A DNA stretch of 64,000 nucleotides, taken from positions 5,427 through 69,426 of the forward strand of contig JAURME010000073.1 of the NCBI GenBank assembly GCA_030830865.1, written 5' to 3'. Both the position numbers and the translations under genes were made by a program. The notes beneath the pieces are model-generated. The model did no database searches, was not told where the DNA came from, and worked only from the letters and a program-made list of their open reading frames with translations. This document shows positions 1-64,000 of this stretch, one piece after another (position 1 is the first letter of the stretch; every line of letters starts with the position of its first letter). The DNA is from Candidatus Nanopelagicales bacterium. Its GTDB lineage: Bacteria > Actinomycetota > Actinomycetes > S36-B12.

Positions 1-670
1 CAACCTCGTCGTCTCGATCGACACCGTCATCTACTTCCAGGTGACCGATCCGAAGGCCGCGACCTACGAGATCAGCAGCTACATCCTCGGCATCGAGCAG
101 CTCACGGTGACGACCCTGCGCAACGTCATCGGGTCGATGGACCTCGAGGAGGCGCTGACCTCGCGCGACCAGATCAACGGCCAGCTGCGTGGTGTACTCG
201 ACGAGGCAACGGGCAAGTGGGGAATCCGGGTCAACCGCGTCGAGCTGAAGGCCATCGACCCGCCGGCCACGGTGCAGGAGGCCATGGAGAAGCAGCTGCG
301 GGCCGAGCGCGAGCGCCGGGCCGTCATCCTGACGGCGGAGGGCGCCAAGCAGAGCGCCATCCTGAACGCCGAGGGTGCGAAGGCATCCGCGGTGCTCTCG
401 GCTCAGGCGGACGCCGAGGCGGCGGTGCTGCGAGCCGAGGGCGAGGCGAAGGCCAGGGTGATCGCGGCCGATGCCGAGGCGGCAGCGGTCGCGAGGATCT
501 ACGAGGGGCTGCGCGAGGCGAACCCGCAGCCCAATGAGCTGGCGCACCGCTACCTTCAGGCGCTGCCGGAAGTGGCGCAGGGGGACGCCAACAAGGTGTG
601 GGTCGTCCCCGCAGAGTTGACCAACGCCATCGGGTCGATCAGCGAGGCGATGCGGGGCCGATCCTCCTGA
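1..670 (+). CDS. SPFH/band-7 (stomatin/prohibitin-like) domain protein, 5'-truncated by window edge
   Basis: Frame is open from nt 2 (NLVVSIDTVIYFQVTDPKAATYE...), so the track's M at 41 is an internal GTG. SPFH core followed by an Ala/Glu-rich coiled-coil tail (RAERERRAVILTAEGAKQSAILNAEG). Confidence 0.85.
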   Translation, partial: NLVVSIDTVIYFQVTDPKAATYEISSYILGIEQLTVTTLRNVIGSMDLEEALTSRDQINGQLRGVLDEATGKWGIRVNRVELKAIDPPATVQEAMEKQLRAERERRAVILTAEGAKQSAILNAEGAKASAVLSAQADAEAAVLRAEGEAKARVIAADAEAAAVARIYEGLREANPQPNELAHRYLQALPEVAQGDANKVWVVPAELTNAIGSISEAMRGRSS

Positions 671-719
671 CGATGCTCCGATCGTCGATCGGACGGGCAT
701 CCGTCCTAGGCTCGGGGGC

Positions 720-1673
720 GTGACGAGCGAGATCGCAGTGAGCGCCGAGGGACTGGTCAAGCACTTCGGCGAGGTGAAGGCCCTCGACGGCATCGACCTC
801 ACGGTGCGCAAGGGGCAGGTGGTCGGGCTCCTCGGGCCCAACGGTGCCGGCAAGACGACGACGGTCCGGATCCTGTCGACCCTGCTGCAGCCCACGGCCG
901 GCACGGCGACCGTCGCGGGCTTCGACGTCGTGAAGCAGCCCGACGAAGTCCGGCGCGCGATCGGTCTCACCGGCCAGTACGCGGCGGTCGACGAGTACCT
1001 GACCGGCCGGGAGAATCTGCGCATGTTCGGCGACCTGTACCACCTGGCGCCGAAGTACGTGAAGGAGCGCAGCGCCGAGCTGCTCGAATGGTTCGACCTC
1101 ACCGATGCTGCTGACCGGCCGGCGAAGACCTACTCCGGTGGCATGCGGCGCCGCCTCGACCTGGCGGCCAGTCTCGTCGCATCCCCGTCGATCCTGTTCC
1201 TCGACGAGCCCACCACCGGGCTCGATCCCCGATCGCGGCTAGGCCTGTGGGGGGTCATCGAGAACCTGGTGCAGGAGGGCACGACCGTCCTGCTGACGAC
1301 CCAATACCTCGAGGAGGCCGACCAGCTCGCCGAGGACATCGTCGTCATCGACCACGGCAAGGTCATCGCGCACGGGACGTCCGAGCAGCTGAAGGACCAG
1401 ATCGGCGGTGACCGAGTCGAGGTCACCGTCCTGGATCCCGACGCTGTGGGTCGTGCGGCCGATGCCCTGCGGTCGGTGGGCAACGGGGATCCGCTGGTCG
1501 AGGACCTCCGTGTCTCCGCTCCCGTCTCCGGTGGATCGACCGTGCTGGTCGACGCGATCCGGGCGCTGGACGCCCAGGGGGTCGCGGTCTCCGACCTGCA
1601 GCTGCGTCGACCCACTCTCGACGACGTCTTCATGTCGCTGACCGGGCACGTCGCCGAGGAGGAGTCCGCATGA
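720..1673 (+). CDS. ABC transporter ATP-binding protein (DrrA/ABC-2 exporter type)
   Basis: Walker A GPNGAGKTTT, signature YSGGMRRRL, Walker B ILFLDEPTTGLD. GTG start. Confidence 0.9.
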   Translation: MTSEIAVSAEGLVKHFGEVKALDGIDLTVRKGQVVGLLGPNGAGKTTTVRILSTLLQPTAGTATVAGFDVVKQPDEVRRAIGLTGQYAAVDEYLTGRENLRMFGDLYHLAPKYVKERSAELLEWFDLTDAADRPAKTYSGGMRRRLDLAASLVASPSILFLDEPTTGLDPRSRLGLWGVIENLVQEGTTVLLTTQYLEEADQLAEDIVVIDHGKVIAHGTSEQLKDQIGGDRVEVTVLDPDAVGRAADALRSVGNGDPLVEDLRVSAPVSGGSTVLVDAIRALDAQGVAVSDLQLRRPTLDDVFMSLTGHVAEEESA

Positions 1674-2521
1674 GCACCCTGACCGCTGGCGTGCCCGTCG
1701 CGATGAAGCGGCCGATCTACGGGTGGACGATCCATGACGGACTCGTCGTCGCCCGTCGCAACCTGATCCAGACGGTCCGGGTACCCGAACTGCTGTTCTT
1801 CTCCCTCGTGCAGCCGGTGATCTTCGTGCTGCTGTTCGCCTACGTGTTCGGCGGCGCGATCCCGGTGCCGGGTGACAGCGACCCGAACGCCTACCGGCAA
1901 TACCTCATGCCGGGCATCTTCGGCCAGACGGTCGCGTTCGCGGCGGCGTCGAGCACCGTGGGTCTTGCCGAGGACATGCACAAGGGTCTGATCGACCGTT
2001 TCCGCGCGCTGCCGATGGCCCCGCCTGCGGTGCTCATCGGGCGCACCTTGGCCGACGCCGCGCGACAGATTCTCGTGCTGTTCGTCCTGACCATCACAGG
2101 ATTCCTCGTCGGCTGGCGCATCGACAACGGACTGCTCAACGCGATCTACGCCTACGCGCTGCTGCTGCTCTTCGCCTACACGGTCGCGTGGATCGGCGCC
2201 TGGATCGGCCTGTATATGCCGAACCCGGAGACTGCCAACACGGCCGGACTGGTGTGGCTGTTCCCGATGACCTTCCTGTCGAACGCCTTCGTGCCGCTGG
2301 CGTCCCTGCCGACCTGGCTGCAGTACATCGCAGCGTGGAACCCGATATCGGCTCTCGTCCTCGCGACGCGGGAGTTGTTTGGCAATCCGACGGGCATGGC
2401 CAACGACCAGTACTGGCCGCTGCAGCACCCGCAGCTGTACACGATCGCCTCGTGTGTGGCGCTGATCGCGATCTTCTCGACGCTGTCGGTTCGTCGCTAC
2501 CGTCGCACGACCAGCCGCTGA
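1670..2521 (+). CDS. ABC-2 type transporter permease
   Basis: ATGA start/stop overlap with the upstream ATPase. Multi-pass hydrophobic protein typical of DrrB-like ABC-2 permeases. Confidence 0.85.
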   Translation: MSTLTAGVPVAMKRPIYGWTIHDGLVVARRNLIQTVRVPELLFFSLVQPVIFVLLFAYVFGGAIPVPGDSDPNAYRQYLMPGIFGQTVAFAAASSTVGLAEDMHKGLIDRFRALPMAPPAVLIGRTLADAARQILVLFVLTITGFLVGWRIDNGLLNAIYAYALLLLFAYTVAWIGAWIGLYMPNPETANTAGLVWLFPMTFLSNAFVPLASLPTWLQYIAAWNPISALVLATRELFGNPTGMANDQYWPLQHPQLYTIASCVALIAIFSTLSVRRYRRTTSR

Positions 2522-2545
2522 TCCGCGGGGCGCTACCCTCGACGC

Positions 2546-2908
2546 ATGGCCCAAGGCGCACCTGCCGCTGCGGCACCGGATGAGGTGCCCGTCGACTACC
2601 GCTTCCTTCTCGCCAACGAACGCACCTTCCTCGCGTGGATGCGCACGGCGCTCGCGCTCATCGCCGGCGGGCTGGCGCTGGACCAGTTCGTCCGTGTCGA
2701 GAATGCCGAGGGACTGGTCGTTGCCATCGCCATCTCGATCGTCGCGGCCGGGGCCGTGGTCGCGATCGTCGGCACGTACCGGTGGTCGCGCACCGACCGA
2801 GCGATGCGTCACGGCACCCCTCTGGCCAGGACGCCCGTCCTGATCGTGGTCGGCACCCTCTTCGCGATCATGGCGGTGCTCGTCACCGGGATCATCCTGA
2901 TTTCGTGA
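2546..2908 (+). CDS. DUF202 (YidH-like) small membrane protein
   Basis: LANERTFLAWMRTALALIAGGLAL motif followed by 3 TM segments. Confidence 0.75.
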   Translation: MAQGAPAAAAPDEVPVDYRFLLANERTFLAWMRTALALIAGGLALDQFVRVENAEGLVVAIAISIVAAGAVVAIVGTYRWSRTDRAMRHGTPLARTPVLIVVGTLFAIMAVLVTGIILIS

Positions 2909-2918
2909 GGACCGGGTC

Positions 2919-3224
2919 ATGAGCGTTCCCGGGGTCGGGTACGACGAGGTCGGCAGCCGCACGCGGCAGGCGTGGCTGCGCACGAGCCTGAACTTCATCG
3001 GGGTCACGCTGCTCGCGGAACGCGGGCTCATGCTGGCCGATGCTTCGATGTGGGCTCTGCTCGTCGCCTTGGTCCCGCTCATCGCGTTCCTGGCGGTGGC
3101 CTTCGTCCGGATGCGTCAGGTGAGGCACGCGGCGTCGGGGCAGGCCACGTCGGTTATCACCGTGACGGTGTTCTCGGCCGTCGTCGGTGTCTTCACCGTG
3201 GGCATGGTCGCCGTCCTGGTCTGA
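2919..3224 (+). CDS. DUF202-like small membrane protein (second of a pair)
   Basis: RTRQAWLRTSLNFIGVTLL motif and TM segments. Lies 10 nt after the first DUF202 gene. Confidence 0.6.
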   Translation: MSVPGVGYDEVGSRTRQAWLRTSLNFIGVTLLAERGLMLADASMWALLVALVPLIAFLAVAFVRMRQVRHAASGQATSVITVTVFSAVVGVFTVGMVAVLV

Positions 3225-3285
3225 CCACTCGCGGACCGGTCTGCGGCGCGACTCCGCGCTCCTGCAGTGACACGCTGGTAGTGGC

Positions 3286-3312
3286 GACGCGTGCGCGTCG
3301 TGAGTCGACTCA
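3286..3312. promoter_or_regulatory. Two adjacent perfect palindromes (GACGCGTGCGCGTC and TGAGTCGACTCA)
   Basis: 14-bp palindrome at 3286-3299 and 12-bp palindrome at 3301-3312, directly 5' of the GGGAGG Shine-Dalgarno (3313-3318) of the following orphan gene. Confidence 0.3.
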
Positions 3313-3326
3313 GGGAGGTGGTCGAG

Positions 3327-3701
3327 GTGACCGCCGTGATGGATCGCTACGAGAGAGAACTGCTGGCCCACCGAGCGTGGGATGAGTTGCCGCATGGTGG
3401 CCGGGACTCACTGGTGATGCAGGTGCAGTGCGCCGAGGGGCATCACGTCGCGAAGGTGTTCGCCACGGAGGCGGGTGACGTCGTCCGGACGACGGTGCGC
3501 CGGCGTGCCCACGGAAGCCGGGACCTCCCGGACGAGCCGCACACCCCGCACCACGCGCATCATCACGTGGACCTGCTCGTCGTGGACGAGGCCGATGATG
3601 ACGAGATCCCGGCCTGGTGCGACTGCGGGCCGCGGGCGCTGTCCCGCGCAGCGCTGTGCGAGTGGCGCGGGCTGGGCGAGACCCGGGTCGTCGTCGACTA
3701 G
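3327..3701 (+). CDS. Hypothetical protein, His-rich with CxxxH / CxC motifs
   Basis: G/C-rich third codon positions. GTG at 3327 lies 8 nt after GGGAGG; alternative starts are GTG 3336 and ATG 3339. Contains QCAEGHH, PHTPHHAHHH and WCDCGP. No family recognised. Confidence 0.5.
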   Translation: MTAVMDRYERELLAHRAWDELPHGGRDSLVMQVQCAEGHHVAKVFATEAGDVVRTTVRRRAHGSRDLPDEPHTPHHAHHHVDLLVVDEADDDEIPAWCDCGPRALSRAALCEWRGLGETRVVVD

Positions 3702-3729
3702 TAGCCGCTGAGCAGGAGCGCCAGGAGCA

Positions 3730-4038
3730 TCAACCGAGAGCCTTGCGCAACTGCCGAAGCCCGCGTTCCAGGTCGGTCAGAGTGGCACCCACCGTGTCGC
3801 CAGACTCCTGTCTAAGGCCGGCCAGGATCCAGGCGCGCAGCAGCGATGACACCGGGACGCCCTGCGCGGCCGCCATCATCGTGACCGCATCCGCATCGTC
3901 TTTGAGGAGTCGGACGGCAACTGTCGTCGTCTCATGCAGGCGGCGGAACTTCCCTGCAGCTGCGGCATCCTCGTCGGCCAAGGCCTCGGACCGCTTCTGC
4001 AGGTCGCGAACCTCCGAACGTGCATCATTCCGGACCAT
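3730..4038 (-). CDS. brnA: BrnA-like ribbon-helix-helix antitoxin
   Basis: C-terminal RHH-like segment (VAVRLLKDDADAVTMMAAAQGVPVSSLLRAWILAGL). ATG at 4038 overlaps the upstream toxin gene by 14 nt. The track ORF's longer N-terminus is probably not translated. Confidence 0.6.
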   Translation of the reverse strand: MVRNDARSEVRDLQKRSEALADEDAAAAGKFRRLHETTTVAVRLLKDDADAVTMMAAAQGVPVSSLLRAWILAGLRQESGDTVGATLTDLERGLRQLRKALG

Positions 4039-4321
4039 GGCGATTGCCTTCCTCGTATCGACGAATGTGGCTGCCGTTGGCGAGCCAAGCTGTGGCGGCG
4101 ATGAAGGCATCGTCGCGACGTACGGCGATGATCACGATGACCGCCCGAGCTCCCCGCGAGTACCCGAGGACCCGCACGGAACGGCCGCTCCGGCTGCTGG
4201 GGTCGGGATCGCGCACCAAGGCGTTCGGGTCGTCCCAGGCATCACGCGCCCACTCGAGGCGGATTCCGTGCCGGTCCCACATGTGCGGTGCCGCAAGCGA
4301 CCAGTCGACATCGTGAGCCAT
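4025..4321 (-). CDS. brnT: BrnT-like (DUF497) toxin
   Basis: 98 aa. Pattern HGI..EWA..AWDDP..........RSVRVLGYS......IVIIAVRRDD..IAATAW.AN....RRYEE resembles the DUF497/BrnT fold. Toxin-first gene order as in brnTA. Confidence 0.6.
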   Translation of the reverse strand: MAHDVDWSLAAPHMWDRHGIRLEWARDAWDDPNALVRDPDPSSRSGRSVRVLGYSRGARAVIVIIAVRRDDAFIAATAWLANGSHIRRYEEGNRHGPE

Positions 4322-4327
4322 CCCTTC

Positions 4328-4345
4328 TGTTTACATCTGTAAACA
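4328..4345 (-). promoter_or_regulatory. Perfect inverted repeat TGTTTACA-tc-TGTAAACA, candidate toxin-antitoxin operator
   Basis: 8-bp arms with a 2-bp spacer in an AT-rich patch, immediately upstream of the GAAGGG RBS and ATG (4321) of the toxin gene. Confidence 0.5.
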
Positions 4346-4426
4346 ATAGCGTGCGACAGTGATCGGTCTGCTGTGGATGGGTGACCACGGTGCGCGTCGA
4401 TTGTGGAGACAGGGGAGCATGACCCC

Positions 4427-6460
4427 ATGGCCAACCGACTCGCAGACTCGACGAGCCCCTACCTGCAGCAGCACGCGGACAACCCCGTGGACTGGTACGA
4501 GTGGGGCGACGAGGCCTTCGCGGAGGCGAAGCGCCGCGATGTGCCCATCTTCCTGTCGGTCGGGTATAGCGCGTGCCACTGGTGTCACGTCATGGCCCAT
4601 GAGTCCTTCGAGAAGGAGAACGTCGCGCGGGTGCTGAACGAGCGGTTCGTCAGCATCAAGGTTGATCGCGAGGAGCGACCTGACGTCGACGCCATCTACA
4701 TGGACGCGACAGTGAGCCTCACCGGCAGCGGCGGCTGGCCGATGTCCGTCTTCCTCGATCATGACGGCCGGCCGTTCTACGCCGGCACCTACTTCCCGCC
4801 GGAGCCACGGCATGGGCTGCCGTCGTTCACCCAGTTGGCCATGGGCCTGTCCGATGCGTGGAACGACCGGCGGGAGGACGTGCTCGCCGCCGGTGTGCGC
4901 ATCATCAAGGCCCTGGAGTCGCGGTCCCTGCCCGAGGCGGGTGATCGGCCGCCGACCTCCGAGGAGCTCGACGCAGCGGTCGCGACACTGGCTGACCAGT
5001 TCGATCGGCGCTTCGCAGGGTTCGGGGGCGCCCCCAAGTTCCCGCCGTCGATGGTCCTGGAGTTCCTGCTGCGCCACACCGCCCTGACCGGCGATGAGGA
5101 CTCCCTGCGAATGGCCGAGGAGACGCTCACGTCCATGGCTCGGGGCGGAATGTATGACCAGATCGGTGGGGGCTTCGCCCGATACAGCGTCGACAGTCGC
5201 TGGGTCGTCCCTCACTTCGAGAAGATGCTGTACGACAACGCCCTGCTGCTGCGCGTGTACGCGCACTGGTGGCGCCTGACCGGATCCCCGCTCGCAGAGC
5301 GTGTCGTGCGCCAGACGGCGGCCTTCCTGCTGCGGGAGATGCGCACCGCAGAGGGCGGCTTCGCCGCGGCGTTGGACGCGGACAGCGAGGGTCAGGAGGG
5401 GGCGTTCTACGTCTGGACGCCGCAGCAACTGGCTGATCTCCTCGGTCACGAGGACGGTGTGTGGGCGGCGGACCTGCTGTCCGTCACCGAGGAGGGGACA
5501 TTCGAGGACGGGATGTCCACGTTGCAGCTGCTGCGAGATCCCGACGACGCGGACCGGTGGGAGCGCGTCCGCGCCGTCCTGCTGGCGGCTCGCGAGGAGC
5601 GGGAGCGCCCGGGGCGCGACGACAAGGTCGTCGCCTCCTGGAACGGCCTGGCGATTGCTGCGCTCGCCGAGGCGGGTGCCCTGCTGGGCGAGTCGACGTG
5701 GATCGAGGCGGCCGCCGGCGCGGCGGACCTCCTGGTGGCCGTGCACCTCGGCGCCGACGACGACGATCGGCTCGTGCGCACGTCCCGGGACGGTGTGGCG
5801 GGCAGCACCGCCGGCGTGGTGGACGACTACGGCTGCGTGGCCGAGGGATTCCAGTCCCTGTTCCAGGTGACAGGCGACGACGCGTGGCTCGTGCTTGCCG
5901 GCGTCTGCCTCGATGTCGCGATCCAGCACTTCGCGGACGGTGAAGGCGGCTTCTACACGACGGCCGACGACGTCATGGGGCTCATCCAACGGCCCCGGGA
6001 CCCGGCCGACAACGCTGAACCGTCGGGGTGGATGGCGGTCGCGAATGCGTGCATCACGCAGGGCGCGCTGACCGGGGTGACCGAGTACCGCTCCGTCGCA
6101 GAGGCCGCCCTCTGCCTCGTCTCCGTCCTCGGCCCGAGATCGCCGCGCGCGATGGGCTGGGGCCTGGCCGCCGCCGCGGCACTCGAGGCAGGCCCGCTCG
6201 AGGTGGCCGTCGTCAGCGAATCGGGTGATCCCGCGGTGGGCGACTGGTGGTGGACCGCCCTGATGGGCACCTCGCCGGGTCTGGTCGTCGCGGTCGGGTC
6301 ACCGGGCGAGGACGACGTCCCCCTCCTGCGCGAGCGGCCGACCGTTGACGGGCATCCGACCGCGTACGTCTGCCAGGGATTCACGTGCGATCGGCCGACG
6401 ACGGACCTCGCGACCTTGGCGGATCGGATTGGCACTCGGGCCACGCCTTCAGCGGAGTAA
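4427..6460 (+). CDS. Thioredoxin-domain protein (DUF255/YyaL-like, alpha/alpha-barrel C-terminal part)
   Basis: [13 protein letters not shown]...[19 protein letters not shown]-terminus. Start taken at MANRL (4427). Confidence 0.85.
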
Positions 6461-6506
6461 TCTGACGAGCACCGCTCGACCGGGCGGCAGACGGGCAGGA
6501 GGCTCG

Positions 6507-7268
6507 GTGGGTCTGAGCGATCTGGTGTACGGCGTCTATGAGCGCCGTCTCTACCAGCAGATCCCCCCTGAGCGCCGCCCCCGTCATGTCGGCGTCATCC
6601 TCGACGGCAATCGCCGCTGGGCCACGATGCAGGGCACGTCCTCGTCCCAGGGCCATCGAGCAGGTGCCGCCAAGATCGTCGAGTTCCTCGGCTGGTGCGA
6701 CGAAGCGGGTGTCGAGGTCGTCACCCTGTGGCTGCTGTCGACCGACAACCTGAACCGTCCCCCGGCTGAACTCGAGGCGCTGGTCGGGATCATCGAGGAC
6801 ACCGTCACGGGGCTCGTCGAGCAGGGGCGCTGGCGCCTGCACCCTGTGGGGGCCCTCGACCTGCTGCCCGACCACACCGCGCGCCTGCTCAAGGAGGCCG
6901 AGGAGCAGACGGCGGGAGTCGACGGCTCCCTCGTCAACGTGGCCGTGGGATACGGCGGTCGGCGCGAGGTGGTCGATGCTGTGCGCTCGCTGCTGCAGGA
7001 GCACGCGACGCAGGGCACGTCCTTGGACGAACTCGCCCAGTTGCTAGAGCCCGACCACATCGCCGAACACCTCTACACGAAGGGTCAGCCGGATCCGGAT
7101 CTGGTGATCCGCACTTCGGGGGAGCAGCGGCTCTCCGGCTTCCTCATGTGGCAGAGCGCCCACTCGGAGTTCTACTTCTGCGAGGCATACTGGCCGGACT
7201 TCCGCCACGTGGACTTCCTTCGGGCGCTGCGCGCCTACGCGGAGCGTGAGCGCCGCTACGGCGCGTAG
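6507..7268 (+). CDS. Isoprenyl transferase (cis-prenyl diphosphate synthase, UppS family; Rv1086-like position)
   Basis: HVGVILDGNRRWA and IRTSGEQRLSGFLMWQSAHSEFYF motifs. GTG 6507 is preceded by GGCAGGAGG. Confidence 0.85.
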   Translation: MGLSDLVYGVYERRLYQQIPPERRPRHVGVILDGNRRWATMQGTSSSQGHRAGAAKIVEFLGWCDEAGVEVVTLWLLSTDNLNRPPAELEALVGIIEDTVTGLVEQGRWRLHPVGALDLLPDHTARLLKEAEEQTAGVDGSLVNVAVGYGGRREVVDAVRSLLQEHATQGTSLDELAQLLEPDHIAEHLYTKGQPDPDLVIRTSGEQRLSGFLMWQSAHSEFYFCEAYWPDFRHVDFLRALRAYAERERRYGA

Positions 7269-7460
7269 TCTCCGCCGACCGCGACCATCGGCCGTGTCGG
7301 CCTTGTCGGCACCCGACCTTGATCGCACCGCGACATCGACTTCGGCGTGGCACCGCGGGTGCCGGGCCCGGGAGTCCTAGCGTCAGGGGCACGAGGTGAT
7401 CACCCGATCGCCCACAACCGCACCGGGTCACCGGGCTGGTGGCCCCGAGGGAGGCCGCAC

Positions 7461-8771
7461 GTGCCCGACACCCGTGGATCGCAGCGCCGCACCTACGTCC
7501 TGGACACCTCCGTCCTGCTCTCCGATCCCCGGGCACTGCTCCGGTTCGACGAGCATGACGTCGTAGTCCCCGTCGTCGTGGTGACAGAACTCGAGGCGAA
7601 GCGCAGTCATCCGGAACTCGGCTACTACGCGCGTCAGGCGCTCCGATTTCTCGACGACCTGCGGGTGTCCCACGGCCGTCTCGACGAAGCGATGCCGGTC
7701 GGTGAGTCCGGTGGAACGGTCCGGGTCGAGCTGAACCACTCGGACATGTCAGTCCTGCCGAACGGCCTGCAGCTCGGCGATAACGACACCCGCATCCTCG
7801 CGGTGGCCAGGAACCTCCAGGCGGACGGCCACACCGTCGTCCTGGTCAGCAAGGACCTCCCCATGCGGGTCAAGGCCTCGTCGGTGGGGCTCGCGGCCGA
7901 GGAGTACCGCGCTGAACTGGTCATGGAGACCGGGTACACGGGTATGACGGAGCTCGAGGTCAGCGTCGCTGACGTCGACCGGCTGTATGACGAGCAGGTG
8001 GTGGAGATCGCTGGCGCGGTGGACCTGCCCTGCAACACCGGCCTGGTGCTGCTCTCGGATCGCGGCAGCGCCCTGGGGCGCGTGACGTCGGACAAGCGGG
8101 TGCGTCTGGTGCGGGGAGACCGGGAGGCCTTCGGCATCCACGGCCGCAGTGCGGAGCAGCGCATCGCGCTCGACCTCCTCCTGGACCCGGAGATCGGCAT
8201 CGTCTCCCTCGGCGGGCGTGCCGGCACCGGAAAGAGTGCGCTGGCCCTGTGTGCCGGGCTCGAGGCGGTGCTCGAGCGCCGTCAGCATCGCAAGGTCATC
8301 GTCTTCCGCCCGCTCTTCGCCGTCGGTGGCCAGGAGCTCGGCTACCTGCCGGGAACCGAGGCGGAGAAGATGTCGCCGTGGGGTCAGGCGGTTTTTGACA
8401 CGCTCGGTGCCGTCACAACCCAGGAGGTCGTCGAGGAGATCGTCGATCGGGGAATGCTCGAGGTGCTGCCGTTGACGCACATCCGAGGGCGCTCCCTGCA
8501 CGACGCGTTCGTCATCGTGGACGAGGCGCAATCGCTGGAGCGCAACGTGCTCCTGACGGTCCTCTCGCGTGTCGGTCGCGACAGCCGTGTGATCCTCACC
8601 CATGACGTGGCGCAGCGGGACAACCTGCGCGTCGGTCGGCATGACGGCGTCGTCGCGGTGGTGGAGAAGCTCAAGGGCCATCCGCTCTTCGCCCATGTCA
8701 CGCTCACCCGCTCGGAGCGTTCGCCCATCGCCGCGCTTGTGACCGAGATGCTCGAGGACGTCTCGCTCTAG
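7461..8771 (+). CDS. phoH2: PhoH2: PIN-domain RNase fused to PhoH-like ATPase
   Basis: N-terminal PIN (YVLDTSVLL...VVTELE). Walker [13 protein letters not shown] and Walker [12 protein letters not shown] 7461 lies after GAGGGAGG; an in-frame upstream extension to 7347 is possible. Confidence 0.85.
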
Positions 8772-8955
8772 GAAATGTGAGGCAGATCACACTTTCGGAC
8801 GATCCCCTCGTGGGGACGTGACGACTGTTGACGTATGTCCGATTTGCGGGAATCACCTGTGAGATGACCCACCCGCGTTCCACGTGACAATCCCCGGGTC
8901 CTGAGGCACGGTGGTCGTCGGTCCGGATCCACTCGCACCCCTCGGGAGCCCCTCC

Positions 8956-9603
8956 ATGCGGCGACGCCTCGGCGCCACCTCGATGGTCGTTGCTGCCGTT
9001 CTGCTGTCCGGCATCGCCGCCCCCGCTCAGGCCGACGAGGTGTTCCACCCAGAGGACACCGCCGTCGCCGTGGACGAGGCGCCGGCCAAGAAGCCCGCAG
9101 CCAAGCCCCAGTCCACTCCCGTGCCGCTGCCGGCGGGGGACCAGGACTCCGCTGATCAGGTCGATGCCCCCCCGGGTCCCGCGGCATCCGAGGACTCAGC
9201 CGATCGCGGAGAACGCGAGCTCGCGTTCGCCCGGGGCAGTCGCATGGCCGCCGACCTCACCGGCTATCTCCCGAGCCTGTACACCGGCAAGTGGTACATG
9301 CCCGGCAAGGAGGACGTGCGTCGCTGCATCATGAAGCGCGAGAGCCACGCCAACTACCGGTCGAGCAATGGCGTCTACCACGGCGCGTACCAGATGAGTT
9401 CCGCCCTCGGTCGCGGTGCCACGTGGATGATGCAGGCCGAGGTCCAGCGGGAGATGGGCGACGAGGGTGTCGCCATCGTGAAGGCCCTGCGCCAGCTGAC
9501 GCCCAACAAGTGGAACCGCTACTGGCAGGACCGCGCCTTCTGGACCATCTGGCGCAACGGCGAGGGGTCGCAGCACTGGCGCGGCGGCGCCCACAGCTGC
9601 TGA
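8956..9603 (+). CDS. Secreted lytic-transglycosylase-like protein
   Basis: Signal peptide MRRRLGATSMVVAAVLLSGIAAPAQA, a Pro/Ala-rich linker, then an SLT-like CIMKRESHANYRSSNGVYHGAYQM core. Confidence 0.65.
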   Translation: MRRRLGATSMVVAAVLLSGIAAPAQADEVFHPEDTAVAVDEAPAKKPAAKPQSTPVPLPAGDQDSADQVDAPPGPAASEDSADRGERELAFARGSRMAADLTGYLPSLYTGKWYMPGKEDVRRCIMKRESHANYRSSNGVYHGAYQMSSALGRGATWMMQAEVQREMGDEGVAIVKALRQLTPNKWNRYWQDRAFWTIWRNGEGSQHWRGGAHSC

Positions 9604-9629
9604 CGCCCTGCGCCTTCGCTCGTCCTGAC

Positions 9630-11297
9630 CTAGCCCTTCGGCGGCCCGACCGGAATATCCACGGTGATCGGTCGCAGGGTCTCGGCGAAGAAGTCGTTGC
9701 CCTTGTCATCGACGACGACGAAAGCCGGGAAGTCCTCGACCTCGATCCGCCAGACGGCCTCCATCCCCAGTTCGGGGAAGTCGAGCACCTCGACCTTGCG
9801 GATGTTGTCCTGCGCCAGACGTGCGGCAGGTCCGCCGATGGATCCCAGATAGAAGCCGCCGTTCTCCTCGCAGGCCTTCGTCACGGCGTTGCTGCGGTTG
9901 CCCTTCGCCAGCATGACGAACGAGCCACCGGCCTTCTGAAAGCGATCGACGTAGGAGTCCATGCGTCCGGCCGTGGTCGGGCCGAAGGATCCGGAGGCAT
10001 AGCCCTCGGGGGTCTTGGCCGGACCGGCGTAGTAGACGGCATGGTCCTGCAGGTACTGCGGCATCGGCTCGCCACGGTCGAGCATCTCGCGGATCCGCGC
10101 ATGCGCCAGGTCACGGGCCACGACGAGCGGGCCGCTCAGTGAGACCCGAGTCCGAATGGGCAGCGTCGCGAGCTGCTCGCGGATCTCCGACATCGGTCGG
10201 TTCAGGTCGATACGGACGACCTCGTCGTCCAGGTGATCGTCGGACACCTCAGGCAGGTAGTGCGCCGGCTCAGTTTCGAGCTGCTCGAGGAAGACGCCGT
10301 CGCGGGTGATCCTCGCCTTCGCCTGGCGGTCCGCCGAGCATGACACCGCGATGGCGACGGGACAGGAGGCCCCATGGCGCGGCAGGCGGATGACGCGCAC
10401 GTCATGGCAGAAGTACTTGCCGCCGAACTGGGCACCGATGCCGAAGCCCTGCGTCATCGCCAGCACCTGCGCCTCCATCTCCAGGTCCCGGTAGCCGCGG
10501 CCCTCGTCGGATCCGTGCACCGGCACGGAGTCGTAGTAACGGGCGCTGGCGTACTTGGCGACCTTCAGGGCGTATTCCGCGCTCGTGCCGCCGACCACGA
10601 TTGCGAGGTGGTACGGCGGGCAGGCGGCCGTGCCGATGGCACGGAGCTTCTCGTCCAGGAAGCGGTTGAATGCCTCCGGATTGAGCAGTGCCGCAGTCTC
10701 CTGGAACAGGTAGCTCTTGTTCGCGCTGCCACCGCCCTTTGCCATGAAGAGGAACTCGTACTGGTTCTCATGCCCGGCGTGGGTGTCGGCGTAGAGCTCG
10801 ATCTGGGCGGGCAGGTTCGAGCCGGTGTTGCGCTCGGACCACATCGTCAGAGGTGACAACTGCGAGTACCGCAGGTTCAGCTGCTGGTAGGCGTCGAAGA
10901 CGCCGCGGGAGAGATCACGCTCGTCATCCCCACGGGTCAGCACCTGCTGGCCACGCTTGCCCGAGATGATCGCCGTGCCCGTGTCCTGGCACATCGGCAG
11001 CACTCCACCGGCCGCGACATTCGCGTTCTTCAGCAGGTCGAGAGCGACGAACCGATCATTGGCGCTCGCCTCGGGGTCGTCGAGGATCCGCTTCAGCTGG
11101 GCGAGGTGACCGGGGCGCAGCAGGTGCTGGATGTCATGGATTGCCTCGTACGCCAGCATGCGCAGGGCCTCCGGCTCGACCTGCAGGAAGGTGCGGTCGC
11201 CCAGGGTGACCTCGCTCACGCCCTCGGTGGTGATCAGGCGGTAGGGCGTTTCGTCAGCGCCCAGGGGGAGCATCTCGGTGTACTGGAAATCCGTCAC
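9630..11297 (-). CDS. Class I (Fe-S) fumarate hydratase
   Basis: 555-aa fused alpha/beta class I fumarase. Full-length ORF with no competing frame. Confidence 0.85.
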
Positions 11298-11355
11298 GCG
11301 ATCAGCGTAGGACTCTCGGGCGACGACGGACAGTCGTGCAGCCGGCTCGTGACCG

Positions 11356-11424
11356 GTCTCACTCCGGCGCGGTCAGCCACCACGCCGCGTGTCTACTCCG
11401 GCGCGGTCAGCCACCACGCCGCGT
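11356..11424. repeat. Head-to-tail tandem duplication (35 nt + 34 nt) covering the 3' end and stop codon of the amylosucrase gene
   Basis: gtctCactccggcgcggtcagccaccacgccgcgt (11356-11390) is directly followed by gtctactccggcgcggtcagccaccacgccgcgt (11391-11424). The copies are identical except for one extra C. Confidence 0.9.
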
Positions 11425-13303
11425 ATGCCGGCACCTTCACGGGCCTGCTGAGATCGATCGTGCGTCCGCTGATGTGCTCGACGAGCGGACCCGGATCGAG
11501 CGGCGCCACCGAGCCCGGCCAGATCACGCGGGTGCTCTCGGAGAGGTTGTAGACCTCGACCAGAGTGCCGGCCGGGTGCTGGCGTCGGAACACGAGCACG
11601 GCAGGGTCGTCGGTCACGAAGGCCTCAGTCGCGACGGATGCATGCAGGGCCGGCAGCGTCTTGCGCGCCGTGATGAGCCGGCGGATGGACGCGAAGACCC
11701 GTTCGGCGACCCCGGAGTCGTGGCGCGCTCGCGTCCAGTCCATCGCCGGGCGGTGCAGCCAGCGGTTGTCGTCCGCCTTGGCCGGATCGTCCTCGTAGGA
11801 GTGGTCGTTCAGCAGACCGAGTTCGTCGCCCATGTACAGCAGAGGCAGGCCGCCGAAGCCGAAGACCATGGCGTAGGCGCAGGTGAGGCGGTCCAGTGCC
11901 GTCTGGAGCGTCGCCGCGCTGCCGGCGACCAGGGCCGACTCCACGCCTGCAAGGCTCGCTGCCGAGCCGGACGTGCGGCGATCACCGGTCTCCGGGTTCG
12001 ACTGGAAGTGCATGCCGCGGGCGAAGCTGCCCTCGAACTCCCCGGCGTAGAAGTCGGCGAGGAAGGACCGGTGGCCGAAGCCGTCCCAGCCGACCGCGGT
12101 CGCATCGGAATCGTTGATCGCCCAGCCGATGTCATCGTGGCAGCGCAGGTACGTCGCCCACGCCGAGGTCACCGGAATGGGGCGGAAGCGCGAGAGCGCG
12201 GTGGCCAGCAGGCGGCCGTCGCGAGCGGCGAGGGACGACCAGATCTGGACCATGAGGGAGTTGTGGTACGCCAGGTCGCTCACCTTGCCGGCGTGCTCGC
12301 CCTGACCGAGGTAGGCCACGACGTCCTGTGGCCCCACGATCGCCTCGGCCTTGAACACCAAAGCGGGGGCCATGATGTGGGCGGCCGCGCGAAGGGCCTG
12401 GGTCAGGGCGTGCACCTCGGGCTGGTTCTGGCAGTTGGTGCCCGGGCGCTTCCACGTGAAGGCGATGGCGTCCAGGCGGATGCAGTCCGCACCGCGGTTG
12501 GCGAGGAACCCGATGATGTCCGCGAACTCCACGAGCACATCGGGGTTGGACCAGTTGAGGTCCCACTGCCACTCGTTGAACGTCGTCCAAACCCACCCCT
12601 GCACCTCGTCGTCCCAGGTGAAGTTGCCCGGGGCGAAGGCCGGGAAGACCTCCGGCAGGTTCTTCTCCAGGGCGTCAGGCACCGTCCGGTCGGGATAGAT
12701 GTAGAAGTAGTCGCGGTAGTGCGCGTCGCCTCCCTTGGCCTTGACCGCCCACGCATGCTCACGGGCGACGTGGTTGAGGACGAGGTCGAGGGTGAGGGAG
12801 ATCCCGGCTGCATGGAGGTCGGCGGCGAGCTGGCTGAGATCGCTCATCGTTCCCAGGTCGGGGCGGACGGAGCGGTAGTCCATGACGGCATATCCGCCGT
12901 CGTTCTCACCCGGTCGTGGCGTGAGCAGCGGCATGAGGTGCAGGTACGTGATGCCGAGGTCGCTCAGGTAGTCGATGTGAGAGCGGATGCCCTGGAGGTC
13001 CCCTGCGAACAGGTCGGTGTAGGCCACGTACCCGACGGAATCGGCGGACTGGAACCAGTCCGGGCGCAGGACCCGTTCACGGTCGCGCTGACGCAGGGCC
13101 GGGGAGCGGTCCTGGTGAACCGATGCCAGCACATCGACGACCTGGGGCAGCACCTCGGATGCGTCGTACACGGCCGCGAGGCCGTCCCATAGGTCCGGCG
13201 CCCATCGGTCGTAGCGCGTGAGGATCTCGGTCAGGTCCGGATCGTCGGCGAGGTGCGCGGCGAGGCGCTTGCGACCGTCGGACACGGTGAAGGCGGACAC
13301 CAC
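11393..13303 (-). CDS. Amylosucrase-like GH13 alpha-amylase family enzyme
   Basis: GITYLHLMPLL...DGGYAVMDYRSVRPDLG...LVLNHVAREHAWA...DCIRLDAIAF motifs. GTG 13303 is preceded by AAAGGGAG. Confidence 0.8.
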   Translation of the reverse strand: MVSAFTVSDGRKRLAAHLADDPDLTEILTRYDRWAPDLWDGLAAVYDASEVLPQVVDVLASVHQDRSPALRQRDRERVLRPDWFQSADSVGYVAYTDLFAGDLQGIRSHIDYLSDLGITYLHLMPLLTPRPGENDGGYAVMDYRSVRPDLGTMSDLSQLAADLHAAGISLTLDLVLNHVAREHAWAVKAKGGDAHYRDYFYIYPDRTVPDALEKNLPEVFPAFAPGNFTWDDEVQGWVWTTFNEWQWDLNWSNPDVLVEFADIIGFLANRGADCIRLDAIAFTWKRPGTNCQNQPEVHALTQALRAAAHIMAPALVFKAEAIVGPQDVVAYLGQGEHAGKVSDLAYHNSLMVQIWSSLAARDGRLLATALSRFRPIPVTSAWATYLRCHDDIGWAINDSDATAVGWDGFGHRSFLADFYAGEFEGSFARGMHFQSNPETGDRRTSGSAASLAGVESALVAGSAATLQTALDRLTCAYAMVFGFGGLPLLYMGDELGLLNDHSYEDDPAKADDNRWLHRPAMDWTRARHDSGVAERVFASIRRLITARKTLPALHASVATEAFVTDDPAVLVFRRQHPAGTLVEVYNLSESTRVIWPGSVAPLDPGPLVEHISGRTIDLSRPVKVPAYAAWWLTAPE

Positions 13304-13462
13304 GGACTCCCTTTGCCTCGCTCCCGCCCGTGCGGGATGCCCTGAACGCGTTGCGCGACCACCGAATGTAAACGGTGTCATGTTCCAGCATGGTGGTTTT
13401 CCGGCCATTCGGCAAGGGGCCGGCGGCAACGTTTGCCGGACTGTTATCCGAATCAGGTGCAG

Positions 13463-14467
13463 TCAGGTGAAATCGACGCTGCTGTAGGTCGACAACTTCG
13501 CGATGCGGTGCTCACTGCGGACCTCGCGGATCGTGCCGCTCTTGCTGCGCATGACGATCGAGTGGGTGGTGGGACCGGCGGGGGTGTACCGGACGCCCTC
13601 CATGAGTTCGCCGTCGGTGATGCCGGTGGCGCAGAAGAACACATTGTCACCGGTGACGAGTTCGTCGGTGGTGAGCACCCGATCGAGGTCGTGGCCGGCA
13701 TCGAGTGCCTTGCGCCGCTCCTCCTCGTCGCGGGGCATCAGACGCCCCTGGATGCTGCCACCGAGGCACTTCAGCGCGGATGCGGCGATGATGCCCTCCG
13801 GCGTGCCGCCGATGCCCGCGAGCAGGTCGACGCCCGTGCCGGCCCGGGCCGCCATGATGGCCCCGGCGACGTCCCCGTCGACGATGAACTTGATCCGGGC
13901 GCCGGCCTCGCGGACTTCCCTCGCCAGCTGGTCGTGTCGCGGGCGGTCGAGGATGCAGACGGTGAGGTCGGCGACCTTCTCGCCCTTCGCTTTGGCCAGC
14001 CATGCGAGGTTGACACCGATCGGGGCGGTGATGTCGATGATGTCAGCGCCCTCGGGGCCCACGACGAGCTTGTCCATGTAGAACACGGCGCTGGGGTCGT
14101 ACATCGCTCCCCGCTCGGCGACGGCGAGCACAGCGATGGCGTTGTTCATGCCCTTGGCCGTGAGGGTCGTGCCGTCGACGGGATCGACGGCGACATCGAC
14201 ATCCGGCCCCGTGCCGTCGCCCACGCGCTCCCCGTTGAAGAGCATCGGGGCGTCGTCCTTCTCGCCCTCGCCGATGACGACCGTGCCGTTCATCGAGACG
14301 CTCCCGATGAGCTGGCGCATGGCGTTGACCGCGGCTCCGTCGGCGCCGTTCTTGTCTCCTCGGCCCACCCAGCGAGCCGCTGCCATCGCCGCCGCCTCGG
14401 TGACGCGCACGAGTTCGAGCGCCAGGTTGCGATCGGGGACCTCGGGCACGTTCTCCTCCGCGGACAT
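13463..14467 (-). CDS. glpX: Class II fructose-1,6-bisphosphatase
   Basis: [33 protein letters not shown]... is a typical GlpX N-terminus. Start taken at MSAEEN. Confidence 0.9.
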
Positions 14468-14545
14468 GGCCTCACCATAGCGGCGCATCGGCCCCGTCGA
14501 CCTGCCCTATTCGTGCCGGTAACGCCGATGGGAGAGGATGGCGGT

Positions 14546-15163
14546 ATGTCCCCGGGTGAGCCGACCGACGCCGACGGCGGTGACCAGGTCATGTCTGCGC
14601 CCGAGGATCCCGGCACCGCGCCGCGGCCGACGGGTCGCGGAAACGCCCACCTGCGCAAGACCGCGTGGGACATGGTCCGGTCGATGGCGGTCGTGCTCGC
14701 CCTCGTGTTCGTCATCGTCCTGCTCGCCTGGCGACCCCTGCCCGATGCCGTGAAGGTGGTCGACACCGCACCGGCGATCGGCTTGGCGGTCGCCCAGGCC
14801 GACTTCCCGGTCGTTGTTCCGGTGAACCTGCCCGAGGAGTGGCGCCCGACCAGTGCGCGGTGGCAGGCGACGGAACAGTCCGGCGACGCGCGGGTGCTCC
14901 ACATCGGGTACGTGACGCCCACGGACTCGTACGCCCAGGTGAGCACGGCTCGAGTGGTAACGCCCGGGTATCTGGATGAGCAGACCGCGCAGGGCACACC
15001 CACCGCGACGCGCGAGGTCAGCGGTCAGGTCTGGCAGGAATGGCAGACCGCCGATCGCCGCAGCCTGGTGCTCACAGACGGGGAGGTGTCCGTGGTCGTG
15101 TCGGGCACGGGCGACTGGGCCGAGCTCGAGGCACTGGCCTCGTCGCTCCAGCCGGCCTACTAG
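14546..15163 (+). CDS. DUF4245-like membrane-anchored protein
   Basis: One TM (MAVVLALVFVIVLLAW) plus a conserved C-terminal domain. Divergent from glpX as in other actinobacteria. Only the last 205 codons of track ORF 13433-15163 are used. Confidence 0.65.
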   Translation: MSPGEPTDADGGDQVMSAPEDPGTAPRPTGRGNAHLRKTAWDMVRSMAVVLALVFVIVLLAWRPLPDAVKVVDTAPAIGLAVAQADFPVVVPVNLPEEWRPTSARWQATEQSGDARVLHIGYVTPTDSYAQVSTARVVTPGYLDEQTAQGTPTATREVSGQVWQEWQTADRRSLVLTDGEVSVVVSGTGDWAELEALASSLQPAY

Positions 15164-15400
15164 CTACTCCGCTTCGTCCTCCTCGCCATCATCGATGGTG
15201 TCGGCGATGCGGGTGCGTGCGGCGTCCAGCCACGTGCGGCAGTGAGCGGCCAGAGCCTCGCCGCGTTCCCACAGGTCGAGGGACTTCTCCAGGGTCAGGC
15301 CACCGGACTCCAGCGTGGCGACAATCCCCGCGAGCTCATCACGAGCCTGCTCGTAGGTCAGTTCCTCGACGGGTATCGAGTCCTTGGGTGCGGAGGCCAT
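15164..15400 (-). CDS. xseB: Exodeoxyribonuclease VII small subunit
   Basis: 78 aa with LTYEQARDELAGIVATLESGGLTLEKSLDLWERGEAL. Confidence 0.9.
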   Translation of the reverse strand: MASAPKDSIPVEELTYEQARDELAGIVATLESGGLTLEKSLDLWERGEALAAHCRTWLDAARTRIADTIDDGEEDEAE

Positions 15401-15410
15401 GACCGCGACC

Positions 15411-16550
15411 CTAGCCCTCGCGCCGTGCTGACATGCGCCCCTGGGCGAGGCGGATGTCGAGCAGGGAGTCCGTCGCCACCTGCTCAGCGTCGCGCACGAT
15501 GGCGCCCTGATCGTTCAGGACGATTGCGTATCCCCTCTCGAGGGTCGCGGCCGGGGAGAGCACCCGGACCCGGGCCTGCAGGTGCATGACGTCGGTGGCC
15601 GCGGCATCGAGTCGGGAGAGCACGATGCTCCGCGCCCGCGCGACTCCGTGGTCCATCGTCTGGACCTCGCTGTCGAGCCGGTGGGACAGCACGCGGAGTG
15701 CTCGGGCATAGAGCCCGTCGACCAGCGCCGACTGTTCGACGAGCGAGGGCACGACGCGCTTCGCGGCGTCGGTGGGCGTGGAGGCGCGCAGGTCCGCGAC
15801 GAGATCGAGGAGCGGGGCGTCCTGCTCGTGGCCGATCGCGCTGACGATGGGTGTCGTGCAGGCGGCCGCGGCGCGGACCATCGTCTCGTTGCTGAACGGC
15901 AGAAGGTCCTCGACGCTGCCGCCGCCGCGCGTCACGATGATGACGTCGACGTCCGAGACCGCATCGAGTTCGGTGAGCGCCGACGTGACCGCGGACACCG
16001 CCTGCGGTCCCTGGACTGCCACCTCGCGGATCTCGAATTCCACCGATGGCCACCGATCGCGGGCGTTGGCGAGGACGTCCTGCATGGCAGCGCTGTTGCG
16101 CCCGCAGATGAGCCCGACGCGGCGGGGGAGGAAAGGCAGGGGGCGCTTGCGATCGGCGGCGAACAGTCCCTCTGCTGCGAGCAGGTCGCGCAGTCGAGCC
16201 AGCTCGGCCAACAGGGCGCCGAGACCGACGGTGCGGACCTCCCTGGCGATCATGGACAGGGATCCGCGTGCGGCGTAGAAGTCCGGCTTCGCCCACACCA
16301 GCACCCTCTGTCCCTCCGTCAGTGGGGGATCCAGGCGCCCGAGCGCCGCGGCGTCGACCCGGACGCTCAGCGACATCTCCACGTCGGTGTCCCGAAGGGT
16401 GAAGTACTGGAAGCGCATGCCCTGCCGGTAGCGGAACTCCGCCACCTGACCGTCCATCCAGATGGCGCCGAGGCGGGCGATGTAGTCGGCCAGGGCCCGC
16501 GACACGGTGCGGACGGGCACCGGCTCCTCAGGGCTCGACTCCAGCGACAT
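15411..16550 (-). CDS. xseA: Exodeoxyribonuclease VII large subunit
   Basis: OB-fold N-terminus and catalytic region (IVTRGGGSVEDLLPFSNE, SAIGHEQD). Start at MSLESS (16550); the upstream 211 codons of the track ORF are rejected. Confidence 0.9.
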   Translation of the reverse strand: MSLESSPEEPVPVRTVSRALADYIARLGAIWMDGQVAEFRYRQGMRFQYFTLRDTDVEMSLSVRVDAAALGRLDPPLTEGQRVLVWAKPDFYAARGSLSMIAREVRTVGLGALLAELARLRDLLAAEGLFAADRKRPLPFLPRRVGLICGRNSAAMQDVLANARDRWPSVEFEIREVAVQGPQAVSAVTSALTELDAVSDVDVIIVTRGGGSVEDLLPFSNETMVRAAAACTTPIVSAIGHEQDAPLLDLVADLRASTPTDAAKRVVPSLVEQSALVDGLYARALRVLSHRLDSEVQTMDHGVARARSIVLSRLDAAATDVMHLQARVRVLSPAATLERGYAIVLNDQGAIVRDAEQVATDSLLDIRLAQGRMSARREG

Positions 16551-16554
16551 CGCC

Positions 16555-17415
16555 TCACCACCTCCGTGGATCGATGAGGGCGAGGTCGCCGGACCCCAGT
16601 TCGGTGGGTGCCGGCCGGGGCGTGGTGCTCGCCCAGGCTTCGCAGACCTCGCTGAGCTCCGGCGCGCTGGTGACGCCCACGGTGACGTGTCCGGCCCAGG
16701 GCAGGGCGCGGACGTGATTGAGGCAGGCCGCGGTGAGTGAACCGGCGCCGGCGGAGGCGACCCACTCCCGGAACCGCATCGTGTCGAGATGGTCGGCGCG
16801 CCCGCCGGACTCGGCCAGCAGGATGCCCTGCAGGAAGGCGCTGCGGACGGTGATGTCGCATCCGGCCTTCGCGAGTTCGCGCAGGAGGGCGGACTCGTCC
16901 AGACGACGGTCGAGGACGTTCGCCGGCACCTGGAGCGCACCGAGCGGCAGACGGGCACGGTCGAAGGCGGCGACCGCCGTAGCGACCCCCGCCTCGTCAT
17001 AGACCGACACCCCGGCATGGACGACGAGATCGTCGTGGACGGCTCGGCGCAGTGACCGGACCGCGCGCTCGCGGGCTTCGTCGTCGGCCTCGTCCCAGTA
17101 GTGCAGGAGAAGGGTGTCGACCGAGTCGACGTCCAGGTCGCGGAGGGTGTCGAACAGCTGCTCGCCGATGTCACGGGAGGCATGGACCTTGGTGGTGATC
17201 GTGAAGTCCGAGGCCCAGGGCCGCAGGCGGCGCTGCGCGTCGCCGTAGTTCGCTGCGGTGTCGATGTCGGTGATGCCCCACTCGCGGGCGACGGACACGA
17301 TGTCGGCGATCGTCTCGTCGGACAGCCGTCCCACCTGGTTGGTCGCCCCGTAGGCGAGACCCCACTGGGCGGTACCGAGGCTGAGCCGGGGGGTGTCCGG
17401 GGTGGGCCGCGTCAT
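16555..17415 (-). CDS. Aldo/keto reductase
   Basis: [11 protein letters not shown]...[11 protein letters not shown]-terminus. Start at MTRPT. Confidence 0.75.
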
Positions 17416-17475
17416 GGCCCCATCCAACCAAGGACCGACCCGCACCGGGAGGCGGTCCGGCAGCGAGGACCTAGC

Positions 17476-18447
17476 ATGGGGGTCATGTCCTCAGCGAAGA
17501 AGGTGCTTCTCGCATCGCCCCGCGGCTACTGCGCGGGAGTCGATCGGGCCGTCGTCACGGTCGAGAAGGCGCTGGAGCTCTACGGAGCGCCCGTCTACGT
17601 GCGCAAGGAGATCGTCCACAACAAATACGTGGTGTCTTCGCTGGAGAAGCGCGGAGCGATCTTCGTCGAGGAGACCGAGGAGGTGCCAGAGGGCTCCATC
17701 GTGATCTTCTCCGCGCACGGTGTCGCGCCGTCGGTCCACGAGGAGGCGGCCGAGCGCAACCTGCGCACCATCGATGCGACGTGTCCGCTCGTGACCAAGG
17801 TGCACTCCGAGGCCAAGAGGTTCGCCTCCGAGGGCTACCGCATCGTCCTCGTCGGTCATGAGGGTCATGAGGAGGTCGTGGGAACCATGGGCGAGGCGCC
17901 CGACGCCATGACCCTCGTGGAGGATCCGGTCGCCGCCGCCGAGGTCGACCTCTCCGCCGACGACAAGCTCGTGTGGCTGTCCCAGACGACCTTGTCGGTT
18001 GACGAGACCCTCGAGACCGTCGGGGTGCTGCAGGAGCGCTTCCCCAACATGGTCAGCCCGCCGAGCGATGACATCTGCTACGCCACCCAGAACCGGCAGG
18101 CTGCCGTGAAGGCCATCGCCCCCCAGTGCGATGTCGTCATCGTCGTGGGGTCGGGCAACTCCTCCAACTCGGTGCGCCTGGTCGAGGTGGCCCTGGAGGC
18201 GGGTGCGGCGGCGGCCTACCGGGTGGACTTCGCTGAAGAGCTCCAGTCGGAGTGGTTCGAGGGCGCGCTGACGGTCGGCCTCACCAGTGGAGCGTCTGTT
18301 CCCGAGGTTCTCGTCGATGACGTCCTGGCCGCATTGCGGGAAGCCGACTTCCGCACGGTCGAGGAGGTCTTCACGGCCGACGAGACCCTGATGTTCGCCC
18401 TGCCGCCGGAACTGCGACGCGACATCAAGGCCGCCGCGCAGGGCTGA
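17476..18447 (+). CDS. ispH: 4-hydroxy-3-methylbut-2-enyl diphosphate reductase
   Basis: [43 protein letters not shown] conserved Cys lies in the [10 protein letters not shown] motif. Confidence 0.9.
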
Positions 18448-18465
18448 CGCACTCTCTGGTGAGAG

Positions 18466-19326
18466 CTATCGCCGTCGTCGTACCAGCACGATGATCAGGG
18501 CGATCAGTGTGCTGCCGATGATCCAGGCCCAGTTGTCGGCGAGGGAGAAGAACGCGACGACCAGGCGGTTGAGGAGGCCGGACTCGTTGCTGCCGAGGAA
18601 CAGCTGCCCCGCGGTGAGCGCCGCCAGGGCGAACGCGATCGGCGGGGTGAGGAAGGCGCTGTAGTCATCCTCCCGGCGCACGGTCAGGGCCGCGTAGACC
18701 GATACGACCAGCAGCGCCACACCTGTGGGCCAGCCAAGGGCGCCTCCGCCGAGGATGGCGTTGGCGAAGCCGATGATGACGGTGACCCCGATGACGATCA
18801 AGTAGACGCCACCCGCGCGCAGTCCTGCCGAGGAGCCCATGCGGGCACCGCGGCGGCGTCGACCGAAGCGGCGGGGCGAGTCGGCTGCAGCCACGTTCTC
18901 TCCCGGTGGGGCGTAGATGTCGGCCGGCGGGGGAGTCAGCAGCGACGCGACGGCGGCGTCCTCGGGGGTGATCTCGCTGCCGGGCGCGGATCGGTCGCTC
19001 ATCGGGCTCGCGGCGACGGCGGTCGTGGCGGAGGAGACCACGACGGGGGCGGCGTCGCCGGTGTCGCGGTCGAGCGTCCGCAGGCGGGTGAATCGGCCGG
19101 AGTCGAGGGCGAGGACGGTCTCCTCGTGTCCTTTCACCCCCTGACTGCGGAAGAGGCGGCCGGTGTCGGCTCCGGGCTCTCGGGGCGCTGGCGTCTCAGG
19201 CGCGGCAGGAGCCGATACCTGAGCAGGCGACTGTGGTGCGTCCCCGGGCCGGAACAGGGCGTCGTAGACCGGATCCACCCGGTCCGCGGCGGCATCCTGC
19301 CCGTTCGGGCCCTGCTCGGAGGTCAC
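18466..19326 (-). CDS. DUF6542-like membrane protein (Pro/Ala-rich N-terminus, 4 TM C-terminus)
   Basis: Position next to ispH and C-terminal TM block as in the actinobacterial DUF6542 family (from memory). GTG 19326 chosen; ATG 19365 is the alternative. Confidence 0.55.
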   Translation of the reverse strand: MTSEQGPNGQDAAADRVDPVYDALFRPGDAPQSPAQVSAPAAPETPAPREPGADTGRLFRSQGVKGHEETVLALDSGRFTRLRTLDRDTGDAAPVVVSSATTAVAASPMSDRSAPGSEITPEDAAVASLLTPPPADIYAPPGENVAAADSPRRFGRRRRGARMGSSAGLRAGGVYLIVIGVTVIIGFANAILGGGALGWPTGVALLVVSVYAALTVRREDDYSAFLTPPIAFALAALTAGQLFLGSNESGLLNRLVVAFFSLADNWAWIIGSTLIALIIVLVRRRR

Positions 19327-19377
19327 CTGAGTACCGTACTCAAGGCGCCCCCCTCGGGTCGTCATCCCCGACGAGGA

Positions 19378-19968
19378 ATGAGTGTCGCGCTGATGCACAG
19401 ATCCCTGGCTGTCGCATCGTCCGCGGCTGCGATCGCCGCATCGGCACTGACCGGTGCAGCGCCCACGGCATCCGGGCACGCGATCATCGAGCTCGACGGC
19501 GTCAGTGCCGTGGCCGGCCAGACCAGCGCGATGACCCTGGAGATTCAGCACGGGTGCCTGCCGGCAGAGGCCACGACGCAGGTGCAGGCGTTCGTGGGCA
19601 GGCCATGGCGGGCCGTGCGTCCGGCATCAGTCCCCGGATGGGAGACCTCGGTGGAACGCCTTGCGCGCGGGGGTTGGCAGATCACCTGGACCAACCTCGG
19701 CGAGCCGATCCCGTTCGGCACGGCAACCTTCTTCCCGATCGAGGTCGACTGGCCGACCAAGGCCGGCACCTTCGGCATGCGCGTCACGCAGCAGTGCACC
19801 GATGGGACGTCGTACGACTGGAACGAGAAGTTCCGGCCGGCCACGGCGAACAGCCCGTCACCGCCGCTGACCCCGCGCCCCGAGGTGCAGGTGGTGGCGA
19901 TAGCGGATCAGCGTGCGCCCCGAACGTCGTCGATCGCTCCCGCGCACCTCGACACCCACGTCCGCTGA
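19378..19968 (+). CDS. ycnI: YcnI-family (DUF1775) copper-binding protein
   Basis: The signal peptide ends ...APTASG, then HAIIELDGVSAVAGQTSAMTLEIQHGC (N-terminal His of the mature protein). Pro-rich anchor region follows. Confidence 0.7.
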   Translation: MSVALMHRSLAVASSAAAIAASALTGAAPTASGHAIIELDGVSAVAGQTSAMTLEIQHGCLPAEATTQVQAFVGRPWRAVRPASVPGWETSVERLARGGWQITWTNLGEPIPFGTATFFPIEVDWPTKAGTFGMRVTQQCTDGTSYDWNEKFRPATANSPSPPLTPRPEVQVVAIADQRAPRTSSIAPAHLDTHVR

Positions 19969-20013
19969 GCCATGGCCAAGGCGGCCGAACGGTTCTGAGA
20001 GGATCGGCGCACT

Positions 20014-21087
20014 ATGGCACTCACTATCGGAATCGTCGGCCTCCCCAACGTTGGCAAGTCGACCCTGTTCAATGCGCTGACCAAGAACGACGTGCTCGCG
20101 GCGAACTATCCTTTCGCGACGATCGAGCCGAATACCGGGGTCGTGGGGGTGCCCGATCCCCGACTGGACGTGCTCGCCGGGATCTTCGGCTCCGAGCGGA
20201 TCCTGCCGGCGACCGTGCAGTTCGTTGACATCGCCGGCATCGTCAAGGGTGCCAGCGAAGGAGCTGGCCTGGGCAACAAGTTCCTCGCCAACATCCGCGA
20301 GTCGGATGCCATCTGCCAGGTGCTTCGCGCGTTCACCGATGATGACGTCGTCCACGTCGACGGCCGGGTCTCGCCGGCGGACGACATGGAGACCATCAAC
20401 ACCGAACTGATCCTCGCCGACCTGCAGACGCTGGAGAAAGCGATCCCGCGACTGCAGAAGGAGGCGCGCAACGACAAGTCGCGCGCCGGTGCCCTCGCCG
20501 CAGCGGAGGAGGCCCAGAAGGTGCTGGAGGAGGGGCGCACCGTCTTCGAGGCCGGCCTTGACCCCGCGCCGCTGCGCGAGCTGTGGCTGCTGACCGCCAA
20601 GCCGTTCCTCTACGTCATCAACGCCGATGAGGACGAACTGGGCGACGAGGAGTTCAAGCAGCGCATGCGCGACCTGGTCGCCCCTGCCGAGGCCGTGTTC
20701 CTTGACGCCAAGGTCGAGGCCGATCTCGTCGAGCTCGGCGATGAGGAGGCATTGGAGCTGCTGCAGTCCGTCGGGCAGGAGGAGAGCGGGCTGAAGGCCC
20801 TCGCACGCGTCGGCTTCGACACCCTCGGTCTGCAGACCTACCTGACCGCAGGTCCCAAGGAGGCGCGTGCATGGACGATCCGGCGCGGCGCCACGGCGCC
20901 GGAGGCGGCCGGCGTGATCCACACCGACTTCCAGAAGGGCTTCATCAAGGCGGAGATCGTGTCCTTCGACGAGCTCGTCGCTGCGGGGTCCATGGCTGAG
21001 GCCAAGGCCAGGGGCAGGGTGCGCATCGAGGGCAAGGACTACGTGATGGTCGACGGCGACGTCGTGGAGTTCCGCTTCAACGTGTGA
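20014..21087 (+). CDS. ychF: Redox-regulated ATPase YchF
   Basis: GIVGLPNVGKSTLFNALT P-loop and a TGS-like C-terminus. Confidence 0.92.
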   Translation: MALTIGIVGLPNVGKSTLFNALTKNDVLAANYPFATIEPNTGVVGVPDPRLDVLAGIFGSERILPATVQFVDIAGIVKGASEGAGLGNKFLANIRESDAICQVLRAFTDDDVVHVDGRVSPADDMETINTELILADLQTLEKAIPRLQKEARNDKSRAGALAAAEEAQKVLEEGRTVFEAGLDPAPLRELWLLTAKPFLYVINADEDELGDEEFKQRMRDLVAPAEAVFLDAKVEADLVELGDEEALELLQSVGQEESGLKALARVGFDTLGLQTYLTAGPKEARAWTIRRGATAPEAAGVIHTDFQKGFIKAEIVSFDELVAAGSMAEAKARGRVRIEGKDYVMVDGDVVEFRFNV

Positions 21088-21372
21088 CCTTCCGTCACTG
21101 AGGTCATGGGTTGCACCGTCGCCTTCGACTCCGTCGTCTGACATCGGCTACCTGCGCACACAGTGCGGGCAAGCGTTCGACGCATTGTGGACATGTGTGA
21201 GCGCTGGCCGAACATGCAGGAGCGTGTCCATCCCTCTCCACGGCGCGCAGACGGGCCTGCGGCAGTCCACGGGGGAATCGTGGGGCTGACCTGGTCCCCC
21301 ATCGAGCACTGACCTGCTCAGGTGGCGAAGGAGAGATGGTGCAGTTCCACCCATGCACCTAGGGTGCAATGC

Positions 21373-22860
21373 ATGACGTCGAATCTCCGTGTGTCCTGGC
21401 CCCGTCCCGCTCGACGTGGCCGTGCCCGGCTGCTCGCAGGGGCTGCCGCCGGGTGGCTGGTGCTCTCCCTGGGGGCGGCTTCGCCCGCGCAGGCGACCGT
21501 AAGCATCCCTGAGGCGCAGGCGACGGCCTACTCGAAGTTGTGGAGCCTGGGCAACGGCGCGTTCACCCCGGCGCTGTCCGTGGGACCCGAGGTCGGGTGG
21601 AACGCCGGCCTGCAAGGAATGATCCCGCCACGCGCCGCCTACTACCGCCTGTGGGACATGAACGTCGCATGGAAGGACGTCAACACCGGCCCTGGAGAGT
21701 TCGACTGGACGATCCTCGACCAGCGTGTACAGCAGGTTGAATCATGGGGTGGCAAGCCCATCATGGTCTTGGGCCTGACCCCCCAGTGGGCGGCGGGCGA
21801 ATGCACAGCGGGTGATCCTCGCTGGGGTGGGAGCACTGCCTGCCCACCGGCGGACATGGAGGCGTGGCGGGCCTATGTTCGCGCCCTCGTGCAACGCTAC
21901 GGACCGCGCATTGGTGCCTACGAGACCTGGAACGAGGCCAACCTGCAGACCTTCTGGGCGGGAACAGCCGACCAGATGGCCATGATGGTCCAGATCGCGG
22001 GTCAGGAGATCGGTGGCACTGCCGCCGTGCTGGCGCCCTCAGTGACCACGCGCCTGAAGAGCGGCGCGCGATTCACTTCCTCGCTCCTGGCCGCCCTGAG
22101 CCCTGAGGCAGTGCAGGCGCTGGACGGTTGGTCAATCCACTCCTACCCGAAGGGGGACGCCGGGCCGACGCCGGCTGCTGCCTGCGAACAGCGCGCCAGC
22201 GACATCATCGACTGGCAGCGCGCCCTGCTTGCGTGGGCTGCGTCGAACCCCGCACTGATGAAGCCGATCTGGGACACGGAGGTCAACTACGGCCTGTCGG
22301 GGCCTGGCGCCACGCCGGGGGCCGACTGGTCCGACGCCGACGGCGCCGCTCTCGTCACCTGCTCGTACCAGGACTCCCGAGCGTTGGGTATCGCCGTCAC
22401 AGCCTGGTACGAGTACACCGCCGTTGACTTCGACCTTCTGGGGGTGCAGATGAACCCCGCCACCTCGATGGTCACCTTCGCCTACGCGGCATTGCCGTCG
22501 ACGGTGGGACAAACGAACCCCTGGATCCCCACGCTCCCCGGGCGATCAGTGCCCACAACTTCGGGTGACGGACGGAACGAGACCAAGACCATCCGCATCA
22601 GTGGTCAGCGCGGGACCGTGAAGGGAAAGCCAGGCGTCATCATCGATGGCGTCACGACCGGGTTCGATCAGGGTGAAGCGATGGTCCCCTACATCAAGTT
22701 CCCGGGTCAGACCTCCTACAGCAAAGCCACAGCTCGCCCGCTCGTGGATGCTGATGGAGATTTCTCCTTTCAGCGCAAGTCGCGACAGAAGATCTACATC
22801 TACTTCACGAACGAGGATGGGACTGTCAGGTCGGAGCGCATCATCATCCAGGCAAGGTAG
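21373..22860 (+). CDS. Secreted clan GH-A glycoside hydrolase with an unassigned C-terminal domain
   Basis: Signal peptide with RRGRARLL...ASPAQA. YETWNEAN (acid/base Glu) and WDTEVNYG (nucleophile Glu) motifs. The last ~100 aa are compositionally distinct. Confidence 0.7.
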   Translation: MTSNLRVSWPRPARRGRARLLAGAAAGWLVLSLGAASPAQATVSIPEAQATAYSKLWSLGNGAFTPALSVGPEVGWNAGLQGMIPPRAAYYRLWDMNVAWKDVNTGPGEFDWTILDQRVQQVESWGGKPIMVLGLTPQWAAGECTAGDPRWGGSTACPPADMEAWRAYVRALVQRYGPRIGAYETWNEANLQTFWAGTADQMAMMVQIAGQEIGGTAAVLAPSVTTRLKSGARFTSSLLAALSPEAVQALDGWSIHSYPKGDAGPTPAAACEQRASDIIDWQRALLAWAASNPALMKPIWDTEVNYGLSGPGATPGADWSDADGAALVTCSYQDSRALGIAVTAWYEYTAVDFDLLGVQMNPATSMVTFAYAALPSTVGQTNPWIPTLPGRSVPTTSGDGRNETKTIRISGQRGTVKGKPGVIIDGVTTGFDQGEAMVPYIKFPGQTSYSKATARPLVDADGDFSFQRKSRQKIYIYFTNEDGTVRSERIIIQAR

Positions 22861-22982
22861 GCGCGCTGCAGGTGGAGTCCTCGGGCGCTGGTCCGAAGCT
22901 TCGGTCGGATTGGGACTGCCGGCCAGTGGCCCGGGCCGTGGGGGTGATCAGCACGATTGCGCTTCAATGGAAGGTGGGTACC

Positions 22983-23006
22983 CGGCCCCTGCCGCGGTAG
23001 GGGCCG
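22983..23006 (-). terminator. Stem-loop downstream of the tyrosinase gene
   Basis: 8-bp stem cGGCCCCT / AGGGGCCg with an 8-nt loop, 24 nt past the stop at 23030. Confidence 0.4.
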
Positions 23007-23029
23007 TCATGGCTGCGGGACATCGACGC

Positions 23030-24172
23030 CTAGGGCATGCGGTCGTACGTGTAACCGTTGCGGATCGTGCCGAACCAGCTGTTGATGGTTCGGTCTCGCC
23101 ATGGCCACATGCTGTCGGTGCCGTCGAAGCCCTGCTCAGCACCGGCCTTGGGTCGGTAGTGGCCACCACCCGCCAGCTCCTGAGCCGCCCAGATGCGATC
23201 GACGTTGGCGTGGTGGAGGAAGAAGACCGGATCGTTGGGAGATGTGTTGTAGGCCATCGTCCCCTGGACGACCTCGTCTCCCTCCTCCCAGATTCCGCCG
23301 GTGTAGATGTGCACGAGATTGTGCAAATCGTGTGGTGATCCCTTGGTCTGCGTCTGCATCAGCCAACCGTCTGTGCACTCGGCTGGCGTTGCGTCCCGCC
23401 ATCCCTCAAGGGTGTTGCGGAACGACTCGGATGTCTGCGACTGGGCATTGAAGGGTGCGTGGTCGTAGTGCGAGACCGTCAGAGCCTGCTTCACGTCCTT
23501 CTTCGTGGGCAGTCCGGGAGATTCCCCGAGGAACACGTTGAAGCGTCGAACGAGGAAGCTCTCCGGCGTGCGGACTCCATCGAGGTAGACCGCGGGGTCC
23601 TGGATGTCGAATGACCACTTGCCCTGGCGGAACGGCCCCGTCATCACCGCGTAGTCATGGGCCGGGTCGCCTGCAGGCCCCAGTAGGTCGTCGGAGAAGA
23701 CCGCGGCCGTGGAATCGGTGTTCGTCCAGTCCCAGTACGGAAGCGCCAGGTCGGGATTGCCGCTGGTGGTCCGCAGCATCATCTCGAACAGGTGCAGATA
23801 CTGCCTGTGCCACGGGAGGAAGGTCGGTGAGTTGTGTGCCGCACCGGCCCAGTTGCCGTCCTGCTGCCACCCGTTCTTGCACTTGAAGGCATCGCGGTGC
23901 CACTGGACGAACTGGTCGTAGTAGGACAGCTCCGGATTCCAGGGAGAGGGGACCTTCTTGGCTGCGAGAACCGCACGGACGAACTCAGCCTTCTCGCGCT
24001 TCGTGAGGTCCTTGACGTCCTTGCGCACGCTGAGTGACGGCGCTGAGCTCAGATTCGCCAGGGCGTCGGGCGACGCGGCGAACAGTGTGACGCCGAGCAC
24101 GAGCGTGAGGGCTGACAGGGTCGCTGTCGTGAGCCAGATCCGTGACCGCTTCGATGCTCCTGCGTGCGACAT
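23030..24172 (-). CDS. Secreted tyrosinase (type-3 copper protein)
   Basis: CuA: WHRDAF...HNSPTFLPWHRQYLHLFE. CuB: HDLHNLVHIYTGG...FFLHHANVDRIW. Own signal peptide MSHAGASKRSRIWLTTATLSALTLVLGVTLFAA. Confidence 0.85.
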   Translation of the reverse strand: MSHAGASKRSRIWLTTATLSALTLVLGVTLFAASPDALANLSSAPSLSVRKDVKDLTKREKAEFVRAVLAAKKVPSPWNPELSYYDQFVQWHRDAFKCKNGWQQDGNWAGAAHNSPTFLPWHRQYLHLFEMMLRTTSGNPDLALPYWDWTNTDSTAAVFSDDLLGPAGDPAHDYAVMTGPFRQGKWSFDIQDPAVYLDGVRTPESFLVRRFNVFLGESPGLPTKKDVKQALTVSHYDHAPFNAQSQTSESFRNTLEGWRDATPAECTDGWLMQTQTKGSPHDLHNLVHIYTGGIWEEGDEVVQGTMAYNTSPNDPVFFLHHANVDRIWAAQELAGGGHYRPKAGAEQGFDGTDSMWPWRDRTINSWFGTIRNGYTYDRMP

Positions 24173-24266
24173 CCCCTGACCCTGACGGCAGCGTCGCGAA
24201 CTGTCAAGCCGATCGGACTCGGAGCGATCCGCCCAACGGCGCCGTCGCCCTGCGTAGGCTCGTTCC

Positions 24267-24473
24267 GTGACCGAGAAGGTGAAGGGCCCCGCCTCGTACT
24301 TCCCCTCGATCGAGAAGAAGTACGGCCACCCGATCTCGTACTGGATGGAGCAGCTCGACCCGGTGCGCGACGCGAAGCACATGGAGCAGGTGGCGCATCT
24401 GAAGAAGATGGGCATGGGCCACGGGCACGCGAACGCCGTCGTCGCCGTGTACCGCAAGGAGCACGGGCTGTGA
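24267..24473 (+). CDS. DUF4287-like small protein
   Basis: ASYFPSIEKKYGHPISYWMEQL motif, 68 aa. Confidence 0.7.
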   Translation: MTEKVKGPASYFPSIEKKYGHPISYWMEQLDPVRDAKHMEQVAHLKKMGMGHGHANAVVAVYRKEHGL

Positions 24474-24498
24474 GCACCTGAGCCCATAAGGTGCGGAC

Positions 24499-24975
24499 AT
24501 GAGCGACTTCCTCTATTCCGTCGAGCGCCAGTTCGACCTGCCCGTCGAGATCCTCTGGGATGCGTGGGTCGATGCCGACGCCCTGCAGGCCTGGTACCAC
24601 CCGACGGACCTGGCCAACGTGCCCGGCAGTGTCGTGTCCGATGCCGTCGAGGGCGGCCTGTGGACGGTCGGCGTCGATGTCCCGGAGCACGGTTTCGTGG
24701 CGTACTTCTACGGCCGCTACACCAAGGTCGTCGAGAACCTGCTGCTCGAGCACTCCATGCACTACACGCAGTCGGCCGAGGAGTTCGCCGCCCGGGACGA
24801 GTCGACGACGGCCCATCGCGTGACCGTCGAGTTCGACAGCCGGGGGATGTACAGCTGGGTGAAGTTCAGCCAGTTCGGCGAACTGCCCGACGGTCAGGCC
24901 GTCCAGGCGCAGGCCGGCATGGAAAGCTACTTCGACTCGCTTGAGGCTTTTCTCGTCGCCGACACCCCGAGCTGA
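24499..24975 (+). CDS. SRPBCC (Aha1/START-like) domain protein
   Basis: 158 aa. An F.LP.E.LWDAW.D...L..W N-terminus typical of AHSA1-like SRPBCC proteins. Confidence 0.65.
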   Translation: MSDFLYSVERQFDLPVEILWDAWVDADALQAWYHPTDLANVPGSVVSDAVEGGLWTVGVDVPEHGFVAYFYGRYTKVVENLLLEHSMHYTQSAEEFAARDESTTAHRVTVEFDSRGMYSWVKFSQFGELPDGQAVQAQAGMESYFDSLEAFLVADTPS

Positions 24976-24987
24976 CCGAGGCTCCGA

Positions 24988-25686
24988 TCAGGATGCGAAC
25001 GCGCTGCTCGCCAGCTCGGTTGCTTCGCCGTCGATCCCCGCGACGATGACGTCGGCGACGTGGTCGGGCGTCATGCCCTGCGGCATCCGCGGCGCGGATC
25101 CGAACACCGCGCGATCGGCCAGGCCCGTCTCCGTGTGACCGGGCCGGGCGTCGATGACGCGCACGCGTGAACGACGGGTCTCAAGCTGCAGCGCCCTGAG
25201 CCAGGTGGAGTGGGCGGTCTTGCTGGCCGTGTAGGCGGCCATGCCCGGGAACACCTGCTCGGCGACGACGCCGCAGATGGACGCGACGAACGGTGAGCCA
25301 CCGGCCTCGGCAGAGCCCCGCAGCGCCGGGAGCAGTTGGGCGATCAGACTCGCGGGCCCAAGGTGGTTCACCTGCATGAGCTGATCGGCGACCTCCGGGG
25401 GAGTCTGGTCGATCGGGCCGAACGCGACGATCCCTGAGGCGATGACGACCCCGTCGAGCGCACCGCCTGCCGCCGTGATGGCCGTGGCGGCGTTCGCGAT
25501 CGAGCTGGGGTCCTCGAGGTCGACGACGTAGCGGCCCTTCACCACGGCGGGGACGCGATCGGCGCCGTCGGGGGTCGATGACGTTCCCTCGACGATGGCG
25601 CCCCCTGCTGCGAGGCGCTGTGCGATCGCCGATCCGAGCACACCGCTTGCCCCCACGACCACGATCCGCTGTCCCTGCACCGGCAT
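24988..25686 (-). CDS. SDR family oxidoreductase
   Basis: IVVVGASGVLGSAIAQRL Rossmann motif and YTASKTA catalytic motif. Confidence 0.8.
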   Translation of the reverse strand: MPVQGQRIVVVGASGVLGSAIAQRLAAGGAIVEGTSSTPDGADRVPAVVKGRYVVDLEDPSSIANAATAITAAGGALDGVVIASGIVAFGPIDQTPPEVADQLMQVNHLGPASLIAQLLPALRGSAEAGGSPFVASICGVVAEQVFPGMAAYTASKTAHSTWLRALQLETRRSRVRVIDARPGHTETGLADRAVFGSAPRMPQGMTPDHVADVIVAGIDGEATELASSAFAS

Positions 25687-25740
25687 GTCGACTCCTCACT
25701 CTGGTGAGTCGAGACGCTATCCGCGATCGGGGACACCGGC

Positions 25741-26160
25741 ATGTCGTGGAAGGCTGGGCGGATGGATGCACCGGACTTCGTCGTCGCCGCTGTCGTCATG
25801 CGAGACGACCACGGGCGCATCCTCGTCGTCCGCAAGGAGGGCACCGGCCGGTTCATGCTTCCCGGCGGCAAGATCGAGCCGGGCGAGTCACCCGACCAGA
25901 CTGCTGTGCGTGAGGCCCACGAGGAACTCGGTGTCGACCTGGACCCCGAGCTGCTCACCTTCGTGGGTGAGTGGACCGCACCTGCCGCGAACGAGTCCGG
26001 CCGAACGGTACATGGGCACATCTACGAGCATCCATGGTTGCCGGGCGTCGCCGTTCGCAACGAGATCGCCGAGTCTCAGTGGGTCTCGCCGGCGGATCTG
26101 GCCTGCCGTGACGACATCGCGCCGTTGCTCCAGAATCGTGTCCTGCCTCTCTACAGTTGA
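25741..26160 (+). CDS. NUDIX hydrolase
   Basis: Nudix box GGKIEPGESPDQTAVREAHEELGV. Confidence 0.85.
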   Translation: MSWKAGRMDAPDFVVAAVVMRDDHGRILVVRKEGTGRFMLPGGKIEPGESPDQTAVREAHEELGVDLDPELLTFVGEWTAPAANESGRTVHGHIYEHPWLPGVAVRNEIAESQWVSPADLACRDDIAPLLQNRVLPLYS

Positions 26161-26212
26161 ACCGCTCCGACTGGTCGGCCAGTGCGGAGAGCCGACAGAG
26201 GAGGCACACGTC

Positions 26213-27064
26213 ATGGGTGCATGGACGTCGAGCAAGGTTCTGACAAGCAAGTCCTGGGCGGTGCTGAAGGACAACCGCTACTTGCTGGGCTTCCCGGTGC
26301 TGGGCTTCGCCCTGAGCCTGATCCCGCTGGTCGGGCTCGGCCTTCCGGCCCTGTACTTCCTGAGCGAGAACCACAATTGGATCGCGGCCGCCTTCGGCGT
26401 AGCCATGGTCTTCGTGATCCAGGCGATCACAGCGGTGATCCAGGGCGGGATCGTCGTGTCGGTCGACACCGAGTTCTCCGGTCAGGACAGCTCGCTGGGT
26501 AAGGGCCTGGGGCGTTCGTTCGCGCACCTCGGCCCGCTGCTCGGCTGGAGCGTCATCGTCACGATCGTGAACGTCCTGATCGGACTGCTTCGCGGGAATG
26601 GCAGCGGCAACGTCATCGGGGTGATCTTCCGCAACATCATCGCGGCCGCCGCAGACATCATGTGGCGTCTGGTCACCTTCTTCGTCATCCCGTTCATCGT
26701 GCTGGAGGACATGAACCCGCTCAACGCGGTGAAGTCATCGGCGTCATTGTTCACCAGGCAGTGGGGCAAGCAGCTTGCAGGCAGTGTGCGCATCGGTGCT
26801 GTGATCGCCTTCACCACGATCCTGCCGGGCCTGGTGCTCATCATCGGTGGCGTGATCCTCGTCCTGATGGGATCGACGGCAGGCATCGCCACCGGCATCC
26901 CGCTCGCCATCCTCGGCGTGCTCCTGTTCATGGTGGGCGCGGTGCTCTCGTCCGCCATGCAGACCGTCTACTCGGTCGCACTGTTCCGCTTCGCGCACGA
27001 CGGCAAGGCGCCCGGGGACTTCACCGATGAGGAACTGCAGCGCTCGATCAAGCTCAAGGTCTGA
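26213..27064 (+). CDS. DUF6159-like polytopic membrane protein
   Basis: Six or so TM segments. ATG 26213 after GAGGAGG. Family name recalled from memory. Confidence 0.55.
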   Translation: MGAWTSSKVLTSKSWAVLKDNRYLLGFPVLGFALSLIPLVGLGLPALYFLSENHNWIAAAFGVAMVFVIQAITAVIQGGIVVSVDTEFSGQDSSLGKGLGRSFAHLGPLLGWSVIVTIVNVLIGLLRGNGSGNVIGVIFRNIIAAAADIMWRLVTFFVIPFIVLEDMNPLNAVKSSASLFTRQWGKQLAGSVRIGAVIAFTTILPGLVLIIGGVILVLMGSTAGIATGIPLAILGVLLFMVGAVLSSAMQTVYSVALFRFAHDGKAPGDFTDEELQRSIKLKV

Positions 27065-27111
27065 CCGGCTGAGACCGTCCTTCGCCCCGCCGTGCGGAGT
27101 AGCCTCGAAAG

Positions 27112-27786
27112 GTGAGCACGTCAGCGCCCGATCCTCAGGCAGGTGATCCGGTCGAGCAGGCCCTGCGCCTCAGGGCGTCGGATGCCGATCGCGAACGGGT
27201 GGCGCAACTCCTGCGTGATGCGTATGCCGAAGGGCGCCTGTCAGCCGAGGAGTACGAGTCCCGACTCGAGGAGAACTTCGCGGCGCAGACATACGGCGAC
27301 CTCGTCCCCGTCCTGCGCGACCTCCCCGTGCCGCCGGACGCGATCCCCCTTCCGCAACAGCGGACACAGAAGTCGCCGGCCGCGCACCCTGAGATGAGCC
27401 TGCTACCGGGGCGCACCGAGGCGGATCTGGTCTTCGATCCGTACGCCGGGCCTGCCCCGGACACGTCCCTGGTCGCGATCTTCGGCAGTTTCGAACGACG
27501 CGGCACGTGGACCGCCCCGGCCGACATCGGCGCGTACTGCGTGTTCGGCGGTGGGGACATCGACTTCACGGGAGCGACACTGATCTCGACCGTCACGACC
27601 ATCCATGCCCTCTGCCTGTTCGGAGGTCTGAAGGTCTACGTCCCTGCTGGCATGGACGTCCGCAGCGAGGCGGCGGGCATCTTGGGTGAAGTGGACGTCG
27701 CGGGTGGGCAGTCGCCACCCGGTGCCCCGCAACTGATCATCAAGGGAGCCGCGATCTTCGGGGGGATCGACGTCAAGCGCGTCTAG
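27112..27786 (+). CDS. DUF1707 domain protein with LiaF-like C-terminal domain
   Basis: RASDADRERVAQLLRDAYAEGRLSAEEYESRLE (DUF1707). C-terminal repetitive G-rich beta region (FGGGDIDFTGATL...FGGLKVYVP...FGGIDVKRV). Confidence 0.7.
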   Translation: MSTSAPDPQAGDPVEQALRLRASDADRERVAQLLRDAYAEGRLSAEEYESRLEENFAAQTYGDLVPVLRDLPVPPDAIPLPQQRTQKSPAAHPEMSLLPGRTEADLVFDPYAGPAPDTSLVAIFGSFERRGTWTAPADIGAYCVFGGGDIDFTGATLISTVTTIHALCLFGGLKVYVPAGMDVRSEAAGILGEVDVAGGQSPPGAPQLIIKGAAIFGGIDVKRV

Positions 27787-27793
27787 ACGTCAG

Positions 27794-28408
27794 CTACGGC
27801 GTCCGCGTAGGAGGCTTGAGCCCCTCGTCGTGGAGTTCGAGCGCGGCCAGGGAGTCGATGACCTGTTGGTCACCGCGTCGCCAGGCGCCGGCCGGATCGT
27901 GGCTGATGCGGGCGAGGACGTGCAGCGGCTGTCGGGCCATGGCCCTCAGAGCGAACAGGTCGAGGTCCTCGTTCGCATCGAGGAAGCGCCGCGCTGCGGT
28001 GGCGCGGCGGATGAAGATCACGCGGATCGGCACCCAGACCACGGCGAACGATGTGATCCCGAGCACCGCCAAGGCGATCGCGAGGAAGCGGGCCAGCACG
28101 GACACGGCGTCTGCTGCCGTCTGCCCCGCCTCCGACAGGGCCATCGCCGCGTCGCTCATCTGTCCGAAGGGCCCAGAGACCGCCTCACCGATCAGGGGGA
28201 TCGATGCGACGGTCGATCCGGCGGAGTCGATGCTGTCCGCCAGATCGGCCCCGCGCTGCGCGACCTCGAGCCCGGGACCGGCCAGATTCATGACGAGTTC
28301 GTGCACCCGGAACGCGACCCAGATCCACAGGGCGCTCCAGATCACGAGCCATGTGTCACCGAGGATCTGGCGCCCCCGACGGGCGGGCAGATCGGAGTAC
28401 CAGACCAT
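27794..28408 (-). CDS. Hypothetical membrane protein
   Basis: 204 aa with 2-3 TM segments and coding-like third-position G/C. No family recognised. Confidence 0.5.
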   Translation of the reverse strand: MVWYSDLPARRGRQILGDTWLVIWSALWIWVAFRVHELVMNLAGPGLEVAQRGADLADSIDSAGSTVASIPLIGEAVSGPFGQMSDAAMALSEAGQTAADAVSVLARFLAIALAVLGITSFAVVWVPIRVIFIRRATAARRFLDANEDLDLFALRAMARQPLHVLARISHDPAGAWRRGDQQVIDSLAALELHDEGLKPPTRTP

Positions 28409-28460
28409 CGCGACCTCCGACGATTTCAGGGAACCGACCCTGACACCGTAGGGTCACGAC

Positions 28461-30320
28461 GTGAATCGCCGCGAAGATCTCCGCAACATCGCCATCATCG
28501 CCCACGTCGACCATGGCAAGACGACACTCGTCGATGCCATGCTGTGGCAGTCGGGCGCCTTCCGCGCCAACCAGGACGTCGACGACCGCGTGATGGACTC
28601 GATGGACCTCGAGCGTGAGAAGGGCATCACGATCCTCGCGAAGAACACCTCCGTGAGGTATGTGGGGCCCGCGGCGCCCGAGGGCGGCGTGACGTTCAAC
28701 ATCATCGACACCCCCGGCCACGCGGACTTCGGCGGCGAGGTCGAGCGCGGCCTGGAGATGGTCGACGGCGTCGTCCTGCTCGTCGACGCCTCCGAGGGAC
28801 CATTGCCGCAGACGCGGTTCGTCCTGCGCAAGGCGCTCGCCAAGAAGCTTCCCGTCGTCCTCGTCATCAACAAGGTGGACCGGCCGGACTCCCGGATCGA
28901 GGAGGTGGTCGACGAGGCCTACGAGCTCTTCCTCGACCTCGACGCGACCGACGACCAGATCGACTTCCCGATCGTCTACACCAGCGCCAAGGCCGGACGG
29001 GCCTCACTGGAGCGCCCCACTGACGGCGGTATGCCGGCAGAGGAGAACCTCGAACCGCTGTTCGCCACGCTGCTGGAGACCATCCCGGCACCCTCGTACG
29101 ACGAGGCCAAGCCGCTTCAGGCGCACGTGACGAACCTCGATGCATCGCCGTACCTCGGGCGTCTGGCACTCTGCCGCGTCCACCAGGGCACGATCCGCAA
29201 GGGTCAGCAGGTCGCCTGGATCAAGCAGGACGGCTCGGTCGAGCGGGCCAAGGTCGTCGAGCTCCTCATGACCGAGGCCCTTGAGCGCGTGCCCGTGGCT
29301 GAGGCCGGCCCAGGCGACATCATCGCCGTAGCGGGAATCCCCGAGATCACGATCGGTGAGACCCTCGCCGACCCGGAGAACCCGGTCGCACTCCCCGTCA
29401 TCACCGTCGACGAGCCGTCGATCTCGATGACGATCGGCATCAACACGTCTCCGCTCTCCGGGCGCAGCGGGGGCACCAAGCTGACCGCGAGCATGGTGAA
29501 GGGACGGCTGGATGCCGAGCTGATCGGCAACGTGTCGATTCGGGTACTGCCGACCGAGCGCCCCGACACCTGGGAGGTGCAGGGCCGTGGTGAACTGCAG
29601 CTCGCCGTGCTCGTGGAGATGATGAAGCGTGAGGGCTTCGAGCTCACCGTGGGCAAGCCGCAGGTCGTCACGCGCATGATCGACGGCAAGCTCAACGAGC
29701 CGGTCGAGCGCCTCAGTGTCGACATCCCGGAGGACTATCTCGGCGTCGTCACGCAGCTCATGGCGCTGCGCAAGGGGCGCATGGAGCAGATGATCAACCA
29801 CGGCACGGGCTGGGTGCGCATGGAGTACCTGGTGCCGGCACGCGGCATGATCGGCTTCCGCACCGAGTTCCTCACCGAGACCCGCGGCACCGGACTTCTG
29901 CACCACGTCTTCGACCGCTACGAGCCCTGGCATGGGGAGCTTCGCACCCGTCCCACGGGCTCACTCGTCGCGGATCGTGCCGGGCCCACGACCGGCTTCG
30001 CGCTGGCGAACCTGCAGGAGCGCGGCACGATGTTCGTCGGTCCGGGCACCGAGGTGTACGAGGGCATGATCGTCGGAGAGAACTCCCGGTCCGATGACAT
30101 GGACGTCAACCCGACCAAGGAGAAGAAGCTCACCAACATGCGCCAGTCGTCCGGCGACGTCCTTGTGCCGCTCATCCCGCACAAGCAGCTCTCGCTCGAG
30201 CAGGCGCTGGAGTTCTGCCGCGAGGACGAGTGCGTCGAGGTCACGCCCTCTGCGGTGCGCATGCGCAAGGTGCTGCTCTCGCAGACCGATCGTGTCAAGG
30301 CCGGTCGCAAGAAGGGCTGA
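28461..30320 (+). CDS. typA: Translational GTPase TypA/BipA
   Basis: [34 protein letters not shown]-motifs. 619 aa. Confidence 0.93.
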
Positions 30321-30367
30321 CCCTCACCGTTCCCGACGCCCTCTCAGATGGCGGGGTCCTCGACGCC

Positions 30368-32479
30368 TCAACAGCTCAGGTGAGTGCGGAGGAAGTCGAC
30401 CTCCAGACGCAGCAGGTTCTCGGCGACGACCTCCTGCGGAGTCATGTGGGTGACCCCGCTCAGCGGCAGCAGCGTGTGCGGTCGGCCCGCAGCGAGGAGG
30501 GCACCGGACAGCTGGAGTGAGTGGGCCGCCAGCACGTTGTCGTCGGCCAGCCCATGGATCATCATCAGCGGACGCTCGAGCCGCTCTGCCCGGGTGAGGA
30601 GGCTCGTCCGCCCGTATGCATCAGGATTCTCCTCGGGTGTCCCGAGATAGCGCTCGGTGTACGCGGTGTCGTACAGCGCCCAGTCCGTGACCGGAGCGCC
30701 GGCGACCGCGGCGTGGAAGACATCGGGGCGCTCGAGGACGGCCAACGCGGCGAGATAGCCACCGAAGGACCATCCCGTGATGCCCACGCGTGACATGTCC
30801 AGGTCCGGGTAGATGCCCCCCAGGGCCTTCAGCGCATCCACCTGGTCCTGGAGCACCTGCGTCGCGAGGTCTCCGTGCACCTCGAACTCGAAGGCCGGCC
30901 CCCGACCGGGTGTCCCCGCACCGTCGACGACGACGACGGCGAAGCCCTGGTCGGCGAACCACTGATCGGACGCGTAGGCCCCGGCGGCGTGAATCACCCG
31001 CGCGTGGTGCGGCCCGCCGTAAGGCGCCATCACCACCGGCAGCGGCGTGCCGGCCACGTGATCGGTCGGCAGCAGCACCGCGCACGCCAGGTCGCGCGCG
31101 CCGACCCGGTGGTAGGCGGGGCGCGGGGTGACGACGGGGATCTCGGCGTTCGACGGCACCATCCCACGTGCGTCGGCCAGGGTGACGCGGATCGTCGTGC
31201 CGAGCCGGTCCGGCTCGGTGGAGGCGATGACCAGGCCACCGGCGCCCCCGGCGGCCGAGTGGATGCCTGGTGCGTCGTCGATGGCCTCGACCTGGCCGTC
31301 GTCCAGGAGGCGATAGACGCCCTGGTCCATCGGATCGGCCTGCGCGGTGAACAGCACCGGGTCACTGGACACCAGTTCGGTGACCTGGAGTGTGGGCGGG
31401 GTGACGAGCTCGCCGTCACGCGTGAGCCGGAAGGCATCGGCGGAGGTGTCGGCCACGATCTCCCACAGATGTCCGTCGGCATCGTGACGGGGAACGCCCG
31501 ACTGCATGGTCACCCACGGTTCGGTGACCCGTTCGGACAGCACGGTCGTGGCGCCGTCGGAGGTGACGGACAGGATCAGCTGCCTCTTCTGGTCACGGGA
31601 GAGGACGCTGATCACCGCCGCCGTGCCGTGCGGATCGGCATGCACGGTCGCGAGGTAGGGGTGGGCGTCGTGGTCCCAGTCCACCTCCACAGCCTCGCCG
31701 TCCAGTGGAAGGACGAACAGGTCGGCGCGCGGGTTCGGTGTCCCGGCCGCCGGATAACGGTGCGGGTGCGGCTCGCTCTCCGGGTTCGCGGGATCGCCGA
31801 TCCAGCGGACGTCGACGGGCGACTCGTCGTACCGCTCGGCCAGGACTGCGGAGCCGTCCGCCAGCCACCACAGTCCACGGGTGCGCTCGAGTTCCTCTGC
31901 AGCCACGAAGTCCGCGAGCCCCCACGCCTGGGTCTCAGAATCCGGAGCGGCCAGGCATCGGGCCTCGTCGCCATCCACCTTCACGACATGCACACCCCGC
32001 CCGGACACGAAGGCGACGTGGCTCCCGTCCGGCGATATCCGCGGGTCGACGACGGGGCCGGGGGAGGGCAGATACGTCGGCTGTGGTGCGGGATCGTCCA
32101 GGCTCACGGTCACGAGAACCCCGTCGATCGCGAAGGCGGCCCGGCTGACGGCGCGGTCCGCCGTGTAGGCGGTGATGCCCGACGTCGTCTCGCGCATGCG
32201 CTCGCGTCGCGCCCGCTCCTCGGCCGGCAGGTCCGCGCCGGCAACGGCGATCGATGCGGCGTCGACCACGCATCGCTCGACGAGGCCTCCGCTGGTATCA
32301 GGCTCAGCGACCCACAGGGAGCCGCGGGGATCCCGGCCGCCGGAGCTCCGGATGAACACGACGCGGCAGCCGTCGGGCGCGATCGTGAAGGCCCGCGGCT
32401 GGCCCAGCCGGAAGCGTCGGGTCAGCGCCTCCTGACGGGGGTAGGGGAGCACCTGCTCGCGGGCATCGTCCGTCGTCAC
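30368..32479 (-). CDS. S9 family serine peptidase (prolyl oligopeptidase/DPP-like)
   Basis: Beta-propeller N-terminal part. GWSFGGY nucleophile elbow, GLADDNV, and His in GVTHM. GTG 32479 chosen because the upstream part of the ORF is antisense to mshB. Confidence 0.8.
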   Translation of the reverse strand: MTTDDAREQVLPYPRQEALTRRFRLGQPRAFTIAPDGCRVVFIRSSGGRDPRGSLWVAEPDTSGGLVERCVVDAASIAVAGADLPAEERARRERMRETTSGITAYTADRAVSRAAFAIDGVLVTVSLDDPAPQPTYLPSPGPVVDPRISPDGSHVAFVSGRGVHVVKVDGDEARCLAAPDSETQAWGLADFVAAEELERTRGLWWLADGSAVLAERYDESPVDVRWIGDPANPESEPHPHRYPAAGTPNPRADLFVLPLDGEAVEVDWDHDAHPYLATVHADPHGTAAVISVLSRDQKRQLILSVTSDGATTVLSERVTEPWVTMQSGVPRHDADGHLWEIVADTSADAFRLTRDGELVTPPTLQVTELVSSDPVLFTAQADPMDQGVYRLLDDGQVEAIDDAPGIHSAAGGAGGLVIASTEPDRLGTTIRVTLADARGMVPSNAEIPVVTPRPAYHRVGARDLACAVLLPTDHVAGTPLPVVMAPYGGPHHARVIHAAGAYASDQWFADQGFAVVVVDGAGTPGRGPAFEFEVHGDLATQVLQDQVDALKALGGIYPDLDMSRVGITGWSFGGYLAALAVLERPDVFHAAVAGAPVTDWALYDTAYTERYLGTPEENPDAYGRTSLLTRAERLERPLMMIHGLADDNVLAAHSLQLSGALLAAGRPHTLLPLSGVTHMTPQEVVAENLLRLEVDFLRTHLSC

Positions 32480-32488
32480 CCGGCGATC

Positions 32489-33445
32489 ATGGCACCTGAG
32501 CCGGCTACGCTGCCCGACGTGTCCTCCACTCCCACATCGACCGCGCCCACCGTCACGGCTGACCGCCGCCTGCTCCTCGTTCATGCTCATCCCGATGACG
32601 AGTGCATCGGCACGGGCGCGACCATGGCGCGCTACGTCGACGAGGGGGTGCACGTCACCCTCGTGACCTGCACGCTAGGAGAGGAGGGCGAGGTCCTGCT
32701 GCCTGAGTTGGCGCACCTGGCTTCCGATCAGGAGGACGCGCTGGGTGCCCACCGGCTCACCGAGCTCGCCGCCGCGATGGCCGAACTCGGCGTGACCGAC
32801 TTCCGACTGCTCGGCGGCCCGGGACGGTTCCGTGACTCCGGGATGATCGGTACGCCTCCCAATGAACGCCCGGACTCGTTCTGGCGCACGGACCTGCTGA
32901 CGGCGGCGGCCGAGCTCGTGCCGGTGATCCGTGAGGTGCGCCCCCAGGTCGTCGTCACCTACGACGACTTCGGCGGCTACGGTCACCCGGACCACATCCA
33001 GGCCCACCGGGTGACGCACTACGCGTTGGCGCTGGCGGCGAGCCCGACCTTCCGTCCCGACCTCGGCGATGCATGGACCGTGGACAAGGTCTACTGGACG
33101 GCCTTCCCGCGCAGCATCGTCGTCGCGGGGATCGAGGCGATGAGGGCGCAGGGCATCGACGACGGCTTCGCTGAGATGGACCCCGATGACCTGCCGTTCG
33201 CCTGCGACGACGCCCTCGTGACGACGGCGATCGCGGCGCCGGCATACCTGGAGCGCAAGATGGCCGCCCTTCGCGCCCATGGCACCCAGGTCACCGTCGA
33301 CGGGGGCTTCTTCGCGCTGGCCGACAACGTGGGGGCGGAGGCCTTCGGCACGGAGTACTACCGGCTGGCGGCCGGGTTGCGTGGTGACGTGGACGACACT
33401 GGTCGGGAGACCGACCTGTTCTCCGGCATCCGGGCGACCGGGTAA
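32489..33445 (+). CDS. mshB: N-acetyl-1-D-myo-inositol-2-amino-2-deoxy-alpha-D-glucopyranoside deacetylase
   Basis: LmbE-family RLLLVHAHPDDECIGTGATMA...TCTLGEEGEV...GYGHPDHI. Size and context fit MshB. GTG 32519 is an alternative start. Confidence 0.85.
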   Translation: MAPEPATLPDVSSTPTSTAPTVTADRRLLLVHAHPDDECIGTGATMARYVDEGVHVTLVTCTLGEEGEVLLPELAHLASDQEDALGAHRLTELAAAMAELGVTDFRLLGGPGRFRDSGMIGTPPNERPDSFWRTDLLTAAAELVPVIREVRPQVVVTYDDFGGYGHPDHIQAHRVTHYALALAASPTFRPDLGDAWTVDKVYWTAFPRSIVVAGIEAMRAQGIDDGFAEMDPDDLPFACDDALVTTAIAAPAYLERKMAALRAHGTQVTVDGGFFALADNVGAEAFGTEYYRLAAGLRGDVDDTGRETDLFSGIRATG

Positions 33446-33449
33446 CCGG

Positions 33450-33863
33450 GTGACCGAGCCGCCATCGGATGCTTCACAGCGTTCGCGCCGGCCATGGGGG
33501 ATCATCGCGCTGCTCCTCCCCGCGGGCGCGGTGCTGGGGATCGCCGGGGCCTTCGTGCAGGCGCACCGGGGAGTGGTCGAGGCGCCGTGGGGGGTCGTGG
33601 TGGTGCCGTGGGGCGTGCCTTTGGTCTGGCTGGCCCTGCTGGCCGGGATCCGTGGGGGGGCGTGGCTCGTGCGCACCCGTTGGGGGGCGTGGTCGGTCAT
33701 GCTCGGCTGGCTCGCAGCCACCGTAGTTCTCGCCGCGGAGAGCCCGTCCGGTGATCTCGTCCTCCCGGGGGGTGGGCGCCAGATGACCTACCTGCTGGGT
33801 GGGGTGATCCTCGCCTCTGCCGCCGCCAGCCTCCCCGTGCCGCGGAACCAGCCCGTGTCGTGA
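33450..33863 (+). CDS. DUF6113-like small membrane protein
   Basis: 4 TM segments. GTG 33450 lies just after the mshB stop. Partner position next to mshB as in other actinobacteria (from memory). Confidence 0.55.
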   Translation: MTEPPSDASQRSRRPWGIIALLLPAGAVLGIAGAFVQAHRGVVEAPWGVVVVPWGVPLVWLALLAGIRGGAWLVRTRWGAWSVMLGWLAATVVLAAESPSGDLVLPGGGRQMTYLLGGVILASAAASLPVPRNQPVS

Positions 33864-33999
33864 GTCGTCGGACCCGGTGGGCCTTGCGTAGCATCGTTGC
33901 CAAGCGCGCAGGAACCACGGGTGGGCCCGGTACGGGTGCCACCACGACCGGAACGACGACGAGAACATCGGGCCAACCGAGGGAAGGGGCGAGCGTCGC

Positions 34000-35901
34000 A
34001 TGACGTCCACCTCCCTGGCGTCTGGCCAGCGCAAGGCGGTCGTCATCGGCGCCGTGGTGGGAGCGGTCCTCATCGTCATCTATCTCGTTGCCGCGCTCTC
34101 GTCCGGCGACACCGCCCGGTCAGGGACCAAGGTCGGGCGCGTCGACATCGGCGGCCTCACCCAGGAGGAGGCGGTCGCCGCGGTTGAGCAGGTCTACGCA
34201 AAGCGGGCCTCGCGCGACATCAAGGTCGTCGCCGGTGACGTCACGGTCAAGGTCGACCCGGCTCAGGCCGGCCTCCGCCTCGACGTCGAGGCCTCCGTCG
34301 CTCCCGCATTCGGACGGAGCTGGAGCCCGATGAGCTTGCTGACGGCGCCGTTCTCCGGGCAGCAGCTCGACCTCATCGGCACGGTCAACGAGCTCGCGCT
34401 GGCCGCCGAGGTCGAGCAGCTCGCCGATGCCGTTGCCAAGGATCCCGTCGAGCCCAGCATCTCTGTCCGCGACGGAAAGGCCGGGCTGAGCGAGGGCTCC
34501 CCCGGTGTCACGCTGGACACGGAGGCGACGGCGGCAGCCGTGCGTCAGGCGTTCCTGGGCAAGCGGGTGCCGGTCGAAGCCGTGCTGGTCGAGACAGCAC
34601 CGACGATCTCTCCCGAGGCGGCACAGGCAGCGGTCGAGCTCGCCGACACGGCGACCTCCGCCCCCATCACCGTCGTTGCCGACACCGTGCGGGCGACCCT
34701 CAGCGGAGACGACATCGGCCGGGCTTTGAGCTTCTCGGTGCAGGGGGATCAGTTCGTGCCCTCGCTCAACGGAGCCAAGCTCCATCGTGCGATCCAGGAC
34801 GACCTGGCCGCCATCGAGACCGCGGGACGGGACGCGACGTTCAAGATCAAGGGAGGCACGCCCCGCGTCGTCAGCTCGAAGGTGGGCCGAGGCGTGGAGG
34901 ACGATGAGTTGGCAGCAGCCGTCGCGAGCGTCATGGGCAATCCGGCATCCGATCGCACCGTCACGGTCAGCGTCGGCGTCCGTGACCCCAAGGTGACCAC
35001 CGCGCAGGCCGTGGGACTGGGCATTCGGGAGAAACTGTCGAGCTTCACCCAGGACTACCCCTACGCGGCCTACCGGTCCCAGAACATCGGCCAGGCGGCC
35101 CAGCGGATCAACGGCACGCTGCTGATGCCGGGGGAGACCTTCTCCCTGAACGACACCATCCTCGAGCGCACCGTGGAGAACGGGTACACCGAGGGCTATG
35201 TCGTCGGTGTCGGTGGTGTGTTCCAGACGGACATGGGCGGCGGCGTCTCGACGTCCGCCACCGCCACGTGGACGGCGGCCTTCTTCGCCGGAATGGAGCG
35301 CATCCAGACCGTCGCGCACTCGATCTGGATCTCTCGCTATCAGGCCGGACTGGAGGCGACGGTCGCCTGGGGCATCTTCGACCTGAAGTTCCGCAACCCT
35401 TATTCGAATGCCGTCTACATCCAGGCGAAGACGACACCCACGTCGATCACCGTGGCGTTCTGGGGCACGCCGGAGTACGACAGGATCGAGGCGGAGTCCG
35501 GGCCCAAGACCAACATCGTCGAGTACAAGAAGGTCTACAACGAGTCCGAGGAATGCCGGGAGCAGGGCGGCATCGACGGTTTCAACATCGTCGTCGACCG
35601 GGTGTTCTACAAGGACGGTGTAGAGGTCAAGCGCGAACCGATCAGCACGCAGTACAAGGCCGCGCCGCAGGTCATCTGCGACAAGAAGCCCAAGAAGAAG
35701 AAGGACAAGGACGCGCAGCAGGACCAGCAGGCGGATGCGAACGGGGAGTTCGATCCAGACGCGTCGCCCTCTCCGGATGCCACCGACGAACCGCAGGCGG
35801 AGAAGCCCAAGAATGACGGCTCCTCACCGAGCGCCTCGGCCAAGCCGAGCAAGAAGGCGGACCCGGCTCCTGCCGGTGACCCCAACGAGTTCTCGAACTG
35901 A
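34000..35901 (+). CDS. VanW/YoaR-like protein with N-terminal TM anchor and Lys/Asp-rich tail
   Basis: VanW core ETFSLNDTILERT.ENGYTEGYVV...GGGVSTSATATWTAAFFAGME. Repeated PG-binding-like modules upstream. Confidence 0.8.
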   Translation: MTSTSLASGQRKAVVIGAVVGAVLIVIYLVAALSSGDTARSGTKVGRVDIGGLTQEEAVAAVEQVYAKRASRDIKVVAGDVTVKVDPAQAGLRLDVEASVAPAFGRSWSPMSLLTAPFSGQQLDLIGTVNELALAAEVEQLADAVAKDPVEPSISVRDGKAGLSEGSPGVTLDTEATAAAVRQAFLGKRVPVEAVLVETAPTISPEAAQAAVELADTATSAPITVVADTVRATLSGDDIGRALSFSVQGDQFVPSLNGAKLHRAIQDDLAAIETAGRDATFKIKGGTPRVVSSKVGRGVEDDELAAAVASVMGNPASDRTVTVSVGVRDPKVTTAQAVGLGIREKLSSFTQDYPYAAYRSQNIGQAAQRINGTLLMPGETFSLNDTILERTVENGYTEGYVVGVGGVFQTDMGGGVSTSATATWTAAFFAGMERIQTVAHSIWISRYQAGLEATVAWGIFDLKFRNPYSNAVYIQAKTTPTSITVAFWGTPEYDRIEAESGPKTNIVEYKKVYNESEECREQGGIDGFNIVVDRVFYKDGVEVKREPISTQYKAAPQVICDKKPKKKKDKDAQQDQQADANGEFDPDASPSPDATDEPQAEKPKNDGSSPSASAKPSKKADPAPAGDPNEFSN

Positions 35902-36038
35902 CCGGACGGGTCCATGGGCCGGCGGGATCGCCTCACGACATGGTGGATCTGACAGCGACTCTGGGTCGAACCTTGTGTAAGTTGTGGGCGTCATGAGCAT
36001 CCCGTCCTCGGAAGAGGGCTGACCAACCGGAGGACCAG

Positions 36039-36365
36039 GTGACCTACGTCATCGCATTTCCCTGTGTGGATCTGAAGGACAGGGCTTGCATCGAGGAGTG
36101 CCCCGTCGACTGCATCTACGAGGGCGAGCGGATGCTCTACATCCAGCCCGACGAGTGCGTGGACTGCGGCGCCTGCGAGCCGGTCTGCCCGGTCGAGGCC
36201 ATCTACTACGAGGACGACGTGCCTGCGGAGTGGAGCGACTACACCGCGGCGAATGCCGAGTTCTTCGCCGAGCTCGGCTCGCCGGGTGGGGCCGCGAAGC
36301 TGGGTGCCCAGGACTTCGACGCTCCGCTGCTGGCCAGCGTGCCGCCGCAGGAGCACGACCACTGA
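36039..36365 (+). CDS. fdxA: 7Fe ferredoxin
   Basis: MTYVIAFPCVDLKDRACIEECPVDCIYEGERMLYIQPDECVDCGACEPVCPVEAI. Confidence 0.92.
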   Translation: MTYVIAFPCVDLKDRACIEECPVDCIYEGERMLYIQPDECVDCGACEPVCPVEAIYYEDDVPAEWSDYTAANAEFFAELGSPGGAAKLGAQDFDAPLLASVPPQEHDH

Positions 36366-37435
36366 ACGCACTTCCGGACTTCCCCTGGGACACGCTGGCC
36401 CCGCTGGCCGATTTGGCCCGGTCCCATCCCGGGGGCGTCGTCGACCTCTCCGTCGGGACGCCGGTCGACCCCACGCCTGGTCTCGTCCAGGAGGCGTTGC
36501 GCTCGGCGAGTGACGCCCCCGGCTACCCGACGACGGCCGGACGTGAGGAGACGAGGGCTGCGTGCTCGCGTTGGTTCAGTCGGACGCTCGGTGCCGACGT
36601 CCCGACTTCGGCCGTCATCCCGACCATCGGCAGCAAGGAAATGGTCGCCGGCCTGCCCCGGCTCCTGGGTCTCGGGCCGGGGTCACGGGTCGTCATCCCG
36701 ACCATCGCCTATCCGACCTACGCGGTGGGAGGCGTCCTCGCCGGGGCCGAGGTCATCGCGACGGACCAGCCCGAGGAGGTCGCGGACGTCGATCTCGTCT
36801 GGCTGAACTCCCCGAGCAACCCGACCGGAGCGGTGGCACCCGCGGAGCGCCTTCGGCAGATCGTCGCCTGGGCTCGGGAGACGCAGACCGTCATCGCGTC
36901 GGATGAGTGCTACATCGAGCTCGGCTGGGATGCCCAGCCGGTGTCCGTGCTGCACCCTTCCGTGAGCGGAGGATCGCTCGACGGTCTGCTGGCTCTGCAC
37001 TCGCTGTCGAAGCGCTCCAATCTCGCCGGATATCGGTTCGGCTTCCTTGCGGGGGACGAAGCACTCGTGCGCGACATCCTGCTGGTGCGCAAGCACTCCG
37101 GCATGATGATTCCCACCCCGATCCAGGTCGCCGCCGCGGCTGCGTTGGACGACGACGTCCACGTCGCGGAGCAGAAGGAGCGATACGGCCGCCGGCGAGC
37201 GATGCTGGCCGAGGCGGTGACGGCTGCCGGCTTCAGGATCGACCACAGCGAGGCCGGCCTCTACCTGTGGATCACCCGCGGCGAGCCGTGCTGGGACACT
37301 GTCCGCTGGTTCGCAGAGCGCGGCATCGTCGTCACGCCCGGTGACTTCTACGGACCGGCGGGTGCCCAGCATGTCCGGGTGGCCCTGACGGCCACCGACA
37401 CCGATGTCGAGCAGGTCGCCGACCGGCTCGCCTGA
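36362..37435 (+). CDS. dapC: Succinyldiaminopimelate transaminase
   Basis: LPDFPWDTLAPL...HPGGVVDLSVGTPVDPTP and the PLP Lys region SLSKRSNLAGYR. Start uncertain: the only nearby in-frame candidate is CTG 36362, overlapping the fdxA TGA. Confidence 0.8.
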   Translation: MNALPDFPWDTLAPLADLARSHPGGVVDLSVGTPVDPTPGLVQEALRSASDAPGYPTTAGREETRAACSRWFSRTLGADVPTSAVIPTIGSKEMVAGLPRLLGLGPGSRVVIPTIAYPTYAVGGVLAGAEVIATDQPEEVADVDLVWLNSPSNPTGAVAPAERLRQIVAWARETQTVIASDECYIELGWDAQPVSVLHPSVSGGSLDGLLALHSLSKRSNLAGYRFGFLAGDEALVRDILLVRKHSGMMIPTPIQVAAAAALDDDVHVAEQKERYGRRRAMLAEAVTAAGFRIDHSEAGLYLWITRGEPCWDTVRWFAERGIVVTPGDFYGPAGAQHVRVALTATDTDVEQVADRLA

Positions 37436-37500
37436 CGGCCCGGCCGTCGGCGGGGTTCGATTGCCCGATGTCCGATGGCCTCCCACGCCCCCTCACGGTT

Positions 37501-37530
37501 CCGCGAGCCTGCGCCTCGGTAGGCTCGCGG
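37501..37530 (+). terminator. 9-bp-stem hairpin between dapC and gltA
   Basis: CCGCGAGCC-12 nt-GGCTCGCGG, immediately followed by CAGGAGG and a T-rich stretch before the gltA GTG (37544). Could be the dapC terminator or a gltA 5'-UTR structure. Confidence 0.4.
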
Positions 37531-37543
37531 CAGGAGGTTTCTT

Positions 37544-38827
37544 GTGTCTGACTACAGCTTGACGTATCCCGGAGGGGTGCTCGACCTGCCCGAGGTGGAT
37601 GCGACCGTCGGTGAGTCGGGGATCAACATCGGTCCGCTGCTGAAGACCACGGGGCACGTGACGCTCGACCACGGCTTCATGAACACGGCCGCGTGCACAT
37701 CATCGATCACGTACATCGACGGCGAGGCCGGGATCCTGCGCTACCGCGGCTACCCGATCGAGCAGCTGGCCGAGCAGTCGAGCTTCCTCGAGTCCGCCTA
37801 CCTCCTGATCTACGGAGCGCTGCCGTCCGACGACGAGCTGGCGGACTTCAAGGGACGCATCCGCATGCACACGATGCTGCACGAGGACCTCCGGCGGTTC
37901 TTCGACGGGTTTCCGCGGGACGCCCACCCCATGGCGGTGCTCTCGTCCGCGGTGTCGGCCCTGTCGACCTTCTACCAGGACTCCCTCGACCCGTTCGACG
38001 CCCGACAGGTTGAAATCTCCACGATCCGCCTCCTGGCCAAGGTGCCGACGATCGCGGCCTATGCGCACAAGAAGGCCGTCGGTCAGCCGTTCATGTACCC
38101 GGACAACTCCCTGGGCTTCATCGACAACTTCCTGCGGATGACCTTCGGGGTCCCCGCGGAGTCCTACGAGGTCAATCCGGTGCTGTCCAAGGCACTGAAC
38201 CAGCTCCTCCTGCTGCACGCCGACCACGAGCAGAACTGCTCCACCTCCACGGTGCGCCTCGTCGGCTCGTCCCACGCGAACCTGTTCGCCTCGGTCTCCG
38301 CCGGCATCAATGCCCTGTTCGGCCCTCTTCACGGCGGAGCCAATCAGGCCGTCATGGAGATGCTCGCGCACATCCAGGCCCAGGGCGGCGGTGTCAACAC
38401 GTTCATCCGGCAGGTGAAGGACCGCGAGGATGGCGTGAAGCTGATGGGCTTCGGGCACCGGGTCTACAAGAACTATGACCCCCGTGCGGCCATCGTGAAG
38501 AAGACCGCCCACGACGTCTTCGCACAGCTTGGCGTGAGCGATCCGCTGCTCGATATCGCCCTGCGTCTGGAGGAGGTCGCCCTGAATGACGACTTCTTCA
38601 TCTCCCGCAAGCTCTACCCGAACGTGGACTTCTACACGGGCCTGATCTACAAGGCGATGGGCTTCCCGACGGAGATGTTCACGGTGCTGTTCGCCCTCGG
38701 TCGTCTCCCCGGCTGGATCGCCCAGTGGCGCGAGATGATCTCCGACCCGGACACCAAGATCGGCCGCCCGCGGCAGGTCTACATCGGCGCCCCGTTGCGC
38801 GACTACGTCCCGATGGCCGACCGCTAG
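37544..38827 (+). CDS. gltA: Citrate synthase
   Basis: 427 aa with GILRYRGYPIEQLAE, LLLHADHEQNCSTSTVR, MGFGHRVYKNYDPRA. Confidence 0.93.
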   Translation: MSDYSLTYPGGVLDLPEVDATVGESGINIGPLLKTTGHVTLDHGFMNTAACTSSITYIDGEAGILRYRGYPIEQLAEQSSFLESAYLLIYGALPSDDELADFKGRIRMHTMLHEDLRRFFDGFPRDAHPMAVLSSAVSALSTFYQDSLDPFDARQVEISTIRLLAKVPTIAAYAHKKAVGQPFMYPDNSLGFIDNFLRMTFGVPAESYEVNPVLSKALNQLLLLHADHEQNCSTSTVRLVGSSHANLFASVSAGINALFGPLHGGANQAVMEMLAHIQAQGGGVNTFIRQVKDREDGVKLMGFGHRVYKNYDPRAAIVKKTAHDVFAQLGVSDPLLDIALRLEEVALNDDFFISRKLYPNVDFYTGLIYKAMGFPTEMFTVLFALGRLPGWIAQWREMISDPDTKIGRPRQVYIGAPLRDYVPMADR

Positions 38828-38841
38828 GCCTCACGACCTTC

Positions 38842-38874
38842 GACCCCTTCTCCCGCTCGGCGGGCGGAGGGGTC
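38842..38874. terminator. Bidirectional hairpin between convergent gltA and dapD
   Basis: GACCCCT...CCCGC-tcg-GCGGG...AGGGGTC nested stem. Overlaps the dapD stop codon. Confidence 0.5.
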
Positions 38875-39814
38875 AGTCGTTGGCGTGCAGGGCGGCATTG
38901 AGCCCACCCCAGGTGCCCGTGCGCTGCACAACCTCGATGGCCCCTGTTTGAGAGTTCCGGCGGAACAGCAGGTTCGACGCGCCGGAGAGCTCCTTGGCCT
39001 TGGTGGTCTCGCCGTCGGGGAGCAGCACCTTGGAGCCGCCGGTGACGTAGAGCCCGGCCTCGACGATGCAGTTGTCACCGAGGGAGATCCCCACGCCCGC
39101 ATTGGCGCCGATGAGGCAGCCCTCGCCGACGCTGATGACCTCCGTGCCACCGCCGGACAGGGTTCCCATGATGGAGGCGCCACCGCCGATGTCTGAGCCG
39201 TGGCCGACGACGACGCCCGCGGATATGCGACCCTCGACCATCGAGGTGCCGAGGGTGCCGGCATTGAAGTTCACGAATCCCTCGTGCATGACGACGGTGC
39301 CGGAGGCGAGGTGGGCGCCGAGGCGAACCCGGTCGGCGTCGGCGATGCGGACGCCGCTGGGGACGACGTAGTCGACCATGCGCGGGAACCGATCCACTCC
39401 GTGGACGGTCAGATGCTGGCCTCTGCGACGCAGGTGCAGGCGGGTCTCGGTCACGCGATCGATCGGGATGGGGCCGGCGCTGGTCCAGGCGACGAGCGGC
39501 AGGATCCCGAAGATCCCGTCGAGGTTGATCGAGTGCGGCCGGACGAGTCGGTGCGAGAGCAAGTGGAGGCGCAGGTAGGCATCCGCCGTATCGGCCGGCG
39601 GGGCCTGCAGGTCCTCGATGACCGTGGCGATGCTGCGCACGCTGATCCCGCGGACGGCGTCGGCCTCGATGCCCGCCTCGAGGTGGGGAACGTCGACGGG
39701 CGAGGTGCCCAGGACCGGTTCGGGGTACCAGACCTCCAGCACGGTGTCGCCGTCATAGGAGGCCAGGCCCAGACCGGACGCCCCGCCGGTCACGATCGTC
39801 TCTGCGGCAGTCAT
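38873..39814 (-). CDS. dapD: 2,3,4,5-tetrahydropyridine-2,6-dicarboxylate N-succinyltransferase
   Basis: Actinobacterial-type DapD with hexapeptide repeats ([22 protein letters not shown]). Start at MTAAE. Confidence 0.88.
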
Positions 39815-39831
39815 GCGGCTACCGTAGCGAT

Positions 39832-40902
39832 GTGACCGCACACCCAGCCCTGGACCTCACCGGCGGCGCCGTGCCACTTGCAGCTGCCCTGATCGATGTG
39901 CCGAGTGAGTCCCGGCACGAAGCGGTCCTCGCCGACCTCGTCGAGGCAGCCCTGCGGGACGTCCCGTGGCTGGGAGTCGTCCGCCACGGGAACACCGTCG
40001 TGGCCCGCACGAACCTCGGTCGTGCGGAGCGTGTGCTCATCGGGGGCCATCTGGACACGGTTCCCGCGCACGGCAACCTCCCGCACCGCATCGAGGGGGA
40101 TGTGCTCTACGGCCTCGGGGCATGCGACATGAAGGGAGGGGTCGCGGTCTCCTTGTCGCTTGCCGCGACGCTCGCCAGCCCAGCGCGAGACATCACGTAC
40201 GTGTACTACGAGTGCGAGGAGATCGACGCGCAGCTCAACGGCCTGCGCATTCTCGCCGAGCAGCATCCGGAGCTGCTGCAGGCCGACCTTGCCATCCTCA
40301 TGGAGCCGTCGAACGCGGGCATCGAGGCCGGGTGCCAGGGCACGCTCCGCGCCGAGGTGACGGCGACCGGTACCCGATCGCACAGTGCGCGCTCGTGGAT
40401 GGGTGTCAACGCGATCCACGGCGCGCGAGACATCCTGGACCGACTGCTGGACTACGTGCCGCGCAACCCGGTCATCGACGGGCTGACCTACCGCGAGGGC
40501 CTGAACGCGGTGCGCATCGAGGGGGGAGTGGCGGGCAACGTCATCCCCGACTCCTGCACCGTCACGGTCAATTACCGATTCGCCCCGGACCGGTCAGTGG
40601 ACGAGGCCATTGCCCATGTGAGGGAGATCTTCAGCGGCTTCGTGGTCGCCGTCACGGATTCGGCGCCGGGAGCGCTGCCCGGCCTGGATCGACCGGCGGC
40701 CGCGGACTTCGTCGCCGCTGTCGCCTCGGCCCCGCAGCCCAAGTTCGGCTGGACGGATGTCGCGCGCTTCACGGAACTGGGGGTTCCCGCGCTGAACTAC
40801 GGGCCTGGCGACCCGTCCATCGCACACACGCAAAACGAGCATGTGGCGCTCGCAGAGATCGAGTCCTGCGAGCGCCACCTGCGCGCCTGGCTGATGCCCT
40901 GA
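39832..40902 (+). CDS. dapE: Succinyl-diaminopimelate desuccinylase
   Basis: M20 peptidase motifs GGHLDTVP and GACDMKGG. Divergent from dapD. Confidence 0.88.
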
Positions 40903-40903
40903 C

Positions 40904-41467
40904 TCAGGCCTGCTTGACGGCCTCGACGTCGAGGACGAGGGTGATCTCGTCGCCCACCAGCACGCCACCGGTCTCGAGCGCGGCGTTCCAGGTCAGTCCG
41001 AAGTCCTTGCGGCTGATCTTGGCGGTGCCCTCGAAACCGACGCGCGTGAAGCCGAAGGGATCCATGCTCGTGCCGATGTACTCGTAGTTGACGGTCACGG
41101 AACGGGTCACGCCGCGGATCGTCAGGTCACCCGTGACTGCGACGTCGGGGCCATCGACGGTGACAGCGGTCGACGTGAACGTGAGCGTGGGGAAGTTCTC
41201 GACGTCGAGGAAGTCGGCGGAGACCAGGTGGCCGTCGCGGTCGGCATTCTGGGTGTCGATGCTCGCGGCCTGGATGGTCAGCTCTGCGGACGACGTGGCG
41301 AGGTCAACGCCGTCGATGGTCAGGGCGCCGGAGAAGTCAGCGAAGGTGCCACGCACCTTGGACACCATCGCGTGGCGGACGCTGAAGCCGATCGAAGTGT
41401 GGGTGGGGTCGATGTTCCAGGTGCCGGCTACGCCGGCGAGGCCGACCTTCACGGTGGCAGTGCTCAT
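40904..41467 (-). CDS. YceI family polyisoprenoid-binding protein
   Basis: GTWNIDPTHTSIGFSVRHAMVSKVRGTF motif. Start at MSTAT. Confidence 0.85.
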   Translation of the reverse strand: MSTATVKVGLAGVAGTWNIDPTHTSIGFSVRHAMVSKVRGTFADFSGALTIDGVDLATSSAELTIQAASIDTQNADRDGHLVSADFLDVENFPTLTFTSTAVTVDGPDVAVTGDLTIRGVTRSVTVNYEYIGTSMDPFGFTRVGFEGTAKISRKDFGLTWNAALETGGVLVGDEITLVLDVEAVKQA

Positions 41468-41500
41468 GTGTTCCTCCGAAAGTGTGGATGATTGTGGGAG

Positions 41501-41518
41501 TAGTTGAGTAATCAACTA
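41501..41518. promoter_or_regulatory. Inverted repeat TAGTTGA-gtaa-TCAACTA in the AT-rich yceI/LOG divergent intergenic region
   Basis: 7-bp perfect arms, 34 nt upstream of the yceI ATG and 60 nt upstream of the LOG ATG. Confidence 0.35.
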
Positions 41519-41577
41519 AGTTGGACATTACAAGATGGTTGACGATTGAACAAGTGAGGGTCTCGTAGGGTGCAGCC

Positions 41578-42138
41578 ATGCCCGCGGTGTGCGTCTTCTG
41601 CGCCTCGAGCCAGCAGATCGACGAGCGCTACCTCGAGCTCGCCGCGGAGGTCGGCACGGCCATCGCCGAACGGGGCTGGGACCTCGTCTCGGGGGCCGGC
41701 TCGATATCGATGATGGGAGCGCTGGCCCGGGCCGCCCGCTCGGCCGGTGGGCACACGATCGGGGTGATCCCGGACGCCCTCGTCCAGCGGGAGGTCGCCG
41801 ACCACGAGTCCGACGAGTTCCTCGTCACGCGCGACATGCGGCAGCGCAAGGGACTGATGGACGAGCGGTCCGATGCCTTCCTCGCGCTCCCGGGCGGGAT
41901 CGGCACGCTCGAGGAGCTCGTCGAGGCCTGGACCGCCCGCAGCCTGAACATGCACCACAAGCCCGTCGTCGTCCTCGATCCCTGGGGCGACTACGACCAC
42001 CTCCACGCCCTGCTCGACCACTGGCAGGAGCGGGGCTTCGTCCGATCGGAGGCCGTGGCCCACGTGCACTGGGCCCTGGACATCACCGACGCTCTGGACG
42101 CGATCGACCGCGCCTGGCACGACTCCGTGGTGGAATGA
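41578..42138 (+). CDS. LOG-family (TIGR00730) nucleotide phosphoribohydrolase
   Basis: PGGIGTLEELVEAW motif and an SGAGSISMMGA glycine-rich motif. Confidence 0.85.
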   Translation: MPAVCVFCASSQQIDERYLELAAEVGTAIAERGWDLVSGAGSISMMGALARAARSAGGHTIGVIPDALVQREVADHESDEFLVTRDMRQRKGLMDERSDAFLALPGGIGTLEELVEAWTARSLNMHHKPVVVLDPWGDYDHLHALLDHWQERGFVRSEAVAHVHWALDITDALDAIDRAWHDSVVE

Positions 42139-42142
42139 CGCC

Positions 42143-42385
42143 ATGTCGCTCGTCTTCGCGGTCGCCCTCATCCTCGTCATCGGTGGCGTGGTCATGGTCT
42201 TCTCCGGCCGCTGGTCGGGGATGACGGAACCGGCGCGAGACCGGCGCCCGCAGGACACCGGGACCGGTCGATTCGATGTCGCGCTGCGTGGCTATCGCAT
42301 GGATGAAGTGGATGCCCGCATAGAGGAGCTCGAGCGGGAGAACGCCGAGTTGCGCGCAGGGAGCCCGCCGTCAGCACGACCCTGA
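42143..42385 (+). CDS. Small membrane-anchored DivIVA-domain protein
   Basis: N-terminal TM, then FDVALRGYRMDEVDARIEELERENAELR. Confidence 0.7.
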   Translation: MSLVFAVALILVIGGVVMVFSGRWSGMTEPARDRRPQDTGTGRFDVALRGYRMDEVDARIEELERENAELRAGSPPSARP

Positions 42386-42488
42386 CGTCTGCCGAGATCG
42401 CCCGTCGGAGATAATGGACGTCTGCCTGCACCCCACGCGGGCGCCGAGGGGCATCTGGCCCTGAGGAAGTCGACGGAAGGGGACCCAC

Positions 42489-42656
42489 ATGGCCGCGATG
42501 AAGCCGCGAACGGGCGATGGCCCGCTCGAGGTGACCAAGGAGGGCCGTGGCTACGTCATGCGCGTTCCTCTCGAGGGCGGCGGCCGCCTTGTCGTCGAGC
42601 TCAACGGCGAGGAGGCCAAGGAGCTTGGTGACTGCCTGCTGGAGCACTTCTCCTAG
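42489..42656 (+). CDS. DUF3117-like conserved 55-aa actinobacterial protein (absent from the ORF track, below its length cut-off)
   Basis: Translated by hand: MAAMKPRTGDGPLEVTKEGRGYVMRVPLEGGGRLVVELNGEEAKELGDCLLEHFS*. GGAAGGGGA RBS 5-13 nt upstream. Followed by a strong hairpin. Confidence 0.8.
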   Translation: MAAMKPRTGDGPLEVTKEGRGYVMRVPLEGGGRLVVELNGEEAKELGDCLLEHFS

Positions 42657-42690
42657 GCGCGGCGAGTCCCGAACTCACGCAACGTGAGAA

Positions 42691-42722
42691 GGGCCCCGGA
42701 CACGATCTCGTGTCCGGGGCCC
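42691..42722. terminator. Perfect 14-bp-stem hairpin between convergent DUF3117 and O-methyltransferase genes
   Basis: GGGCCCCGGACACG-atct-CGTGTCCGGGGCCC. Confidence 0.7.
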
Positions 42723-42747
42723 TTCGCGTACGTCGATCGCCGGTCGC

Positions 42748-43386
42748 CTAGGTCCGGTCGCGCAGGGAAGCCACCAGGAGGCCGTCCCCCACCGTCAGCA
42801 GGGCCGGCATCCAGTCGTCGTCCATCTTGATGGCCGCCGCCGTGTCACGCAGAGCCATGGTCTCGGCGTCTCGCTCCGCAGGATCGGCAACGCGACCGCT
42901 CCAGAGCATGTTGTCGAAGACCACCAGGCCGCCGACCCGCAGGAGCCGCTTGGCCTGGGGCAGGATCGCGGGGTACTCCGTCTTGTCTCCGTCGACGAAG
43001 ACGAGGTCGTAGGCCGCATCCGACATCCGGGGAAGAACGTCCAGCGCCCGGCCGGCGATGAGCCGGGCCCGGGTGTGGTCGTAGCCGAGTTCGGTGAAGG
43101 TCTCACGGGCCACCCGCTGGTTCTCCGCCTCGACGTCGATGCTGGTCAGCACGCCGGTGGGGGCCATGCCTGACAGCAGGGCGGATCCGGAGACCCCGGC
43201 ACCCGTGCCGATCTCGACGATCGCCTGGGCGTTGACCGTTGCAGCCAGGAGGCGGAGCAGGGCCGCAGACGGGCGACTGAGGGCGATGGCCCCGAGTTCC
43301 TCGCCCCTCTCGCGGGCCTCACGAATGGTCTCGGATTCCTCCGACCAGCCGTCGACGTACTCCCACGAGAGGGGAGTGGGGGGCAT
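42748..43386 (-). CDS. Class I SAM-dependent O-methyltransferase (caffeoyl-CoA OMT-like)
   Basis: VEIGTGAGVSG SAM motif, DLVFVDGDK, GGLVVFDNMLW. Confidence 0.85.
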   Translation of the reverse strand: MPPTPLSWEYVDGWSEESETIREARERGEELGAIALSRPSAALLRLLAATVNAQAIVEIGTGAGVSGSALLSGMAPTGVLTSIDVEAENQRVARETFTELGYDHTRARLIAGRALDVLPRMSDAAYDLVFVDGDKTEYPAILPQAKRLLRVGGLVVFDNMLWSGRVADPAERDAETMALRDTAAAIKMDDDWMPALLTVGDGLLVASLRDRT

Positions 43387-43534
43387 GGGGTCATTGCCGG
43401 CGCTGGCGATGATGCACCTCCGTGCAGGTCGTTGGCCGGCCCTCGCAGGGCAGCCGGGTTCGCCCGCAGCCTAGTTGAGAACTACCGTGGGCACGTGCGG
43501 ACCGTGCCACGGGCCGCAAGAACGTGGAGGTTCC

Positions 43535-44731
<1,197 letters not shown>

Positions 44732-44734
44732 TCC

Positions 44735-45091
44735 ATGTTCGACATCGGCCTGGGCGAGATCCTCATCATCGCGGTGATCGGGCTGCTCGTCTTCGGTCCG
44801 GAGCGGCTTCCGAAGGCGGCGGCTGATGGCGCCAAATGGCTGCGCCAGATCCGCAGCATGGCATCCGGGGCCCGTCAGGACCTCGCGGACTCTGCCGGAG
44901 TCGACCTCGGTGATGCCGTCGACACGGTGAAGGAACTCCGCGACCTGCATCCCAAGCGGCTCGCCGCGAGCCTGTTCGAGGATCAGGACGACGAGAAGGC
45001 GCAGGGCAAGGTTCCGCCTGCCAAGACGGACGATGCATCTTCACGTTCGGACGCCGACCAGCGGCCCGCCTACGACCCCGACGCCACCTGA
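44735..45091 (+). CDS. tatB: Sec-independent protein translocase subunit TatB
   Basis: MFDIGLGEILIIAVIGLLVFGPERLP plus an amphipathic helix and acidic tail. TatA versus TatB is assigned from context only. Confidence 0.8.
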   Translation: MFDIGLGEILIIAVIGLLVFGPERLPKAAADGAKWLRQIRSMASGARQDLADSAGVDLGDAVDTVKELRDLHPKRLAASLFEDQDDEKAQGKVPPAKTDDASSRSDADQRPAYDPDAT

Positions 45092-45110
45092 CCGGCATCG
45101 ACCGCCGCGG

Positions 45111-46250
45111 TCAGCGGCCGGCGGGGGAGATGCCCAGGCTCATGCCGGCGAGGCCGCGCGGCTTGCGCCCCAGGGTCTCGGCGATGGCCCGCAGGCCTTG
45201 AGCCGCGGGCGCGTCGGGGGTGCTGAGCACCAGCGGGTGCCCCGTGTCACCGCCCTCGCGCAGGGCGGGGTCGAACGGGATCTGTCCCAGCAATGGCACC
45301 TCGGTCCCCAACTCGGCGCTGAGCATCGAGGCGACGAGTTCACCGCCACCGACTCCGAAGAGGTCCAGGGGCTCTCCGCAGTGCGGGCACGGGAAGGCGC
45401 TCATGTTCTCGATCACGCCGGCGACCTTCTGGTGGGTCTGTGCCGCGAGGGTGCCCGCGCGTACCGCGACGTCGGCGGAAGCCGCCTGCGGGGTCGTCAC
45501 GACGACGAGCTCGGAGTTGGGCAGGAGCTGCGCGGTCGATATCGCGATGTCGCCGGTGCCCGGCGGAAGGTCGAGCAGCAGAGCATCGAGGTCGCCCCAC
45601 CACACGTCGGAGAGGAACTGCTCGAGCGCGCGGTGCAGCATCGGTCCCCGGAAGGCCACCGGCTGGGACACGCCGCCCGGCTTGAAGGGCAGCATGGAGA
45701 TGACGCGCACCCCGTACGACTGCGGAGGCATGATCATGCCCTCGACCATGGTCGGCGGCTCGGTGGCGTTGAGGATCCTGGGGATCGAATGGCCGTAGAC
45801 GTCCGCATCCACCAGCCCGACGGAGAGCCCCATCTCGGCGAGTGCGACGGCAAGGTTCGCTGTGACGGAGGACTTGCCTACCCCGCCCTTGCCGGAGGCT
45901 ATGGCGAACACCTTGGTCGTGGAGCCGGCCTTGGCGAAGGGGATCTCCTTCACCTCTCCGCCTCTCAGCTGCTCCCGAAGCTTCGCCCGCTGGTCGTCGG
46001 ACATGACGTCCAGGGCCACCTCGACGCGTGTGACGTCGGGTACGGCCATCACCGCTGCGGTCACGCGTTCGGTGATGGCGTCGCGCATGGGGCAGCCGGC
46101 GACCGTCAGGAAGATGCCGACCTTGACGACGCCCTTCTTGGAGGCGTCGACCGACTTGACCATCCCCAATTCGGTGATGGGCCGGTTGATCTCCGGGTCA
46201 TTGACAGTTGCGAGGGCAGCGTTGATCGCATCGACAGAGGGTGCTGGCAT
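45111..46250 (-). CDS. mrp: Mrp/ApbC/NBP35-family Fe-S cluster carrier ATPase
   Basis: N-terminal DUF59-like region (VNDPEINRPITELGMV), deviant Walker A SGKGGVGKSS, and CPHC motif. Confidence 0.88.
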   Translation of the reverse strand: MPAPSVDAINAALATVNDPEINRPITELGMVKSVDASKKGVVKVGIFLTVAGCPMRDAITERVTAAVMAVPDVTRVEVALDVMSDDQRAKLREQLRGGEVKEIPFAKAGSTTKVFAIASGKGGVGKSSVTANLAVALAEMGLSVGLVDADVYGHSIPRILNATEPPTMVEGMIMPPQSYGVRVISMLPFKPGGVSQPVAFRGPMLHRALEQFLSDVWWGDLDALLLDLPPGTGDIAISTAQLLPNSELVVVTTPQAASADVAVRAGTLAAQTHQKVAGVIENMSAFPCPHCGEPLDLFGVGGGELVASMLSAELGTEVPLLGQIPFDPALREGGDTGHPLVLSTPDAPAAQGLRAIAETLGRKPRGLAGMSLGISPAGR

Positions 46251-46259
46251 GCCCCGATG

Positions 46260-46808
46260 CTATTGCGAGTCGGCGGAGCCCGCGTCCGGCGGAGTACTTG
46301 GAGGGACTTCCTCAGCGCTCTCCTCCTCCAGCAGTTCGCGCAGGTCGCCCGCGAGGTCGCGGAGCTCCCCACGGACGTAGTCGCGCGTGGCGACGTCGCC
46401 GAGCGCGATGCGCAGAGCAGCCAGCTCCCGGGCGATGTACTCGTTGTCGGCCAGCAGCCGCTCCGTGCGTGCCCGATCCTCGGCGAACTGGACGCGGTCT
46501 CGGTCCGTCTGACGGTTCTGGGCCAGGAGGATCAGCGGGGCTGCATAGGAGGCCTGCAGGGACAGCAGCAGGGTCAGGAAGATGAAGGGGAACGGGTCCG
46601 GCGCCCCTTCGACCATCGCGAGGTTGATCGCCAGCCAGATGACTATGGCGATCGTCATCCACATGATGAAGGCCCAGGAGCCGATGCCACGGGCCACGCG
46701 CTCGGACAGCCGGCCGAAACGCTCGCTGTCGACCGACGGGCGGAGCGAGCGAGAGCGGTCCAGCGGCTGATCCAGGCCGCCTGCTCGGCGGGATCGGGGT
46801 GCGGCCAT
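46260..46808 (-). CDS. DUF1003 membrane protein
   Basis: PFPFIFLTLLLSLQASYAAPLILLAQNRQ motif. Confidence 0.75.
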   Translation of the reverse strand: MAAPRSRRAGGLDQPLDRSRSLRPSVDSERFGRLSERVARGIGSWAFIMWMTIAIVIWLAINLAMVEGAPDPFPFIFLTLLLSLQASYAAPLILLAQNRQTDRDRVQFAEDRARTERLLADNEYIARELAALRIALGDVATRDYVRGELRDLAGDLRELLEEESAEEVPPSTPPDAGSADSQ

Positions 46809-46810
46809 GG

Positions 46811-48070
46811 TCAGTCGCCTCCCGCTTCGTCGTCGTCAGTATCGCGCCAGTCGCGCGGCAGCATGTGGTCGATGACGTCGTCGATCGTGACGGCACCGAG
46901 CAGATGGTCGGCCTCGTCGACGACGGGGAGGGCGACGAGGTTGTAGGCGGCGAAGAGTCGCGTCAGGACGGCCAGGGGTGCGTCGGGACCGACGGGCATG
47001 AGGTTCACGTCCACGAGTGCGGAGACCAGCGTTCCCGGCGGCTCCCGAAGAAGCTTCTGGAAGTGGCAGGTGCCAAGGTAGCGGCCGGTGGGCGTCTCCG
47101 TCGGATTGCGCGTGATGTACACCTGTGACGCGAGCGCCGGCGACAGGTCCGGGTTGCGGATGTGCGCCAGGGCATCCGCCACGGTGGCATCCGGCGGCAG
47201 GATCACCGGCTCGGTGGTCATCAGTCCACCGGCGGAGAAGTCGTCGTAGGTGAGCAGACGGCGCAGGTCCTCAGCGTCGTCGGGCTCGATGCGCTCGAGA
47301 AGGTCCTCCGCCTGCTCCGGCGGCAGGTCCGACAGCAGGTCAGCGGCATCGGCCGGGTCCATCTCCTCGAGGACGTCGGCGGCGCGCTCGGCCTCGAGGG
47401 CCTGGACGATCTCGATGCGGTCATCGTCGTTGAGCTCCTCGAAGACGTCCGCGAGCCGCTCGTCGTCGAGTTCCCGCGCGACCTCCACCCTCCGCTTGGA
47501 GGACAGGTCGTGCAGGACGTTGGCGACGTCGGCCGGTCGCATGGTGTCGAGCTGGGCGACGAGCTGCTCTGCCGGCTGGTGCGTGGCCGGCAGGGACAGG
47601 CCTGTCACCTCGTCCCAGTCGACGACGAGGGAGTCGCCTCGGCGTCGAAGGCCGCTGCCGTGCTTGCGGACGAACAGCTCGGAGACGTACCAGTCGCGGG
47701 TCTGCGCCCTCTCCGCAGCGACATCCAGGATGGTCACCGTCTCCTGGGAAACCACGAGAGTGACGCTCCGGTCGAGGAGCTCGCCGATGACCAGGGTCTC
47801 GTTGCTGCGCTTCTCGAAGCGGCGCAGGTTGACGGTGCCGGTCACAATGACCTGGCTGGCGTCGATGGCGGTTACCTTGGTCATGGGGACGAAGATGCGG
47901 CGTCGCGGCTGGACCTCGACGACGAGTCCGGTGAGGCGCGGCGGGTTCGCGCCGATGCGCAGCACCACAATGGCGTCACGAACCTTGCCCACCTTGTCGC
48001 CGTTGGGGTCGAAGACCGCCAAACCGGCCAGGCGGGCGAGGAACACCCGGGTTGCAGCACCGATCGTCAC
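46811..48070 (-). CDS. Soluble MgtE-N/CBS-pair protein with PRC-barrel-like N-terminus (no transporter TM domain)
   Basis: Acidic MgtE_N helices (DDERLADVFEELNDDDRIEIVQALEAERAADVLEEMDPADAADLL) followed by a CBS pair. Ends without membrane segments. Confidence 0.75.
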   Translation of the reverse strand: MTIGAATRVFLARLAGLAVFDPNGDKVGKVRDAIVVLRIGANPPRLTGLVVEVQPRRRIFVPMTKVTAIDASQVIVTGTVNLRRFEKRSNETLVIGELLDRSVTLVVSQETVTILDVAAERAQTRDWYVSELFVRKHGSGLRRRGDSLVVDWDEVTGLSLPATHQPAEQLVAQLDTMRPADVANVLHDLSSKRRVEVARELDDERLADVFEELNDDDRIEIVQALEAERAADVLEEMDPADAADLLSDLPPEQAEDLLERIEPDDAEDLRRLLTYDDFSAGGLMTTEPVILPPDATVADALAHIRNPDLSPALASQVYITRNPTETPTGRYLGTCHFQKLLREPPGTLVSALVDVNLMPVGPDAPLAVLTRLFAAYNLVALPVVDEADHLLGAVTIDDVIDHMLPRDWRDTDDDEAGGD

Positions 48071-48108
48071 GTCGGCAGGCTACCGCCCATCAGGGAAGGG
48101 AGGCCCGC

Positions 48109-49035
48109 ATGGCGCAGGCTGCGCGTCCGGTGGCGACGCTCGGCGCACCCCCCGCAGCGGATCTCGCCCTGCTCGGCATCGCCGTCCTCTTCATCGCCTC
48201 GTCCGCCCCGATCATCGCCGCGATCGCCGCGCCGGCGCTCGCGATCGCCTTCTGGCGGTGCTTCCTCGGCTCGGCCCTCACCGCCCCGTGGGTGCTCCTG
48301 CGGCGGCGAGGGGAGCTTCGGTCGCTCACCCGTCGTGACGTCCTGCTCATCGGGGGTGCAGGCCTGTTGCTGGGCGCGCACTTCGCGACGTGGATCCCAT
48401 CACTTCGCTTCACCTCGGTAGCCGCGTCCACCGCACTGGTGGCGACTCAGCCGGTCTGGGCCGCGCTCATCGCCAGGTTCCGCGGGGCGCACATCCCGCG
48501 CCGTGCCTGGCTGGGCATCGCCATCGCGCTCGTCGGTGTCCTGGTCCTGACCGGGATCGATGCCTCGATTGATCCTCAGCACCTCATCGGCGACGCCCTG
48601 GCACTGATCGGCGCGATCCTGGCCGCCGGCTATGTGACCGTCGCCGAAGAGGCACGCCGTACCGTGTCGACTCCGACTCTGACGACGGGCCTGTATGCCA
48701 CGTCGGCGGTGCTGCTCCTCGGCCTCACGCTCTTGCTGGGGCAGGCGCTCGCCGGCTTCTCCCTGAAGGACTGGATCCTCATCGGACTGCTCACTCTGGG
48801 CGCGCAACTGCTGGGCCACACCCTCATCAACAAGGTTCTCGCGACGACTTCGGCCACGGTGGTGTCACTGGGCATCCTGTTCGAGATGCCGGGCGCGACC
48901 ATCATCGCGGCGCTGGCTCTGGGCCAGTTGCCGCCATGGGGCGTGATCCCGGCCGCGGCCCTGATGTTCGTCGGGATCGTGATGGTCATCCGGGCGGGGT
49001 CGCGCACCACACCGTCGGAGACGTCACCGATCTGA
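48109..49035 (+). CDS. EamA/DMT-family transporter
   Basis: 10 TM segments in two EamA repeats. Start at MAQAAR. Confidence 0.8.
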   Translation: MAQAARPVATLGAPPAADLALLGIAVLFIASSAPIIAAIAAPALAIAFWRCFLGSALTAPWVLLRRRGELRSLTRRDVLLIGGAGLLLGAHFATWIPSLRFTSVAASTALVATQPVWAALIARFRGAHIPRRAWLGIAIALVGVLVLTGIDASIDPQHLIGDALALIGAILAAGYVTVAEEARRTVSTPTLTTGLYATSAVLLLGLTLLLGQALAGFSLKDWILIGLLTLGAQLLGHTLINKVLATTSATVVSLGILFEMPGATIIAALALGQLPPWGVIPAAALMFVGIVMVIRAGSRTTPSETSPI

Positions 49036-49056
49036 ACGACATGCGACGATGGACCG

Positions 49057-49644
49057 GTGGTCCCCCTCGAACCCCCGCCCGGCACCCGGGCACTGCTGTT
49101 CGACTGCGACGGAACCCTCGTCGACACCATGGGCGTGTACCGCATCGGCTGGCGGCTGGTGTTCGGCCGCCACGGTTTCGAGATGAGCGATGAATGGTTC
49201 GACATCTGGTGCGGTCACAGCACCAAGCCCTTCATCGAGGCGGCATTCCCGGACGCGGACCCGGAGTACGTGAAGCAGGTCTCCGATGAGGGGCACCGGG
49301 CCTTCTTGGAATCCGTTCACCTCGTCGAGCCCTTCGAGCACATCGTCGAGGTGGCCCGGACTCATCACGGGCGTCTGCCGCTGGCGATCGTGTCAGGAGG
49401 GCCGCGGTCATCGGTCGTCGGGTCGCTCAGGGCGGTCGGTATCGAGGACCTCTTCGACCTCGTTGTGACTGCGGACGACGTGGAGGCCGGGAAGCCGGCA
49501 CCGGACGGCTACCTCAGGGCGATGAGCGAGCTCGGTGTCGATGCGGACCACTGCGTCGCCTACGAGGAATCCGGCAGCGGGATGTCGTCCGCCCGTGACG
49601 CCGGCATTCCGGTGATCGTGGACGTGCGACTGCACCGCGCCTGA
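49057..49644 (+). CDS. HAD-superfamily hydrolase (subfamily IA, phosphatase/beta-PGM-like)
   Basis: Motif I LLFDCDGTLVDT, motif II IVSGG, and a motif III/IV K....YEESGSG region. Confidence 0.8.
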   Translation: MVPLEPPPGTRALLFDCDGTLVDTMGVYRIGWRLVFGRHGFEMSDEWFDIWCGHSTKPFIEAAFPDADPEYVKQVSDEGHRAFLESVHLVEPFEHIVEVARTHHGRLPLAIVSGGPRSSVVGSLRAVGIEDLFDLVVTADDVEAGKPAPDGYLRAMSELGVDADHCVAYEESGSGMSSARDAGIPVIVDVRLHRA

Positions 49645-49686
49645 TACTTTCTGAGGGCTCTCACTAGTTTCTCAACCGGAGGACCC

Positions 49687-50157
49687 GTGATCGACTACGC
49701 ATCCCGCATGTTCCACGTCGGCCATCTCGTGCCTGACATCGAGGCTGCGATGGAGCAGTACTCCGCGGATCTCGGGCTGCAGTGGACCGATCTGGTCGTG
49801 CGTGAGGAGCAGCCGCTGTGGACCCCGCAGCGCGGGCAGGAGTCCGTCCTCCTGAAGTTCTGCTACTCGATGGTCGGACCCGAGCGGATCGAGCTCATCG
49901 AGGGTCCGGAGGGCACGCCGTGGTGGCACGGCGACGCGGAGAACCTGCACCACGTGGGCGTGTGGGCTGACGTCCCCGCCCTGACCGAGGAACTCGTCGA
50001 CCGTGGCTGGGAGCTGGTCATGGCGCAGAAGTCGCCGGAGGAGGGCTACGGCTCGTTCACGTATGTGCGCTCGCCGTCCGGCCTGCTGCTCGAGCCCGTC
50101 GCCGAGGCGAACAAGCCGCGTTTCGACGTCTGGTTCGCCACCGGCAAACTCGGCTGA
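49687..50157 (+). CDS. VOC (glyoxalase/bleomycin-resistance/dioxygenase) family protein
   Basis: FHVGHLVPDIEAAMEQY...IELIEG...HHVGVWADV...LLEPV. GTG start after GGAGG. Confidence 0.75.
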   Translation: MIDYASRMFHVGHLVPDIEAAMEQYSADLGLQWTDLVVREEQPLWTPQRGQESVLLKFCYSMVGPERIELIEGPEGTPWWHGDAENLHHVGVWADVPALTEELVDRGWELVMAQKSPEEGYGSFTYVRSPSGLLLEPVAEANKPRFDVWFATGKLG

Positions 50158-50198
50158 TCGCGTGGTGCGGACGAGCAGTCTGTCCTAGTCTTCGGCCC

Positions 50199-51953
50199 AT
50201 GACGACGACTCATGGACAGGTCAGCGACGACTGGTGCGTCGACAGCCCCAAGCTGAACGAGCGCTTCCCGGTCTACACCCGGTTCAACGCCAATGACGTG
50301 CTGCCGGACCCGATCACGCCGCTGGGCGCTGACCTGATCTGGACCCCGCACATCCTCCCGGGCTTCTCCAATGCCTACGCGCAGATGGGCTGCATCTCGG
50401 TGGCCGAGGCGAACGTCGACCAGGACGCGTTCCCGGCCGCCGGCTTCCGCTACGGCCACATGTACGTCAACGTCACCACGGCCCGGCTGACGGGCATCCG
50501 CGCCGGCATGGGCTGGGAGGCCATCGACGCCTCCTTCTTCGGCAGCCATCCCGATGCCCCGCCGCATGAGGATCACCCGGACGACGGCGACCCGGTCGTC
50601 ATGGAGGCCCTCGCTCAGCGCACGCAGTGGACCCTCACGACGTCCTCCTTCCCGGAACTGGAGGAGGACACCCGCATCGCCGACCGGCTGCGCGAGCAGC
50701 GCCCGGACTTCGACCAGATGAGCAACTACGCGCTGGTGGCCTATGCCCGCAGCCTCGCACCCTACGAGCGCATGACCTGGCGCGGTGAGCTCATCGGTGG
50801 CGCGCAGGCCGCCATCGGCCCGGCTGTGATCGGCTCCCTCATCCCGCCGGACATGGGCCTGTCGCCCTTCGACCTCGTGGGCCCGGCCGGAGACGTTGTG
50901 TCGGCTCAGCCGTCCTACGCGCTGTGGGACCTCTCCCGCATCGTGCGCGGGGACGCCGCCCTCATGGAGCTCTTCGACGCCGGTGTCGAGGGCATGGTCC
51001 CGTGGCTGAAGGACCACCACCCGGACTTCCACCAGAAGTTCATGGCCTTCCTCGGCGAGTTCGGCTACCGCGGGCCGTCGGAGTGGGATCTCGGGGCGGA
51101 CTCATGGGAGACCAAGCCCGAACTCCCGCTCGCCCTGATCGATCGCATGCGCTTCCTCGACGACGAGCAGTCGCCGGCGGCCCGTCGTGCTGCCGGCACG
51201 CAGGCCGCCGAGGCGGCCGTCGCCCGCGTCATGGAGGCGCTGGCCGGCAGTGAGGAGGGTCTCGCGACCCTGCGGATGGGCCTGGACTCCGCCCGTCGCT
51301 TCGCCGGCTACCGCGAACTCGGCAAGAGCAACTGCATCAAGGTCATCAACGAGGCCCGCGTGGCTCTGCGCGAGGTCGGCAAGCGGCTCACCGCGGAGGG
51401 CCACCTCGATCACCCGCAGCAGGTGTTCATGGCCCTGGACAGTGAGCTGGATCGCCTGGTGCTCCAGCCGGAACTCGTCACCGACATCCTCAAGCAGCGC
51501 GAGCAGGACTGGAAGGCCTACTTCGACATCGAGGTCCCCCTGTTCCTCGATGCGCGTGCGCCGCGCGTCCCGGTGGCCGATGTCCCGCGCAAGGCGCGTG
51601 AGTCCGGGACCGCGGCGGAAGTGGGCCAAACGCTGCAGGCCATCGGGGCTGCATCGGGCACGGCCAGCGGTCGGGCCCGCATCATCACCGACCCGTCCGC
51701 CATTGCCGAGTTCGAGCCGGGTGACGTGCTGATCGCCCCGCAGACCGATCCGTCGTGGACCCCACTGTTCGTCGTGGCGTCGGCTGTCGTCGTGGGTGTC
51801 GGCGCGCCGAACAGCCACGCGATGATCGTCAGCCGCGAACTCGGCATCCCCTGTGTGGCCGGGCTCGAGGGTGCGACTCGACTCATCCCGGACGGTGCGA
51901 CCGTTACGGTGGACGGCTCTGCCGGCACGGTGACGATCGACTCCCTGGGCTGA
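50199..51953 (+). CDS. PEP-utilising-enzyme mobile (swivel phospho-His) domain protein, RPH/PpsA-like but without an ATP-grasp domain
   Basis: C-terminus GRARIITDPSAIAEFEPGDVLIAPQTDPSWTPLF...GAPNSHAMIVSRELGIPCVAGLEGAT..IPDGATVTVDG. No nucleotide-binding N-terminal domain is visible. Confidence 0.75.
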   Translation: MTTTHGQVSDDWCVDSPKLNERFPVYTRFNANDVLPDPITPLGADLIWTPHILPGFSNAYAQMGCISVAEANVDQDAFPAAGFRYGHMYVNVTTARLTGIRAGMGWEAIDASFFGSHPDAPPHEDHPDDGDPVVMEALAQRTQWTLTTSSFPELEEDTRIADRLREQRPDFDQMSNYALVAYARSLAPYERMTWRGELIGGAQAAIGPAVIGSLIPPDMGLSPFDLVGPAGDVVSAQPSYALWDLSRIVRGDAALMELFDAGVEGMVPWLKDHHPDFHQKFMAFLGEFGYRGPSEWDLGADSWETKPELPLALIDRMRFLDDEQSPAARRAAGTQAAEAAVARVMEALAGSEEGLATLRMGLDSARRFAGYRELGKSNCIKVINEARVALREVGKRLTAEGHLDHPQQVFMALDSELDRLVLQPELVTDILKQREQDWKAYFDIEVPLFLDARAPRVPVADVPRKARESGTAAEVGQTLQAIGAASGTASGRARIITDPSAIAEFEPGDVLIAPQTDPSWTPLFVVASAVVVGVGAPNSHAMIVSRELGIPCVAGLEGATRLIPDGATVTVDGSAGTVTIDSLG

Positions 51954-51958
51954 TCGGG

Positions 51959-52507
51959 GTGCAGGAGCCGCTCATCCGGTATCCGATCGCCCAGTACGCA
52001 TACGTGGTCAACGATCTCGACGAGGGGATCCGTCACTGGGTCGAGGTCATGGGGGCGGGGCCGTTCTTCGTCAGCCGCAACCATCGCGGCAAGGACCACA
52101 CGTACCGTGGCACGCTCGATGAGGCGGTTTTCTCCTATGCCTTCGGGCAGGCCGGCCCTGCGCAGATCCAGTTGATCCAGTGCATGGACGATTCCCCGTC
52201 GGTCTACCGTGACATGTTCGCCCCGGGTGAGGAGGGCTTCCATCATGTGGCCTGCCTCGTGCCGGCTGCTGACATGCAGGCCGAGGTGAAGCGGTTCACC
52301 GATGCCGGCTACGAGGTCGGATCGACGCTGCACTCGTACGTTCCCGTTGCGTACCTCGACTGCCGCAGCGCCCTCGGCTTCTTCGTCGAACTCCACGGGC
52401 TCAACGACGATGTCGACGAATTGTTCCGCGAGATCCGCGAGGCTCACGAGCAGTGGGACGGCGTCACTGATCCGGTGCGCGTGCGGTCGAAGACCAGTTC
52501 GCTGTGA
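51959..52507 (+). CDS. VOC family protein (paralogue A)
   Basis: GTG 51959 lies 5 nt after the upstream stop. IAQYAYVVNDLDEGIRHW...GEEGFHHVA. Confidence 0.75.
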   Translation: MQEPLIRYPIAQYAYVVNDLDEGIRHWVEVMGAGPFFVSRNHRGKDHTYRGTLDEAVFSYAFGQAGPAQIQLIQCMDDSPSVYRDMFAPGEEGFHHVACLVPAADMQAEVKRFTDAGYEVGSTLHSYVPVAYLDCRSALGFFVELHGLNDDVDELFREIREAHEQWDGVTDPVRVRSKTSSL

Positions 52508-53061
52508 CGGCTTCCCCGCTGCTGACCCACCCGGTGGTGCAGCACGCCTTCGTGGTCACCGACCTCGATGACGGCGTCGAGCGTTGGCGGCGCACGCTCG
52601 GCGCCGGGCCGTTCGTCGTCATGCGCGACTTCGTCGGTCGAGAACTGGTCTACCGGGGCGAGCCCAGCACGACGGCCGTCGACTACGCCTTCGGGCAGTC
52701 CGGCGACATCCAGGTACAGCTCATCGCCCAGTCCGATCCGGGGTCGTCGATCTACCGCGACATGTACGCCCCGGGTGAGGAGGGCTTCCATCACGTCTGC
52801 GCCCTCATCCCGATGGAGGATTGGGAGCGGCAGGTGGGGGTCTTCGCCGACGCGGGCTACGTCCTCGCGGCATCACTCATGACCTCGGCTCCCGCGGTCT
52901 ACTTCGACTGCCGGGACGATCTCGGGTGCTTCGTCGAGCTGTACGGTCGCACGGAGCGATCGAGCGGGTTCTTCGCGCACCTGCGAGACCTGCACCGGTC
53001 GTGGGACGGTGTCACCGATCCCGTCCGCTCCCGATCAGACATGAAGAGGACCCATGGTTGA
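52504..53061 (+). CDS. VOC family protein (paralogue B)
   Basis: GTGA overlap with paralogue A. VQHAFVVTDLDDGVERW...GEEGFHHVC. Confidence 0.75.
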   Translation: MTASPLLTHPVVQHAFVVTDLDDGVERWRRTLGAGPFVVMRDFVGRELVYRGEPSTTAVDYAFGQSGDIQVQLIAQSDPGSSIYRDMYAPGEEGFHHVCALIPMEDWERQVGVFADAGYVLAASLMTSAPAVYFDCRDDLGCFVELYGRTERSSGFFAHLRDLHRSWDGVTDPVRSRSDMKRTHG

Positions 53062-53473
53062 GACACCGTTCGAGCTGATCCCGCTCGCCACCGTTCGTGT
53101 CGAGCGAGGGGACATCCATCGCATGGGGGCGACGGCCTTCCACAAGCGCGTCATCGGCGGGATCGCCGAGGGCCGGTGGGAGGGGGAGCGCCTCAGCGGT
53201 GACATCGTCCCTCCGGGTGGTGATTGGGCGATCCCCTCGGGGGACGGGACGATCATGCTGCTGGAGGTGCGGCAGGTCCTCCGCACCGATGACGGTGCCC
53301 TCATCTATGTCACCTACACCGGTCGTGCGGATCGTGGGCGGGGCACCTACACCGTGGCTCCCACCTTCGAGACCGACGACGAGCGGTATGCATGGATCAA
53401 CGGCATCCAGGCCGTCGGTCAGGGACGCAACGATGGCGACGCCATCGTCTACGAGATGTTCGAGGTGCGTTGA
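53054..53473 (+). CDS. DUF3237 (UPF0311)-like beta-barrel protein
   Basis: 139 aa. G.I.G..L.G.I.PGG.DW......G...L.VR..L.TDDGA.IYV.Y.G pattern. 8-nt overlap with the upstream VOC gene. Confidence 0.65.
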   Translation: MVETPFELIPLATVRVERGDIHRMGATAFHKRVIGGIAEGRWEGERLSGDIVPPGGDWAIPSGDGTIMLLEVRQVLRTDDGALIYVTYTGRADRGRGTYTVAPTFETDDERYAWINGIQAVGQGRNDGDAIVYEMFEVR

Positions 53474-53537
53474 TCGGTGTCAGGCACCGACCGATGCCCG
53501 CCTTGACACCGATGGAGGGGCGGATCAGCCTAAGTGG

Positions 53538-53945
53538 ATGACGTGTGTGGAGAAGACTCGACGCGGCCGCACCCGGTGTGCCGCTGCCATGGCAGTACTC
53601 ATTTCTGTCGGCGCCCTGACGCTCGCCATCTCGCCGTCGGCGCACGCCGAGGAGTGCGGCAAGGTGACGTATGCGGACGGCACCGTTGGTCCGAGCGTGT
53701 GCCCAGATGGCAGCCCCAACAGCGCAGTGACCTCCGCCTACCGTACGTACGCCCCTGCGGTGATGGCCCTGAAAGAGAACACGAAGAAGGCCCGACTGAA
53801 GGATGCAGTCAAGGCCGATTGCAGGGCAGGTGTCTCCAAACCGGCGGTGTACGACGCCATCGAATACCAGACGGCCCGATTCGGCTGGTCCAGAGCGACG
53901 GTCAACCCGGTCGTGAAGTACTTGATCAACACCGAGGCCTGCTGA
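53538..53945 (+). CDS. Small secreted cysteine-containing hypothetical protein
   Basis: Signal peptide ...LTLAISPSAHA then EEC. The mature ~97 aa carry 4 Cys including the C-terminal residue. More A/T-containing codons than its neighbours. Confidence 0.5.
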   Translation: MTCVEKTRRGRTRCAAAMAVLISVGALTLAISPSAHAEECGKVTYADGTVGPSVCPDGSPNSAVTSAYRTYAPAVMALKENTKKARLKDAVKADCRAGVSKPAVYDAIEYQTARFGWSRATVNPVVKYLINTEAC

Positions 53946-54027
53946 CCGAGACCGACGCGCTATGTCGGATCGTGTCGCAGGTGGTAGGTGGACGGCCTGA
54001 TTCGGTCCGCGCACGGGAAGGTGACCA

Positions 54028-54783
54028 ATGAGCGGGTCAGCCATCGTCACGGGGGCCGGTGCCGGCATCGGCGAGGCCACGGCCCGCATGCTGAGCGAGC
54101 GCGGGCACTCGGTGATCGCAGCGGATGTCTCAGCCGAGGCGCTGACATGGACGGACGGCGTCGAGGGGGTCACGCCCTTCGTCGGGGATGTGAGTCAGGA
54201 GCGCGACAACCAGCTGATGGTGGCGACGGCACTCGACGCCCACGGGCGACTCGACGTGCTCGTCCTGAACGCCGGCATTGCCCGGCGCACCCACTGGACA
54301 GGTGACGACGCGATCGAGGCGTTCGACCGGATCATGGCCGTGAACGCGCGCGGGGTCGTCCTCGGCATCCGCCACGGTGCGCCAGCGATCGCCGAGTCAG
54401 GCGGAGGAGCCATCGTCGTGGTCGGATCAACGTCCGGGGTGCGCGCGGATCCCGAGCGGTTCGCCTACGACGCTTCGAAGGCCGCAGCCATCAATGCTGC
54501 GCGAGCTGCCGCACTGGACTGGGCTGTCAAGGGGGTGCGGGTCAACGTGATGGCTCCCGGGCCGACGATGACGGCGATCCTGCAGGGCGGGAGGATCACA
54601 CCGGAGCATCTCGACGAGCTCACCCGCAACATCCCCCTGCAGCGCATGGGGACGCCTGAGGAGCAGGCCGAGGCGATCTGCTTCCTCGCTTCGCCGGCGG
54701 CGAGCTTCATCACCGGTGCCGTTCTGATGTGTGACGGGGGAGTGACCGCGCAGGCGGGCATCTTCCCGCCGCCGCGCGCGTGA
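54028..54783 (+). CDS. SDR family oxidoreductase
   Basis: TGAGAGIGEA, NAGI, YDASKAA motifs. Confidence 0.85.
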   Translation: MSGSAIVTGAGAGIGEATARMLSERGHSVIAADVSAEALTWTDGVEGVTPFVGDVSQERDNQLMVATALDAHGRLDVLVLNAGIARRTHWTGDDAIEAFDRIMAVNARGVVLGIRHGAPAIAESGGGAIVVVGSTSGVRADPERFAYDASKAAAINAARAAALDWAVKGVRVNVMAPGPTMTAILQGGRITPEHLDELTRNIPLQRMGTPEEQAEAICFLASPAASFITGAVLMCDGGVTAQAGIFPPPRA

Positions 54784-54792
54784 TCCAGGGGC

Positions 54793-55314
54793 TCAGCGTC
54801 CGATCGTGTAGACGATGTCGTCCATGCCTCGCACGCCGCGCACGTAGGTGTCTGCGAACCCGCTCGCGCCGAGGGCTGGGTCGGTCCGACGCCATGAGTA
54901 AGCGATGACGCGCTCGAGGATCCGCCACTCGGTGCCGCGGCGCTCGAAGACATCGACGTAGCGCAGACCCGCTGTCATGTCGGTCAGCTGCCCGTCGGCA
55001 TCGGTATAGCGGTGGTAGGCCACGGCATAGGTCTCGGAGCGCGCTCGGTCAGCCTCGAGGTCGACGTCCACCAGGATGTTGCCGAGGAAGTGGTTGGTGA
55101 TGTCGAAACGGGCGAGAGCGGCTTTGTTCCACTCCACGAAGTCTGACGCGCTGCCCTTGAAGGAGCCGTGGTCATCGGTGCCCTCCGGCCAGTAGCAGTC
55201 GGCAAGGGCGTCGAAGTCGTAGCGATCGACCGCGCGGCTGTATTCGAGGATGACGCGGGTGATGGCGCGCTCGGCCATGAGCAGCTCAAGGTCGCGCGAC
55301 GAGGTGTCGGACAT
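54793..55314 (-). CDS. SnoaL-like / NTF2-fold protein
   Basis: ITRVILEYSRAVDRYDFDALADCYWPEGTDDHGSFKG...FERRGTEWRI. Start at MSDTSS. Confidence 0.7.
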   Translation of the reverse strand: MSDTSSRDLELLMAERAITRVILEYSRAVDRYDFDALADCYWPEGTDDHGSFKGSASDFVEWNKAALARFDITNHFLGNILVDVDLEADRARSETYAVAYHRYTDADGQLTDMTAGLRYVDVFERRGTEWRILERVIAYSWRRTDPALGASGFADTYVRGVRGMDDIVYTIGR

Positions 55315-55348
55315 GGGGCTCCCGGGGTGAGGTCGTCCCGGTTCACCC

Positions 55349-55377
55349 GTGACGAGATTCTGTAGTGGCTCTATAGT
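55349..55377 (+). promoter_or_regulatory. Candidate housekeeping-sigma promoter for the flavoprotein gene
   Basis: -35 GTGACG (55349-55354), 17-nt spacer, -10 TATAGT (55372-55377). GGGAGG RBS and ATG 55408 lie downstream. Confidence 0.4.
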
Positions 55378-55407
55378 TACCACACGATCATCACGGGAGG
55401 GCGTGAC

Positions 55408-56811
55408 ATGGGCGCATGGGATTTCGACGTCATCGTCGTGGGCTCGGGAGCCGCCGGGCTGTCGGCAGCGCTCGCCGCCGCCGAGGACGGTGCGAGCGTC
55501 CTGGTCGCCGAGTCACAGGGCATCATCGGCGGCTCGTCTCGTCTCTCCGGCGGTCTGATGATGGGCGCCGGCACCCGCTACCAGAAGGCATTGGGGATCG
55601 AGGACTCCCCGGAGGCCCTGTTCCATGACTACATGACCCTGAACCAGTGGAAGGTCGAGTCCGCCGTGGTCGAGCGGCTCACCCAGCGTGCGGGCGCTGC
55701 GGTCGAGTGGCTGGGTGACCACGGTGTCGAGTTCTACGACCAGATGGTCTACGGGGGCGACGAGACCGTGCCGCGCGTGCACTGCCCGATCGGCCGCGGT
55801 CAGGCCGTCGTCGACGTCCTTTACGCGCGCTGTCGCGAGGCAGGCGTGGAGTTCGCTCTCGGTCAGCGGATCGATCGACTCGTCATCGTCGACGGCGCCG
55901 TCCACGGAGTCGCGGTCGGCGATGACGAGATCACGGCGGGCGCCGTTGTCGTGGCCTCCGGCGGGTTCGGTGCCAATGACGAGAAGCGGGCCGAGCTGTT
56001 CCCGTCGGTGTTCGACACTGGATGGTCGTACTACATCGGGGCCGACGGCTCCCAGGGTGATGCACTGGACTTCACGAAGGACGTGAACGCGCAGGTCACC
56101 GGCTATGACCGTGGGCTTCGACTTCTGCACACCGACTTCGACACGATGTACGAGGCGTACATCCCTGGCTGGTTGGTGCTGGTGAACCGTGAGGGTCGGC
56201 GCTTCTGCAACGAGACCGCGCCCTACGGGATCATGGACGGCCTGCTGGCCGAGCAGGGCGATGTCGCATTCGCGATCCTCGACCACCGACGTCTCGTCGA
56301 AGCCACCGAACTGGGCGTGGCGCGCTACAAGCAGTCCATTCCCGGCTCGACGAAGAGGCAGAGCCCGCACTGGAACCTCGACGTCTTCGAGCTGATGATC
56401 AAGGAGGGCAAGGTCCACGTGGCCCACTCCTTGGAAGAGCTGGCCGGCAAGATCGCTGTGCCGGTCGAGAACCTGATGGCGACCGTCGAGCGCGTGAACC
56501 ACCTCACCGAGGTCGGTGAGGACGTCGACTACCTCAAGGACCCGAAGTTCCTCGAGCCCATCGCGGATGGTCCCTTCTACGGTGTCGAGGTGCGACCCGC
56601 CACGTGCTGCTTCACCGCCTGCGGCCTTCGGATCGACCGTGACGCCAACGTCCTGGACTCCGCGGGGCGCGCGATCCCCGGGCTGTTCGCGGCCGGCGAG
56701 GTGTGCGGCGGCGTCATCGGCCCCCGGTACGTGGGCAGCGGCAACTCCTACGGAAACTGCGTGACGATGGGTCGGGTGGCAGGCCAGTCCGCCGCCGCGG
56801 TGGCAGGCTGA
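55408..56811 (+). CDS. FAD-dependent oxidoreductase (fumarate reductase/KstD-like flavoprotein)
   Basis: DVIVVGSGAAGLSAALAAAEDGASVLVAE dinucleotide fold. C-terminal GLFAAGEV.GG motif. Confidence 0.8.
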   Translation: MGAWDFDVIVVGSGAAGLSAALAAAEDGASVLVAESQGIIGGSSRLSGGLMMGAGTRYQKALGIEDSPEALFHDYMTLNQWKVESAVVERLTQRAGAAVEWLGDHGVEFYDQMVYGGDETVPRVHCPIGRGQAVVDVLYARCREAGVEFALGQRIDRLVIVDGAVHGVAVGDDEITAGAVVVASGGFGANDEKRAELFPSVFDTGWSYYIGADGSQGDALDFTKDVNAQVTGYDRGLRLLHTDFDTMYEAYIPGWLVLVNREGRRFCNETAPYGIMDGLLAEQGDVAFAILDHRRLVEATELGVARYKQSIPGSTKRQSPHWNLDVFELMIKEGKVHVAHSLEELAGKIAVPVENLMATVERVNHLTEVGEDVDYLKDPKFLEPIADGPFYGVEVRPATCCFTACGLRIDRDANVLDSAGRAIPGLFAAGEVCGGVIGPRYVGSGNSYGNCVTMGRVAGQSAAAVAG

Positions 56812-56816
56812 CGAGT

Positions 56817-57308
56817 ATGGACATCGACGAACTCGTCGCCCGAGAACAGATCCGCGAGGCGACCCTGCGATACGCACGGGGCGTGGATCGCCTCGATGCC
56901 GACCTGATGAAGTCGGCTTACTGGCCCGATGCCACGGACGACCACGGGCGGTTCGTCGGCAACGGCTGGGAGTTCGCCGACCGTGTCGTGGGCACCCACG
57001 ACCGTTGGTCGTCGACGATGCACTGCGTCTACAACCACAGCATCGAGTTCGACGACGCCGACCATGCCCGAGGCGAGCTCTACAACGTCACATACCTCGT
57101 CCCGAGGGACGGGAGTCCATGGAACGTGTGGCTGGGTCGGTACCTCGATAGCTACGAGCGCCGCGACGGTGAATGGCGGATCAGCCACCGCACCTGCGTG
57201 CACGAGTCGACGACCACCATTGAGCACGCGCCGATGCCGGGTGACATGTCGAAATTCCGGACCGGTGAGGATGACCGTCCGCGTGGGGATCGTCCCCTCG
57301 GAATCTGA
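56817..57308 (+). CDS. SnoaL-like / NTF2-fold protein
   Basis: IREATLRYARGVDRLDADLMKSAYWPDATDDHGRFVG...YERRDGEWRI. ATG lies 5 nt after the flavoprotein stop. Confidence 0.7.
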   Translation: MDIDELVAREQIREATLRYARGVDRLDADLMKSAYWPDATDDHGRFVGNGWEFADRVVGTHDRWSSTMHCVYNHSIEFDDADHARGELYNVTYLVPRDGSPWNVWLGRYLDSYERRDGEWRISHRTCVHESTTTIEHAPMPGDMSKFRTGEDDRPRGDRPLGI

Positions 57309-57310
57309 CG

Positions 57311-58936
57311 TCAGCCCGCAGATGAGGCGCTGAGACCGGCCAGGCGGCCGAACACGAGAATCGGCCCCAGGGTGCCGCCGGCACCGCCGTAGGCCATGGC
57401 TGTCGGTGCAGCCGCGACATTGCCTGCCGCGAAGAGCCCCGCGATGGGAGCCCCGTCGTGGTCCAGGACCCGGCCCTGCGGGTCGGTCCGCGGACCCCCG
57501 CTGGTGCCGAGCGTCCCGGACTCAATCTCGACGGCATAGAAGGGCCCGGTGTCGATGCGCCCCATCGTCGAGGCCTTCAGGAAGCGGAAGTCTCCGTCGC
57601 CGCTCCAGCGGTCGTAGGCGCTGTCGCCGCGATGGAAGTCCTCGTCCTGCTCGGCGTCGACGAATCCGTTCCAGCGCGCCACGGTCTGTTCGAGTCCCTG
57701 GGTATCGATTCCGCAGGTGTTCGCGAGGTCGGCCAGCGTCGGGGCACTCGTCACCCACTCAGGAATGGGGGTTCCGGCCGGAGCGCCGAAGGTTCCGTAC
57801 TTCTGCGCGTGTGTCTGATCAAAGATGAGCCACGCGGGCAGGTTGGCGTAGGTGAAGGTCAGCGGGTCCAGTTGGTGGAAGGCGCCTCCGAGCGCGTTGT
57901 AGTTGGTGGCCTCGTCGGTGAACCGACGACCGGCTCGGTTGACCATGATCGAGCCGGGGAGGGTCCGCTCGCGGTTGACGAGGTTCGAGCGGACCGCCCC
58001 GAATGCCTCGTCGCCGGGGATCTTCACGGCCGGGACCCACCACGCCTGGCCCATGTTGCCCAGCTGCGCACCGATCGACATCGCCATGCGCAGGCCATCG
58101 CCGGTGTTCGTCGGTATGGACGTGGGAGCGGTCATCGGCCCGCGGAGGAAGGCGGCCACAAGGTCGGCATCCCACTCGAAGCCGCCGGTGGCGAGAACGA
58201 CACCGCGTGACGCGCGCACCTCGTGCGCCTCTCCATCGACCTCGACCCGGACACCGGCCACTCGGTCGTCCTCCAGCAGCAGGTCGGTGGCGCGGGCGTT
58301 GACCACCGGCTCTACACCGAGGTCGAGCAGGGCCTTGATGATCGGGCCGACGAGGGCATTGCCGCAGCCGCGCAGGTCCTCGTCGATGCGCCGCTGCATC
58401 TCCTCCTCCGACAGGTAGCCGGTGCCGCCGCCGAGCGTGGTGTCGGTGATCTTCAGGTGCGCACTCCGGCGGCTGCGAGCCACCTTGTCCTGCCAGTCAC
58501 CGAGCGAGGAGTAGCGGAACAGGCCGGGGTCGAGTGAACGTCCGCCGTCGGGCTTGCCGCCCGGATTCTCCGGGTGGTAGTCGGGGTAGTGGGGGAGGAT
58601 CGTGAACTTCGCCTCGGTCGTGTCCTCAAGCCACTGGATCGTTGCGCGCCCGTTGTCGACGAAGGTCTCGGCCATCCGTGGGTCCATCCGACCGAGGGAC
58701 AGGGATGCGAGGTACGCCAACGCCTCCTCGCGTGAATCCGGAATGCCCTGCTCGTCCTGATGGTGGTTGAGAGGGATCCACGGGACTCCGCCGGAGATGG
58801 CGCTCGATCCGCCGAGCACGTCCCCCTTCTCGAGCAGGGTCACGGAGACGCCGGTCTGGGCGGCAGCGAGGGCGGCGGTCAGGCCAGCGGCCCCACTGCC
58901 GAGGACGATCACGTCGGCATCGAAACCGGAAGGCAT
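57311..58936 (-). CDS. KstD-like FAD-binding dehydrogenase (3-oxosteroid 1-dehydrogenase family)
   Basis: DVIVLGSGAAGLTAALAAAQTGVSVTLLEKGDVLGGSSAISGG...GLFAAGNVAA. 541 aa. Confidence 0.8.
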   Translation of the reverse strand: MPSGFDADVIVLGSGAAGLTAALAAAQTGVSVTLLEKGDVLGGSSAISGGVPWIPLNHHQDEQGIPDSREEALAYLASLSLGRMDPRMAETFVDNGRATIQWLEDTTEAKFTILPHYPDYHPENPGGKPDGGRSLDPGLFRYSSLGDWQDKVARSRRSAHLKITDTTLGGGTGYLSEEEMQRRIDEDLRGCGNALVGPIIKALLDLGVEPVVNARATDLLLEDDRVAGVRVEVDGEAHEVRASRGVVLATGGFEWDADLVAAFLRGPMTAPTSIPTNTGDGLRMAMSIGAQLGNMGQAWWVPAVKIPGDEAFGAVRSNLVNRERTLPGSIMVNRAGRRFTDEATNYNALGGAFHQLDPLTFTYANLPAWLIFDQTHAQKYGTFGAPAGTPIPEWVTSAPTLADLANTCGIDTQGLEQTVARWNGFVDAEQDEDFHRGDSAYDRWSGDGDFRFLKASTMGRIDTGPFYAVEIESGTLGTSGGPRTDPQGRVLDHDGAPIAGLFAAGNVAAAPTAMAYGGAGGTLGPILVFGRLAGLSASSAG

Positions 58937-58944
58937 GTCAAGAA

Positions 58945-58956
58945 TCTAGCGTTAGA
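58945..58956. promoter_or_regulatory. Imperfect palindrome TCTAGCGTTAGA in the divergent KstD-like/enoyl-CoA hydratase intergenic region
   Basis: 10 of 12 positions are self-complementary. Lies in a 55-nt divergent spacer. Confidence 0.25.
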
Positions 58957-58991
58957 GTGGCGACGGCCTGACAGGACCATGGAAGGGATTC

Positions 58992-59762
58992 GTGATGGCA
59001 ATCGAGGGACTGCTCGTGGAGCGGCAGGGGGGAGTCCTTCGCATCACCTTCGATCGGCCCGACCGCCTCAACGCCCTGACGGCGCCGTTGGTCGATGCAG
59101 CGACGGAGCAGGTGCTGGTGGCGGCGGACGACGGTACGCGGGTGATCCTCCTGACCGGCTCCGGTCGGGCCTTCAGCGCCGGCGCTGATGTGGGCCCCGA
59201 TGGTGCGGCCCCCGGGCTGGACACCCTCGACGCGGCCAACCGTTTCACCATGGCTCTCACGACGTCCCCGCTTCCGGTCGTTGCCGCCGTGAACGGTGTG
59301 GCCGCCGGTGTGGGCTGCTCCTTCGCCCTCGCTGCGGACATCACTGTCGCGAAGGAGTCGGCCTCCTTCATGCTCGCGTTCACCAAGATCGGCCTGATGC
59401 CCGACGGCGGCGCATCACTCCTCGTGCCGGCAGCGGTGGGCCGGGCCCGTGCGGCCCGCATGGCCCTGCTGGCCGAGAAGGTGCCCGCTCCCCGGGCTGC
59501 TGAGTGGGGTCTCATCGCCGATGTGGTCCCCGACGACGACTTCGACGCCTATATCGAGGGCCTTGTCGGACAGTTGGCGGCGGGTGCCCCGCGAGCCCTG
59601 GCCGCGACGAAGGCCATCATCAACGCCGCCACGATCGACGCCCTGCCGAACATCCTCGCCGCCGAGCGCGCCGGGCAGGGCCCCCTGCTGGAGTCCGAGG
59701 ACTTCGCCGAGGGCGTGACCGCCTTCCAGGAAAAGCGCGCGGCTCAGTTCACCGGCCGCTGA
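58992..59762 (+). CDS. Enoyl-CoA hydratase/isomerase (crotonase) family protein
   Basis: ITFDRPDRLNAL...LTGSGRAFSAGADV...AAVNGVAAGVGCSFALAADI. Confidence 0.85.
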   Translation: MMAIEGLLVERQGGVLRITFDRPDRLNALTAPLVDAATEQVLVAADDGTRVILLTGSGRAFSAGADVGPDGAAPGLDTLDAANRFTMALTTSPLPVVAAVNGVAAGVGCSFALAADITVAKESASFMLAFTKIGLMPDGGASLLVPAAVGRARAARMALLAEKVPAPRAAEWGLIADVVPDDDFDAYIEGLVGQLAAGAPRALAATKAIINAATIDALPNILAAERAGQGPLLESEDFAEGVTAFQEKRAAQFTGR

Positions 59763-59878
59763 GGAGCACCCGCCGGTTTGCCCAATTACCGGGCGGATTC
59801 GTGGATGTCCTACTAATCTCGGGACACTGACGCCCGGTGATGTCCTCCGGGCCCCCAACAGAATGAAGGAGCACCACC

Positions 59879-60661
59879 ATGGGCCAGTTGGACGGCAGGG
59901 TCGCGGTCATCACCGCCAGCACCCGCAGCATCGGTCGCGGCATCGCCGAGGCCTTCCACGCCGAGGGCGCCAGCGTCGTCCTCAGCGGACGCAACGCAGA
60001 GAAGGGCCAGAAGGCCATCGAGGAGATGGGCGGCGGAGACCGCCTCCACTTCATCGCGGCGAACGCCTCCAAGCAGGCAGACGTTGAGGCACTCGTCGAC
60101 GGTACTGTGGAGAAGTTCGGCCGAGTCGACATCGTCGTACCCAATGCCGGTGGCGTCGCCAACACCGCACCTGTCGCCATGATGAGCGACGAGGAGTGGC
60201 AGTACGAGCTCGACTTCAACATCAACCAGACCTTCTGGATGGCCCGTCGGGCGCTGAAGTACATGGTGCCGCAGCAGTTCGGCCGCATCATCGGCATGAG
60301 CTCGATGTACGGCAAGATCACCACGATGGCCGTCCCCGGCTACATCACCAACAAGCACGCCATCATCGGCTTCTGCAAGGCGCTGGCCAAGGAGGTCGGG
60401 CAGTCCGGTATCACCGCCAACGCCGTCTGCCCCGGTTTCGTCCCCACCGACATGTTCTACGAGACGGGGCCGGCCACCGTCGAGGCCATGGGTCTGCCGG
60501 ATCTCGATGCCCTCGCGGCGGTCATGTACTCCGTGACGGCGCTGCAGCGCCCCAACACCGTCGAGGAGGTCGCGGCCGCGTGCGTGCTGCTCGCCTCCGA
60601 TCTGGGTGGCGGCATCACCGGTACGACCATCAACGTGGATGCGGGCGCCTCGCCGTACTAG
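59879..60661 (+). CDS. SDR family oxidoreductase
   Basis: VAVITASTRSIGRGIA, NAGG, Y...K (YITNKHA) motifs. Confidence 0.85.
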   Translation: MGQLDGRVAVITASTRSIGRGIAEAFHAEGASVVLSGRNAEKGQKAIEEMGGGDRLHFIAANASKQADVEALVDGTVEKFGRVDIVVPNAGGVANTAPVAMMSDEEWQYELDFNINQTFWMARRALKYMVPQQFGRIIGMSSMYGKITTMAVPGYITNKHAIIGFCKALAKEVGQSGITANAVCPGFVPTDMFYETGPATVEAMGLPDLDALAAVMYSVTALQRPNTVEEVAAACVLLASDLGGGITGTTINVDAGASPY

Positions 60662-60707
60662 GCCTCACCCTCACGGGCACCAGCACTCACAACTGAAGGG
60701 CAAGGCG

Positions 60708-61496
60708 TTGTCCCATCTCGGAAACCTGGATCAGTGGTTCGACGGCCGCTCAGCGATCGTCACCGGAGGTGCAGGAGGGATGGGACGCGCCATCGCTCTG
60801 GCCTTCTCCGCCGCCGGCTCTCGCGTCGTCGTCAGTGACGTCGCGGAGGCCGGCGGCCAGGAGACGGTCGACCTCATCCGCGCCGCCGGTGGTGAGGCCC
60901 AGTTCATCCGCACCGACGTCTCCAAGGATGCCGACGTGCGCGCGATGGTCGACCTCGCCGTCTCCTCATACGACGGCCTCGACTTTGCCGTCAACGCCGC
61001 TGCGATCGAGTTCGAGCTCGACTACCTCGCCGACCTCGCCGAGAGCGACTGGGACCGCATGATCGAGGTCAACCTGAAGTCGATCTTCCTGTGCATGAAG
61101 CACGAGATCAATGCGATGCTTGGCACCGACCGCGAGGGGTCGGCCATCGTCAATATCGCTTCGACGAACTCCTACCGGCCGCAGCCGCACCAGTCGGCCT
61201 ACACCGCCAGCAAGTTCGGAGTCCTCGGTGTGACCAAGTCCGCTGCCGTCGACTATGCACCCCGTGGCATCCGCATCAACGCAATCTGCCCGGGATCCAT
61301 CGACACCCCGATGCTCCGCGGCGCGATCGAGAAGCGTGGCCGCGACCCGCAGGAGGTCGCAGACCGGCTGTCCCTGATCGGTCGGTTCGGCACGGTCGAC
61401 GAGATCGCTGCAGCAGCCCTGTGGCTGTGCTCAGGCGCAGCCGGCTTCACCATCGGCCACGCCCTGGCCGTCGACGGCGGCTACCTGTCCCGATGA
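60708..61496 (+). CDS. SDR family oxidoreductase
   Basis: AIVTGGAGGMGRAIA, NAAI, YTASKFG motifs. TTG 60708 is preceded by GAAGGGCAAGG. Confidence 0.8.
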   Translation: MSHLGNLDQWFDGRSAIVTGGAGGMGRAIALAFSAAGSRVVVSDVAEAGGQETVDLIRAAGGEAQFIRTDVSKDADVRAMVDLAVSSYDGLDFAVNAAAIEFELDYLADLAESDWDRMIEVNLKSIFLCMKHEINAMLGTDREGSAIVNIASTNSYRPQPHQSAYTASKFGVLGVTKSAAVDYAPRGIRINAICPGSIDTPMLRGAIEKRGRDPQEVADRLSLIGRFGTVDEIAAAALWLCSGAAGFTIGHALAVDGGYLSR

Positions 61497-61668
61497 CGGG
61501 GTCAGCCGCCTACGACGTCGTCGTCCTCGGTACCGATGCCGCAGGGCTCACTGCTGCGGTTCGCGCGGCGTCGAGGAGGCCCTGCAGATGGAGTTCGGGA
61601 TCTCGTCGTACCTCATGTTCGCCCCCGACGGCCTCGAGGGCGTGCGCGCCCTGATCATCGACAAGTGA
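61493..61668 (+). pseudogene. Chimeric gene remnant: N-terminus of a KstD-like flavoprotein fused out of frame to the C-terminus of a crotonase/HIBCH-like protein
   Basis: Frame 1 gives MTGSAAYDVVVLGTDAAGLTAAVRAA (dinucleotide fold) then nonsense. Another frame gives ...EEALQMEFGISSYLMFAPDGLEGVRALIIDK* (61666-61668 TGA). Confidence 0.7.
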
Positions 61669-61693
61669 CCACTCGCGTGGGGTGGGAGTTCGC

Positions 61694-62539
61694 TCAGGAG
61701 TAGTCGTAGAAGCCGCGGCCGGACTTGCGGCCGAACATGCCCGCCTCGACGTGCCGCTTCAGCAGCGCCGGGGGAGCGAACCGGTGCTCGAGGTGCTCGG
61801 CATACAGGCTCTCCGACACCAGCAGCATGGTGTCCAGCCCGATCATGTCGCACAGCGTCAGCGGACCCATCGGCATACCGCAGCCGCTGACCATGCCCTC
61901 GTCGATGTCCTCCTTCGACGCGACACCGTTCTCCAGAGACCGGATCGCGTCGAGCAGATAGGGCACCAGGATGGCGTTGACGACGAAGCCCGACCGGTCC
62001 TTGGCCCGGATGACCTTCTTGCCCAGCACATCGGCGCAGAACTCGGCCGTGCGATCGGCCACGGACGGATCGGTCTGGATCGCCGAGACGACCTCGACCA
62101 GCGGCATCACCGGCACGGGGTTGAAGTAGTGCGTTCCGAGGACTCGTCCCGGGATGCGGCTCGCCGCCGCCAGCTGGGCGATCGGGATGGACGACGTGTT
62201 GCTGGCGATGATGGCGTCGTCGGAGAGGATGTCGTCGAGCCTCCCGATGAGCTCGACCTTGTCGTCGAGGGATTCGCGGATGACCTCGGTGACGAACTCC
62301 CGATCCGCGAGGTCGGCGAGGTCTGAGCTCCAGCGAATGCGCGCCAGGATGTTGGCCGCAGGCTCGCCGAGCTTGCCCTTCTCCTCCGCCTTGGCGAGGG
62401 ATGCGGCCATGCGGGCCTGTGCCTTCTCCAGCGCCTCGGGGAACATGTCGACGACGACCACGTCGCAGCCCCCCTTGGCGCCGATCTCCGCGACACCTGC
62501 GCCCATGACGCCGCAGCCGACGACACCCATGCGATTCAT
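61694..62539 (-). CDS. 3-hydroxyacyl-CoA (3-hydroxybutyryl-CoA) dehydrogenase
   Basis: MGVVGCGVMGAGVA...ASNTSS...HYFNPVPVM...DRSGFVVNA...GPLTLCDMIGLD. Start at MNRMG. Confidence 0.88.
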   Translation of the reverse strand: MNRMGVVGCGVMGAGVAEIGAKGGCDVVVVDMFPEALEKAQARMAASLAKAEEKGKLGEPAANILARIRWSSDLADLADREFVTEVIRESLDDKVELIGRLDDILSDDAIIASNTSSIPIAQLAAASRIPGRVLGTHYFNPVPVMPLVEVVSAIQTDPSVADRTAEFCADVLGKKVIRAKDRSGFVVNAILVPYLLDAIRSLENGVASKEDIDEGMVSGCGMPMGPLTLCDMIGLDTMLLVSESLYAEHLEHRFAPPALLKRHVEAGMFGRKSGRGFYDYS

Positions 62540-62600
62540 GCTGTGATCTCTTCCGTGTGATGACATGCGCGTCCAGGTCGAGCGCGCGAGCAGAGGATGT

Positions 62601-63107
62601 CTAGAAGTCGCCGGCATTTGCGCGCAGGGCGCGAAGGACCGTGCGCAGCTGGCCGATCTGGTGCTCGGTGATGCCGAGCTGCTCGAAGACCTGGCCATTG
62701 AGGGCCGCCGTCGCGGCGAGGGCGCGCTGTCGACCAGCCTCGGTGATCGACGCCAGCACGGCTCGACGGTCGGTGGGGTGCGGGAGTCGCTCGACGAAGC
62801 CCTGGCTCTCCAGCCGGTCGACCGCGCTCGTGACGCTGGTGGGATGCACCTGCAGCAGGGCGCCCATCTTGGTCATCGGCAGGGACCCGGACCGCGTGAA
62901 GGAGAGCAGGGTCAGGATCTCGTACCGGGCGAAGGTCAGGTCCAGGGGACGCAGCACGGTGTCGATGCGCTGCAGGACGATCTGCTGGGCGCGGACGATC
63001 GACGTGACCGCAGCCATACCGTCGGCGGCATCCTCCCAGCCGTGGGTGATCCACTGACGACGTGCCTCCTCGATGGGGTCGCTGTCGAGCGTCCGGCCGA
63101 TCGTCAC
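62601..63107 (-). CDS. MarR family transcriptional regulator
   Basis: LTFARYEILTLL...MTKMGALLQVHPTSVTSAVDRLESQGFVERLPHPTDRR winged helix. Confidence 0.88.
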   Translation of the reverse strand: MTIGRTLDSDPIEEARRQWITHGWEDAADGMAAVTSIVRAQQIVLQRIDTVLRPLDLTFARYEILTLLSFTRSGSLPMTKMGALLQVHPTSVTSAVDRLESQGFVERLPHPTDRRAVLASITEAGRQRALAATAALNGQVFEQLGITEHQIGQLRTVLRALRANAGDF

Positions 63108-63137
63108 GGTGGTGTTCCTCCCCGGGCATCTATGGCG

Positions 63138-64000
63138 TCACACGTTGCGTCGGTACTGCCCGCCGACCTCGAAGAAGGCCGACGTGATCTGACCCAACGA
63201 GCATACTCGGACAGCCGTCATTAGGGAGGCAAAAGTGTTGCCTCCCGATGATGCGACGTCCTTCAGTTCCGCCAGGGCAGCCTCGGCCTCATCCCGGTGC
63301 TCTTCGCAGAAGGCCTCGAGGCGTGCGACCTGCGACTGCTTCTCCTCCTCGGTGGCCCGGGCCAGCTCCAGCTCGGTCACGGTGGGGTCCGGATCGGGGT
63401 TCAGGAAGGTGTTCACGCCGATGATCGGCAGGGATCCGTCGTGCTTCTTGTGCTCGTAGAGCATGGACTCGTCCTGGATGCGACCACGCTGATAGCCGGT
63501 CTCCATGGCACCGAGCACGCCGCCGCGGTCGGAGATGCGGTCGAACTCCACGAGGACCGCCTCCTCGACGAGGTCGGTGAGCTCATCGACGATGTACGAG
63601 CCCTGGAGCGGGTTCTCATTCTTCGACAGGCCCCACTCCTGGTCGATGATCATCTGGATCGCCAGAGCGCGGCGCACGGACTGGGCGCTCGGGGTGGTCA
63701 CGGCCTCGTCGTACGCGTTGGTGTGCAGGGAGTTGCAGTTGTCGTTGATCGCGCACAGGGCCTGGAGCGTTGTACGGATGTCATTGAAGTCCATCTCCTG
63801 AGCATGAAGTGACCGGCCCGAGGTCTGGATGTGGTACTTCAGCTTCTGGCTGCGGTCGTTGGCGCCGTAGCGCTCCTTCATCGCGATGGCCCAGATGCGA
63901 CGGGCCACCCGACCGAGCACTGTGTACTCGGCGTCTATGCCGTTGGAGAAGAAGAAGGAGAAGTTCGGTGCGAAGTCGTCGACCTTCATGCCACGGGCGA
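63138..64000 (-). CDS. icmF: Fused isobutyryl-CoA mutase (IcmF)-type B12-dependent acyl-CoA mutase, C-terminal part; continues beyond the window
   Basis: Mutase barrel end ([21 protein letters not shown]...[13 protein letters not shown]...[10 protein letters not shown]) and ...[12 protein letters not shown] terminus. Frame stays open upstream of the track's M at 63989 (..ARGMKVDDF). Confidence 0.8.

Follow-up and report, generated by a model that had tools for sequence, protein, structure and literature searches.

Several kinases related to rifampin phosphotransferase (RPH) have been described in which the dikinase is split into separate subunits; the characterized examples are PpsAB, CreHI and HpeHI (PMC12167813) and AcvAB (PMC12624787). 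HpeHI of Rhodococcus rhodochrous GD02 is a two-component hydroxyphenylethanone dikinase, as is AcvAB of Sphingobium SYK-6, CreHI of Corynebacterium glutamicum acts on 4-cresol and PpsAB(C) is the phenylphosphate synthase of Thauera aromatica; the known split kinases thus act in phenol, cresol and acetovanillone breakdown. The partner subunits of CreHI and PpsAB(C) are encoded alongside, and their substrates are simple phenols. In both systems the histidine-carrying subunit also binds the phenolic substrate, and phosphorylation is an activating or protecting catabolic step (PMC12167813). The partner of HpeH is encoded at the neighbouring locus (UZF45676/UZF45677), where hpeI specifies a 40.6 kDa protein with an ATP-grasp domain only (PMC12624787). 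In the Hpe pathway, HpeHI phosphorylates first, the intermediate is then transformed and the NagD-like (HAD-type) phosphatase HpeD finally removes the phosphate (PMC9618137).

In this study, we compared these systems with a locus in a 64-kb window, that is, the whole stretch of DNA that was analysed, which reaches 50 kb upstream of a gene for a 584-aa protein, here named SWV, and 12 kb beyond it downstream. A preliminary description had reported seven co-directional genes around it, all of which were found again by ORF calling and Pfam with the same coordinates, domains and spacing. The features are as follows.

48109..49035, + strand: EamA-family transporter (Pfam EamA, 1.3e-20), a boundary gene divergent from mgtE
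49057..49644, + strand: HAD-IA hydrolase, candidate phosphatase (Pfam HAD_2, 6.7e-27)
49687..50157, + strand: VOC1, 156 aa, single-domain Glyoxalase_4 protein (Pfam, 3.3e-16)
50199..51953, + strand: SWV, 584 aa, RPH-like without ATP-grasp (PF00391 at residues 505-576 only)
51711..51926, + strand: swivel (PEP-utilizers mobile) domain of SWV, residues 505-576 (Pfam, 4.3e-23)
51816..51818, + strand: codon of His540, predicted phospho-carrier (translation GAPNSHAMIVS)
51959..52507, + strand: VOC2, 182 aa, Glyoxalase_4 protein (Pfam, 3.5e-13)
52504..53061, + strand: VOC3, 185 aa, Glyoxalase_4 protein, tandem paralog of VOC2 (Pfam, 3.1e-11)
53054..53473, + strand: DUF3237 protein (Pfam, 8e-28)
54028..54783, + strand: SDR dehydrogenase (Pfam adh_short_C2, 9e-55)
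55408..56811, + strand: FAD_binding_2 flavoprotein of the KstD / fumarate-reductase type (Pfam, 3.4e-54)
56817..57308, + strand: SnoaL_4-like protein (synteny with the SnoaL_4 genes of loci L007 and L092)
57311..58936, - strand: second KstD-like flavoprotein (Pfam FAD_binding_2, 8e-77)

Spacers of 21, 42, 41 and 5 nt, followed by overlaps of 4 and 8 nt, separate the seven genes, and the EamA start at 48109 is an internal start of the ORF 48052-49035. No terminator-like site was seen within the unit; however, the terminator scan did not exceed its shuffles, so the layout is compatible with the operon proposed earlier but is not proof of one.

SWV consists of a helical substrate-binding domain (Rph_4th) followed by a C-terminal phospho-histidine swivel domain. 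An HMM scan of 50199-51953 gave the C-terminal PF00391 as the only Pfam domain, with PPDK_N/ATP-grasp absent, and the candidate phospho-histidine pointed out previously in the peptide NSHAM is present and corresponds to H540. The AF2 model (pLDDT 89.3) aligns along its full length with two domains of Listeria RPH (RPH-Lm; PDB 5FBS, 5FBT, 5HV1), the one that binds rifampin and the swivel, and this enzyme is its best whole-protein structural match (Foldseek against 5fbu/5fbt/5hv1, E 7e-23, TMq 0.66, ~590 columns), which bears out the earlier impression that the first ~470 aa resemble the substrate-binding region of RPH. PPDK and PpsA are matched only across the ~120-residue swivel. The SWV swivel aligns to the His domain of RPH-Lm and H540 to its catalytic histidine, and S539 and H540 are invariant across 38 homologues at 52-96% identity.

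SWV is like HpeH, which also combines an RPH-like substrate-binding domain with a swivel His domain, lacks ATP-grasp and is ~20% identical to RPH across most of its length (PMC12167813). The likeness is one of domain layout, HpeH being ~71 kDa with His581, and the histidine loops differ: SWV reads VxxGAxxSH, HpeH SxxGGxxCH, and a strict T/SxxGGxxxH has been reported for HpeH, CreH, PpsA and RPH. The same ATP-grasp-less middle-plus-swivel region occurs in SDR-swivel fusions of 854 aa (NCBIfam NF004520 / PRK05865; model positions 520-836 align to SWV residues 228-580), which we take to be of the M. tuberculosis Rv2047c type and which, like SWV, are uncharacterized. In these proteins the SDR/epimerase is N-terminal, while at the SWV locus the SDR has a gene of its own nearby; P0283 is an SDR fused to a full-length SWV-family member. 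PTS Enzyme I and PPDK share the homologous swivel with its phospho-carrier histidine, but SWV has neither their PEP/pyruvate TIM barrel nor ATP-grasp.

The resemblance of the fold to the rifampin-binding domain, together with the EamA gene upstream, could suggest a module for resistance to a rifamycin-type antibiotic or a xenobiotic with its own export pump. We consider this very unlikely. RPH carries an N-terminal ATP-grasp domain in the same chain, SWV is only 20% identical to RPH-Lm, and its match to the NCBIfam RPH equivalog has 143.8 bits, far under the cutoff of 999, and pairs residues 240-580 with model positions 526-863, which take in the swivel and just the C-terminal part of the RPH middle region; HpeH is equally distant from RPH and yet acts on small phenols (PMC12167813). 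In addition, EamA is not a conserved neighbour and the genomic surroundings are catabolic (SDR, KstD-like, ECH, 3HCDH and Rieske genes); nothing found at the locus points to the antibiotic that had been named as a possible substrate.

The SWV family (Rph_4th plus PEP-utilizers in Pfam) is large, length-uniform at ~575 aa and mostly found in Actinomycetota, with 760 representatives at 50% identity (E<=1e-30) and at least 590 loci among species-representative genomes. Among the matches listed, intact homologues have 571-618 aa and all carry PF27448 and PF00391, and the VGAxxSHA(M/A)IV loop is identical in paired and orphan members. The lack of ATP-grasp might be taken to mean that a full-length RPH/PpsA gene is decaying here and that SWV is what is left of it, without function, but this has next to no probability and is effectively refuted already by the conservation data: length varies only from 573 to 597 aa among the 42 intact homologues listed at 63-96% identity, matches covering the entire query, distant ones included, have ~550-600 aa, the alignment holds 97 invariant columns, the AF2 model is confident, GC3 (0.90) is similar to that of neighbouring genes and the upstream gene is just 41 nt away. 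SWV is thus intact and not the truncated pseudogene considered in the preliminary description.

That the window holds no ATP-grasp at all is agreed upon by three approaches. Pfam gave no PPDK_N/ATP-grasp match in the 33 window ORFs scanned, among them 26 of the 28 genes that were called with a length of 300 aa or more; the HtrA-like (43475-44731) and MgtE-like (46811-48070) genes, which lay outside the Pfam scan, were both covered by an ad hoc PPDK_N HMM and by tblastn. This HMM had no match in any six-frame ORF of the window, and tblastn with PPDK, truncated PPDK, PPDK-like protein and E. coli PpsA matched only the swivel region at 51369-51932. SWV therefore differs from hpeH with its neighbouring hpeI. 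The other enzymes encoded nearby differ as well, being VOC, DUF3237, SDR and KstD-like proteins where the Hpe system has a biotin carboxylase. Within 10 kb, a canonical ATP-grasp gene was found at none of the 31 loci at >=44% identity, and the absence of such a gene next to SWV or its closer relatives sets them apart from the known split kinases.

We suggest that SWV is probably, though by no means certainly, the 'H' half of an RPH-type catabolic small-molecule dikinase that is loaded in trans, and among the readings offered previously a split enzyme with its nucleotide-binding partner encoded elsewhere is best supported. The concept itself is not new, as PpsAB, CreHI, HpeHI and AcvAB are split alike, and the earlier idea, put forward as having no characterized counterpart, does have precedents. 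More distant relatives provide the link to a partner: in the group at <44% identity, 11 of 57 loci have a PPDK_N gene no more than 10 kb away, which directly adjoins the family member in L061, L072 and L075, and six nearby PPDK_N genes tested all encode PPDK_N plus PEP-utilizers. The same pairing with a PPDK_N-swivel protein is seen in the Rhodococcus plasmid clusters L094 and L095; L094 combines a family member 35% identical to SWV and a 495-aa PPDK_N-swivel protein with P450, ALDH, ADH and SurE genes, and we take it to be Cre-like by this content. P0282 is a single-chain fusion of SWV, PPDK_N and swivel. These truncated PPDKs have their own swivel, unlike HpeI, PpsB and CreI, so the trans-loading chemistry would not simply be that of HpeHI.

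In the window's lineage, an SWV paralog is linked to an enzyme that resembles PPDK but whose ATP site is degenerate. This 'putative PEP-binding protein' (~847 aa) has a canonical swivel histidine and PEP/pyruvate TIM barrel; throughout its family, however, other residues stand in place of the GGKGANL, SMPGMMDT, AQGEDVV and DVEFT/LQxR motifs, and its alignment to TIGR01828 does not begin before residue 176 and has 643 bits, less than the cutoff of 843. It could load His540 from PEP, acting like Enzyme I towards orphan H proteins, and Enzyme I alone can phosphorylate rifampicin in vitro (PMC13099321). The gene was found in 7 of 12 close-clade assemblies by exact DNA pattern, shares nine contigs with family members, lies 43 kb (P0030 genome) and 51 kb (WGLX01000008.1) downstream of SWV orthologues, is separated by 2-6.5 kb from another SWV paralog, and has an SWV paralog beside it in 8 of 27 eight-kb stretches from this lineage. 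However, the tight adjacency is to paralog B, 49% identical to SWV, and not to SWV's own orthologue, and none of 22 stretches from Streptomyces, Actinomadura and Geodermatophilus has an SWV gene beside the PPDK-like gene, so the linkage may be lineage synteny. The gene is also not visible in the window, the enzyme could be self-contained, its altered N-domain binding a ligand that receives the phosphate of PEP, and the passing of phosphate from one swivel histidine to another would still be hypothetical for the superfamily. We therefore regard PEP-driven loading as fairly unlikely.

SWV might also need no partner and move a phosphoryl group via His540 between small molecules as a transphosphorylase or mutase, the donor coming from a conventional APH/EcKL-type kinase. 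This is conceivable since HpeH on its own phosphorylates acetovanillone with 4-phosphoacetophenone as the donor (PMC12167813), but that exchange is a partial reaction and need not be physiological. Most family members lack an adjoining ATP-grasp gene, and APH/EcKL-type genes lie within 10 kb in 5/12 (>=63% identity), 3/19 (44-55%) and 10/57 (<44%) loci and also at L094, L265 and the P0057 locus; the window, however, has no APH gene beside the unit, and the ATP-grasp genes that adjoin distant members or are fused to them speak for descent from a dikinase. Taken together, this appears improbable.

Adjacency to the SWV gene is conserved among close relatives (>=63% identity) for VOC (10/12 loci), DUF3237 (8/12) and HAD (7/12, with HAD-VOC1 upstream of the swivel gene), but is largely lost at 44-55% identity (3/19, 0/19 and 0/19, respectively). 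The expected neighbourhood conservation thus holds only at close range and does not support the special partnership of VOC-fold proteins with the swivel protein that had been envisaged; the VOC and DUF3237 proteins are best read as lineage-specific pathway enzymes and not as obligate SWV partners. VOC2 and VOC3 are 49% identical, with a single copy of this type in L007 and L092. The sole PDB sequence match of VOC1 is the structural-genomics entry 3GM5, and DUF3237 matches uncharacterized UPF0311 proteins and, weakly, PhnH (6JJS). The case for EamA as part of the unit, as which it had been listed, is weak, and it is a boundary gene next to mgtE: in relatives, it lies 0.7-4 kb from HAD. In L001, L004, L007, L027 and L092, the two are kept apart by other genes that take up 1.2-4 kb, including an opposite-strand APH-like kinase gene in L001, L004 and L027 and consisting of three same-strand genes in L007 and L092. 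At the other end, the co-directional run of relatives continues beyond DUF3237 with SDR, FAD_binding_2 and SnoaL_4 genes, a run that the SDR gene of the window prolongs as well, the SDR following immediately in L002, L003 and L092, and in several relatives VOC1 is followed by a 77-aa ORF and a Rieske alpha subunit.

In the family as a whole, the genes that turn up repeatedly nearby encode Rieske oxygenases, SDRs, SnoaL-like proteins, KstD-like flavoproteins and phosphatases, the last belonging to three unrelated folds. His_Phos_1 is found near SWV genes in 10 of 19 loci at 44-55% identity, with an SWV gene on either side of it in L017, L019 and L020, and at L265, L093 and L096, and SurE beside family members in L077, L081, L082, L084, L086 and L094. 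The best NCBIfam matches of the HAD protein are sugar-phosphate phosphatases, all far under their cutoffs. For the flavoprotein at 55408..56811 they are flavocytochrome c, vinyl phenol reductase and 3-oxosteroid 1-dehydrogenase, all below cutoff, and for that at 57311..58936 4-oxocyclohexanecarboxylate 2-dehydrogenase (460 bits, where the cutoff is 1000) and 3-oxosteroid 1-dehydrogenase.

In a split kinase loaded in trans, His540 would receive its phosphate from a nucleotide-binding protein whose gene lies beyond the window, most likely a truncated PPDK with PPDK_N and its own swivel as in distant family members, and the swivel of SWV would carry the phosphoryl group to the hydroxyl of a small molecule bound by the helical domain. 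This acceptor may be a hydrophobic catabolic intermediate, plausibly with a phenolic or enolizable cyclic hydroxyl; such a group could arise through the SDR and KstD-like desaturases and be acted on further by the Rieske, VOC and DUF3237 enzymes. The idea of phosphorylation followed by dephosphorylation has a precedent in the kinase-then-phosphatase logic of Hpe, and, as HpeD does (PMC9618137), the HAD hydrolase encoded two genes upstream of SWV may remove the phosphate once the intermediate has been transformed.

The 584-aa product of window positions 50199-51953 (+), here called the swivel protein, contains a single Pfam domain, the PEP-utilizers swivel PF00391 at residues 505-576, and lacks the ATP-grasp domain PPDK_N (PF01326), as had been expected on reading the sequence. 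It differs from the three-domain rifampin phosphotransferase (RPH) in having no N-terminal ATP-grasp domain. The NCBIfam rifamycin phosphotransferase model NF041857 (864 positions, cutoff 999 bits) scores 143.8 bits, with residues 240-580 aligned to its positions 526-863; by sequence, nothing of RPH is recognisable beyond the histidine domain and the distal portion of its middle region. Within the Rph_4th (PF27448) plus PF00391 architecture, PF00391 was matched directly and PF27448 is precomputed in homologues at 53-96% identity, including P0001 (96%). An AlphaFold2 model based on 38 homologues was obtained with a mean pLDDT of 89.3 and a pTM of 0.89. In a Foldseek search against the PDB, Listeria RPH was the sole full-length match (5fbu, 5fbt and 5hv1; E 7e-23 to 3e-22, query-normalised TM 0.66-0.67, ~590 columns aligned, 20% identity), whereas matches to PPDK, PpsA, pyruvate kinase and Enzyme I were limited to the swivel, ~120 residues. 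The protein is therefore composed of an RPH rifampin-binding-type domain and a swivel, without ATP-grasp; of the PEP synthase/PPDK architecture, which comprises ATP-grasp, swivel and TIM barrel, the swivel alone matches. The candidate phospho-histidine pointed out previously is H540 (codon 51816-51818), which aligns with the catalytic histidine of Listeria RPH. It ends the loop V532-G-V-G535-A536-P-N-S-H540, in which S539 and H540 are invariant among the 38 homologues, as are 95 other columns of the alignment.

The closest database match to this protein is 96% identical, and among the matches listed at 63-96% identity all 42 intact homologues are 573-597 aa long with PF00391 and PF27448. An exhaustive search returned 760 representatives (50% identity clusters, E<=1e-30), whose whole-query matches are ~550-600 aa in length, and at least 590 loci were located in species-representative genomes, mostly of Actinomycetota (Mycobacteriales, Pseudonocardiales, Acidimicrobiia and many MAGs) and in some cases of Chloroflexota. 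Complete chromosomes with orthologues are OZ257127.1 (3.68 Mb) and the contigs of 3.55 and 3.65 Mb from sample ERZ26867466, and among cultured strains the gene is carried by Trujillonella humicola, Williamsia faeni, Dietzia sp. 2505 and Rhodococcoides fascians NBRC 12155. An ORF of this kind could have been a 5'-truncated pseudogene of a full-length RPH or PpsA; the uniform length of the homologues and their strong conservation lead us to reject this reading. Several paralogs are often present per genome, and an adjacent ATP-binding subunit is usually absent. The genes are frequently arranged in tandem, or in the order swivel, His_Phos_1, Rieske, swivel (loci L010, L017-L020, L028-L031, L039, L044, L048, L051 and L068), and some are joined into proteins of twice the length that contain two PEP-utilizers domains (P0309, P0361); the tandem and double genes are a hint of hetero-oligomers or serial specificities. 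In one protein, P0283 (849 aa), a full-length family member is preceded by an SDR domain at the N-terminus. NF004520, the NCBIfam model of an 854-aa "sugar epimerase family protein", has the same architecture and is also matched by 50199-51953, and the fusion ties the swivel protein to a dehydrogenase in function.

Two-component RPH-like dikinases, in which an H half provides the substrate site and histidine and an I half the ATP-grasp, have already been characterised. The ATP-grasp component of Rhodococcus HpeHI is HpeI, and HpeH is the swivel and rifampin-binding half; HpeH is ~20% identical to RPH over 473 residues, its H581Q substitution abolishes activity, and HpeH alone moves phosphate between two phenols (PMC12167813). 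Homologues of HpeHI are CreHI and PpsAB (PMC12167813) and AcvAB (PMC12624787). Phosphorylation in the Hpe pathway is followed by carboxylation of the phosphorylated compound and then by removal of the phosphate by HpeD, whose closest characterised relative is NagD (PMC9618137). The preliminary description had considered a split enzyme, with which the domains and fold agree, but enzymes of this kind are already characterised. Likewise, its phosphorylation/dephosphorylation module has a direct, characterised analogue in HpeHI/HpeD, of which that description was not aware. As in the H components HpeH, AcvA, CreH and PpsA, the chain lacks an ATP-grasp and has an RPH-type substrate-binding domain with a swivel after it at the C-terminus, and the C-terminal phospho-carrier histidine is conserved. 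The H-component loop motif is T/S-x-x-G-G-x-x-x-H (PMC12167813); in the window protein, however, Val takes the place of T/S and GA that of GG, a variant found family-wide, ATP-grasp-paired members included. A further difference is that an adjacent ATP-grasp (I) gene is absent from the 64-kb window, and the visible partner in relatives, an ATP-grasp with a swivel of its own, differs in architecture from the HpeI type. In the plasmid collection no AcvA/HpeH-type gene was found, the Sphingobium matches being plain PpsA. We file the window protein as a variant of the two-component RPH-like dikinases, with which it agrees in fold, domain order, invariant histidine and an associated phosphatase.

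The ORFs called in the window confirm the seven plus-strand genes of the preliminary description in position and in spacing (gaps of 21, 42, 41 and 5 nt, then overlaps of 4 and 8 nt), and Pfam supports the assignments of EamA, HAD_2, three Glyoxalase_4 (VOC) proteins and DUF3237. A promoter and terminator scan gave no signal exceeding shuffled controls. VOC2 and VOC3 are tandem paralogs, 49% identical, and are represented by a single copy in some genomes. Between the DUF3237 and SDR genes lies a 135-aa ORF (53538-53945, +) with a signal-peptide-like N-terminus and a GC3 of 0.79, which is without a Pfam match and is missing from all related loci. The 12 close loci, with swivel proteins at least 63% identical, keep the order HAD, VOC1, (77-aa ORF and Rieske alpha), swivel, VOC2(/3), DUF3237, SDR, FAD_binding_2, SnoaL_4, with VOC, DUF3237 and HAD genes within 10 kb in 10, 8 and 7 of the 12, respectively. 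Conservation of the VOC-swivel-DUF3237 neighbourhood holds at this distance but is largely gone at 44-55% identity, where VOC genes remain in 3/19 loci and DUF3237 and HAD in 0/19 each. The VOC partnership is therefore shallow synteny rather than the special association that had been suggested, and VOC proteins can be ruled out as obligate partners. What recurs at 44-55% identity is a Rieske oxygenase (13/19), an SDR (13/19), a KstD-like flavoprotein (8/19), a SnoaL-like protein (7/19) and a second swivel copy (8/19). In several relatives a 77-aa ORF and a 459-478-aa Rieske oxygenase alpha subunit lie between VOC1 and the swivel gene (L001:8121-10000, L007:8291-9957 and the P0057 locus), an interval that is merely a short gap in the window (50158-50198), L002, L005 and L092. 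The EamA exporter, previously counted as a member of the unit, is better regarded as a boundary gene: it adjoins mgtE throughout, and what lies between it and HAD is a gap in L002, an APH-like gene on the opposite strand in L001, L004 and L027, and an FGGY kinase with two flavoproteins in L007 and L092. Genes for APH/EcKL-type small-molecule kinases recur near swivel genes and lie within 10 kb in 5/12 close loci, 3/19 at 44-55% identity and 10/57 below 44%; loci with such a gene include:

L001, 5885-7141 (-): APH/EcKL-type kinase gene
L094, 12351-13439: APH/EcKL-type kinase gene
L265, 18765-19790: APH/EcKL-type kinase gene
P0057 locus: APH/EcKL-type kinase gene

The wider context is catabolic, with KstD-type desaturases (top matches, sub-threshold, 4-oxocyclohexanecarboxylate 2-dehydrogenase and 3-oxosteroid 1-dehydrogenase), SDRs, an enoyl-CoA hydratase (ECH), a 3-hydroxyacyl-CoA dehydrogenase (3HCDH) and an acyl-CoA mutase. 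We reject rifampin resistance as the function on account of this context and the low equivalog score. Elsewhere in the window, an ORF at 23030-24487 (-) has a tyrosinase central domain (Pfam 4.6e-39) and bears no relation to the swivel protein.

Phosphatases of three unrelated folds, HAD, His_Phos_1 and SurE, are encoded beside family members. The HAD fold, to whose superfamily the phosphatase NagD belongs, is that of the close clade. His_Phos_1 occurs in 10/19 loci at 44-55% identity, flanked by two swivel genes in L017, L019 and L020, and also in L265, L093 and L096, and SurE lies directly upstream of the swivel gene in Gordonia and Amycolatopsis loci and on a Rhodococcus pyridinivorans plasmid. 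This non-orthologous replacement is the strongest contextual support for the idea that swivel proteins make a phospho-intermediate which is later hydrolysed.

That the window holds no ATP-grasp gene was upheld by Pfam on 33 ORFs, among them 26 of the 28 called genes with 300 aa or more; the two others, HtrA-like (43475-44731) and MgtE-like (46811-48070), were covered by HMM and tblastn searches. An ad hoc PPDK_N HMM found no match among all six-frame ORFs of the window, and tblastn with PPDK, truncated PPDK (PPDK_N with its own swivel), the PPDK-like protein described below and Escherichia coli PpsA matched the swivel region alone. A canonical PPDK_N gene was present within 10 kb in 0/31 loci at 44% identity or above. 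Below 44%, one was found within 10 kb in 11/57 loci, a frequency far above that expected of a gene with one or two copies per genome, and it is immediately adjacent in L061, L072 and L075. The six PPDK_N neighbours examined are truncated PPDKs of 460-750 aa, PPDK_N with a PEP-utilizers swivel, and are not HpeI-like. The same pairing occurs on plasmids of cultured Rhodococcus, in one case in a cluster with a P450, aldehyde and alcohol dehydrogenases, SurE and an EcKL/APH kinase, which we take to resemble the cre cluster. P0282 is a fusion of the swivel protein with PPDK_N and a swivel, and the histidine-loop motif is identical in orphan members and in members paired with an ATP-grasp. With a truncated-PPDK profile, the best 120 matches in the protein collection were Pseudonocardia and Chloroflexi proteins. 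Pairing, fusion and common loop favour charging of the histidine in trans, by an ATP-grasp protein whose gene lies elsewhere; in the window protein, H540 would be charged by such a protein encoded outside the window.

A different source of phosphate is brought up by the PPDK_N matches at 44-55% identity (L019, L020 and L025). These are not ordinary ATP-grasp partners, which we rule out, but full-length PPDK-like proteins with degenerate ATP motifs. Genes for such a PPDK-like "putative PEP-binding protein" lie in related genomes, outside the window, for example:

L096, 6001-8544: PPDK-like protein, ~847 aa
L097, 6001-8520: PPDK-like protein, ~847 aa
L100, 10001-12556: PPDK-like protein, ~847 aa

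The PPDK-like protein has a canonical swivel histidine and a PEP/pyruvate TIM barrel (PEP-utilizers_C), while its ATP-site motifs, whose catalytic roles we take from Clostridium symbiosum PPDK, are replaced family-wide. It has no match to Pfam PPDK_N, and its alignment to TIGR01828 starts only at residue 176 and scores 643 bits, below the cutoff of 843. A ~205-aa ORF without a family match nearly always precedes the gene. A search with the L020 N-terminus returned orthologues whose longest contigs agree in length with nine contigs on which swivel genes lie (3680853, 3653917, 3458970, 1047739, 291480, 117626, 92260, 89540 and 52775). The PPDK-like gene of the P0030 genome is 43 kb downstream of the orthologue of the window protein, with a second swivel paralog 2 kb away, on WGLX01000008.1 it is 51 kb downstream of the orthologue, and on contig_17092 it is 6.5 kb from a swivel paralog. 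A locus search by universal PPDK motifs gave ordinary PPDKs in 79/80 loci and was replaced by a family-specific DNA pattern, which returned 84 stretches, 50 of them genuinely PPDK-like, and located the gene in 7/12 close-clade assemblies. Swivel paralog B, 49% identical to the window protein, shares an eight-kb stretch with the PPDK-like gene in 8/27 cases in the lineage of the window and in 0/22 stretches of Streptomyces, Actinomadura and related genera; the tight adjacency concerns paralog B and is restricted to the lineage. The window stops 12 kb past the swivel gene, so that a PPDK-like gene would be outside our view; it might lie just past the 3' end. That end (58992-63989) holds an ECH gene, two SDR genes, a 3HCDH gene (-) and an acyl-CoA mutase gene (-) cut by the window edge, a content similar to that on the left side of the PPDK-like locus L098 of Streptomyces. 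On these observations the PPDK-like protein may be a PEP-dependent enzyme that might charge orphan swivel proteins, which we offer as a lead and not as a finding. We think it unlikely that the many orphan Rph_4th plus swivel proteins of Actinomycetota are acceptors in a PEP-driven phospho-histidine relay and not halves of ATP-dependent dikinases. If they were, the PPDK-like enzyme with its dead nucleotide site and the 205-aa partner would take the role of PTS Enzyme I, and several substrate-specific H proteins would be charged from PEP and then phosphorylate catabolic intermediates.

To our knowledge, only a few two-component dikinases have been shown to use phosphorylation for activation or protection in the breakdown of aromatic compounds. 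The locus described here represents a far larger uncharacterised family, located in catabolic islands of Actinomycetota, Acidimicrobiia and Chloroflexota from soil and freshwater. Establishing the substrates of the orphans and their charging route, for which a shared truncated PPDK, PEP via the PPDK-like enzyme and a phosphorylated donor molecule are the candidates, would carry the logic of the phospho-handle to new classes of natural organic matter, and would also put right a widespread annotation error, by which these proteins are labelled pyruvate, water dikinase or rifampicin phosphotransferase.
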